In this document: one piece after another, positions 1-64,000 of the stretch
Numbering within the stretch: the first letter of the stretch is position 1
How the letters are laid out: each line of letters begins with the position of its first letter
From: Phallusia mammillata
Taxonomy: Eukaryota
Length of the DNA stretch: 64,000 nt
Direction of reading: 5' to 3'
NCBI GenBank assembly: GCA_965637545.1
Contig: OZ281494.1
Coordinates: forward strand, 14,880,001 to 14,944,000
Program-made: the position numbers and the translations under genes
The notes under the pieces: model-generated
What the model was told of the DNA's origin: nothing
What the model saw: the letters and a program-made list of their open reading frames with translations, nothing else
Database searches by the model: none

Positions 1-3000
1 TGACAGCATCACTTCGAGTCTACCAGGTTCCAAGCACCGCTGACGGCATGAAAGAACAGGTTGGCCGATTTGTAAAATAAATCACTAAGTTTATATTCAC
101 GCCGTTGTGCAAATACTTCCGGTTCAACGTTGGGTATTTTTTAGATTTACTGGCACGAAATATAGCAAAATTAGTTTTAAATCCTGCGTTACAATTAATC
201 AATAAAAATGCTTGAAAATTAAAGAGCTATGTTATTCGAATACAGTATTTAATTCCGAACATCTTTATGGGGTGTTGAAACTTGGTATTGTAACGAGTGT
301 TTCGTGGAGGCTGAAAACGATATTTATTGCGTGCGCAATACAAATGTATCAAGTGGTTTACATTCCTTTATGTAACGAATTCCCCCTATACAAAGGTGGA
401 GCTCTATCACCTTTCGTCGCCGCAAAAAGATGGCCAATCTCCAACCAAAAGTTTTCTTCACATGCAACTGATGGATACAGCCAATGAGGGTTGGATTACC
501 TTTGACGTCACATCTTCCGTCCGTCAATGGATTCAGTTTCCCAGTAAGTAACATCAATCGCATAGCTAACTGAAGTGAATTGGCTTTTCATTTGCGGGAG
601 CTCAATTCATTGCGATTTGTGAATATTGGTCGACTAAAGGATCGCATTTAGCGCCGCTATATCGGTCTACTATATACAAATTATGTGAAACTCGATCACA
701 CTGTGTGCTAAGCGCGACTGAAAGCTGGAAAATTGACTCCAAATACGGTTTACAGCAGGGTGAAGGGTACTGTCATCTCAGTGCATGAGAATCGATCATT
801 TTAAACGTCCCGCGGTACGAAGCAGCTGAAATTCACACGCTCCTCTCCGGACACTGGTGTGTTGTCAGCTTGGCTCGGGAAACCCATGCACTTGGCGCTT
901 TGTTTGTTAAGGATTGATGTGCCACGCTGATCAACAAGACGTTTTGTAAGCTTATCGGATTAGGTTGGGAACACACACGCGGTGAACACCTGTCAGCCAC
1001 CGCCCTATTGTTACATCCATTGCGACGTTTGTTACCGCTTGAAAACGCTGTGAGCTGTAAACTTTGGACAAAGGCGAGGTTTTTAACGAGTTCCTATGTC
1101 ATCGGCACAGGTGTTGGTTCCGCACCGTGCCAGGAAATGTATAGAGTTTAAAAATAAATCGCGCCTATTTGAATATCCTCACTTCTCAGGCACTTTGTGA
1201 TTGGTCGAGGTCAAAGTCCCACGGCCGTCCCCGCGCATTTTAAGTGCAGCTGGAAGTTTGGAATTGGGACAAACGCTACTCCCGATGTGCTCGAAGGGCA
1301 GACCGCGCTGCGACCGCCTCGACATATGCGATAGGCCACAGATAACAACACAGCCATTAGGCCAGGGTAGGAGAACGGCTTTGCTGCAAATTGCCATGTG
1401 CCGCTTGGAATACGCACCCCCGTGATCGATCGGCCGCACAGGGGACTGCGGTCGGATGGCAATAAACTTTATTTCAGGAATCATCCGTCTCCGGATAATT
1501 TCTGGACAAAGCGGAGATCGTAGATCACGATAAACCCACAAATACACTGCGGCCAAATTGCGTCCTTAGAAATCGACACGTGGACGCAAATTGCTTTTCA
1601 AGCTATCACTGGGCTATACTGCGGTTTTAAGCTTAACCTATTCAGGGGGGGCAACCGCTATGACGTCATTGCGGTCTCCTGCGCGACAACACGGTTAATG
1701 AAGTTTAGGTGGCAATCAAAGTCGCACAAAGGTGCAAACAATGTCTTTGGTTTTCCGGTGCTGCGCAGTAAACCGGCACTTCAAAAGGCCCCTCGCCGTG
1801 GGAGACCTTGGTTGCGGCGTCACACGATGGCTACTTTTTAACGGGCACGCGCGATTCTTCTGCGCCACGGGAAAAGGCTATGACGACGTGTTCGTCATGG
1901 CGGTCCCACAAGGCGCCTTTTGTGACGCGGCTTCTATTTTTGCGTCTGTCATCATCATTGCGCCCACGAGGAGGTTTAACATGACGGCGATCTGGTTTTT
2001 CTTTGCTCTGGAAGACCTCAGTAGATCGAGAATTGCTGATTTCTTACGAGTGTCAGCCTAATGAATTGTACAAACAGGGACGCAGGGCATTTTTGACAGT
2101 ATTGGAGCGGTGATTCGTCAAAATACTCTCGCCCTCGCGGTCACCGGGGTTTGACCCCTTCGTGTGCGCAATCCTAACTTTGCGTTCCAGAACCAGTCAC
2201 TCACGTCTCGTCAGGCGACGGTGCTGATTGAAGGGCGATAGCGCGCAAGAATTGCCCTACGTTAAAATTCTGTATTGGTTTCATTACGCAAGGATCGATA
2301 TCGGTTCCTACCCAAACTAACCACGCGAGGTCTTGACTAATTCGCCGCACAAAGGAAACTTGAGATGCTGGCCCAACAGGTGGTTCCCACAGAACGAATT
2401 AAAGCACCCTAATTGCATTGCACAGATCGTGCCCCCGCGATTGTTTGACTAGGGGAATGTTTCGCTGCAAAGTGCCCTGTTAACTCATAAGCCTGTCACT
2501 TAAACTTATAGCGGTCGGTAGACCTTTAAATGCGCCCGTAATAGAACACATCAGTCTATGCATGGGCCGACGCTTGCCTAATGTAAATACTCCAGGGAGG
2601 TGCGATGTCCCAAGATAACAATTGCGCACAAGTAAAAGGTCTGTGCCCGCCGAGCAATGTAGCTACAATAATTGATGCTTATCTAAGCTAACTGTCGCGG
2701 GATTTCAAAACTCACAGCGCGTTCCTTGAGAAATCTTTGCCCAATTGGGCGAACGAGGTTAGCAATCTGATCCTCCGGGTTTTGCGCCACTTTCCAAACG
2801 TCCTGCAGCAGGTGTCACGCATGCTTAAGTTCGACCGCGGCGATAACAAGTTCACCGGCGAGCGCTGCGGTTTGGCAAGGCTAACACCTGAGAGGTGGCG
2901 GGTGTGACAGTAGAACCCAAGCGCTACTCACGGTGTTGTGTTTGTCACCGCAGTTTATACTAAAGCTTCAGGGCATCTGCGATTGAAGTGGCTCGGGGCA

Positions 3001-5196
3001 TGTGAAAATTGCAACAAGATCACTTGCCACTCGAAATCAAACGACACACACTCGCTAGCTACACCCTTGTTGTTTTCTCTGCTTGCTACAAGGCAATGCA
3101 GCTGTCAGTCATTTGCCAACATGCAGTGCCCAAATTTTCCCCAGGCAGCGAAAAATCTCCCAGGCTATGCATAGAAACCAACCAATTCCCGGAATGGACA
3201 AGTTGGAAAAGTCCATTTTTCGTTTTTTACGAGCAATAATGGTTCTGACGTTCATAAAATTGGACATATCGAGTCGACCCTACCGGTTGTAAATATGTCA
3301 AACATTTCCTAAACAATTAGGTCAAGTTTGTTCAATCAAGTTCGTTTGTAAAGTTGCCAATATGTTTTGTGGTAATAATAAATTCAGATACTTCCAGCGG
3401 ACGTACAGGCGCCATCTTACAGCTGTATCCAGCCATCTCACCATGTTTGGGCATGCTTTGTTACTAGAGGGGTAATTGTTAGTTTCGTTTTCAGAACTCT
3501 TGATTGAAACAGTAGCACGACCTCATCATGAATACAAGGTAACCCTTGTATGGTTAGGTAGAATCAAATCGTTGCGTAATCACCTTTACCGGTTTACATT
3601 TGTCAGGCACCCCACGTTAGTTTTTGGTCCCGTGTAGCGCCTTGCCACGAACACGTCAATTCGCCCAGAGCATTCATTAGGTTAATTGGACCGCAATCCC
3701 GCAAAACCGCGCGGTAATCGTGTGATGACGTAGACAGGACATCCTAAATACACAGCGCCTTGCCGACTTAGCAGCGTAGCGTGATGGCGAGCAACCTCTT
3801 TTAACTGTTCTTCTTTATGTAATGTTTCCTGAGCATCAATAAGTGGAAATACAGAACCCGCGCGGCAACTGTATCCCAACAAATAGATAATCGACCGCAA
3901 AATGTCGGTTATCGCATTGTGTATTCAGTTTACCGCCACTCATAACATCCACCTATTTGCACTCAGACTTGAATCAAGGCCTCGAATTGACGGTTCCTTG
4001 TTCGAATGAAGAACCGCCTTCAACCATGAAGCGAGCTGCCAACCGTGGGATCACCCGCAAATTGGATGTGACATTTGCAGGTAAGACAAGAACGCCCAGC
4101 TACCGGCCATTACTCGCCTTTCTGTGGGCTAACTCTCCGTGTGACACACGTTCCACTTAACCCAGAAACGATGTTTACTGATGTCTTGCCGTGTGATAAC
4201 AGTCCACAGCTTGTGTTACGCGCTAAACGACCACCCATGGGCGGCAAATGACTCAGAAAAGAAAGTAATTCAAATCTCAGTTCTCTGCCCTGGCTGGCTG
4301 GTCTCAGACCTTTCTGTGTACGTGCGACCTACAGCGTAGATTAACTGACATTCAGAAAACTGCATTGGGAGGCCCTTCAGTGGGGGGTTGAAATTAGGTC
4401 AAATAACATCAAACAAGGACATTTCATATTTCTTATTTCCGCCTAAAAATGCCAACGAGCCACAAATATATTTACAAAGGTTGAAAAACTGACGTTTCCA
4501 GTGACGTGGATCAATTGTGATAAAATGTCAGGTCCTTTGTGGGAGCTTTGAATTATAGAAAGCATGTTTGAAATGCTTTTAACCATGTATGTTAGTTAAA
4601 TTACTGGTCCAAGTATGTTTTACGGTTTTAAAGTAGTTCACGTAACATTTGAATTGGCACCTTCTCATTGGATGTAAATAAATGTTATTTCTCACTTAGG
4701 CTCAACAAAAATTTCCAAATCCCGCGGGGACAGTGATGCTGGCGCCACGGCGGACCGAGAAATGGGAAAGGAGTTTAATCCCCACCTGGTTATTATGGTC
4801 CGACATCCCACACTAGAGGCATCACAGAGTTCAAACAGGAGACGAAAGAGAGCGTTGGACGCAGATTTCTGCTTCCGTCGCAAGGCCTCCGACACCAATT
4901 GCTGTCTCCGTGAATTGTACATCGATTTTCGCAAGGACCTCGGATGGAACTGGGTCCACGCTCCGACTGGCTACAAAGCAAACTTCTGTGGTGGTGCATG
5001 CCCGTTTATGTGGAGCAGCGACACGCAATACGCCACAATACTGACTCTCTACAAGTCGATGAACCCCCAGGCCTCATCGGCGCCTTGCTGTACAGCGAAA
5101 GATCTAGATCCCCTGACGATCATGTACTACAAGAACGGCTCGTACAAGTTTATTAACATGTCCGATATGGTCTTACTCTCTTGCAAATGCAGCTGA
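1..5196 (+). CDS. TGFB: TGF-beta (sensu stricto) precursor, 5'-truncated by the window edge
   Basis: Phase-consistent GT-AG exons <1-59, 396-543, 3967-4080, 4700-5196. Prodomain motifs TASLRVYQ..EQ/VELYH, WITFDVTSSVRQW, NQGLELTVPC, RGD, NPHLVIM and furin site RRRKR. The mature domain ALDADFCF..NCCLRELYIDFRKDLGWNWVH..CGGACP..PCC..SCKCS* has all nine TGF-beta cysteines. Confidence 0.97.
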
Positions 5197-5631
5197 ATGT
5201 TGTGCTCTTTGTTTGTTACTTAAGGTTAGGGGTACCCTAAGCCTTGCCACCAAAGATTCCAAGCAGCTAAACGTTCGATGTTACAACGAGAAGTCGATGT
5301 GTTCTTTTTGTATTTATGTGAAATGTCGCCTGTGTCTGTCTTTTATTTATATACCTTGCCTCCGCAACGTATGTAGCCTCTTCTTTAGTACTTTCTCGGT
5401 GTTTTATTTTGATGCTGTGGGACTGCTTTGTGTTCACACCACGAACCAATCCCTCAGAATATTTGTTGCTGAGTGTTTTAGCATGACTGTTTGTGTGCTT
5501 GGCCCATTTGGGCGGTATTAGACTGCCAACTGTGACTGAGCCTCTCTCTGCCCCAAATCTTGTGTCATTGTGCCAAAAGTGGGTTTTTACGCAAGTTTTG
5601 TAGATAGCCTGAACGCTAACATATATTTCGG

Positions 5632-5637
5632 AATAAA
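5632..5637 (+). terminator. AATAAA poly(A) signal, probable TGF-beta 3' end
   Basis: AATAAA about 435 nt after the stop, at the end of a TG-rich 3' UTR. Confidence 0.5.
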
Positions 5638-7282
5638 ATGAAGAATACGTATTAATACATTGCTGGTAATTTAGAATTACTAACTTTACAAAACTCTTTT
5701 GAAAACCCACGTTAGGTGCACTTAACTTGGTCCAATGTAGTTGGAATGTTTTTTTCTTTCGCATCTGCTGGAACGGAAGCATGAAAAGAACTTCCAACGT
5801 ATATTCACTAGTATGTCAGTAGTGGTTTGGTGATTGCTAAATTGCCTCAGTGCAGTTATAAATGTTTGTTTTGTTCGTTTAGCGCCGATCCGCTGGCGCA
5901 CTGTCTATAATTTATTAGTTTTGTATTGCGTTGTGACAAGTTTTTTCCTTCTCTGACCAGTTTTTCGCGTTCTGGCCTCCAATGAACAAAAAATGAAACC
6001 ATCAAATACGTTTTTCATGTGATTAGATTTCGAAATCATGTTTGTGCCGACTTCAGATGACGTAATCGTCCACAGGACAATACGTCACAAAAGCTTACCA
6101 AGCGTCAGAGTTGACGCAGCAGAAAGAGGAGGTTGTTTTTCCACTTTGCATTCGCGTGTGCACCGCGTTCTTGAATTGCACCGGAATAGCAGGCACTTTA
6201 CATCCGGCCTACAGCAGGACGCACAGCAACGACACGTGCTGAAGTATTGCGCAAGATGTTGAACGATAAATTGATTTGTACGACCTGGCTCGAGCTAGGG
6301 CGTGCACTGTCAGGAGTATTTTATTACCTCCGATAATTAATAATTGTTGCCCGGACACTATACCATCTGCGCCCCACTGCGAAATAAACAACTTAAAGGC
6401 TGTGCCCACAGAAACATCAGTTTGCGTGCCTGTCGGCCATTAGGCTTTTCAAACCTTTATTGACGATAACTAGGAATGGAAAGTATTTTCCATGTAACGA
6501 GATCAGTCGATAAATCTTGGAATATATATTTCGCCTAATGGCATCATCAGTTTATTGACGATATAAAAGCAATTTCAGCCCAACACTTTCGAAACAAAAC
6601 GGTAATAAGGCAAAAGTATACTAGTGTATTAAACAAGCTACTTCACTGCGCAGCTGTTCTGACCAAGACTTGCTTTCACGAGGGAAAATGAATAACTGCG
6701 AGTTTGTAGAAGTTTGCATTGCTTGAGAATGCAACATTGACGCCCATAGGGCAATTAATCGGACAAATAATGCCTTTAAATTTCTACATACGTCATTACT
6801 TTCCCTATACTGTTCGGGACTAAGAAGAAGAAACATAATAGCCTACCTCTAAGCAACTGTTTTTTTTACCTTGGTTTGTTTTTTATCGTGTTAACTCAGC
6901 ATGTTTCCGAAAACAGATGTTAACCTGAGCTAGGTCGAACACCACAAATGTTTTGGTCAACGTTTTCTGCAATGTGTTTTCGGCCTGGGTGCAAAGTCTC
7001 GAAATTAGCTTTATAAAATCACGTTTCAAAAATTGTACAAAATAAAACGTTTTTTAGAACTCTAATGTATTTTAAAATCTAAATCACTGCAGTGAAGGTA
7101 GGAAGCGCAACAGCGTCATCGTTGGCCAACTGAACAGGGATTTTCCCTAAAGCAATCACAAGAAGAAAAATTGAAAACTGGGGTTGCGCCGCTTCGTGGA
7201 TGGTTGCGTACTTGCATTTGGTTTGGTCTTTGGTGCATGTTCAGCGTTATTTAGTTGAGTAGTACGTTCTTGTCACTTAAAA

Positions 7283-9791
7283 ATGCTTCGACTATGTTGC
7301 ATGACTGTTTTGGTGTGTTGTATTTTGGCACAAGATAATACGAAAGAAAATGTAAACAAGGCTTTTTCCGAAAACCAGTTTCGGTCTTCCAAAGTCAAAC
7401 AAGTCTGGGAAAAAGCAAATCGGGTTTGTTTTGCAGTTTGTTAGTGAACATTAACAGAACAATGGCTACACAGTTTTGAAGTTAAATAATCCAACAAAAC
7501 ACATTAAAATTAGAAAATGATTTACTTATTTGCAAATTTGCAAGCTGTTTTTTTTTCTGCGATCTGGTCACTGGATTAAGGGTCAGTTTTTGAGTGATGA
7601 CTATTTGATCTTATACTTTTTATGCAGATGGAGATACCATCAGTTCTATTGAGTGATCTGTTTGTTGAACTGAAGGAACATGACCGATCACTGATGGAAC
7701 TGAAACAAAGCAAATTGGATGGCAATGAAAACTATGATTCTTTAAACAGAGATCTTGATCGCTCTTTCAGAAGTAAGTTTGAAGTGTACAAATTGTATTG
7801 GAAAGACAGTGTCATATTTTTTAGTATTGGTGCAGCATGTGGGCCAAAACTTTTCAATTTAATGCTAATACTTTTTTGTAAACAGTTGTAGTCTTTTTTT
7901 GTTTTTACTGAAATTACTACTGTTATTCTTCTAAAAAATATTATCTTTGCTATTAAACATGTGAAAAACTTTGAAATAGCTTTATCAACCAAAAATGTTG
8001 GCATATTCAGTGGTAAGGAATACTTGATTGACACTCCATTAAAGAATTTCAAATGTATAATTTGCTTATATTTTTGTAGAACTGATGATGAAATATGGGA
8101 TTGTCCGTGATGAAGAACAGACAAACATTATGGGTGGAAAAGAACCTCAATTAAAGCAGAAACCAGTGTTTCAGGTAAATTTGCAGGAAAAGTTGCTAAA
8201 CAACCATTATGTAATGATCACATCATTTTCAACTGTTTAATCGAATCAAAAGTGTACTATTGTTGCACCTTTCTAATCTCGTTTTGAGAAGAAAAAAAAT
8301 CTTTTTATGTAGCCTTAATTTTGTGCAATAGGCTGTTAACAGACATGTTTTTCTTTTGATGTTCTCCTTTTTGACATTGACAAACTGCAAATTAAATATT
8401 TTTTGGTGTGTTTTACATTTTGCAGGATGTTCAGTTAAATAAGTTATGGGTCCAAACCACCAAGGGCAAAGACCTTACAAAAAGTGAACTGGAAAAACTT
8501 CACCTTGAGTTTAAAAGTCATGAAGAGAAGTTATTTGAATATCAACGTTTAGAAGATTCTGTGGGCAAAATTAAAGGTAGAAATGTGAACAATTGATTTA
8601 TTCATCTTTAATTTCCCTGAAAACGTAGAACAGGTACCTAACATTTTCATTCTTGCAGCAATTTCTGAAAATTCTGTTGAAAAGTTTGAGCATGCAGATG
8701 ATTTGAGGGAAAAAGAGGCTTCACTTAAACATCTTGAGGAAGAAATAAGAAGCAGCTATGATCGGATAATGCTTGTGTCTCAAAAAACAAAAGGTTTGCT
8801 GACCATTTCAATAGACAATTCAAAACTTAAAAACACAGCATGGTACTGTATCATTTGTGGATCATGTGCAAAGCCTAATTTTTATATTTCTAATTTTTTA
8901 CATGTTACAAACTCAGTACATGTAATTTTATGCAATAGTAAGTGACTTGCTTACTATACACCAGTAGTACGCATTGTTTACTTAAGCTGTTAAAACTTAT
9001 TTGCTTTTTGTTCATTCACCGGTAGCTACATAGCGCTGTGCTAGCTTGTCAATTGTACCTGATGTGTGCAGAGGGGGATACTGTGCCGTTTTCTGACCCC
9101 AGAGCTATGGAGCTGTGGAAATTGGCCAATGATGGCAACCATACTGAGTCAGAGCTACTATCTATTAAAGAGGAGTTGCAACAGTTTGAAACCCGGGCTG
9201 ACAAGCACAGGCACTTTAAGTAAAAAGTTTATGCACTAACTTGTTCCCAAATCCAGATTACACACAATGATTTTGTCCTAAATTTTATACTTAATCATAG
9301 TGGATAATCATTGTTATTCTAGTACAAAAAACTAGGTTGTCAAAACTTTTAAGTGTCTTTGAATTTGGGTACGTATATCACAGGTTTCAAAATTAGCTTT
9401 ACTAAACAAATTGCAAATTTGATGATAAAATGACAATGCTAATTTGATTTAAAACGTTTATGGCTATTTGTGTATTGAAATTTTTGCAGGGATGAATTAA
9501 GAAACTCTGCAGCCAAGATTGATCACCATGGTGGGAAAAGAGCAGCTCCTACAGAAAAACTAAACAGACATCAAAAGCTGCAAGAAAAAGTACAGGATTT
9601 AGCATATAAGGTACATTTTATCGTGAACATGTTAAATGACTAACACTTTTTGCAATAACTTTAGTGGCGTTGCAGAGACTCTGCTTATGCTTTGTCACAC
9701 TTAATATGCACTATATATTTAGGTCAAAAAGATGTTTAAGGGACTACAAGAGCGTTTTGCTTCACGAGTGGTTTCACACAATGAACTGTGA
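7283..9791 (+). CDS. LRPAP1: Alpha-2-macroglobulin receptor-associated protein (RAP), ER chaperone of LDLR-family receptors
   Basis: Eight phase-consistent exons: 7283-7423, 7628-7772, 8080-8174, 8426-8576, 8659-8793, 9072-9219, 9490-9610, 9723-9791. Signal peptide MLRLCCMTVLVCCILA. RAP motifs QFRSSKVKQVWEKANR, LNKLW..ELEKLHLEFKSHEEK, FSDPRAMELWKLA..KEELQQFE. C-terminal HNEL* ER-retention signal. Confidence 0.95.
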
Positions 9792-9966
9792 AGTCACTAA
9801 ACTGACATTCAACTGCCAGTGTAAAAATATCTCTTTTTGTTTTGTGCTGTGCATTTATTGCTCAAAAGTCCATGTCGCATGATAAAAACTCTCATAAATT
9901 TATGCGAACACATTCTAGTATGTATCAATTTTATCAATTAGGCTAAGGTTGATCTCAAATGCATTA

Positions 9967-10202
9967 TATCATTGCTATTGTTGGTTAGGATCAATCTCAA
10001 TTTACATTCTTTCAGATTAGTTTCATGTCCACAACTGTTATATAATGAAAACATATCAAATACAAAATAAATGTTACATAATGAATATGTAAACATACAA
10101 CTGTTACATTCAAAAATATTATATCATTGCCATGGTTGGTAGGATCATTCTCATATTTTCAATCATTATCTTTTCAGAACAGTTTTTCATTCACAACTGT
10201 TA
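9967..10202. repeat. Degenerate direct duplication (~75-83 bp unit, ~153 bp spacing) in the LRPAP1 3' region
   Basis: tatatcattgc..ttggt(t)aggatca(a/t)tctca...cacaactgtta occurs at ~9967-10040 and ~10120-10202. Confidence 0.7.
10066..10071 (+). terminator. AATAAA poly(A) signal, probable LRPAP1 3' end
   Basis: AATAAA about 275 nt after the LRPAP1 stop codon. Confidence 0.45.
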
Positions 10203-10526
10203 AACACTTTTATATTTTTTCAAGCAAATCGGTACACTGTTTCTGTTTTTACACATTTTACATATCTTCTAAAGTCGGTTACAGTATTTATGGGTCCCCT
10301 TCCCTGAAGGGGACACATTTTGATTTTACTCGATTTCTTTTTTTTTTTTTTCTTTTTTTTTCTTTTTTTTTTTTTTCTTCCCTGAAGTTTGTCCACCCCA
10401 TTTTGCCATGAAATCTTTGGTGAATTTAGATGAAACTTTCACAGATGGTAGATATGGTTGTGCAGATGTGCCATCTGCTTCGTTTGTCATGACAACCCCA
10501 GTATTTACCCCGCTAGCCCCCAAAAT

Positions 10527-10622
10527 GTAAAATGTTGTTAGTGCGCACCACAAACGTTAGTTTTCTGCTAGCCATCAAAGTGTAAAATGTTGTTGGTGCG
10601 CACCACAAATGTTAGTTTTCTG
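10527..10622. repeat. 55-bp tandem duplication inside the HINE-like element
   Basis: gtaaaatgttgtt(a/g)gtgcgcaccacaaa(c/t)gttagttttctg at 10527 and 10582. Confidence 0.85.
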
Positions 10623-10857
10623 AGGTGTTATAAAGGCAACCAGACATTTGTTACCAGTGTTTGTGGGTTTGTTCGAGGATGTTTTGCAGTTGACACTTAA
10701 CAGCCTTATGACGTCAGAAGCATTGACGAATGTTGCTAATAACACCTCTAGTGGTCAAAATGTTAAACATTGTCAGAATTGGATAAAATTTTACATGACT
10801 GTTGATTGGGTCATTGTGGTTTCATATTTTATACTTTTGGGTTTTAAACCCCATCAG

Positions 10858-11390
10858 TTACCCCAGTAACCCCTAAAATGGGTGAGTGTTTTAAACGCTG
10901 TCGGAATTAGATGAAATTTTGACAGCTTGTATAATTTGTCATTTTTAGGTTTCAATTGTTGTGTTTAACCCTGTAGCCCCAATATTTACCCCTCTAGCCC
11001 CCTAAAAGGGTGAAATTGTTAAACATTGTCCGAATTGGATGAAATTTGGACAGCTTATAGAGTGTGCTACTTATAGTTGTTGTTTGTTATGTTCAACTTT
11101 GTCGCCCCAACATTTACCCCACTAGCCCCCCAAAATGGGTCAATTTTTTAACAATGTCAGAATTAAATGAAATTTGGACAGCTTGTAGAGTGTGCATTTA
11201 TAGGTGTATAATGTTGTGTTTTACCCTGTTGCCCCAGCATTTACCCCACTAGCCCCCCAAAATGGGTCAATTTTTCAAACTATGTCTGAATTAAATGAAA
11301 TTTGGAGAGCTTGTACAGTGCAATATTTATAGGTGTTAATTGTTGGGTTCAACCCTGTAGCTCTATCATTTACTCCACTAGCCCCCAACA
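10858..11390. repeat. ~128-bp tandem array (about 4 full copies plus partial ones) inside the HINE-like element
   Basis: The unit ttacccc(a/t)ctagccccccaaaatgggt..gaatt(a/g)(a/g)atgaaatttggacagcttgta.. recurs at ~10858, ~10986, ~11113, ~11241 and partially at ~11370, with related partial units near 10505 and 10740. Confidence 0.85.
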
Positions 11391-12159
11391 GTCACATGCA
11401 ATTCGCGCTGATTTGTGTTATAGGAGCTGATTGTTGTGTTTAGCCTATTTTCTCACTGTTTAACACTTTTTTCTCAGATAGACCATAAAATAGAAAAACC
11501 TTCAAAAATGTATAAATGGACTGAATTTGAATAGTTTGTTCTCCATATAGCATATTTATTCAGGCACAGTACCGATCACTGTGTTTTACCTTACAACACC
11601 CGACTTTCTCATGGTTATCTCTTGAAATGTATTATTTACAACTTTGCATGTGTGGGGGACCCATGAGTTTTTGCTTGCAGAAACAGCCAAGGTTATAAAA
11701 GACAATGGATGATATGGGACCTAATATAAAATTAGTGTAGAAAATATGTGTTATAGTGTATATGCAAGGGCAATATGTGCTAAGCCACCCTTCTAGTTGA
11801 TTTTAGTGTTTTGTTATGCTTCTACACAGTTGGACAATTAAATTTAGATTGTTTTTCTTTTAAATAGAAGCCCGTTTTCACCTGTTACTAAACTGTTATT
11901 TGGATGTCGATTTTTCACTTTAAAAAAATGTTCAAATTTTTGTGCATTTCTGATGTGATTGTGCATTAGGTGTCTTCATTTTATTTGTTTTGTTACCTTA
12001 TCTGTTTGCAAATTCTCCATGGTTTTGTTGCAACTGTCCCAATTTTCCGTACACATCGATTTATTCATGAAAGATTTTGCAATTCCTTATTTTCCCTGCA
12101 GACTAACATAGGGTATAATAATGCTGACAAACAGGTGATAAAAATACATTTCTGTCAAA

Positions 12160-20291
<8,132 letters not shown>

Positions 20292-20391
20292 TAAGCTGCC
20301 TTATCACATGGTGTGATGAGAGCCACCAGTTGCTCGTGTTTTTAACTGTGATTTTAATTGTACGGGCAAATGTTATACCGAAGCGCTGTGC

Positions 20392-20397
20392 AATAAA
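20392..20397 (+). terminator. AATAAA poly(A) signal of PEX6
   Basis: AATAAA 100 nt after the PEX6 stop. Confidence 0.6.
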
Positions 20398-20569
20398 AGA
20401 TGATCTGCTTTTCTGCGAGGAAAATGGCTGGATTTTTTTGCTGTTGTATAAAACATAAATTTTACAAAAAAGACATAGATAGCCTAGTTATCCGAAGCGT
20501 GTATTGTTTGTTTGTTCCTGTTTATCCTCGGTGGGCGGGCAAGAGAGACAAAAAGTATTTTCTAGTCTA

Positions 20570-20665
20570 TGGTTGGAGCAACGCGGCGTAAATTTCCTGT
20601 TTAGAGAGCTGAAATCAAGGCGGCTGCGCAAGCCACTCGGCCATTTGGGCCATAAATAGGTGAGT
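20570..20665 (+). promoter_or_regulatory. Probable promoter / non-coding first exon of the TRIM-NHL gene
   Basis: Local CpG cluster ending in a strong donor ATAG|GTGAGT at 20660. Candidate acceptors at 20866 and 21168 lie upstream of the ATG at 21172. Confidence 0.4.
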
Positions 20666-21171
20666 CTAGGCTGAGTAGACAATGCTTCATGAACCAGTTA
20701 GTTCTTAAATTATCAGGGAAAGATTTGTTTTGGGGTAATTGTACTGCTTTTTGGACGATCGGCACAATGTTTTAGAAATTTTCCATAACCTTGTCTAAAA
20801 TAGATTTGTCGTAAGTTGGGTTTGCTATTTCAAAATAGGGAAATCCCCAAACAAGCACTTTCGCAGTTTAGCGTTCGGTTGCCAAGTTGGTGTTTCCGAG
20901 GAGTCTGAGTTCAACAAACCGACCTACGTTGTGATCCTAAATCCGGTCAAGCCTCGTTCAAACCAGCCCCTTAAGATCCCAACGCGACGTGGAACATATT
21001 GCAATGTTGGTCCCGAAACAGTTCGGGGACGGCGAAACCAGGAAGATATAAAGCCACTCGAGAAGTTCAAGTACTTTAGCCTACACTTGAAGTTAACCAC
21101 CGACGCGCGACCTATCTGTACATTGTAAAGTTGCGTGTTACAAATGCGAGGGTGACGACCAAGTGTAGATC

Positions 21172-24100
21172 ATGGACAAACAGTTTGAGGAATTAATAAC
21201 ATGTGCTGTTTGCCTGGACCGCTACAAGCAGCCAAAAATTTTACCATGTCAGCATACATTTTGCATGAAGCCTTGTTTACAGAAACTTGTGATAGAAAAA
21301 AGGTAAATAATAGACAATTTTCTAAAACTGTTCTTTCTATAATTTCTTTCCCAGTTTTTATGTGTTAATTTTTTTACACTTAATACTGTGATAACATCTA
21401 ACACTAAAAACATATGTGAAATTTTACAGTATCAGATGCCCTCAGTGTAGATCAACACATAGACTACCTAAGAATGGAATATCAGGATTACCCAACAATC
21501 TAACTATGGTTGCAATCTTGGAGCTTCCTAAAAACAAAAGCCCTCAACTTAAAGAGGCTTGCCAAGTTAGTGATCTGGTGCTTCAAATAAAATAAAAAAT
21601 ACTTTTAATATTGATGATTCTGTTTTCAGGAATGCCTACAAGAAAATTGCACACCGAAAAAGTGTAGTCACTGTGAAAAGAAATTATGTTCATCTTGTAT
21701 ACAAGTCCACTTACAGCAATTGGTTCAGTCCCTTTCCAGGTCGATTAACCAGGTAAAAAAATTGTCTTGACCTGGTATACTGAATACCCTTATTGCAGAA
21801 AAACTATGAAAATTTTTTTTAGCTCAAGAGATTGCTGCCAAAATTAGCTGACATGATATCAGATTTGGAAGAAAAACAATTAAAGTCAAGTACTCTTGCA
21901 TCTTCAGTGAAAGAAGATGTAGATCAGGTACCATCCTTTATGCATGTTTGCTAATAAATTGGTACTTACACTTGTTACTTACACAACACATGTTTTTGCT
22001 CAAACAGGCTATTGATCACTGCATGGCAAAACTGAAAGCAAGGCAACAAAATCTTCATGATCAGATTGACTCATTTGTAGCAACAGAAATACAGTATGAT
22101 TATTACTTTTGATTTGGATATGACACTATCAAATATTACTACAGCTTGCCATTATAAAATGTTTTTAATGATTGCAAATAATAATACAAAGTTAGAGATG
22201 TGCAACCAGGGGGGTACCATCTGTCTGTGGACATTTTGTAAAACGAAGTGAGTGATACAAATTTGGTCATAAAATCATTGAATTGTGTTTGTGGGCAAAT
22301 ATGTACACATATTTTTTAACATTTAAAAAAGTAGGCAGTGGTGGAAAAAGGTTAATAAGTTATGGGTGAAGTGACAAAACCCCTTCGTTCTTTATAGTCA
22401 GCTAAGGATAGAACAAGAAAACATGGAGATGGAAATGGCAATGGTCAACAGTCACTGTGATACTGCTGAGAAGAAATGCAAACTTTTTACAGAATCTGAA
22501 AAGTACCTTATTATGTTTGTTTTTGAGTTGCAATTGAATGTTTCTGATAAACACTTAATTTTTTAGTCCAGAAGTGCTGTCTCCTTCTGAAACCTCGTTG
22601 CTGACACAGCAAAGCAACGAACATTTAAGAAATCTTAAACTGATTTCATCCAATATAGAAGATAAGATAGCCCACAATGTAAAGGTATTTGAACATCATG
22701 ATTACAAGTGCTGTCATTATTGTTTTCATTTTTTTAAATTCTTTTGGACATTGTAGCTTAAATTAGAATTTTGCAAGAAATACTTAATCTAAACACTTGT
22801 TATGTGTACCTTTGTGTTTTGTTTTTCTTTTATGATTATATTGTTTTTGTGCTTGAATGAGTTCCATTTGAATAGGTTTGTCACCTTTGTTATGTTGTAT
22901 ATTTTAAACTCTGGTTGCTACACATGTTAACTGGTTGTTACTCACAATAACTGGTTGCTACACACACGTATATACATACTATTTCTAAGCTAACTCATGT
23001 TAATATTTTTTTTAGCTTATGGACATTTCATGTATCTTTACTGGATGAAATATACTCTATTGTTTTAAGCACTAACATTTGTTGTCTAATGTAAGATGTT
23101 GTCCAAAAGTTGCATGTTCCTGTGTACATATTGTCCCCCTATTCTTTAATATCAAATATAGACACAAAAGATTTATGCCATCTCCATTTTGCAACTCCAA
23201 TATTTGTCTAAGACTTTGTTTACCTGTACCTATTCAACAGTTTCGCAACGAGGGCGAGCGATCACTGCTGAGCGCTGTCGGCTCTTTCGGTGAAATCACT
23301 GTGAATATCCCCTCACGACTTTCGTTCTCACTGGGATCTGACCCTGAAATCAATGATGTTGAAATACACAGGGCGATGCAGCAAGGTCCGCACGGTCGCA
23401 GGAGAACTGGTTTGTTACTTTGATCTGATTTTCACATCGTATTTACAAACGTTTCAAAGTATCTGCTGTAACATATAAGTTTCCAAAAGTGTGGCTGTGT
23501 GGAGCGTTGTGAAGGTCATACCATGAAGGCGTCGGAGCTTAGTCGAAAACCTATGTGTTTTACGCACACACATGCATTACTTAGCACTAAAAATGTTTTA
23601 AATGTCCAGACTGCAAATTCTGCGGATTAAACTAAAAAATGTGTTTCGTTGGCAGAGATCATGGAGTCATATGTCCCCTCATTTTCATTGTCTCCGAGCG
23701 ACACAGTGATCCCAGGCTACTCGCCGTCTCCATCCAATAGCAGTTACAGTCCCCACGAAAGTTTGGTGGATACCAATAACTCACAAAGAAATATGTCCAA
23801 CTTGCCTGTGCCAGGTAAAAGTTTTGTCATATTTTCAGTTATTTTTGTCTGTTCTTATGTCACAACTGTTGACAGATAATAGTTAATCTGTTTATGTCCA
23901 ACAACAGTTGTATAGTTTTGATAGAGTGAAGTTTTGCATTATTTACGCTAAACACCTTTGTGCAAATTGCATTAAGACGCACATTGTGCGTTTTAGTGTC
24001 CATGAAAAATGTGTGTCAATTTGTCAAACAAAACACAAAAGAGCCTTTAGATATTGGACTTGGATTTATTTACTTTATGGTTTGCCCACCCGATCTGTAG

Positions 24101-27100
24101 GTGCCTCATTACACCCGACTCGAATGCCTCGACCCAGAAGAACGTCATATCGCCTACAGGCCCCTGAACTTACACGACTTGGTGGAGGTGACCCTGTCCA
24201 AGCTGGTGATTCTCCGTCATCTGTACAGTATGCCAGTGTGCGGGGCACTTTGTGGCAATATCGCTCAAAGGGCCCAGTAAAAAGGTGATTTATATTCGTT
24301 ATGTTATTCTCAGTTCAGTTACTGCTGCTTTGGTACTTGCTTATGGTATTTGTTAAACTGCTATATTGTCAAAATGTGTCATTTTGTATTCCAATTTAAA
24401 CTGTGAAAAATATCAGTGTTAGGGATTGGTATTATTTTCAAAAATATGCTTTTCCGTTAGGAACAAACAAACTTAAAAATAAAGTAATGGTTAATTAATC
24501 TACGCATTCGCCTGTGGCGTTTTACGAGGTCAATACAAACAATAATATAGTATTGTCACTATACAAAGCCTTACAAAATTTTAGGCTAATCAGCCTACTA
24601 TAATATTCATTGTTTTTTGGCATTACAGATCGCACCTAAGGCTGAACGCGCCACCTTAAGCTCCCTAATTAATATTTCATGTCACCCATTGTACGAAACA
24701 TCGTACTTTGTATTCACTGTTTTTTACAGTAGTTGTTTTTTCAGCTGGTTTGGACAAAAGGGGAGCGATATTGGCTGTCTCAACTGGCCTCGTGGCGTTG
24801 CTGCTTCACTTAACGACAGAATCGCTGTGGCTGACAGTAGCAACCACAGAATACATGTAAGTTTTTTTGTTAAGTACTGGTTCTGTACTCGTGCCATATT
24901 CCAGTTGCAGAACTGAATCACGTGTATGATCGCAGTTGTTCGGAAATATTTCTTACTTCAATTTTGAAACAATGCACCCACATCCGAACCACACCTGGTC
25001 CCGAAATGTTTAACAAGAAACCATTTAATTTTGGCCAATGACACGGGGGCCCTTTGTTGTGTAGCGTTTACCTCGTTGGCGTCTATATTTACTCCAAACG
25101 CTACAAGAAACAACAATGTTATTGCCTCGGTTATTGATGGATCCTTCTTGACTCGAACTGCAGCAACATTAATTTGAGAAATCCTATATTTAAATCAGCT
25201 GAAACATAATGCAAGATTATCTCTTCCCAATTATATTCTAAGTAGTTACACAATATTTATCGTTTCACAATTCCAAAACCTTTCTGATTTCAAGGCGGAA
25301 AACAGCGCTTTTATACTCCCACAATGCAACAGTACACTTTTTCTCTCGCACATTATTACGTTTGTTTATGTTACTTTTAACTGGGCAAGGTTCAAATCAG
25401 CCTTTTTTAGTTGCCAGAATCTTCTCGAAAACAGGCACATAAACGTCAGTGGGACCGGACATGTATAACTGCGAAATATATGACAAAATGTCCCAAAAAT
25501 AGAATATGACCTCACCGATACAAGCAAAACGCATACATGAAAACCGTGTGAAATGTGCGTTTTGTGGACTATTTGCGTTTGTTCTTTATAATGGCTGCAA
25601 ACACTGCTCTAATGCAGCGTGCAAAAGTATAACGTGCAATTCGTGTGAAATATAGCATTTTATGTAATTGGTCTGCTACAGTTGTAATTAACGATTATTA
25701 TTAGTGCTTGCAACTGTGTATAGTTTATTATGTGATCATGAGTCACAAGAGATTCAGCATGAGGAATGAAGACAACAGTCACGTATACTAAAATACTGAA
25801 AACTTTGATGAGTCTGAATTCATCCACCGTTTATTTAAGATATATATATATATATATATATATAACCTTAGTAATATGGCATATTCAGTATCTGAAAACA
25901 ACAAACAGTGCTGAAGAATCGTGCACAAGTTAGAAATCGTAGCTTGCAACCAATGTTCGCATGAAGTAAAATTATATTCGGTCCTACGTTAAAAACAATG
26001 CCGTGTGTTACAGAAAAGGGAACAGTAAAGCAAATATAAATTTTCACACCAGAAGTGCTGGTGTTTACACAACACAACACATCCTACATTGTTGTCCCCA
26101 CTCTTACAAGGCCACCCAGAACCGCAGGTCGCATTTCAATATTAGAAATTTGAGATGCTTTGTAACTGCTGAAGTCTCACAACATAAGTGGTTGACGCTT
26201 GAAGCACCTGCGCGCCAGTTACTGTGCTTTGATCTGTGCCACTTGGTAAAGGTATCCCTCTTAAAATATTTGCCCACCAGAGGTCTTTGATCAGTAAATC
26301 GCGGTTCTTTAAAGAAAATAGCCTGCCTTTGTCTCTGCGCTATTCCTCTGCAGTGTTGTTGTTTTAGGGTCGCTGGGTGGTAAAAGTAAAGAAACAATGA
26401 GGCTATTTTCCTTCCTTTCGATTGTCGCAGAAAGTGCGACTGTTTGGATTTTTGTCATTTGTTGATTTACTCTTCGTGTAATAGCAGGAGACTCATGATA
26501 ATTAACTGTTAGCCTGATTAAATGTCAAGGTTGCCATGAATTTGCACACCTCATAAAACATCATACAACGGCCTATAAACAAACCCTTGTTGCAATCGTT
26601 GAAACTACATTTCCAAAGTTTAAATATAGATCCATACAAGAGATTGTGAACTATTTGGCGTTTTGTACTTGACAAAAGCAAAACAACAACCAACTAAAGG
26701 CATGAGGTTTGCTTTAGTGTACTCGCAGCTGAAAATGGCTTGCTAACCACATTCACATGAAACACTCTATATTCAGCGGCCAAAGGAATTTAAATTGAGC
26801 TTTTTTGGCAAACCTGGCATTCAGGTATACTTTACATCTCATATATTTGCAGCTATACGAATCCAGTGGTGAACCAGCTTTGACATTTGGTGGTTACGGT
26901 ACAGACGAGGGCCAGTTTGACTGTGTGTCCGGGGTTCACGTTACAGCCCAGGTACTATACGCGTATTTAGCTGTGAACACTTAAATGTAAAGTGAGAAAT
27001 CCACTTACGACAACAGACCCGGTAAATGAGGTCATAAGTGGATATCCAAGAGTGGTTTGTCACCATTTCGCCGCAGAGTGGTTTGTGTTTTCGAAACTGT

Positions 27101-29113
27101 AACCAAATATTTATTGTGAGAGAAACTACTGTTTTTTGTGTGTAAAACTGATGACATTTGTAAATAATTTTTGCATTTGCACGCTTTTTTATACGTTTAC
27201 TATGCTTTTTACAATATTTTTGTCCATTTCAAAACACAATCAGTATTACATTACAGAAAAAGAAGTACGTTACAGACAAAGATGTTGGTTTAGTAAGAAA
27301 CAAGCTAATTGACAAAGTCGTTGGTCCTGTTAAACTTTAGGATAATTAGATGTGCACACATATGACATTCAACAAATACGCAAGCAGGCGACTTGAGACA
27401 TACTAACTTGGTCTTAAGTTCTGTCATAACGTCGCAATTTTGGGGAAGAAAATGTCTTTTAAAATTTTGTTGTTGCAGGGCTGGGTTATCACCACTGATC
27501 GCTACAATCATCGTGTACAGATATTTGACAGCATGGGAAGATTTATTCGAATGTTTGGACAAGAAGGAACTGGTAAGAAAAATTGTAAAAACTTAAAAAT
27601 TGGCCCTTTGTGTAATTTCCTGTGTCATAACCCGTGTAAAACAAAAAGGAACAATTATAATCCGGTCATATTATCCTAAAGTTTGTACGCTGCTAAACAT
27701 GTTTGGACTAATCATGTAAAATATGGCATTTTAACCGAAAGCGTCTGAACTACATGAAAGATTGCCGAATCGAGCGCACGAAATTTTTCGAGCTATTTTC
27801 ACCAAAAAGCCTTGTGCAGGTGAAGGCGAACTCAGCTATCCGTGGGGTGTCGCTACAGACAATATGGGATTTGTATACGTGTGTGACAAAGACAACCACA
27901 GAATACAGGTAGTTTAATCTCTTTGGTGTGTCAAATCAAAACCCCTTTTCCCATATGCCGTGTTTTGTTTAACTTCGTTTCTTTGATTGACGCAGATTTT
28001 TACGTTGGATGGACAGTTCATTCGTAAGTTTGGTCGCATTGGATCCTGCGACTCTCAGTTTGATAGTCCTCACTACATCGCAGTAACAAACGACAACAAA
28101 GTATGACCATCAATGGCAGTTTTGTATTTGTTAATAGTTTTGGTGTCTAAGCTTCTGTGTTGCCTTCGAGTTGCTTTGATGTGTGAGTTAGCCCATTTTA
28201 GCATCTTGTACTGGTGTGGATGTATTTGGGTAATATGAAACTCGGGCCCCAAGTTGTAACCTGCTCAACATACGCGTTTTTAAAATCAACTTTACCCACT
28301 TAGCAACAGGGATCAACAAAGATCATACTTTATCAATTATTTTATCTTTTCCTCTTACCAGGTAATTGTAAGTGATAGTGGCAACCACCGAATCCAGGTT
28401 TTCGACAAATACGGAAGATTTCTACTTAAGTTCGGCAGAGAAGGATCGGCTGATGGATTGCTTAAATATCCACGTGGTGTCGCTGTGGATCGTCATGGAA
28501 ATATTGTTGTCGGGGATAGCGGCAATAACAGGGTGCAGGTGAGATTTGTAATTGCTAGTCAAGACTGAACTCGGACGTCGGTTGTTCCCAGAGACCTAAT
28601 GCCTTGTAGTGTGGGTTTTTGTCGCATTATATTAACTCAGAGTTTCAAAGCTAAATTGAGGTAGCGAATTGACTTCTGTTTAATGCAGGGGTTCTTAACC
28701 TGGGGTGCACGCACCCCCAAGGGGTGCGAGAACTGTTCCTAGGGGGTGCGGGGGTGCTGAATCATTAAGGTTGGTTAGGTCCATTCTATTTAAGCAATTA
28801 CAGAAGGGGGTGCGAAAATTGGTTGGTGATTTGAAAGGGGTGCAGCAAGGAAAAAAGGTTAAGAACCACTGGTTTAATGGGTACCACAATACTAAAGCGG
28901 AAGTTAGAAAACAGTTTGCCTTATTTTTGTTCTTTGATTTCACAAGTACCGTGCTACATTCAGGTTTATACCAGCGACGGTACGTACGTGGCTGGTTTTG
29001 GTTCGTGGGGTCCTGCGCCCGGTCAAATGAAAGGCATCGAGGGAGTCGCGTTGCTAAGCAACAATGACATTGCAGTCAGCGACCGCGAAAATCACCGAAT
29101 ACAGATTTTCTGA
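21172..29113 (+). CDS. nhl-1: RING/B-box-like/coiled-coil/6xNHL E3 ligase of the NHL-1 / Thin(Abba) type (705 aa)
   Basis: 17 phase-consistent exons totalling 2118 nt: 21172-21302, 21430-21565, 21630-21752, 21823-21927, 22008-22093, 22398-22502, 22567-22684, 23241-23385, 23656-23814, 24101-24284, 24745-24856, 26853-26951, 27479-27572, 27820-27908, 27996-28100, 28362-28538, 28964-29113. N-terminus [36 protein letters not shown]. Six NHL repeats ([64 protein letters not shown]). No filamin domain. Confidence 0.92.
22193..22364. mobile_element. Possible decayed hAT-type MITE in TRIM intron 5
   Basis: Ends ..gtgcaaccaggggggtac and ggaaaaaggttaataagttatg resemble the ends of the intact MITE at 28686-28871 and the length is similar. 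TIR pairing is poor and no TSD was seen. Confidence 0.3.
22909..22966. repeat. 20-bp minisatellite, 3 copies, in TRIM intron 7
   Basis: ctggttg(c/t)tac(a/t)ca.. repeats with 20-bp period at 22911, 22931 and 22951. Confidence 0.8.
25840..25864. repeat. (TA)12 microsatellite
   Basis: Uninterrupted TA run in TRIM intron 11. Confidence 0.95.
28686..28871. mobile_element. hAT (Charlie-like) MITE, 186 bp
   Basis: TIRs CAGGGGTTCTTAACCT and AGGTTAAGAACCACTG (15/16 complementary). Perfect 8-bp target-site duplication GTTTAATG at 28678-28685 and 28872-28879. No ORF. Lies in the last TRIM intron. Confidence 0.93.
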
Positions 29114-29519
29114 TCAGAGAGTCATGTGTGTGACTTCAGCATTGCCGATTTTTTCGTCACTGTGTAAAGCATGATGTAAAGAATTACGTCACTGTGCCAA
29201 GCATGATGACGTCATCGTTGTGGGTTGCAGCAATATTTTTGATACTTTGTTATGTTATGTTGTAGCATTTTTTGTGTAAGGTTGTTTTATACCTCACAGT
29301 TGATACGTAACCATAACTTGTTGATCGTTCCTTTCTCTCTTAATTTATGATGCTGTGATGCGAAAAAAACGACTGTAAAAACAAAAAAACCTTTCTTATT
29401 GAGAGATAATATGCATTAGGACAAAAACTTTTCGTGTTTTCCTCAACCTGTTGGTTGCACGAATCTTGTTAGCGTGTAGAAGTCAGTTCTGCGAAGAATA
29501 GATTTTTATCGACATCGCT

Positions 29520-29525
29520 TTTATT
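29520..29525 (-). terminator. AATAAA poly(A) signal of the TSSK gene
   Basis: TTTATT on the + strand, about 67 nt beyond the TSSK stop codon. Confidence 0.55.
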
Positions 29526-29591
29526 GCACTAACAGTATTTGTTTGACAGTTTTTCCTTCAAGAGTTTAGAGCTGCCGTGGTCAGCTTTACT

Positions 29592-31710
<2,119 letters not shown>

Positions 31711-31901
31711 TTTAATTCCAGAATTTCTTTAAATAATGACTTTTTTTTACCTTAAATTGATTTGATGGAAACACGCAATTTTCGCAAACAAAACATTTAT
31801 GTCGTCATAATGTGCAGTTGAAAATGACAAAGGGAAATATAAAATATAAAACGGAGAGAATTTGTTTTTATTAAAGTTTTATCTTGTATGGAAAGCAAAA
31901 A

Positions 31902-32600
31902 ATGCCTAAATCAAGGTGAAGAATGAACTAATTCACCGTGAAAAAGTGAACAGGTTTTTAATTGGTCGTGTTTTTTTAAAACAGTGAAAATGAGGATTTT
32001 CACTTGCTGGAGCGCAAAATTGGAATGACAGACCTTCGCCAGGACAAAGAAACAAACCAAGGATTCTCCACTGAAGGTGCCAATGGGACAAATAATCGAG
32101 TAACGTCAGACAATATGTCAGAACAGGTGATATTTTCAAATTAAAAAACATATTGTTGGGTCTTTTTTGACATGTTGGTCTGCCTTTATAGTTGTGATAG
32201 GTTAAATAAATGCTACATTAGTTTATCGTATAGCGTGTAAGAACACACCACTTCTGTGGTTTAAGTCGCTGGAATTTAAAATAAATTACGGGTTTAGATT
32301 TCAGTTGCGCGGTCTTTGAGGCGAAAAAGAAAACGTAACAGCGACCTCCGCACTGATTTCACGGAATCGCAACGTAAGACTACTGTACAATCAAAAGCTA
32401 GTGGTGAGGCGAATCAACTCAAAACAACAAAACCGGTTTGGCAAACAAAATCCGTCAAGTCATAGTATTATGTAAATTGGTTTAATATATTGTTTCAGTT
32501 TTTACGAAGCAGTACTATTCTTAAAGAAGGACCTACGTCGGAAAAAAGGAAGCAAATTAATTTTAAAACCTTTTCGTTGCCTCTAGGTGGCGACTCTTGA
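31902..32600 (+). CDS. Candidate orphan 4-exon gene, 131-aa hydrophilic basic protein with an NLS-like RRKRKR
   Basis: Exons 31902-31915, 31985-32126, 32298-32435, 32499-32600 join in phase through GT-AG introns of 69, 171 and 63 nt. Stop TGA is followed immediately by AATAAA (32603-32608). No family similarity recognised. The acceptor at 32297 competes with one at 32304 that would give an early stop. Confidence 0.45.
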
Positions 32601-33159
32601 TCAATAAAATTTACCGCGAACGGTTGTCTGTTTTCTGTTGACAAGCACGTGTGCGTTTGGTATAATCGTTGATGACAGAATCAGATAAACAAAGGTTTAT
32701 GTTAGATTTGTAGGTAAGAGTTGTTGGGATTGTCTTGAAGCACAGTTTAGTTACTATAATTTGCTTAAGCTTATTATTATCATGACATAAGTCGGTTAAC
32801 TAAATAGTTAACTCACCATGCAAGGGGTTCTTTAACATGTAAAACATATTTTTGTACTTTAGGGACTAGTTTTGTCAAAAAATATTTAGTTTAATGAATG
32901 CATTGTTGACAAACAACTAAACGAACTTGCTTTAATAACGAGTTTGTAGCTGTGGACTTGTGATTACATATACAACTGCATTTAGAACACATAAACAATT
33001 CTGCAAACCTAGACAATCATGAATGAACTAAGGTAAACTTTGAGCAATGACCATTGTTCGGTAACAAGCCATAAACGTGGCCTGAATATCGTAGTTTACA
33101 GTGCGGTTAATGTGAGTCAACTTTTGCTGGCAGCTTTGTTTCATTTTAAGAAGTCTGAA

Positions 33160-33300
33160 CAGCACTTGATCGCTGAAACCGCGGCACGTGGTGGCGTCCC
33201 GTCGCCGCGGCGTCGATGATAGCCGCTGAAAAAGGAAAAACTATGCATTGAGTTGGCTAACAGATATGCCGACGTTTTTCGCCGGACAGAAACAGTTAAT
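33160..33300 (+). promoter_or_regulatory. CpG-dense patch, probable Jagged promoter region
   Basis: gcggcacgtggtggcgtcccgtcgccgcggcgtcg (includes a CACGTG E-box) about 750 bp upstream of the Jagged ATG. Candidate 5'-UTR splice sites at 33612 and 33650. Confidence 0.35.
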
Positions 33301-33962
33301 TTCTTCAGTGATTGTGCCGCGATGGTCTGTTAGCGTTAGTATGTTATCAGGGAGCTGCGGTCAAGTGATTAAGAATGTATTTTTGTTTTAATGTAATTAA
33401 ATGACAAAGCCAAGTTGAGTCGACAGATTGTATCATTTTCAGGATTGTTGTAAGTAGTAAACATATTAATTAATCATGTTGAAGTTGGTAGTACGTTTAA
33501 CAATTTTCGCGTTTGTGGTGTGTTATATATTTCGCAGCTCTTATGTTAAACTTAACTTTGAGAACCAGCAAAAGTAACAGCGATATTTAAAGTTTAATTT
33601 ATCCTCTTCTAGGGTTTATTGAATTTTCAAGTATCCACGCAAGACACCAGTAAGTGTTTTGTAGTGTTACCTTTTTTCTATTTGCTTTTAATGTCAGACG
33701 AAATAGCAGCGTTACTGTAGTACCAGTTTGTAGATTGCTGATGAAACGGTACCAATAAGACATAGTGTTTCTAGCCTGTGTAATAAGCCTTCGTGTGAAT
33801 CGTTAAGAAAATCTTCTGCTCCCGAAGAAAACACTGATAATGCAGAGCAGCACAGCGTGGGCAAAGTGACAAGGGCTGAATTTTCTTGAGATTAACCTAA
33901 CTTTTGTGGATTTATCTGTTGCAACGACTACAGAGGAAGCCAGTTGTTGCCAACGAAATACA

Positions 33963-36900
33963 ATGGATAAAAGGCTTCTGCGACGATTTTTAGGTCTGGT
34001 ACTGTGGATTTGTTTGGCCGAGGTAAGGCGCCTGTTTCGCGGCGAAACCTAAAATTGAGTTGCGGTCGTTTTTTGACCAATGGCTGACTAACGAACACAC
34101 ATATTCAATATTGTAACTATACTATGAATGATACTACACTTTTATACACGTAACTCTATATTAATTTTTGCTTGAAAATGTTTCTGTACCGTAATGAGAC
34201 GATACATACGCTTAATTCTTAAAAAAAACATTGGCTTTATGCAAGCGCATTCGAATCGAAGTTAGCTTCGTGGTGTAGGACGTTGATATGCGGCACGAAA
34301 CTAATGCAGCTCTTGGGAATTGGCAAAAGTCCCGTGCGGCCTATTGCTTGACTTAGACATGATGATAGATTCGTTTCGCTTGCGGTAATCTGTACCACCT
34401 CTGTGACAGCTCATATACTGGTTGTACTTTTTTGTTTTTGCTGATTAACAATTCGTTCGTGAGGTCTATCATAAAGTAGGTTAAACAGACGGTGTAAAAC
34501 AGTAAAATGTGACAAGCCTAATTGGAATCCACTTAACAATTCCACATGGACATATGAAATTACGTCAGGATATTTCTAAGTTTGGTTGGTTTGATTTCAT
34601 TACCCAGTAGTTTATAATTTAGGCTTTTTTAAATATACACCAGTTACTCAAAGTTAAATACAGCTATAACATTTATGTTGTATTCACCCAATAACATTCG
34701 AACACTCAAAATCACAGTTTTTTACACTCAAAGTTGCGGGGACAGTTTGTCTTCTGTGTGTGTTAACTTTAGACTGTATAGGTAAGTGCATGACGCTGCT
34801 GTTTTACATTGTTTAACAGGTTGGTCGGAGTACCCCGTTGGGATTCTTCGAGTTGCAGATTGTGCGCTTGCAGAACACGGCCGGTGAACTTCTCAGTGGC
34901 GAGTGCTGCGACGGCACGCGTAACGAGAGTGGCTTATGCCTGGCCGACAGGTGCGACACGTTTTTTCGGGTATGCTTGAAAGCGTACCAGACAAGCAGTA
35001 GCGAATCGAATTCAGAAAAATGCATGTTTGGAACTGCGACCAGTCCTCTGTTGGGAAGTAACTCTCTGGTCGTAGAATCCATCGACGACCCTGACAACCC
35101 AGGTCGCTTTAAGATTCCACTGTTGTTTACTTGGATGGTACGTACCACATTTTTAATTCTCGCCGTTTCGAGTCACAGTGTTACTATTTAAGGCAATTTG
35201 GTTCGAGAACTGCCATGTACATTTGTTGGTGTAAATTAATGCTTCGGCGAGTCGCCAAGCGTCTTGACATAATGTTTATACTTTGCCGGGCAAGTAATCC
35301 AAGGTAAACAACAAAATATGCCAAGCCCACCCTGCTAACATATTCCAATCGTCCCATCACTATTAATAAGCCAATAAAACGTTGTCATGCGGCAATGTTT
35401 GCCGAGTGCGCATTCTACATAAGATGGTGCATTTTGAGTAAACAGTTGACGACGGTTCTACGTTGGTGTCAATTTCGCTGTTTAGCAAAGTATTGCGTTT
35501 TGCCTTTTATGTTCAACCTCATACCACCCTTAGTTAACCTATTTTAGGGCAAAATTTTTACTTAAAATAGCTGAACATTTTCGTGCCGAACGCCAATTGA
35601 ATAAATGTCTGTAAGCTGAAGTATGCGCTCGCGAGCGTTTTAATTTCATACAATTTCAAGTCACACCCGACACGAGGATTGGTGATAATTGCCGTCTGGC
35701 CTCTAATAACACCTTTGCAATTGAGGTGCTTCGTTTAAAAATTTGTACCTCTCTAGCCCTTTATACCTCATTCACGGGACAGTCATGTAATTTCATGGTA
35801 TTGAGCTTTGATTTGAGTATTTTGCTATAGTTCCACCAGTTACGAATAGGTCAACAGTTAGCACGTTTATAGTTAACACAAAAATTGCGTTTGGCGATAA
35901 TGTATCGCGGCGGTTATGTATTGTCTGTTGTCCCAAGCGGCCCTTTGATCCCGGCGCAATCGAGCTTGCTGGCACATTGTGTTGCGATAACGGCTCATTA
36001 CTAAAGCACTGTACGCTTACTCACTGGGCCAAGTCGCTGCTGTGATTGAGTCGTGTGGGTCGAATGGGGGCCCTTATCGTGAACAACAGCCCGGCACTTT
36101 CACATCAAACGCCAAGCAGTAAAACGAGATCGATTTCGATGTAGGGCAGCGTCTGCCAAAGTTGCGTTTTTGGGTTTTACGGCAGGCTGCAATCGTTTCG
36201 AATTTTTTATTTGTCGTTTGTGAACACAGCGCGTCCGGTTTTCGCGCCACGCCCGCTCGCATTGGCATTTGTTTACGTTATCTATTACGGCGACGATTGA
36301 CCGACGATCTCTGGTCAAATGCAGACACCGGGTGTCCAGACCTTAATCCACTTGTGCCTTCGCGCCTTCACGCTCGACGTGTCATTGTTTGTTGGGGTTT
36401 ACCTTTCGTTAAGTGACCGGCGATGAGTAAAGATAACGTCACAGCCGCATTAGAACTTTGCTGTTTGGACTGCTGGGTGTCTGAATGTTTTGTTCTCGTT
36501 ACAAATGCACCTGTGAGTGCAAAATCGTGTCGTGTGCGATACAGCGACGAGTGCTTCGCAGCGCGGGTGTTAGTAAATATTGGGTAACACATTTATTGGG
36601 TACGGCCAAGTGTTCGTAAATAGTACTGCGAAGATGACTGCGTGTTTCCCACTTAGACAGCCTTGAAGCAAACATTTTTTTCGCGTCTTGCGCACGCGAA
36701 ATGCCGGTTCTCACACAGGTGTGCACCTACCAGCGCTAATGGCCGCGAATTCAATTTAGTTTACAGCTTACGTAATAAAAACAGCCCTTCGCACATTCAA
36801 AAGTAAACAAACATTTAACATTTGGGAAAGACCTTAAAAGCTGTGCGGCGAATGTGTATTACACGCTGTGCCACCGTGACGTCTGAAAGTGCACCGGTCT

Positions 36901-39900
36901 AAGCCATCGTGAAGTTGTTGGAACATAACAATGGCCGGCTGTCAGCGCGGAATCAAAGAATGTGTACAAACGGAGCCAGCAATGTCCGGGCGGTCACGGT
37001 TAGGCCTTTGACAATTTCCAGATGTGCTGTTGCCCGCACGCCGTTCCTCTACTGGCGTTTTCACGCGCGAGCGGCTTAAATTGATTCTCGTCTCGCTTCA
37101 AGTTGCCTTGTTACCGGACCAGACTGTGAAATGTCCTCCCTGAACCCACTGCGGCCTGTTGTCGTCACGGCTGGGGCCGGCAACATCATTGACAGACGAA
37201 TTATAGGGAATTTGTTTTGAGCGAAGTTGGGACATGCTTCCGCTTCGTTGCTCTTCATAATGGTACACTGCGTTTGTCAGACCTTTGACTGCCGCGTACA
37301 TTTGTTGCGTAATAGTGTGTAAATTGAATTAAATGGGCGATCGTTCTTCCGTTTGTGACGCTTTTGCCGATTGCTAAAGCCTTTGTAATTGTTCCTTCGT
37401 CTCCCGCAAAGAAACAACCACCAATACATAAGAGGTTTGTTTGATTTTGGTTTGTAGGCCGCAGGGCTTTTTTGCACAATAGCTTTTAGTCTAACTTGGA
37501 AACCGAAATTAAAATTGCGATAGTGTACAACAATACACACTCGCGCAGTGATTACAAAGTTTTATGTGTTTTCATTTGTTATGTAGGTGTGTAAATGTGT
37601 TCGGTCGACGTAGTAACCGAAACTTAACCCGCAACAGTGAAAATAGGTAAACAGAAGTGTATAACCAACGCCAACAAAACAGACACAACCGTCATATGTG
37701 GTCGCATAGATATTACGCCAGCGCTTCCGAAGGCACAAGGTATTATACCTGGCCGTTACCTTTGCCCATATAACACGCCGTCCGTTCCGCCTGTCCAAAT
37801 GACGGGTGCTCGTTTGCTTTTCCCACGGTTCTGTTTGACCGCGACCGCCTAAACTTCGAGCGTCGACTCTCTCTTCTATTTGCGCACTGAACGTGCCTCG
37901 CTCCAATCGCTCGATCGCCTCCGCGCTCGTTTGTAGCCCTTGTCTGTGTTGATTTTGACCCAAACTGAGGTGTTGCCTGTTTCCTGGAGAATCGCTCGCC
38001 GCTCTTCTCTTACCTTGCGCCGCCCGACCTCGCCATCTAATTGTCTGTATCAAATAGCAAGTTCAGCATCAGGAGCATACCTCGCGGCCCAATCCCTGTG
38101 TGATCCCCCGTGCTTATGTCAGGTTGCAGTTCGAACCTCATATTACGGAATCACGAGCCATTTCGTTCCCGGCGCAATATACAAGTTTCAAAGCACCCAT
38201 TTTTTACAATTACGCATTCCTTATTTGGAATGTCTGCCAGAGCAAAAATGAAACGACGTTTCGAAAGTGTGTGTTTATACTCTGGCGAAAATCTGGTGAC
38301 GGTAAACAAAGAAGCAGATGTAAGAATTGATCGTCTTGCACTAGTGATCACGTGTTGCAGTTGGCTTTTTGTGTGCTTTAAACCAATCACCGCGGAATGA
38401 ACCACTTAAGCCGACGTCACTAAACAAGCACCGGCCCAGCTGTAGAGCCTGAGAAAAGCAAGCAAGCGCAAGTTAACGACGCAACTAAACTTCAGTCAAT
38501 GAGATTTCTTTTGTGGTTGCCCATTATGTCCATTGTTAAAAATATGCCCCCGTTTTATCGACTTCGTCGAAATCGGCAAGTAAATTTTTAATGTCATATG
38601 CATTACAATTAAATTACATTATAAAACACAGTTTCTAGCCTGTCGAAAACCAACAACAACACTGAATTCTCCTAAAAAGACGATTAGGACAAATTAGAAT
38701 TTATACGATATGTATGCAATAAAGCAGGAGAAAAGTCAGGCACAAATTATTATTTCAAAGGCTGCGACGTAATATCTCCGAATAGCGTGACGTATTTATG
38801 ATGATAAATCCGCGCGATCAACAGGACTCTCCTTTATATGCGATTATTTCTAAATCAGTTGAGAGACCCAATTTGTGTGTAATCGCATGCGCATGACAAT
38901 TCCTCATTTGCGCACATTTGAGGCCGTATTACGTTTCTCGCCAATCTAGGGCGTACTGTCGTGTTTTGTTTATTCCAAGACTCGAGAAAGACACCTTTTT
39001 CGGTCTCCTGTCTGCTACCACGAAACGAGGCGTTTTCTTTACATGTGTCCAGTACAAAAGCACCCGTGTCCAATGTAACGTTATATCACCAAAGCGTTAC
39101 ATTTCCGACTAAGTAGCAAAGCGCTAGGAGAATGTATGAGCTGGTGACAAGCCGGGGAGAAAGATTTCGGGAATCACAATGGCCAATGTGGGACGAAAAA
39201 CAAACTCTGTGTTTTGTCACTTGCTTGCGTCAGGTGGCGGTTGTAGCTTTTCGCCGATCTCCTGATGTATCGCATTACACTTCGTAGACACTGAGGTGTT
39301 GTGCTTTCGTCGGCAAAAAAAAACGTTTCTATTTTTCACTGAATTAAACTTTCCTATGTCTTGTACTGGCTTTTGTTCTGCTGGACAATCATCTTTCTGG
39401 GCAAACATACTTTGATATCATGTTGTATCTTGAGATATTTTACGTATGCACTGATAAGTACACTTGTCGCAATCTTACATTAGTTATATATACCATAGCC
39501 AGGGATCGGAAATATAATTAAGTATTCTAAAAAATCCAAAGTTAGTTCAAAATATATTATCTTTTTGCAGAGAACATTTACTTTGGTTATCGATGTATTG
39601 GACATGGACCAAAGAAACGGTAAGCCTAGTCATATTGACATTCTTCGTATGTTCAACACACACCCAAACTTCTGTTTATTAACAGGGGATAGTGGTGAAG
39701 AAAATTTTGCGTCTGAGGTGATAGCCCGACATACTCATTCGAGCATGCTGAATCCCAGTTCTGAGTGGCACTCATTAAGCCACAGCGGGCGAGCCGCGTA
39801 CTTGGTGTATCGTATTCGTGTGCGCTGCAACAAGCATCACTATGGTTTTAACTGCACCAAGTTTTGCGAACCACAAGCAAATTATTTTGGACACTACACA

Positions 39901-42900
39901 TGCGACAGAAATGGCAACAAAAAATGCATGGACGGATGGATGGGTGAAAACTGTAACAAAGGTACAAAGAGTAGTTATTTGAAAAAAACGCAGCGCCACA
40001 ATTTGATTTTGTCGGATTAGGAATTAACAAATAGCCCCTTCATGGTGTCGGCGACCTCTGTAGGCTTACGCGCGGGCATCCCCGACCAACAGGATTTAGC
40101 ACGCGGGGGCGCCCGCATCCGACCCAAATCGTAATTTTATAATTTAATAAACCGGATTAGCATCCGACGCGCCGCCTCTGGTTTGCCGCTTTGTCACGTG
40201 GTCGTGTAACTCGTCCAACCACAATAAGCGCTGTCCAAAACGGGGGTGATGGTGTCAGGTGTCCATTCGAGTTCGACAAAGTCAACACGGCCTGACCTAA
40301 CTGCTGTCCAGCCGCCTGCCGCCCGATATACTGTAACACCCTGACTGGCACGCGAACAACGCGTGGATATGTTCCTAGCAAATCTGTTACCGAGTTCCAA
40401 TTGGGATTTCCAGTTCCCCGGCACAGTTAGCTTAGCTAAATTGCCTAGTAACGCGCTTTACCGCGCTTTTCTCACACGTCAACGGGTTGAAAGCTGTATG
40501 ATTATGAAGAAATTTACATTCTTGTGTGCCAAGTTTCGGTCGTTTTTTAAGCACTGTTTTAAATGTTAATTTAAAAGATTAAATTTGAAACTGAATACTT
40601 ACGTAATTAGCCCAAAATATTAGTTAAACCCTCACGCATTGCGATGTACTGTGTTTAGACGGAGAGCTATTCGTATATTACTCATTCGTTCGCATACAGT
40701 CCAAATATAACATCAAATCCACATGTGTTGATATGTTTTTATCTTTGCAGCGATATGCAAAGTTGGATGCAGCATAGAGCACGGCTTCTGCGACATCCCG
40801 GGGGAATGCAAGTAAGTCGCTTATCACGTCTATACGCTTTGCCAGTCGACTGTATATTGCGCGCACTGTCGTATGGACTTTGAAATCGCGATAGCCTATA
40901 AACCGCTGTATCCGGGGCGGATTGTCGTCATTACACAATAAGCCTGACAAAGTTTCGCACCTTTTGATGACCTCCGTGCATGAGTGCGTTCCCAGCCATG
41001 CGCGACGGCCGGGACGCAAGCCGAAACCGGAAACCATCCGCGGAATCGCACTCGGTCAAGTCTTCGGTCAAAGAGCATTTCCTCATCAGCAACCAGTTAT
41101 TTAGCAGATGCGGTCGAGCCTAAGTTACAGGCCATCAGTTATTATTGCTGGCAACGATTGGCCGTTAATTGTTGGATAGCGTGCAGTGCATGACTGTACT
41201 TGTTGCTCCTAGGCCCTTGTAAGCCATTTGATGTTCCCCGCATGACTCTGTTTAGACAGTGTGTCGTTGTAATGGATTTTTTGTATTTTATATTGGAGAT
41301 CCCTATTTACTTTTCCCGGGGTTCTTTATACAGCACATATTCGTTTGTGTTACTGACCAACTTTCAATTCAATTCTAGGAACACAATTAGTTTTGATTAA
41401 AATGATAAGTCATTAGTTTTAAGCAAAACGTATGTGAAGTTATGTTTAGAATTTAAAAGAAAACTTGCGTTATTTGTGTTTCAAACTCAAGCCCTTAAAT
41501 CCCATGTTACACTAGTCAACCTTTATCCAATTCTTAAGTGTTTTGTGGGGCGCGCGAAAACGTCGACCTTGCGCACCTTGAAGTCGTTAGATCGCTAAAA
41601 AGCATTTTCTGTGAGCATTAAACAGCTCTGTAGTTGTACAGGAGCTCCTCTACGTTGAGTTTGGGGGACTCCGTAAACGCACGACGTTAGATCGGAAAAC
41701 TAGTCTGGTCGGCGCCGATGCGAAGTTTTGCACACAACATCAGGTTGTCCCGCACAATAGCTCGGGTCGACCATCTGTGCTTCGAATTACTTCTTGCGAT
41801 TGATTAGTGGATATTAGGAATGGAGCAGCCCGCAACACTGATAGTGCTTTGTCCCGGGCGATAGAGTTGTACTTGCAGGGCATCGGGTGGCCGCCGCCCT
41901 TTGAAGTGGTCCGTTTGATGCCCAGATGAGCCCGCGGTTTAGATGACACACATTTGCTGTCGCCAGTGCGCCTTGCCAACTTGGCACTCGATTACACATT
42001 CCCGAAAGTTTTGCCCTAAAACAACATTCCTGCTTATTGTTGACCTATTTCTAGTTACTTTCTTGCCACTTTGGGTTCCGAAAGAATACTTTGCCATCTT
42101 GCAACTATCACAAAGGGTTTAAAAACGGTTATTTTGTGCTAACGAAGTGTTTTACAGAACAGCGACTGTGAAGCGTTTGGGCTTGGTTTAAAGCAGTTAT
42201 TTTTTCTTCAAATGCGCCAGACGACAACAAACGTGTTGTTTTTCGTGTCAACTTTAGAACTGACTCATTGGAAATCGCGTTAATTGATCAGTGCAATTAT
42301 GTTGGAATGTTTACGCCAAGTGACAGGCTCCTGTATAACCCATATTAAAATACCTTAGGAGCTGGATCCGCTATAACTTGTACACAGTCTTTGTTTCGAG
42401 TACTCCAACATCAAATAGAGCGGTGTTGATTTTCATCCACCACGTTTGCTCTTGTGTTGTATTTTCAAGACAGTGACTAGATAGGGCGGTTTGTTGATTG
42501 GGCGCTCGCTTTGAAACCGTAGGGACCACGCTACAAAATAGGAATGCGGCTTAGGAAATAGACAGGAATTTGTTGTCGAATGGAATTTGTTTGTTGCTAT
42601 CTTGAATATCCGGAGCATTGCCATATTTGTCTATTTGCGCGTTGATTTATTTTTAAACGTTGACAACGCTGTCGTACGCGGGGGGTAGGATAACTGCCAT
42701 ACCGACATTCGAGTTTCCGTAAATTTACGGACCCTTGGCTTGCACACGCAGCGTCGACCCGAGGCCAACTGCACACAGCGACGGCATGTCGCTAAGTGGT
42801 CGTGCTTTGAAATGTTAGACACGTGTTGCTGGGAGCGGCAACAAGACCCACCTGGCGCATCAGGCATGCCACGGACACCACCGGGCCCATCGTCACCAGA

Positions 42901-45900
42901 GTCAACATTTTCGCATGTCGCACCCCGTCCGTAGGCAGTTAGGCACATACCATCTAAATTTGGATGTTGAGATTTGCGGCCTGCAGCGCTGACGTAACCG
43001 TCTACTCACTTAATGATAGGTACGTTTTACACGTGACTTTAGTGAAGCGATGCGTGACGTTAGCTTTCCAAAATGTCTAGCCATTGGAATCGGCTTAGGA
43101 GTCTGAAAAAGTCCCAACGAGAAAGACGAAATGGCTTGACGTCCACGATTATGGTCAAAGTTGAGTCCGCTCCCCCTTAAGTGTACGCAAAACATACTTC
43201 ATTGACATCGCATAAGATGGCCCCAAGCAGAGAGGGCGCGCGCTACAAGGCTACACAACACAACACGCCTCTTTCACCTTTCCTCGGTGACGGAGTTCGC
43301 GCGCAAGCAGTGCTCCTGTGCGCGGCGCATCACTCCGCTTAGACCGCGAATGTGCGTCGCGTCGTTTTTTCCCGTGAGAAAGTGGACTGTGGCGCGTGGG
43401 CCGCAAGATCTTTTGTCTCCTGTATGATCAGCGCCCTTCTATTAATTTGACTTAGCCCCGCGTGCGCTATACGTTGGTACTGGGGGAAGACGAGTTTGCT
43501 GGGATGAAGTCGGGCGCAGGTGCGGCACGTGCTGGTGTCGTATCTTGCAGAACCCGTTACGAAGCGCGCGTTTGTTTTTTAGAATGCTTGTTTAATGGCG
43601 ACACGATTTCCGATATTACCATGAAGCACAGTGTTTGCCGTAATGATGCTTGTTCAAACCACGTGGCATTGCCAGTTCATATAGAACACAATTTGTGAAC
43701 ATTTTTACAACTTCATAAAGTAAACATTGTAGACAGGGTACATTTTTTTCGCGGTTACACAGTTCTGTTTATTTATGCCCAAGGCAATCGGTATTTTTTT
43801 CCACACGACTGCACTTGACCCACGAGCACCCTAAGGTCAACGCGCAAATTTTCACATTGCTTACATCGCTTGGACTTAAACTAGAATGACATGGGCCTCA
43901 CACGAATCAGGCTTCCGTCGGCACTTACTGGACAAACCGTCTGCACTCGTCGCTCAGTTGAACGCCCCTGAATCAACAACGCGCCCTCCCTGTCCCTTTA
44001 ACAGTTTTCTTCACCACAGTGCGTTGAAATGACGGATTATCTATAGGACTTGTTCCTGGAACAACAAACTTGATTCCGGCATTAATGCCCTGATAACACA
44101 TCCGGCCTGTTTTTGAAAGATGCTGGTGTTTTTCTCGTCAAGTTGATTTTTTAATGCGTGGGTTCTGCGTATAATTTTGCCGTATTATAAACTTGCGGTT
44201 GGATCACGAAACTAATCACTGTGTGAGTTTTTTCTCTGGTGCGCAGCGATTTAACCCGCGGCGATTTTCTCGCCAAATCGCGTTGTCGAAACAGTATTAA
44301 GCCTTGGTAAAGATAAGCAGGTTAACCATCTTCCACAAAAATAGATTGGATCTGTATTTAACTGGCACCAATACTTTGCAAAGGCCACAACTTAAATACG
44401 TTTTCGGGTTGTTACGAAAAAACATTCAGATTATCAGGCGTGTTGTTTTGCAGCCAAGTTAAACGCCACTTAGCTGGTTTTCGTGGCGAATTCCGCAACA
44501 CGCAATTGATCCAATGATTATTGTATCCCGTTGCCATAGCGCGCTGTACGAGCGGCCGAGTATCTGTTTACGCGGTCTCCGGAGTCTCTTGCATGTCAAC
44601 AAGCAAATTCCCCTCGAAAAAACATTTTGCGCGGTGGGAAAAACTAATCGGAGGGAAGGCGGCGCCAAGTTTTGATCGTCAATCATTGTAGGCTTGTCAT
44701 AGCGAACGTCTCACCCGTTCTAATCACAGTACGCCCTTTTGCTAGTTGGTATTATTATCACGGGCGTGGCAGCTGCAAAGACAGGTGTCGGAGTCTGGGG
44801 CAGACCGAACTGGCGGTCGAATTGAACCGGTTGATGTGTTAATTTGCAGTTTGTAGATATTTTAGTGTGCGCGCGTGCGATTAGTGGCGGCCGCTGAGTT
44901 GTATTGCACTTGAAACTGACGCAAATCTTGCTAAACTGACCATTTTGCAGCTGTGATTTTTGTTTGTGGGGTTGCGATCCAAAACATGTGTTTGTGTAAG
45001 TTCGTTTTTGTGTGTGTAATAACCTGCGAACACGACGAAAGCAGTAATCGGCAAACGGTTTTTATCCTTACATAGCATCTGTCCATTTAGCCCAAAATTC
45101 AAAGATCGTGGGGGGCTTTCCCTTTTTAAAGCCTCATCTCGCCTCCATCTGTTACCAGCCGTGAACCAAATTGCGTTAAGCCAGCGAACCACAATACAGG
45201 TGCATAGAAAAAATAACGTTAGCCCGGCTATTTATTCCGCGAGATAGAATAATTCTCGCGCGTCGGTCGATACAAAATCAATCGCCAGCGTTCCAAGATG
45301 GTGACCTTTCGGTCCGGGGTCACGCCTGGGCCGATCGCTGGTCGCTTTTAATTTGTCGCGTTTTACAAGCAACGACAATTCGCCAAAGCGTGTCCTCTAT
45401 TATCAATTAATTGTTGAACTGCAACTGGCTGCACGCGCCTTCGCCATATGCCGCTAAACCGCAAGCGGATCTATGGGCATGAGTTTATCGCGGGGTAACA
45501 TCTGGCTCGTGACCAATTGGAAGCGACCCCCGATTTCGGCAAATTCAAAGAATCCCCCGCTGTGGCATGTAAGACTGTGTGAGAAATGCGCTAATGCGAC
45601 CAGCTGAACTAAAAATTTCTTTTGTTTTGTATATGTTTTGCGATTTTGTAGAATTGTGATATCTTGAAGGTATTGTTGGGGAGCAGTTTGGAATTTTATT
45701 TAATCTTTACTTTCACGGCCCATGTATTAAATTTTGTCTTGCCTTTTATGACTTGTGTAAATTTTTGATCGACTTATCACATTTTGAGTAAACTTCAGTC
45801 AGTTGAACTTCACACGTTTTCGCGGCGCTCCCTTTCCGAGAAACCACCATCTCCCACCGTCTGCCAAGGTTGCCCATTGCAACATGCGCGCGGTTTACAT

Positions 45901-48900
45901 TAACTTCGAGATTGCGCCGCATTCCAGACATAATGGCTCTAATTGTGCTTGTCGGTTATCGCGAGCCGTCGAAACTGGTTTACAAAGCCAGTGCGATGTT
46001 CCCCGCCTGAAGTGATGCGGGCGATTCGTGTTTTTGAAATGCCTGACGCTCTTCCCCACTCCTCTCATCTTGTCTCTTTGTTTCTCCCGTTGCGCATTCC
46101 GCGCTTCCCTGCGGGTCGGGGGCCCGTGGGAAAATAACCCATGCGCGACCACACAGACCCCGCTCCCGGTAGGCCCCATAACCCACCCCAGCCTTGCTGA
46201 GTCCTTCTGGCTTAGTGGTTGACGCGACCGCTGGCTTGACGAATTATTTTCGCTGCTCTGCGCGAGATCGCTATGTTTACTAATATTTACCGGCTTAGCG
46301 CGCAAATTGGCGGGCCGTCAGATTTGCACTGGACCCTCCACTGTCCCGGCAAATTTATGTATCATTCCTTGAAGGCAGTAATCGCGTTTTAATTAGCCCG
46401 ACGGGTCGTGCGGAATACACGCGCCATAGCCAGACAGACTGCTTGGTAACAAAATATTCACGACCGGCTCAATGGCTATGCCCATCTTTAGCCGCGAATG
46501 AGCTAAAGCCTTGCGCACGTTCACGCATACAGGCCAAGTTTACTTTTGCTTGTTGATCAGATAACGACTCCTTGGGCGTGGGAAACGACTTGCTCGGGCA
46601 TGATAGTAATCACGCTTAGCGCGTTCCTCGGCCTGACCCGCGTAGCCGCTTGATATTGCCCGATCGTTTAATAAAACCGCGGTTAATTGGCAGTGTGGCA
46701 GAATTAATGAACGCGTGAGTTGATATTGCTCTGTACGATCGTGGTGCGCTCAAGAGACCTAAATGCGTGTAAGACTGTAATAAGTTGTACACTTTTTACC
46801 TTTTTATACCGGATTGGTATTTATCTGTCGATTTTTTGGGTTACTGATTAGCTAAGGTTATGAAGGTTATTTGCAGTCACGCAATCTAAAATGTCGCAAT
46901 TGGACTTGTGTCGTCATTATTCCAATAGTCCAGTTGCTAAAAAGGGGGAACCGCTAAGCCGGTGTTTCCATCTCGTTGTCTGACAATTTACGTGTCTCGA
47001 CTCTGCGTACCTTGTAACTCTTGCGAGCAACCGCTATCTATGAACAATCGCGTGCATTTGGATACACGCTGCGGTAAAAGTATGCCCCGTTTTGTGGTCT
47101 AAGCCCATCAACAGATAAGGATGGTTGTTGCTTGTATTCTGCAACACGGTCTTGATATAGAAACTGTAGATGGTTTTGGATCCATGGTTTAAAGGTCCAG
47201 GAGTGGAGAAGGAGCTTGCCTTGCTTCACGAATAGCGCGGTGTCTGGGATTAAGCCATTCAAGCAGTTAATTGCGCACATAAGAGGCGGTGAAGGGTCTG
47301 TGACTGATATCATCGCTTTTCATAAACATTGTGCCTGAGCAAAACTTACTGTACAGTGTTGTGATGAAGTAAGGAGAACGTCCCTAACCCTTGTTACTGT
47401 TTGCTACCACCGAAACTTGTTCACGAGTCACGTTAGGTCTTTATTGCTGACTTGCAATCTGTATTTTGATCTTAGCTTTTATTTTATTGCGTGAGTGAGT
47501 AGCGTTGGGGGCAAGTTCCTAGCGCACATTTTACATTTATTTTCGATACCGACAATTTTTTTAGGATTGTGTTTTAAAATGCAACATACCAAGTGTTTAT
47601 CATGCAAGGATTCGGTTAAATTTTACCTTATTTCTTCATCAGGTGCAGACTGGGATGGCAAGGTGAACGTTGTGACAGTTGCATAACGTATCCTGGATGT
47701 TTGCATGGAACGTGTCGCGGGGAAACATACGACTGCCAGTGTGATACAAACTGGGGTGGCCTTCTCTGCGACAGAGGTAGGACGTCTAATGCACAATCAC
47801 AATCGAAAGAAATATACTGAACTTGTGTTCTATGTGTTCCAGATCTTAATTATTGCGGAACGCATAAGCCCTGCATGAACGGTGGCCATTGCTCCAATCC
47901 CGAACCGGACAAATTTAAGTGCACATGCCCTGAAGGGTACGAAGGAGTAAGATGCGAGATCGGTGGGTACAAAAGTTTTTGCTTGTTGTCAAACTTTGTG
48001 GCCTATTTTTCAAAGTTATTTCATTGACATGCTTAACCGAAAATTACACTTTTCAACACGCGGTTAAGTGTGTGTATTTTAGCTTTAGAGCTTAGACGAA
48101 GTCGTGGCAATTTATTAAGTTCTAAAAGAAATAAGTTTGATATGTATTTAGAATCTTTGACACAAATCCGTGTTATCAAAACTTTTTGTTTACATTTCAC
48201 TATGCGTCTTTCGGCAAAAAATGCGCAGCGATATGTTTTTTCATGGCCTTCTGCCTTTTCGAGTGTTAACTACGAGTTGTTTGTGTTAGGGTGAGTGTTG
48301 CTAGCTCGCGGTCGACATGTGAGTGTGTGTGTTCTCCGGCGTGTGTGCATCATCCCATGAGCGCCGCCTTTCGCACGCTCGTCTATTTCTGGGCCGATCT
48401 TAATCTCGATTTGATGACTCGCGCGTTTCTCTACGACAGAGTTTTGCCCCACGCTCTCGCCTAAGCCCGGTTATTACACTTAGATGTAACGAATGTGCGC
48501 CTGTAATCAAATCCAAATTGAGCCGACTCCCGATAAAAATTGGGGTCAATACTACGAGTCAAACTGCTGTACTAGTTTTACTCGCTTTTACAGCTGCACA
48601 TTTTTTGTGGACCGGTCAGTGATGCCTGCACATAAGGGAGAAACCATTTTTAGAAAAACTGTGCATTTGTTTCGTGTAACTAAGCGTTTTATGCCCAACT
48701 AAACGTATATAGGCCACCAAAAGGCATTTTCAATCATTTTGCGTTTGGTGCTACAAAACCTTATAAGCTCAATATATACATGGTTTTCGAACACCACATA
48801 TTGGGAGTCCAAGAGAACGCCTGGTTCAAACCACATCCCATCTGCGGTGAGATCTTAACCCTAGAATCCGAAAACAATAAAAGCGCACCTGGTTTCAAGA

Positions 48901-51900
48901 TAAGCCTGCTTTATCGGTGCAACCCGCTTGGCGCTTGCTATACTTCCACCGTCAGAAACGTGATGAAATGTGTGATAAAAACTTAGACAATATCTCCTTA
49001 TCTCTACCAGTGTACGCTATTTGCTGGTCCACTGTACTACGTCTTATGCTTGTGTTTTTTGGTGTTTGCAGTTAAATACGCCTGCGTCTCGGATCCGTGT
49101 GAAAACGGGGGGACTTGCAGAAACGTTGGAAGGGGATTCAGATGTCAGTGTAAAGACGGGTGGACGGGAAAGACTTGCGAAAAGGGTAAGTGCATTTTTA
49201 TCCATTATGTGGGCAATTTGACGATAATTTACCGTAGTGAAGGTTCATAAGGATGTACTGCATATGTTGGTCTGCCGTATTTCGCCTGTCGTATGCTTGT
49301 ATCAGAAAGGGCTTTACTGTCGGAGTACAGACAGATTAGCGTTTCCCTAATGTCTAAACATTGGCTCTATGCCTGAACTCAAGATAATATCTGTGTCGAA
49401 CGCCGACCCTTATGAGGGGAAGCTGGAAATCAGGGCATAAGATGCAAATATTAGCGTTATAAATGACGAGTGGCTGTCGTGTGATGCACCCCGGGCTTCA
49501 CTTGTGAATAATTCACTCGCGTTATCGTGCCTTGATCGCGCTTGCTTATCGGCAGCGAAAATCTCGACAATTTTATTAAATCGCATTGCGCATTTTCGGC
49601 TCTGGCCGGCTGCGTTTGTTTTTCGGCCAGCATGCGTTTACGCAGGAAAGAAGGTTTGTTGTGTTGGTGTCCGCGCGACGGCAGAACGAACACGCTTTTG
49701 TTTTCCCATGGCGCCTAATATGCCACACCTTAGCGGGAAAATCAGACTGCTTAGTGTTGATAAACAAAACTTTTGTTGGATTTCACATTAACGGTGCATT
49801 TATTTCGACTCTTTAAGTATCTACATGGTGATTTTGCACATTGCTACAATGACATGTTTTAAAGCAGTGCTTTCTAAGCTTTCGGACATGCTAAACCCAT
49901 ACGTTGTGTAGTAAGCTAATCAATACCAATCAATTAACTTTCTTAATGCATTTTGTGAAATTTAAGACTTCCGCCGAACGATGGTACATGTTTGTTGGAC
50001 CTTTACGCTATTGAATAGGGGCCAGATAAAACCACTGCTTTGTAGTTGCCTCTGTTAATGCTTTGGCCTGTGCAAGACAGTAAGTCGTTGTGGTATATTT
50101 TAGCCAAAGCAGAGCAAATAATTGTGCGCAAAAAAACTCTGCACAGAGCTGGCACACACGCTTGAACAAAGCAGCAACACCTGCTGTCGAAATCGCCCAT
50201 AACCCCAAAGGTTGTTGTGTCTTCGCCTCTGGAAGCTTGCTGTCGCATTGTTTTCGCTTCGGTCTAACGACTTTCTCTTCCCCATAAGCCCAAAGCCCCC
50301 TGGTCCCTGCTTCCCAGCCAGGCTATAACGGTACGCGCAGCAATATCTCCGGCTATACGGGTCATCTGTCTCCCGCCCTGGGTCGCTGCCGCCCACCAAT
50401 CTATTCTTGCTGGTAGGACTTTCGCAGTTTATAATCGCGTATGCTTTGACACAGTGCAGCCGATGGGGTTTGCGATAACCCACGCTCGCAACACAAGTAT
50501 TTTCGTTTTGCACACCGATAATGGAGTAAAAGAATTCCTGAATACCGAGGTTTTGCTTCTTAACCTGACGCCTTTTGTGACCCCGAGTCCGGCGCATACG
50601 ATCAGTTTTCGGTTAATTAATCACAAATGTCTGAGACATTTTGAGATATTAGCGGGATTTATTTCCGGATGTTTTTAAAATGTGATCCAGGAATCTATAA
50701 AAATCATTTCCGAGTGATTACAATTTTATGTCAGTTTATCTTATATTTAGGGTTTGGGTAAACTAAATGACAGTTTTTTTTGGCATGTGACGTAAGCTTT
50801 TTGGAGGTGCAATACCTATGGGAACCAAATACTTCTTCAAATGGCCTCGCAAAAACGGGAATTTTTAAAAAGACAACACCAACCAATTGGCGTAATCCTT
50901 CGCGCCAGGGGCCCTTTATGTCGCTAGCCCTAGCGAGTGATCTTTAGCAAATCGACATTTCCGTGTTTGTCGGTAAACATGAAACGTCCCAAGTGACACT
51001 CGAAACAGAAGCCGCGTCTCGGGGTCCAGGCCGCGGGCCGCAGTTTTTAGCCAAAGCGGGAACCTGTCAAGGTAAACACAAATAGCAAGCAAGTCATTGG
51101 AGGATCCGGTACACCCATGACGTCACTTTTCTCGTCATGTCGCTGGATTCCCGAAACCCAACGCCTCAGATGTTGCGCTTTTGTTTCCCGTGTGTGGAAA
51201 GACAGCCGGCAATCGATCTGTTGTTGCCGTTTTAATTGAAACAACTTTATCTCGCATTCCCCGTCGCGTCATCATATAGAAGCAGGTGACTCATTAGACG
51301 GAACGTACTCTATCACTCCCACCGTCCCTGACTCACACCGATAGCTGGCGGGTACGGCACCTTTTGCGCGTTTAATTGCCTGTGTCAGGAGACAGGGTGA
51401 AGAATTAAGATGCTTCTGCATGTGAGACTGCGTTTAGTACTTCCACGAGCTCGTCACGCTGTTTCTGACTCGCTGCCAGCATGCGGGATCATGTTACTCC
51501 AGCCTTATGCTGATTGTTTTCCTTTTGCACCCGCTTTCTACTTGACCCAAGGCGCAGGCGGCGAGGCGAGGAGGCGTAGATCGTCAGGTGGTGCAGCGCG
51601 CTCACCCTTACTGGCCCCGCGCACCGCGCCAAACCATTTACGGGTTTCTTTTCCGCGCTGCTACCTCGTCACGTGCCTGTGCGCACGCAGTTGTCATAGC
51701 AATGTGGAACAGAGGTGAAACATTGTGTTAATGACGCCGCGAGATGCTGAAGCTCTTCCGCCGCGTGAAACATGACTGAGCGAACGCTGGAGTGCCGTGG
51801 GAACGTCTGATCGTAGCCTCGCTCGAGTGTCGTGTCCTCAGCCTCATGATCGCTAATTTTTCACGCCCGCTGGCCTACCCTATGTACTCCAGTGCTGCGA

Positions 51901-54900
51901 CATCCATTACGCTGGCTGATCCGCGCCTAAAACGCGACCTGGCTCCGCGCTAATCGCCCCTAACAAGGCCCAAGTGTACTCGGTCACACTCAAGGCACCG
52001 AAATCGAGCCACGCAATAACGCTTTGGATCGGATCGCTGTCGCCCGACCCCTGCGTCCCCATCGCACCCTCTAAGGAGAAAACCGCCGAGTTTACTTTGA
52101 CCAACTTCCCCTGGCGCCGTCAACGACTGTCCGAGGCCCTGAAGTGCGTGTCCATAGCAGTTGGTGTAGCTGACGCACTGTCCCATACGTGTGACTGATC
52201 CGTATGTTCCACTTCTCTCTGCAGATATCGATGATTGCGAGTCCCAGCCGTGCGCCCATGGTGGAGTGTGCAAGGACTTGGTGAACGGATTTTCTTGTCA
52301 ATGCCCGGAACACTGGGAGGGCGTAAACTGTCAGCTTGGTAAGTACCTCAAAGCATGTGTGATTTTTTTGCTTTGATCATATTGATGGACAATTTTACCA
52401 GAAAAGCACACCTGATTTATAACGTATTTGTTTTATGTCAACTATTTGTGTTTTCTGGAGTCTTGTTGTTGCTGAACGTCGTTGGATTAATATGGTCGTC
52501 ATTTTGGACGCATATCCGATTGTTTAGCCTGTGTGCGTGGGAAACAAAGTTGCTGGTTAATATTCTGCGGTTCTCGCGGAAGTCACAATAGAATAGATTT
52601 TCTGTCGCTTCAGAGTGTTTGTTGACTCACATATTTAACGTATGTAACATGCGTTTAGTCGAATGTTCGCACGTTGACTGTTTATGATGTGGAAGGCTTT
52701 CGCCTGTGTCTCGAGCGCTCTCATCGCGACCGAAGTGTCGTGCGAGAAAACCCCGATGTTGACTCAGTGGCGCGCGATGACACCAACAAGTGTATGACAC
52801 TGCCCACTGGATTATCTCCTGTGGCGCCAATCAACACTCGATGCAAAACCGAAGTGACGCCTTAAGACCGGAGCAATGGCCCTCAAACGCGCCCACACGA
52901 TCAGCATGTACCACTGTTTATGATTCGCACCAAATCAAAGCGGCATCACTTCTCGTCCATTAACCGGTTTGCGTTTCGGCTCGAGACCGAAGAACCCGTG
53001 AGAACCCAACGCGCAAAGATCAGCGACATATCCATGGGATTTCGTATTGCGACTGGATCGCACCACCCACACAGTCGAAAATGACGCACTTGAAAATGTC
53101 ACACGTCCCCGTGCTCGCCCAGCCTGTATATAACCAGTAGACTTAATTAAATTCGCCTATTGGCCGGGATTAGGGCAACTTGACACCCCGACGTGTAGAG
53201 CGTTTCCTCATTATAGCTGCAACTCTGCTGGGGTTAAAGTAAGACAAGCGCAAGGCCATATCCTCCGTGACCGTTACTCCCGTTATCGCCTTTAACATCG
53301 AGTATTGGCCGCACAACACGCATCCTTGAAGAGCTTATTTCCTATCGTGTGGTGCCACAACAAGGCCACTAACAGCGCGAAGAAATTTAAGCAACGATTA
53401 GCAAAGTTCATGTCTATGCGTTAACTACAACATGGACTGTTTTCCTGTTTACGTCAAAGGCTCTGCAAACTTGGGAGATTGTAAATAAACCAAGATTTAT
53501 ATGCAAACGGTCGTGTTTACTTTAATTGCTGCAATTGATTCGACTGTATCCGTATTAGGGTTCTTCGCTTTCGTTGCATCATCAACCTTACCTCGCCTTC
53601 GATAATTGTGTCGCGTGTGAACCCGATGCGAGACGCTCCCGCGAGGCCAAGTTTACACCGAATTCCTGGCGTTTAACGTTGCAAGGGGCGCAACTGTCTG
53701 TATACACCGTGCATATACGATTAAAACCCGCTCTGGGTCTCTTCTGCCGCTTGCTGCAAGCCAAGTTTACGCACTTAGGGTTTCTGTTTACAGTTGCTCC
53801 TGCCTCAAGTCTGTTTTTATCCCCCAGCAAAGTCGTGGCAGATCTTCTAATCGGCCGACTTTGGGCTATTTTTGTGACTGCGGTTAAGGGAATCGAACCC
53901 GCAGGCTTTTGTGCCGGTGTGGCGCCTGTCTGTTGTGGCACTCAATTTCGACGCTCGATTTGCAGCTTTGAGCAGCAACCCGCGCTGGCGATCCGATCCT
54001 TCCTTTGTTAGAGACTGAAAGCAGACGCGATGTAATTACCCATCCATCTAAGTGCTTGTTGACGCAATTCAGCGACTAAGGGGTTAGATTTTCTGTTTGG
54101 AGCTTTCAATGCATTGTAACGAACTCACAATTGAAAGGTTTTCGCGCAGAGCCCGGGAAACCGGAGTTAAGGCAGTTGCACCGAGGAATGTTATTGTAGC
54201 GCCACATAAAAACGCGACTTGCACTGGAAGACTTCATTGCTGAGAAACATAAAACGCAGCTTCAATGGCGAGCTGAGAATTTCGAAAATAGAAAATTGAG
54301 AAATGGGAATGACGTTGGTTATTGACAGGCGACAACAGTCATTCGAATTCCCGCATCTGCTGGCTCCACCTCAATTGTGACGTTGAATCGGGAGTCGGTT
54401 GTCGCTCGTGTAACGCTGCCTCTTCGCGCAGACGCTCGCTGGCTGCGTGCACTCGGCTGGAAAGGAATTAGCATTGAAGAGTCGACAACGCTACAGTCAC
54501 AACAGGTCATTAGGAGCTTGGAACTGCGTGCCATCGCAACGAACAATCGACCTTTGTAGGGGGATAACGTGCGTTAGTGGTGCAGGCTTTCTTTGCTGTA
54601 CATACGAGTCCGGGGAACTGTATGATGCTTTATCGGTTATTTAGTGCCTGATCAATGCAATAAGTTTAAACCCAGTGACAATTAAATGTCTAATATAACA
54701 CATTAGAAATTGTTTATTAGTAACCACCACGGCTTAAATCCAGCGTTTAGACTATAGGTATTAACTCATCCGTTTTCTGAGCCCTTCCGCCGCGGATTAA
54801 ATGTTGCATGTAAGTGATCGAGGTTTGTTAAACGCCTTCAAGCCACAGCCTGCGGTTTTCCCACACCGGCCCGGACACAGTGAGGCGAGACGCTTGTCTC

Positions 54901-57900
54901 GATTTCGGACGGGCGAAAAGATACCGCACTTAATTGCTCACCACTCAGCGAGAAATTAACACCAGAAAGTCAGCGATTTTTTTACCTAATAAAGACCGGA
55001 ATAAGACAACAATGACAACCAGCTTACGCGCGCTCCAGGTGATACAGTTGTACTTACAAGTTATAGCTCTGGTAGGTCTATAGTCGGTTTATAGTGTTTT
55101 TCAGATAGTTTATCGACGAAAAAAAAAACTCGCTGAACTTTGTGGCTGACATGAGACCTCTGTATATTCGCGTTAATACTCTGTATATTCTCTATATATT
55201 AGCGTTTGGAAATATCCCTACCAGCAGCTTAGTAACTCATCGGCACCAATTGACCAGTAATCAAGCTTTTTCCCAAAGTTCTCCGACAGTAAACGTTTGT
55301 CCGCAAGATTGGTACATAAAACATGGCTTGGACGGACTTTGTGTATTGAAAGTTACCAGTGGAAGCATAGCAACGTTAATGGCCCTGATGGTGGTGTGGT
55401 GTTCGTCACCATCTCAGCCAGTTAACACGTCCCGGCACGTCTCGTCCATCTCTGCCGCCTCTACACTTCGCCTGCGCCTCACACTTTGCGCCGAGGGCGG
55501 CAGGAATTTCACCGCGCATTGTTGGAGCGCACCGTTCCCACGTTCACCGAATTGCTTCACTCAGGCCGCTTAAAATCGCAGCGAAATTCCGCGCTCGCTC
55601 TGTTTTCCTTGCATGCTTGTAGGCGTATAGATCATCAAAGCCGTAACGGATATTCTCTGAACAAATGTGACTGTTTACACCTATATGTCACCACCGCACG
55701 TACCTTATGTCAAAGCCATGTTGTAAAAGTCTTGACGAAGTGTTTGTGAGCAAGTTTTGTGCAGCTAACTATAGAACACATTTGTAAACGGGTTTTGTCA
55801 CTGTCAGCATTTTTTTCGGCTTTTCCGGTTGGTAATGTTATTGAAAAGAGTGGATGTTTTTTCCATCACGGATTTTTTTCTTATCAGATAAGAACGAATG
55901 CAACAACAGTCCTTGTGTCCACGCCCGAAGCTGCCACAACCTCCCAGGGAAATATCACTGTGTGTGTGAACCCGGCTGGGACGGACGGAACTGTGATATC
56001 AGTGAGTTAAAAACAGACTTTGCTGTTAGCACATCGGTTCCTGTTTCTCACCATAGTTCTAAATTTGAGCTCAAAATTACCAACTTTTAATACAGAATTT
56101 TGTTTTTTGTATGAACTACGCCTTTACTGGAACACATTGTGTTTCTCGGATTACTTCTAACACCGTTTTTATCTTAAATTATTCAGATGTCAACGACTGC
56201 AATGGACAGTGCAAGAACGGGGCAACATGCGTGGTAAGTTATAACACGATTTCCCTTTGCGTAACCACAGCACAATTTGCGAACCCGCAGCGCATTTCCT
56301 AACACCACAAACTCATTAGTACCCAGTTGGTAACCCGCTAATCCCGTTAAGAATTAGTGAGCAAGCCGTGAGTGGCCGGAACTTGTATTTCGACCTGGGA
56401 TGACAAAGCAGATTACGGACTATGTTTCTGACATCCTCGCTTGGTTCCACTGGCGGGTGGCCCAGTGCTGGGCACATCAAAGGTTGCTAATACAACACGC
56501 CGAATTTCCCACCATAAAAATGATAATTTTCCGCTTGTTCGGCGATTGCACTGTTTCAGCATAGCACCGAAAATCGACTCGCAATCCCAACAGTTATTTC
56601 AGCAGGCTGCGACAATCTTTTGTCGTCGGCACTCCAGCTTGTCCGCGCGCTTATGTTGCCTAGGCACTGTTTTATTGATACTTCGGATTTGTCGCTCGTA
56701 CATCGCCATAATCGCGCCGTTATTGAAAAACATATATCCGCCATGCCAAGATCCGACTCCGGGCGTCTTTTGAAGCCCGCCTCGCGGCTTTGCTGCTTGT
56801 TTTCGCACCTGTACGCTTTGTCGCACGAACAGCCAACACATATATGGCGTCATCGAAGTCACTAATGTGTTTCAAGGGCCGAGCTGTGTATATACCACTG
56901 GTTACAAACCCGTCATGTGGTGTCGAGTGGCTGGGTTTTGTGTCGTTATGGCGCCACGTCGGTTGTCCCGGCAAAAGCAGGGCGAAAATGGCAAAACGCG
57001 ACGATTATTGCGATTACAGTTGCGTTTGCTTAAGCCGCGCGCCCTCGACGACAAATTGACGCGCTATTTCGGGCTGTTTCGAGTCCCAGGTTGAAAGCCG
57101 CCGCCGAACCCTCTAGTTCTCGCGAACGCTTTGTTGTTGGCAAGTTTGTGTTGAAAATGAACTTGTGCCATCTCGCGAACTTTGCCAAGGCCTTTAATCG
57201 GCGCGGAATTGTTGTAATTTCAATAGCGCGGGACATTCGTTCATCGAGAAAGGTCGTACCCACCGTTACGGGATAATCGATGTAGAAACGCAACCTCCAT
57301 ATAGCTGTATTATTATAGGTAATTTCAATTTTCATGTACGCCATCTGCCTTAATACCTTATAGTGTGCTAAAAACTTGGTCTTATTTTTTGTTTTTATAA
57401 TAAAAATATTTTTTCATAGGATCGAGTCAATGGTTTTACGTGTATGTGTGCTTTGGGATTTGAGGGAAGAACTTGTGAAATCAACACCAACGACTGTGCG
57501 GACGACCCATGTCTTCAAGGCGGTCAATGCGTTGATGGTGTCAACGACTTTCAATGCATTTGTCCAGCCGGCTATTCCGGCAAAAGCTGCCAGGCAAGTA
57601 AAACTTGATTTTGAGCGAATTATAGCTTTAGTGCTAGTATTGCTTGTTATATGGACCAAAAACGGCCATTTTAAGGAAGTTTTGTTGAAGCCAAATTTTA
57701 CCAGGACAATAGAACACAGTAATCAGATTTTCTATAACGCCAGTCGAGTTGAAAGAGTTCGATTCACTAGCAATCGCACCATCAGGCCCATTGGACAATC
57801 ACCACCACTACCCATGTCCCGCCGCATCAGTACGCCATCAAACGACTGGGCGATTGTGACATTAGCTTGTGTGCCTGGTTGCTTTCACAAAAACACCGCG

Positions 57901-60900
57901 CCTTTTGTGAGCCAGAGAACGACAAATTAATCATCAAACGAGTCGATCAAGTCTCCCCACCCCCCGTGTTTATCGCACCCAGTGCCTGGAATTCTTAGAT
58001 TTTTACCAAGATTGTTGTCACGTACGTTTGTCCTTGACATTGGCCAGAAGGCGAGACGTGTTGGCGTATAACTGGTCTATATATGGCCGTGACACATTAT
58101 CCACAAAAAATATCGTAATGAGCACAAGCACTGGCTCCAGCACCCCGATATTACGCGCTATTGTCCCTGTACCCCTAAGCCCGGCGATGTGGGGGAGCAT
58201 GCTGTCTGATGCTTGGTGATGGGGAGGGGGGTCAGGGTCGATTGCCTAAAGGTCGGGCGTCGTATAATAACGGGGTCTGAGGGGCCGCGACATTCATCGC
58301 ATGAGCGGGCCGTCGTCAATAATTTATAGCTCACGTTGTATATGAGCGTGCACCAGCCACACACAGACAACAGATCATAAAAATAGGAATCTTTGCTATT
58401 TGTTAATTGGCGCCGTCCGACACACGAACGCATTCGATTATAAAGTCACCGTAAGTTGGCTATTCTTACAGTAAAGTTCGTAACACAGGTTTATTGTAAC
58501 TTAATCACCCTGGAATGATCTATAAACACCTCCCAACCAGTAATTACTTCACTTTTGTGCGACGTGAAAATCCGTCTTCGCCTGAGCAGAACCGTAGCCC
58601 TGTTGAACTTCATTCGAAAAAAAGTGCATCTGTTTTGCCCGGAATCCCGCACATTTATTATTTATCGACTTGACCTTAGCGCGAAAAGAAGCGAACTCAT
58701 AATTTTGTCAGCATCTGCCAAGCGCACCGGGCCTTTTGGAACACAAGAAAATAAGCGAACAGGCTGCACCGACGCCATATCAATAAAAATTCATGTTTGC
58801 CCTGGGCTAAAATTGAATACCTGGCATATGTTGTTTGCCCGTTTGCTCAATAATTGCGCGTAAATCGCTGTGCTGTAATGTTTCTGTATCAGCCCGGAAA
58901 CGTTTAAGATGCAAGCAACCAGGACTAGTGTATTTTTAAACCACGGCTTTTCCTTTCTACCCGTTTGATATTTTTATACCGGGAGAAGCTTGACATTGGA
59001 AATTGCTAAAATTTTCCCTTTTCTATTTAACTGAAACCGATACAGTTAAGAGCCTAAACCTATCGTTTATGTGGTGTTGGTGAGGTATTAGAATTTCATA
59101 TGCTTCGTTTTTGGCCCGTTTCTAAGGATTGCCTCTATTTAAGGCCATCTTGGTAATGACACTGCTAAATTTGGCCACATAAAAGGACAACCTGGAGGTT
59201 TTTACACCCACGGCAAACGGCTTTTGAAACTAGAGCCAAAGACCCCTTTTGAATTGTTTATACCTAGTCGATTTTGACCGTTGTTTTGTGCTTGCTTTAC
59301 ACAGCTTGAGGAGGGCTACTGCGAACCGAACCCTTGTCAAAACGGAGCTGAGTGCTTCAACCGAAACAACGATTATTACTGCAACTGCAGCTCAAAGTTT
59401 GAAGGAAAGAATTGCTCTCGCCTACGCAACGATTGCGAACACAAGACTTGTCAAGGTAAAAATTAAACAACAAATTGAATTCCTGGTCAGTCATACCGAC
59501 GGTTTACAACACAGACACGCCAGTATTTCTACCTAAACTGTAGGAATAAACCTGTTACTGCGATAAGGTTTAAACCAATGAACGTAGCCCGTCCGAGATT
59601 GGCTCCTTGGTGAATAACCCATCAGCCAAAGCTGAAATGTTTGTTGCAAAATTTATCAAATTTGCGGCGGTGTCATCTGAGGTGCACAATCGACTTTTGA
59701 TTTGCACCAGCACCGGTTAAGCTCATAATGACGGTAACTGGGCGATACCCGCTTGCGTCACACTGCACACCGGGTTATATTAAAATGAACTTGCCAGGCG
59801 ACCGCTTCCGCCTCTAATTGCTGGTTGCTCAGGTGGTCGGCGAGAAATCTGCATTCGCGCGATGGTTGAACTGTGTAATTTGTCGACCAAATCGGCTTTG
59901 CCTGTTGCGCGAAACAGAAGATTAAAATCCAAACATCGTATTTGCTATTAAATAAACCGCGGCGTCCGTTAACTACACCAAGTTCAATTAAATCATACGC
60001 ACTTATATTAAGTTAAACGTGGCCTGGTGTACTTTAACAAAAAACGCGGCCTGGTGACTTTAACACAAGCCGAAAAAAAAACGACTTATATAGTCCTCGG
60101 GGTCGCACGCTTGTAATCCTACTTCATAGTTTTTATCCCGAATAGGTGACGTGATCCCGGCTCGTCATTCACGTCAACCCGACCGCGCTCACCTACATTG
60201 TTACGTCATAGTGTCGGAGTGTGGGAATCGCGCGCCCTTCGAAATATCTCTGGTGTAATTACTTCGGAATGTTAGTGAGATCTCGTCTCTGATCGTCCAA
60301 TACACTTTTGACAGCAATTCTTACCGGCGATTGAACCAGCTCAATCAAGATTATAATTGATATGAGTTAAGCGCATGCCGCTCTGTCTTCTATTCACGTG
60401 TCGTTGCCACCATCGAGGCTTAATTCCAATAAGTGTTGCGTATATTGGCCAAAAACTTGAATTTGCACTATAACTTTCTTGTTGCATTGCCTGCGATTAG
60501 TTTCCATGTGCGGTAAAATTACTTCAAAGGGAACCGAACTCTAAAAAACTCGAGACCTGAGCCTCGTTGCAAACGATTGAAGTACGGAGAAACGGTTGCG
60601 ATTTATTCTCTGTCGTCTGACGGACAGCGACAAGTCGTCGATGTAATTCGCGACCGCGATATGCCTCCAATTATGACAAATATAGAATGTTCACGTGTCC
60701 TTCAATCACCCAGTTTTGTAACTTTTCCGTTTAACCAGGTTTTGATGTTCACCTTGAAGTTTTGTGACTCATAGTATGCGTTTGACATCAAGCGTCTTTT
60801 AAAAAACTCTTACATCATACATTTTATGTTCATAAATCGGTTTGTTCAACTAGCATTGGCCTGATTGGGTGATGCTCCTTAAGCTCATGTTGTAATTGGA

Positions 60901-63900
60901 ATTTCTATTTATCTGCAGTGATTGACAGTTGTACGATTCACGTGCCTTCTAACAAGACTGCTCGGGGATATGTCATCCAAGAGAGTGGCGTGTGTGGCAA
61001 GCGTGGAACCTGCGTCAGCCTGCCTGGCAACCAATACAAATGCCAGTGTCAAGGCGGATATGAAGGACTACACTGCGAATTAAGTAAGTACTAATTGGCC
61101 AGACAATGTTCCTTCGTGTTAAGTGTATTAGCCGTAAAGGTATTTCTCGTTAATTGCAAGTTGACTTAACTATTCCGGATTTCATGTGCAGACTTTAAGT
61201 GCGCACATTTAATATTCATTTGAACCAACTATTTTGCTCACACCCTTACTATATGCCACCTAGGCCTAAACCTCGCCCATAGCATGTACATCACTCAGTA
61301 GCAACACCTGTCGCCACAGTAGTTGTCTTAAAATAAAATCTCAGTCAACAGTGGGGCGGGCAAAACGGGCGACAATTTTTGCCGAGTTTATTCAGACAGC
61401 AACTTCCGCGGTTCGCCTCGCTTCGCCGCCCTTCAAATGAAAACTAACTGTTAAGCTGGGCCACGCACATATGTGGACACACAGATTGCATTGGCTACGT
61501 TGTGATCATTTAGCGACCTACATTGTATTTATGTTGGTGCTTTGCTGGGACAACACACCCATGTGTATATTTTGTTTCAGTTTTTCTGTTTGGATAGAAA
61601 CACGCCGTATGGCCAATGAGTCTTTTACTCTTTGTCATATTTGTCAAGGCATTAAAAGGAACAATAAGGGAATAGAAATTTTGAAAGTAAAAATACACAA
61701 ACGGAACGGAATTGAACTAAGGTCGATGAAAAATCTTAAGATTTTGTTTTCACTTCTAACATAAATTTCCAAACGCAAACATTCAGCTATTTTTGTGCAG
61801 TGTAACAGATTGTTATCATCGGTAAACATATGTTGCTGAAGTAGGACTATTTTAACGTTGTGTTGCATTTAAAAGACGTACTGTTCATTGCGGTTTGACG
61901 GTATTTGCCTTTTAATCAAGTTTTATAGCGTAAGTTATTTGGACGTTCAGAGCGGAATTGAAGCGGCACGCTGTGACAGGCGGCAATTCTGGCCGAACAA
62001 ACGATCGCCGTTGTCTCAGCTATTCTCGTGTTTACGTTACCAAGCATGGCGCGTATCCCACCAGCCCAGCAACCCCCAGAAAAAAAGCGAAACTGTTCCG
62101 GCGTGCGAGTTGCATCTCCCCCTCAGCCACACGTTAGTTCTCCCATGACTGAGCGCGTTTATCGAATAGACCGTCGGTGTCAGGTTTTGCAGTATGTTGT
62201 CTTTTGCCAGGCTCGCTGGACAGGCGACGATCGGCGGTCTGTGTGTAAAGGCTGTTGGCGGATTTGTCCATAACCCCCGCTTGCAGTTTTCCGGATTAGT
62301 GCTCCGGTCTGCCCTGGGGCAACGCTTGTCTGGCAACAATAACATGCCCCCGCCCCCTCTGCTTGGTGATGACCGACGAACGGTCGAAACTATTCGCCTA
62401 ATTGCTCTTTGAACGGAAGCGCCACGTTTGGGCCGAGTACTCGATTTGCCGTGACGCTTCTTAGGGCCCAGGGTTTGGGTGGCCGACGACACTACATACA
62501 TCACAGTCAGAGTGATGTGCCATACTGGTACACTGCCCACTTTGCTGCAAAGTAATGCATATGTTTATAAAAATCATCATTTGCCTTGTACGGCTATAGC
62601 TAGCTATGAAACCCTAGTAATGCAATGTTCTTTTATCATCGGTGTTAAGAATTGGTCGCCAGGTCTCACACATAGTACTTTGAGATTTTTCATTTTCTTG
62701 GGACAAAAACGTACTGAGAGAACAGATTACTAATTGCTCACTTATTTTCCTATACCTCGCCTACGCAAGAAGTATCGCGTTATTGTGTCATGCCAGCCAA
62801 ACTGTGACCACGCGTCACAACTTACAATCGAAATTTGTATCTTTAAACATTTGCTCCACCAATTTTGTCGTTAAAGTCGTCCAATCGGAACCTCCGCTAG
62901 TGCAGGTGGTCGACCGGGCCCTAAAGTGTCCGGTTACTAGTAGTCGCTGCCTCCTCAGATCACACGTTGGTGGTCAAATAAGCCAGGGCCTAGTTGACCT
63001 GTCATTGAATTATTGATCGGCCACCATTAAATTCGCAAATAGCCCTATAGTGATGTCACGCTTTGAATGACAAGGTGTATGCACCCGTGACACCAGCAAA
63101 TGACCGTATTTTGACTGCTTCACTGCTATTCGTACTAGAATAGGTAAATTAGGGATTTTTATAGCGCGTGTCAGTTCGCCTATTTAACCATGCGCAGTTA
63201 AAACAACAGCGTTCTTGGTCCAGCGGCAATTTGACCCCACTGCGCCGAGCGATCTCGTCTTGGGTTCCCGGCTTGCGGAGTGATTTATAATCGGTGCGTT
63301 AAAATGCACGCATTCAACGGACAAGACGATTAACCCCCAGGCACACGTGATTAGTTCGGCAAACAAGCACCCAAACCACAGTCATTTGTCTGTGGGCCGA
63401 GCGGTAATCTTTGTCGGTCGTTGGGGATCCGGCCTCTGCAAATAGCAACCCTCGTACCCTTGAATTAAAAACGATTTCCGTCGCCATACACGTACCTGCA
63501 GTTTCACAGACCTAGACTTAAATGCTTGTTCAAAATGGCCGACAGAAAATTGCCACGTTTCCTCACGAAAATCGAAACGTTCGTTTTCAATAAATGTCAG
63601 TTACCAGAATGCTAATACTGGATTTCATGGGTAGTAAATTTGTGTGTGGACATTTTCTTGAAGTGTTTTATATATTGAACAGGGGTTTATGAAAATCCTA
63701 TTAACCTACCGATTTACCCAACCCTACCCAAGATATCCTAAAAATACATGAACATATCGTTTTCATTATTTTCAATAGAATTAGCATGAAGTATTTTATG
63801 CATTATTTTGCTGTTTGCACTCACTCACACTGATGCGTTTTCTTTTCCAGGCACCAACGACTGCACATCGAGTCTTTGTTTAAATGGCGGGACCTGTATC

Positions 63901-63964
63901 GACGGCCTTAACTCTTACACGTGTATGTGCCTACCCGGATTTCAGGGACCGAACTGCGAGTCAA
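33963..63964 (+). CDS. JAG: Jagged/Serrate Notch ligand, exons 1-15 (gene continues past the window)
   Basis: Phase-consistent exons 33963-34022 (signal peptide [20 protein letters not shown]), 34820-35137 (MNNL/C2), 39571-39619, 39686-39961 (DSL), 40751-40811, 47643-47776 (DOS EGF1-2), 47843-47962 (EGF3), 49072-49185, 52225-52338, 55888-56001, 56187-56233, 57420-57593 (GC donor), 59305-59455, 60919-61083, 63851-63964. At least 11 EGF repeats, and the interrupted EGF10 ([16 protein letters not shown]) is diagnostic of Jagged/Serrate rather than Delta. Confidence 0.96.
36708..60227. promoter_or_regulatory. Su(H)/RBPJ consensus sites (YGTGRGAA) dispersed through the Jagged introns
   Basis: Matches at 36708, 37820, 40469, 43373, 45578, 46125, 46577, 51796, 52536, 52997, 54858, 55535 and 60220 (both strands, counted by eye). 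Confidence 0.55.
60016..60065. repeat. 27-bp tandem duplication in Jagged intron 13
   Basis: aacg(t/c)ggcctggtg(t)actttaaca occurs twice. Confidence 0.8.
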
Positions 63965-64000
63965 GTAAGCCGCAACTTTTTATAGACGCCCAATTAGGAC

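What the first reader, a model, noticed from the sequence alone, without database searches (positions are those of the whole stretch)
31711..32608. Hidden orphan gene head-to-head with TSSK: a possible kinase-partner module
Seen: four small exons invisible to the ORF track splice in phase to MPKSSENEDFHLLERKIGMTDLRQDKETNQGFSTEGANGTNNRVTSDNMSEQISVARSLRRKRKRNSDLRTDFTESQRKTTVQSKASGEANQLKTTKPFLRSSTILKEGPTSEKRKQINFKTFSLPLGGDS* (131 aa). AATAAA follows 2 nt after the stop, and the ATG is only ~190 bp from the divergent TSSK ATG. The protein is hydrophilic and S/T-rich, with an NLS-like RRKRKR and several R/K-x-x-S/T motifs (RKRNS, RKTT, RSST). Known: TSSKs are spermatid kinases of the CAMK group that favour basophilic sites, and bidirectional promoters co-express gene pairs. 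Inference: an unannotated germ-line nuclear protein co-transcribed with, and possibly phosphorylated by, the neighbouring kinase.
Basis: partly seen in the sequence, partly recalled or inferred. Interest (0 to 1): 0.75.

Follow-up and report, generated by a model that had tools for sequence, protein, structure and literature searches.

The report
Probable small orphan gene beside kinase
A short stretch next to a sperm-type kinase gene in the sea squirt Phallusia mammillata looks like a real, small, species-restricted gene with unknown function, but no expression data could be reached and nothing supports the idea that its product is the kinase's partner.

Summary
Exons 31902-31915, 31985-32126, 32298-32435 and 32499-32600 join in phase through GT-AG introns to 131 codons. 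AATAAA lies 2 nt after the stop, and the ATG is 191 bp from the divergent kinase ATG.

The spliced ORF alone is not above chance: 40% of 700-nt tiles in the window allow one of 131 aa or more. The ORF-independent signals are above chance:
- Two donors and two acceptors are strong.
- Introns are T-rich and exons are T-poor.
- A G+T-rich element follows the AATAAA.
- A composite score ranks the model 2nd of 1615 control tile-strands, and most of the other top tiles lie in real genes.

Only exon 2 has a clear coding signal. Acceptor 32298 and donor 32436 are weak, so products of 131, 85 (exon 3 skipped) or 56 aa (acceptor 32305) cannot be told apart.

No relative was found in any search: Pfam, word search, 1.84 billion representatives (exon 2 only), the Atlas, metagenome contigs, or the window's own genome. 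Basophilic phospho-motifs are not enriched (5 seen, 5.7 expected).

Verdict: probably a real taxon-restricted gene or transcript (about 0.55 coding, 0.2 non-coding). The kinase-partner idea is untested speculation. The joined protein was never searched as a whole.

The parts
29592..31710 (-). Neighbouring kinase-only CAMK-type (TSSK-like) gene, about 6 exons. ATG at 31708-31710, stop at 29592-29594.
   Evidence: Pfam Pkinase matches exon pieces, and the profile ends 6 residues before the stop. Top solved relatives are SIK3, MARK, TSSK6 and MAPKAPK2/3. It is about 30% identical to intronless TSSK-like ORFs of the same genome. A crude gene model gives about 307 aa.
31711..31901 (.). 191-bp inter-ATG region with 25% GC: candidate shared (bidirectional) promoter. 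TATA-like motifs on the + strand at 31838 and 31845. An out-of-frame upstream ATG at 31888.
   Evidence: Composition; motifs and the upstream ATG.
31902..31915 (+). Coding part of exon 1 (MPKS plus 2 nt). Donor aag|GTGAAG.
   Evidence: The donor matches 7 of 9 consensus positions, in the top 3.6% of all GT in the window.
31916..31984 (+). Intron 1, 69 nt, with a T-rich acceptor tract.
   Evidence: acceptor T count in the top 6%.
31985..32126 (+). Exon 2 (47 full codons): the only exon with a clear coding signal. Donor cag|GTGATA.
   Evidence: Coding score is +0.34 bits/codon, the best of six frames. Its open stretch scores 15 bits, in the top 2% of 1174 similar stretches. The donor matches 7 of 9 positions.
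32127..32297 (+). Intron 2, 171 nt. The acceptor at 32297 is weak. A better acceptor ends at 32304 and gives a stop after 4 codons.
32298..32435 (+). Exon 3 (46 codons, holds RRKRKR). It may be a cassette: it is 138 nt, and skipping it keeps the frame. Donor ccg|GTTTGG is weak.
   Evidence: The coding score is ordinary: 3.3 bits, with 34% of controls higher. The donor matches 5 of 9 positions. Composition is exon-like, GC 0.45 and T 0.19.
32436..32498 (+). Intron 3, 63 nt, in frame with one TAG. The acceptor is strong.
   Evidence: acceptor T count in the top 3%.
32499..32600 (+). Terminal exon (33 codons plus TGA).
   Evidence: The coding score is ordinary.
32603..32608 (+). AATAAA poly(A) signal, 2 nt after the stop.
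   Evidence: AATAAA occurs at 0.73 per kb on this strand. Only 3.3% of chance-built ORFs have one within 30 nt of their stop.
32619..32658 (+). G+T-rich downstream element, 67.5% G+T.
   Evidence: in the top 5.6% of all 107 AATAAA sites of the window.

Best explanation
This is a small, taxon-restricted RNA polymerase II gene of Phallusia mammillata, lying head-to-head with a kinase-only, TSSK-like CAMK kinase gene.

**Proposed transcript.**
- Transcription starts downstream of a TATA-like motif at 31838-31850. Alternatively, the 5' end is set by trans-splicing at the AG at 31894-31895.
- A 69-nt intron joins a tiny first coding exon to exon 2.
- The transcript ends in the exon that carries the stop at 32598, at an AATAAA followed by a G+T-rich element.

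**Exon 3 and the possible products.**
- Exon 3 included: a 131-aa product with a classical basic import signal (RRKRKR).
- Exon 3 skipped: an 85-aa product in the same frame.
- Exon 3 entered at 32305: a 56-aa product from a transcript likely to be degraded.

**The protein and its regulation.** The product is basic (pI 10), very hydrophilic and probably disordered. The 191-bp AT-rich spacer could serve both genes as a bidirectional promoter.

**Shown versus inferred.** Shown: the sequence anatomy and its statistical standing. Inferred: transcription, which isoform is made, nuclear import and co-regulation.
For: **Anatomy.** The splice arithmetic is exact.

**Splice sites.** Donors 31916 and 32127 are each in the top 3.6% of all GT. 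Acceptors 31985 and 32499 have T-rich tracts, in the top 6% and 3%.

**Composition.**
- The T contrast between introns and exons is 0.153, against 0.006 +/- 0.051 for chance-built spliced ORFs (top 0.2%).
- Exon GC is 0.43-0.45 against 0.29-0.32 in the introns.

**Coding score.** +0.171 bits/codon. Real coding chunks give 0.236 +/- 0.11, and chance ORFs give 0.014 +/- 0.118.

**Composite rank.**
- The model ranks 2nd of 1615 tile-strands over about 200 kb.
- At least 7 of the other top 15 overlap long coding ORFs on the sense strand.
- The only window tile that beat it on coding score, GC contrast and T contrast together holds a TGF-beta ligand exon.

**3' end.** AATAAA lies 2 nt after the stop, with a G+T-rich element in the top 5.6%.

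**Other points.**
- Intron sizes of 63-171 nt resemble the neighbour's 75-81-nt introns.
- The region is single-copy, is not a repeat, and matches no known RNA family or tRNA.
Against: - No transcript, protein or homologue was found anywhere.
- The collection does hold Phallusia mammillata transcript-derived proteins: 3 of 8 control ORFs matched exactly. This one is absent, although two TSSK-like control ORFs are absent too.
- The ORF length is not above chance.
- Only exon 2 has a coding signal. Exons 3 and 4 are ordinary.
- Acceptor 32298 and donor 32436 are no better than random AG and GT.
- The three isoform models score alike, at 18.4, 19.7 and 18.5 bits.
- An out-of-frame ATG at 31888 precedes the start if the TATA-like motif is used.
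- Two more AATAAA lie inside intron 2.
- The features in the composite score were chosen after seeing the candidate.
Confidence: 0.55

Rival explanations
1. A real, spliced and polyadenylated divergent transcript from the kinase promoter that is non-coding, or yields only a short peptide (an upstream antisense or long non-coding RNA). On this reading the 131-codon frame is incidental.
For: - The ORF-independent signals (splice sites, composition contrast, poly(A) site) carry most of the support.
- Exons 3 and 4 have no coding signal beyond chance.
- The stronger acceptor at 32305 ends the frame after 56 codons.
- An upstream out-of-frame ATG is present at 31888.
- No homologue was found.
Against: - Exon 2 scores as coding in the predicted frame: the best of six frames, and in the top 2% of comparable open stretches.
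- All three larger exons are open in one continuous phase, with a 5-8% chance each given their composition.
- The stop sits right at the poly(A) signal.
Confidence: 0.2
2. Chance ORF in promoter or intergenic DNA between the kinase and Jagged. No stable transcript is made. A-rich, T-poor patches simply lack stop codons.
For: - Spliced ORFs of 131 aa or more can be built in 40% of tiles and in 9.5% of shuffles.
- All stop codons start with T, and the exons are only 19% T.
- Two of the six splice sites are ordinary.
- No relatives and no paralogues were found.
Against: - The composite rank is 2nd of 1615, with real genes filling most of the other top ranks.
- An AATAAA within 30 nt of the stop occurs in only 3.3% of controls, and this one also has a top-5.6% downstream element.
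- Four splice sites are each in the top 3-6%.
Confidence: 0.25
3. The reader's module: the product is a germ-line nuclear protein that is co-expressed with the neighbouring TSSK-like kinase and phosphorylated by it, or otherwise partners with it.
For: - The two genes are head-to-head with 191 bp between ATGs.
- The neighbour has the kinase-only build and, from my own knowledge of the family, the GEGTYSKVK and HRDIKCEN motifs typical of TSSKs.
- The product is basic and S/T-rich.
Against: - [RK]xx[ST] occurs 5 times against 5.7 expected, and R..[ST] 3 times against 2.7, so there is no enrichment.
- No Pfam family matches, which covers any TSSK-partner family that Pfam holds.
- There is no paralogue of the peptide anywhere in a genome with more than 100 kinase ORFs, many of them TSSK-like.
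- Adjacency alone is weak evidence for binding.
- Expression could not be tested.
Confidence: 0.05

Closest known systems
Orphan (taxonomically restricted) small protein genes
   Same: The product is short, disordered and hydrophilic. No detectable homologue was found in any library searched, and codon usage is close to background. Such genes make up 10-30% of the genes in many genomes (PMC3590893, abstract).
   Different: Expression is not shown here. Restriction to the species or genus is not shown either, because no close ascidian genome could be searched.
Head-to-head gene pairs with a bidirectional promoter
   Same: The orientation is divergent, the two ATGs are 191 bp apart, and the spacer is AT-rich.
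   Different: Transcription start sites and co-expression are unknown. Only the + strand has a TATA-like motif.
Mammalian TSSK partners TSKS (substrate) and TSACC/SIP (small co-chaperone of about 125 aa); named from my own knowledge
   Same: TSACC is similar in size, and the candidate lies beside a TSSK-like kinase.
   Different: No sequence similarity was detected (no Pfam hit at E <= 1; no hit for exon 2 among 1.84 billion representatives). The mammalian partners are not encoded next to their kinases. No binding or phosphorylation evidence exists here.
Promoter upstream / divergent antisense transcripts
   Same: The unit starts within 200 bp of a gene's start on the other strand, is short (about 0.7 kb), and ends at an early AATAAA.
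   Different: Such transcripts are usually unspliced and poor in donor sites. Here two donors and two acceptors are strong, and exon 2 looks coding.

Membership tests
Spliced, polyadenylated protein-coding gene | Canonical GT-AG introns that keep one open frame from ATG to stop | tested here: met
   By itself this is not above chance.
Spliced, polyadenylated protein-coding gene | Splice sites stronger than random GT/AG | tested here: inconclusive
   Four of six sites are in the top 3-6%. Acceptor 32298 and donor 32436 are ordinary. The mean donor score is in the top 0.9% of chance-built models.
Spliced, polyadenylated protein-coding gene | Coding-type codon and phase statistics | tested here: inconclusive
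   The whole model scores +0.171 bits/codon, at my estimate about the lower third of real coding and the top 9% of chance ORFs. The signal comes almost entirely from exon 2.
Spliced, polyadenylated protein-coding gene | Poly(A) signal with a downstream G/U-rich element after the stop | tested here: met
   AATAAA at 32603. The stretch 32619-32658 is 67.5% G+T, in the top 5.6%.
Spliced, polyadenylated protein-coding gene | Transcript or peptide evidence | not testable with these tools
   No RNA-seq is at hand. No protein containing exon 2 is in the protein collections, although Phallusia mammillata proteins are held there.
Spliced, polyadenylated protein-coding gene | Conservation of the frame in related species | not testable with these tools
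   No ascidian genomes are available to search. There were no hits in the protein representatives, the Atlas or metagenome contigs, and no paralogue in the window's own genome.
TSSK substrate or partner | Enrichment of basophilic R/K-x-x-S/T sites over composition | tested here: not met
   5 observed against 5.66 +/- 1.88 in shuffles; P(>=obs) = 0.73.
TSSK substrate or partner | Similarity to known partners (TSKS, TSACC) | tested here: not met
   No Pfam family matches any exon at E <= 1. Exons 3 and 4 were not put to the large HMMER search.
TSSK substrate or partner | Physical binding, phosphorylation or co-expression | not tested
   No complex prediction was sent, because the report does not claim binding and the joined chain has no reference.
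Sperm nuclear basic proteins (protamine-like, transition proteins) | Very high arginine/lysine content | tested here: not met
   K+R is 25 of 131 (19%), with 17 acidic residues. Such proteins are far richer in R/K (own knowledge).
Bidirectional head-to-head gene pair | Divergent starts less than 1 kb apart | tested here: met
   191 bp lie between the ATGs. This holds only if the candidate gene is real.
TSSK family (the neighbour) | Kinase-only architecture within the CAMK group | tested here: met
   The Pkinase profile ends 6 residues before the stop. Top solved relatives are SIK3, MARK, TSSK6 and MAPKAPK.
TSSK family (the neighbour) | Orthology to TSSKs rather than MARK, SIK or other CAMKL kinases; testis expression | tested here: inconclusive
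   Exon-level searches do not separate TSSK6 from MARK or SIK. The GEGTYSKVK and KCEN motifs point to TSSK only from my own knowledge. Expression is not testable.

The most novel reading that the evidence does not exclude
A species- or genus-restricted basic nuclear protein that arose beside a TSSK-like kinase gene, shares its bidirectional promoter, and is expressed in spermatids as that kinase's dedicated substrate or regulator. That would be a newly born kinase-partner gene pair.
Probability: 0.05. Interest if true: 0.5.

Novelty: new member of a known kind. Interest (0 to 1): 0.22.

Why it matters
If real, this is one more small, fast-evolving gene that ORF-based tracks miss in a compact tunicate genome. 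It would also be a case for studying how a new gene settles on the far side of an existing promoter. That is useful for annotating the Phallusia mammillata assembly but is not surprising, because orphan genes and head-to-head pairs are common. The kinase-partner idea would be more interesting, but it has no support beyond adjacency.

Tried and rejected
**Searches that found nothing**
- Pfam on the three larger exons.
- Word search with exon 2: no candidate. It only sees proteins of 26-82 aa, so it would have caught the 56-aa isoform but not the 131-aa one.
- Full HMMER search of 1.84 billion representatives with exon 2: 0 hits. The cap was one job, so exons 3 and 4 were not searched this way.
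- ESM Atlas with exons 3 and 4: no usable hit.
- Metagenome contigs with the 54-codon open stretch around exon 2: none. The first try with the 47-aa piece was under the size limit.
- Own-genome search by DNA and six-frame protein: self only, so no paralogue or haplotig.
- Exact look-up of the kinase's first ORF on public contigs: not on record.
- Rfam, tRNA and repeat scans of 31500-34900: nothing of note.
- Two literature searches gave only general background.

**Steps that failed**
- One script had a syntax error.
- One PDB query had a frame slip, corrected.

- The joined 131-aa (or 85-aa) protein was not sent to any search, fold or complex tool, because it has no reference. It was joined only inside scripts for translation and statistics.

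**Readings rejected**
- The exons are 3' exons of the upstream NHL-repeat gene: that gene ends with its last NHL repeat at 29110.
- The exons are 5' exons of Jagged: the poly(A) site follows the stop, and 2.2 kb lie before the MNNL exon at 34838.
- A snoRNA host gene: no Rfam match.

Full report
**Where this is.** The window is G000:C1:14880001-14944000 of a 240-Mb assembly. I confirmed it. Three of eight intronless kinase ORFs taken from other parts of the same assembly are exact matches to Phallusia mammillata entries: A0A6F9DL44 (p38), A0A6F9D6R6 (aurora) and A0A6F9DUS1 (SYK-like). The window has no N runs, and nothing in it was taken for human.

**Local gene map.**
- An NHL-repeat gene ends on the + strand at 29110.
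- A kinase gene runs on the - strand from 31710 to 29592.
- The Jagged MNNL exon starts on the + strand at 34838.
- The finding lies in the 3.1 kb between the kinase ATG and Jagged.

- The introns are 69, 171 and 63 nt, all GT-AG.
- AATAAA starts 2 nt after the stop.
- 191 bp separate the two ATGs.
- The alternative acceptor ending at 32304 gives four codons and then a stop.
- The product would have pI 10.05 and GRAVY -1.2, with 30 S+T, 25 K+R and no C, W or Y.

**Is it more than chance? The ORF alone is not.**
- I ran a dynamic-programming search for the longest ATG-to-stop frame with at most three GT-AG introns of 45-300 nt. It finds 131 aa or more in 40% of 700-nt tile-strands of the window, and in 9.5% of mononucleotide shuffles of the region.
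- The exons are only 19% T. All stop codons begin with T, so open frames there come cheaply.

**The ORF-independent signals are above chance.** As controls I used spliced ORFs built by the same search on every 700-nt tile of the window and of fourteen 10-kb stretches of the genome, on both strands. Real genes were not removed. This gave 1614 models of 100 aa or more with at least two introns. Against these controls:

| Feature | Candidate | Controls | Controls at or above candidate |
|---|---|---|---|
| Intron-minus-exon T fraction | 0.153 | 0.006 +/- 0.051 | 0.2% |
| Mean donor match to MAG\|GTRAGT | 6.33 of 9 | 4.36 +/- 0.78 | 0.9% |
| Mean T count in acceptor tracts | 8.0 | 5.5 +/- 1.5 | 5.5% |
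| Phase-specific Markov coding score (bits/codon) | +0.171 | 0.014 +/- 0.118 | 8.8% |

- Real coding chunks of the same length score 0.236 +/- 0.11 bits/codon.
- The sum of the four z-scores ranks the model 2nd of 1615.
- At least 7 of the other top 15 overlap long coding ORFs on the sense strand. Most of the rest lie in or beside known genes on the sense strand, and one is antisense to a kinase ORF.
- In the window-only test, one tile of 508 matched the candidate on coding score, GC contrast and T contrast together. That tile holds a TGF-beta ligand exon.
- Only 3.3% of control models have an AATAAA within 30 nt of their stop.
- The 40 nt after this AATAAA are 67.5% G+T, in the top 5.6% of all 107 AATAAA sites in the window.
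- The intron sizes resemble the neighbour kinase's 75- and 81-nt introns. The kinase's own donors score 6-8 of 9.
I read this as good but not conclusive support for a real transcription unit.

**Weak points in the model.**
- Site by site, donors 31916 (aag|GTGAAG) and 32127 (cag|GTGATA) and acceptors 31985 and 32499 are strong. Acceptor 32298 and donor 32436 (ccg|GTTTGG) are no better than random sites. Both weak sites flank exon 3.
- Exon 3 is 138 nt, so skipping it keeps the frame and gives an 85-aa product that uses only strong sites.
- The better acceptor at 32305 gives a 56-aa product.
- A crude score of coding bits plus splice terms cannot separate the three models: 18.4, 19.7 and 18.5 bits.
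- Nearly all the coding signal sits in exon 2, at 16.7 bits. Its open stretch is in the top 2% of 1174 stretches of similar length. Exons 3 and 4 are ordinary.
- An out-of-frame ATG at 31888 would come first if transcription starts after the TATA-like motif at 31838-31850. Trans-splicing at the AG at 31894-31895 would remove it, but that is conjecture.

**Relatives: none found.**
- Pfam gives nothing for any exon.
- The word search with exon 2 found no candidate.
- The full HMMER pass over 1.84 billion representatives with exon 2 gave no hit at E <= 0.001.
- The Atlas gave no usable hit for exons 3 and 4.
- Metagenome contigs hold no relative.
- The window's own genome holds only the locus itself.
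- The protein collection does contain Phallusia mammillata transcript-derived proteins, so the absence carries some weight. But two TSSK-like control ORFs are also missing from it, so a testis-limited gene could easily be absent.
- The spliced model was searched exon by exon, by reference. The joined protein was not sent to any search, fold or complex tool.
- No ascidian genome or RNA-seq could be reached, so conservation and expression remain open.

**The neighbour.**
- It is a kinase-only protein of about 300 aa. The Pkinase profile ends six residues before the stop.
- Its nearest solved relatives are SIK3, MARK, TSSK6 and MAPKAPK2/3.
- It is about 30% identical to intronless TSSK-like ORFs elsewhere in the genome.
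- The GEGTYSKVK loop and the HRDIKCEN motif are, from my own knowledge, typical of TSSKs.
- 'TSSK-like' is therefore reasonable, but orthology and testis expression were not shown.

**The module idea.**
- Adjacency is all there is.
- The motifs are not enriched.
- No known partner family matches.
- The peptide is not duplicated along with any of the more than 100 kinase ORFs of the genome.
- At 19% K+R the product is not protamine-like.

**Verdict.**
- Most likely (0.55) this is a real small taxon-restricted coding gene, with an uncertain isoform, sharing a 191-bp spacer with the kinase gene.
- Next (0.2) is a spliced non-coding divergent transcript.
- Chance remains at about 0.25.
- The kinase-partner reading is about 0.05.
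- This is ordinary biology if true. The decisive test is junction and poly(A) reads in existing or new RNA-seq.

Noticed in passing
G000:C2, about 0.69-4.2 Mb (also C28, and parts of C3, C4, C6): Dozens of near-identical, intronless or one-intron Pkinase ORFs of about 300-400 aa form a large array: more than 70 of the 125 scored matches. Two intronless relatives elsewhere (L007, L009) carry the TSSK-like N-terminal motif and are absent from the public Phallusia mammillata protein set.
   Followed up: partly
window 4678-5193 (+): A 172-codon open stretch ends in a full TGF_beta ligand domain (PF00019, E = 4.6e-25), preceded by an RRRKR furin-type site: a TGF-beta family ligand gene about 27 kb upstream of the finding.
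   Followed up: partly
L007 5147-6049 (-) and 6670-7491 (+): Two TSSK-like kinase ORFs lie head-to-head about 620 bp apart, so divergent pairing occurs around TSSK-like genes elsewhere in this genome.
   Followed up: no
window 28877-29110 (+) and 29592 (-): The NHL-repeat gene and the kinase gene end tail-to-tail, with only about 480 bp between their stop codons.
   Followed up: no
L003 1694-2533 (+): Open frames of 191-280 codons on both strands, made of P/T/S/D/R-rich repeats (DDVRRTTT-like units), lie about 2 kb from the aurora kinase gene.
   Followed up: no
window 31933-32151 (-): A 72-aa ORF runs antisense to exon 2. Its coding score is low, and it looks like a shadow of the open + strand frame.
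   Followed up: partly

Follow-up and report, generated by a model that had tools for sequence, protein, structure and literature searches.

This locus raises the question of what becomes of a Notch ligand when the loop that contacts its receptor departs from the canonical form. In the DSL domain of JAG1, residues F199, R201, R203 and F207, with D205 added in the figure, form one face, and mutants of these face residues alter both cis and trans interactions (review, PMC3415683). A sequence-only reading of a 64-kb window (the whole stretch of DNA that was analysed) from the ascidian Phallusia mammillata had claimed that a Jagged gene in it has lost the invariant basic Notch-binding motif of this domain, and that either a compensating change in Notch EGF11-12 or a low-affinity or decoy ligand would follow.

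The altered motif is real. Direct translation of the plus strand at window positions 39862-39894 (TTT TGC GAA CCA CAA GCA AAT TAT TTT GGA CAC) gives eleven residues, which in JAG1 numbering read F199 C200 E201 P202 Q203 A204 N205 Y206 F207 G208 H209 and correspond to residues 202-212 of Phallusia Jagged; the codon for Gln 203 is CAA, at 39874-39876. On the Notch-binding face, F199 and F207 are kept and three residues are changed (R201E, R203Q and D205N). The five positions are those given in reviews of Cordle et al. 2008, which bears out the claim that the substitutions fall on this face. The loop and the exon that carries it are as follows.

39862-39894, plus strand: divergent DSL receptor-binding loop (translation, alignment to solved structures and the public protein)
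39686-39961, plus strand: exon 4, end of C2/MNNL and the entire DSL domain with its six cysteines (AG acceptor, GT donor; phase 1 at both ends)

Exon 4 encodes 93 residues and matched the Pfam DSL family with an E value of 1.7e-17 and 63.8 bits, where the curated cut-off is 24.2 bits; the last part of MNNL/C2 was matched as well. Its best solved-structure matches were Jagged-1 (5UK5 chain B, 1.1e-31), Jagged-2 and Drosophila Serrate, and a gapless alignment set fcrprddffgh, fcrprndffgh and fcrprddqfgh of the human/rat JAG1, JAG2 and fly Serrate chains in the place of the loop. All six DSL cysteines, which are invariant columns in the DSL alignments, are kept in Phallusia, and the domain is 53-59% identical to that of canonical relatives. 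An AlphaFold2 model of the Phallusia C2-EGF3 region matched the JAG1 structure 4CC0_A (E 1.7e-38, TM 0.64-0.67). The first half of the DSL domain, including the loop, reached a pLDDT of about 47 in this model and 52-54 in a canonical control from Styela, values at which the loop is uninformative in both. A six-frame search of both strands found no second DSL-like exon or motif within the 64-kb window, which ruled out a canonical alternative DSL exon hidden in the introns, and an Rfam scan of the window gave no match.

The gene that carries the loop is a genuine Jagged of P. mammillata, full-length and intact. A region search with a Ciona protein returned named tunicate Jagged proteins, including 'jagged protein [Phallusia mammillata]' (CAB3257643.1, UniProt A0A6F9DGC2, 1622 aa), which we refer to as the public protein and which holds an identical 17-residue string spanning the motif. 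The remaining exons in the window, with the residues of the public protein that they match where these were assigned, are listed here.

33963-34022, plus strand: exon 1, 20 codons that begin the protein and encode its signal peptide (MDKRLL..., hydrophobic core; donor GTAAGG)
34820-35137, plus strand: exon 2, first part of C2/MNNL (Pfam MNNL 7e-29)
39571-39619, plus strand: exon 3, a 49-nt C2 exon of 16 residues plus 1 nt (match to the public protein)
40751-40811, plus strand: exon 5, first half of EGF1, AICKVGC...GECK (donor GTAAGT)
47643-47775, plus strand: exon 6, EGF1/EGF2, end within 1-2 nt (residues 256-299)
47842-47961, plus strand: exon 7, EGF3, boundaries within 1-2 nt (residues 300-339)
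49071-49184, plus strand: exon 8, EGF repeat (residues 340-377)
52224-52337, plus strand: exon 9, EGF repeat of the calcium-binding type (residues 378-415)
55887-56000, plus strand: exon 10, EGF repeat (residues 416-453)
56189-56233, plus strand: exon 11, the opening half of an EGF repeat, with its start placed to a few nt (residues 455-469)
57420-57593, plus strand: exon 12, EGF repeats (residues 470-527)
59305-59454, plus strand: exon 13, EGF repeat (residues 528-577)
60918-61085, plus strand: exon 14, Jagged-type interrupted EGF, VIDSC..., with a Leu/Arg difference (match to the public protein)
63853-63963, plus strand: exon 15, next EGF repeat (residues 634-670)

The reading frame is open, the three introns around the DSL region have GT-AG boundaries, and the 66-nt intron after exon 3 is itself in frame and free of stops; the gene runs on past the window end. 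Every exon is closer to the Jagged of Ciona savignyi than to a fish Jagged-1. Comparison with the public protein was made exon by exon with a local script, and the searches used single exons rather than a joined spliced model. All 15 coding segments match at the codon level, and over residues 1-670 of the public protein 664 are exact and 1 is different, with five exon-junction residues left unscored. The sole difference is at residue 628, which is Leu in the window (CTA, 61068-61070) and Arg in the public protein. Because of this difference the public protein is an independent record rather than a copy of the assembly, and because it carries the same motif, an assembly error is very unlikely. 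In a published P. mammillata study the Jagged gene model is Phmamm.CG.MTP2014.S230.g05754, with a probe that encodes residues 1458 onward of the public protein; the model also has a listed RNA-seq fold-change value. A sequencing or assembly error, which the sequence-only reading had named among the things that could undo it, or a decaying gene therefore has next to no chance of explaining the loop, given the same motif in an independent record distinct at residue 628, the open frame with GT-AG introns and codon-matched segments, and the RNA-seq value on record. In embryos of P. mammillata, in situ hybridisation for Jagged was without clear signal (PMC9238270). An embryonic signalling role is therefore no more than putative, a point that we count against the reading preferred below.

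We then considered the architecture of the ligand. A signal peptide is present and is followed by the N-terminal C2 (MNNL) domain; in the public protein Pfam matched MNNL/C2 at 1e-43 and DSL at 6e-16, together with 11 and 9 stretches of EGF and hEGF, and the EGF exons of the window extend from 40751 to the window end. Beyond the window, the public protein has a juxtamembrane Jagged ferredoxin-like domain (PF23575 JAG1, 6.3e-08) and a single strong hydrophobic span at about residues 1090-1112, the hydropathy maximum, followed by a tail of some 510 residues of which the last three are VSV. These predicted features indicate a complete membrane-bound ligand rather than a secreted fragment. The claim that the DSL cysteines and the rest of the gene are intact therefore holds, with six cysteines, a complete domain set and residues 1-670 matched. 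A dead or decoy ligand, the latter being one of the proposed outcomes, is disfavoured by this otherwise complete architecture because F199, F207, H209, the six cysteines, C2, the EGF repeats, the anchor and the tail are all kept.

To place the loop among DSL ligands, we tabulated its eleven positions in 295 single-DSL proteins and fragments taken from representative, region and profile searches. The counts for ten of the positions are given below, each with the Phallusia residue.

Position 199: Phe 151, Leu 90, Val 21, Gln 18; Phallusia Phe
Position 200: Cys 295 (invariant); Phallusia Cys
Position 201: Arg 198 (67%), Val 47, Lys 21, Gly 8, Glu 7; Phallusia Glu
Position 202: Pro 278, Ala 12, Ser 3; Phallusia Pro
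Position 203: Arg 285 (96.6%), Leu 6, Tyr 2, Thr 1, Gln 1; Phallusia Gln
Position 204: Asp 208 (70%), Asn 69, Ser 9, His 6, Ala once; Phallusia Ala
Position 205: Asp 249 (84%), Glu 22, Asn 15; Phallusia Asn
Position 207: Phe 264, Val 14, Tyr 6, Ile 6; Phallusia Phe
Position 208: Gly 295 (invariant); Phallusia Gly
Position 209: His 290, Asn 4, Gln 1; Phallusia His

Near-invariant or invariant in this census are R203, P202, H209, C200 and G208. The description of the basic motif as invariant is thus right for R203, which is Arg in 96.6% of the 295 ligands, and too strong for R201 (67%), D204 (70%) and D205 (84%). The sequences with Val, Gly or Asn at position 201 include many fish jagged-2b clusters. 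Residues other than Arg at position 203 came from four sources, namely caecilian JAG2 (Leu), a fragment (Tyr), one repeat-type protein (Thr) and Phallusia (Gln). We conclude that only the change at 203 breaks a near-universal feature and that Glu at 201, although rare, is not confined to Phallusia.

An alignment of tunicate DSL domains, proposed as a check by the sequence-only reading, was carried out, and every member other than Phallusia keeps Arg 203 in a loop that is eroded by degrees. The series is as follows.

Styela clava: FCRPRNGFFGH
Fragment P0010: FCRPRNGFFGH (groups with Styela in the exon tree)
Clavelina: FCKPRSGFFGH
Ciona savignyi: FCKPRSDFFGH
Ciona intestinalis: LCKPRSDFFGN
Fragment P0017: FCKPRDGYHGH
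Fragment P0157: FCEPRTDHFGH (closest DSL exon found, 59% identity)
Phallusia: the F199-H209 loop with an EPQAN core

The cores grade from RPRNG through KPRSG, KPRSD and EPRTD to EPQAN in Phallusia. The acidic pair at 204/205 is already eroded in nearly all of the tunicates sampled, Arg at 201 is lost in the Ciona/Clavelina/Phallusia group, and R203 is lost in Phallusia alone among the series. A predicted N-C-T sequon stands directly before the loop in all members of the series and in no other single-DSL ligand, and a tunicate origin of P0010, P0017 and P0157 is supported because this sequon is common to them. A word search with the exon for closer relatives gave one candidate, P0157, and a profile of eight tunicate exons found no tunicate-like fragments beyond P0010, P0157 and P0017.

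Could the loop have drifted because a canonical second Jagged elsewhere in the Phallusia genome freed this copy from constraint? The best 120 of 780 matches of the Jagged-like region search held only one Phallusia protein, and among the same best 120 of 780 the other named tunicates had one Jagged gene each, so that a divergent paralogue seems a poor prospect. We also asked how far the rest of the ligand has diverged, at 113 positions from C2 to EGF3 whose conservation across 112 vertebrate Jagged clusters is 95% or higher. Deviations numbered 18 in Phallusia, 13 in Ciona intestinalis, 12 in Clavelina and 5 in Styela. About 7-8 of them are found in Phallusia only, and these are scattered across C2, DSL and EGF1-3 with no focus on the loop. 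In an exon tree built from 85 columns, which does not settle the branching order within tunicates, the Phallusia branch is 0.24 long, compared with 0.44-0.46 for P0017 and P0157. The receptor-binding region has diverged gradually and in a lineage-specific way; the domain has not collapsed, and the changes did not come in a burst concentrated on the loop.

The explanation that we favour, and think somewhat better than even, is that the Phallusia loop diverged by lineage-specific point substitutions, that the ligand most likely still works, and that site 2, the contact between DSL and EGF11 of Notch, is weakened or re-tuned. The loop would then be the end point of a stepwise erosion of RPRDD across tunicates, in which R at position 201 gave way first to K and then to E, D204 disappeared, D205 did so in many cases, and R203 became Q in Phallusia only. 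Notch would presumably still be held through the retained F199, F207 and H209, through C2, which contacts EGF12, and through EGF1-3, and it is the electrostatic part of site 2 that would be weakened or re-tuned. Among human ligands site 2 varies more than site 1 (PMC5538765). Mice show that DLL1 can function when given all of the contact residues of DLL4, and that regions beyond the known interface matter (PMC6202052). The JAG1 variant Arg203Lys is linked to extrahepatic biliary atresia and lowers Notch binding and activation (PMC5538765). Since R203K alone lowers binding, Q203 together with E201 could be severe, which is likewise counted against the favoured reading.

The same stepwise series bears on a second possibility, that of a putative co-evolved pair: Phallusia Notch would have changed to match the ligand in EGF11, and perhaps in EGF12 too, and affinity would then be normal and the pair partly private to the lineage. 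That the loop shifts by steps across tunicates with no collapse, while the rest of the DSL domain stays constrained, is what such a pair might leave behind. Blanchoud et al. described tunicate DSL ligands as fast-evolving and raised this question for them generally, asking if ligand-receptor interactions have adapted; in the four tunicate genomes with ligand counts there is one Notch receptor gene with one or two DSL ligand genes, and three in Botrylloides leachii (PMC5882950). A single receptor with so few ligands would make co-adaptation easy, but the Notch of Phallusia has to serve one or more Delta-type ligands too, and we hold co-evolution to be possible rather than probable.

Less likely again, and in our judgement doubtful, is a low-affinity or cis-only modulator that no longer trans-activates efficiently and whose main effect on Notch is titration or cis-inhibition, in the manner of DLL3. 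Mammalian DLL3 does not activate Notch in trans and inhibits it in cis (PMC2171428). The lowered binding of JAG1 R203K (PMC5538765) and the embryonic in situ result without clear signal (PMC9238270) are consistent with such a role, as is the standing of Phallusia as the most deviant tunicate at the vertebrate-conserved N-terminal positions. However, in DLL3 the degeneracy extends over the entire DSL domain, and the DSL alone does not explain why DLL3 fails to bind (PMC2171428), whereas the Phallusia DSL scores far above the Pfam cut-off and keeps six cysteines, F199, F207 and H209, and the Phallusia protein has an intact C2 domain, EGF1-3, membrane span and tail.

Few receptor-contact residues in the Notch pathway are as well validated as Arg 203, where even a change from Arg to Lys is tied to human disease. 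Phallusia, whose otherwise intact Jagged carries Gln 203 together with Glu 201, offers a natural experiment on the amount of DSL-EGF11 contact that a ligand requires and on ligand-receptor co-evolution. Phallusia embryos are transparent and easily injected, and a swap of the loop is therefore directly testable. If the contact did co-evolve, an uncharged or acidic loop would have replaced two arginines to give a naturally re-wired, partly private pair in a tractable chordate, and could reveal dispensable contacts of the Notch-ligand interface. The protein sequence was already public, the fast evolution of tunicate DSL ligands is published (PMC5882950), and position 201 is variable in many animals. 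The loop is a variant within that reported trend, and its weight is limited to that extent.

The closest named relatives of this gene are the Jagged orthologues of Ciona intestinalis (XP_078492109.1), C. savignyi (H2Z2M1), Clavelina lepadiformis (XP_076815804.1) and Styela clava (XP_039254307). These four share with Phallusia the predicted sequon and the loss of D204; unlike Phallusia, they have kept Arg 203, and their residue 201 is R or K rather than E. Fragment P0157 (Logan SRR20381876; locus L003) is like Phallusia in Glu 201 and the N-C-T signature, and differs from it in keeping Arg 203 (AGA) and Asp 205. Caecilians have naturally and independently lost Arg 203, in a JAG2 that is otherwise intact and reads FCRPLNNFIGH in both genera (Geotrypetes seraphini XP_033808556.1, Microcaecilia unicolor XP_030069527.1). 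There, in contrast to Phallusia, position 203 is Leu and not Gln, R201 is kept and F207 has become Ile. Vertebrates normally also have JAG1, whereas for Phallusia one Jagged was seen among the best 120 of 780 matches.

In human/rat Jagged-1 (5UK5 chain B, 4CC0, 2VJ2) the arrangement is likewise C2-DSL-EGF, and F199, C200, P202, F207, G208 and H209 are common to both proteins. Phallusia differs from it by R201E, R203Q, D204A, D205N and F206Y. At 1622 aa the Phallusia protein is also the longer of the two, and its cytoplasmic tail is far longer. Human JAG1 R203K hits the same residue and shows that the position matters for Notch binding and activation; unlike the Phallusia change, it is a disease variant in a human background facing human Notch, and is not fixed in a species. 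Like Phallusia Jagged, mammalian DLL3 is a DSL ligand whose DSL domain has diverged, but it is Delta-type, with a DSL degenerate throughout and fewer EGF repeats. The DLL3-like combination of whole-DSL degeneracy and a reduced EGF array does not describe the Phallusia ligand, whose DSL domain is well conserved outside the five loop residues and whose EGF array is of full length.

Directly ahead of the receptor-binding loop of the DSL domain (window 39862-39894), the Jagged gene encodes a predicted N-glycosylation sequon:

39847-39855, + strand: predicted sequon N-C-T, four residues ahead of the loop's first Phe

The same sequon is present in the tunicate-like fragments P0010, P0017 and P0157 and in the database proteins P0159, P0160 and P0171. 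Every tunicate or tunicate-like Jagged DSL carries one, and among the 295 single-DSL ligands sampled (proteins or fragments) it is predicted in 13 and absent at that DSL position from all the others. A glycan at this predicted site, which would adjoin the Notch-binding face, might help to explain why the tunicate loop has been free to drift.

The protein encoded in the window differs from the public Phallusia Jagged (CAB3257643.1) at a single amino acid, residue 628, which is Leu in the window (CTA, 61068-61070) and Arg in the public protein, presumably a single-base allelic difference. Upstream of the DSL exon lies a short intron within the region encoding C2:

39620-39685, + strand: intron between Jagged exons 3 and 4, 66 nt, in frame, without stop codons

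Because this intron is in frame and lacks stops, the plain open reading frame 39565-40020 reads across it, and its retention would add 22 residues inside the Jagged C2 domain.

The window holds other coding stretches. Upstream of Jagged, in the reverse orientation, are serine/threonine kinase exons (30934-31710, - strand) with an 11-residue motif and DFGFA. A TRIM-type gene is suggested by open stretches at 21169-21303 and 21618-21767 (+ strand), which encode a RING finger (CAVCLDRY...CQHTFC) and a B-box-like arrangement of cysteines. At 16256-16570 (+ strand), an open stretch encodes the Walker A sequence GQPGCGKTS, as is typical for exons of AAA-type ATPases.

The top-scoring database matches to the DSL exon were proteins built on tandem arrays of 5 to 14 DSL-like modules:

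P0001-P0009, P0011, P0014, P0015, P0036, P0044, P0046 and others: tandem DSL-like module proteins

No C2 domain is obvious in these proteins, and at the position of the ligands' Arg 203 their loops frequently carry Gln, His, Lys or Thr. P0158 (Acipenser sinensis, flagged UNVERIFIED_CONTAM), in which one DSL segment is present four times in 1939 residues, appears to be an artefact of assembly or annotation.

Among vertebrates, the Jagged-2 loop of the caecilians Geotrypetes seraphini and Microcaecilia unicolor (P0189, P0314-P0318) reads FCRPLNNFIGH, identical across the two genera, with Leu in place of Arg 203 and Ile in place of Phe 207. Caecilian Jagged-2 is a vertebrate ligand in which validated Notch-contact residues have been lost naturally and independently.
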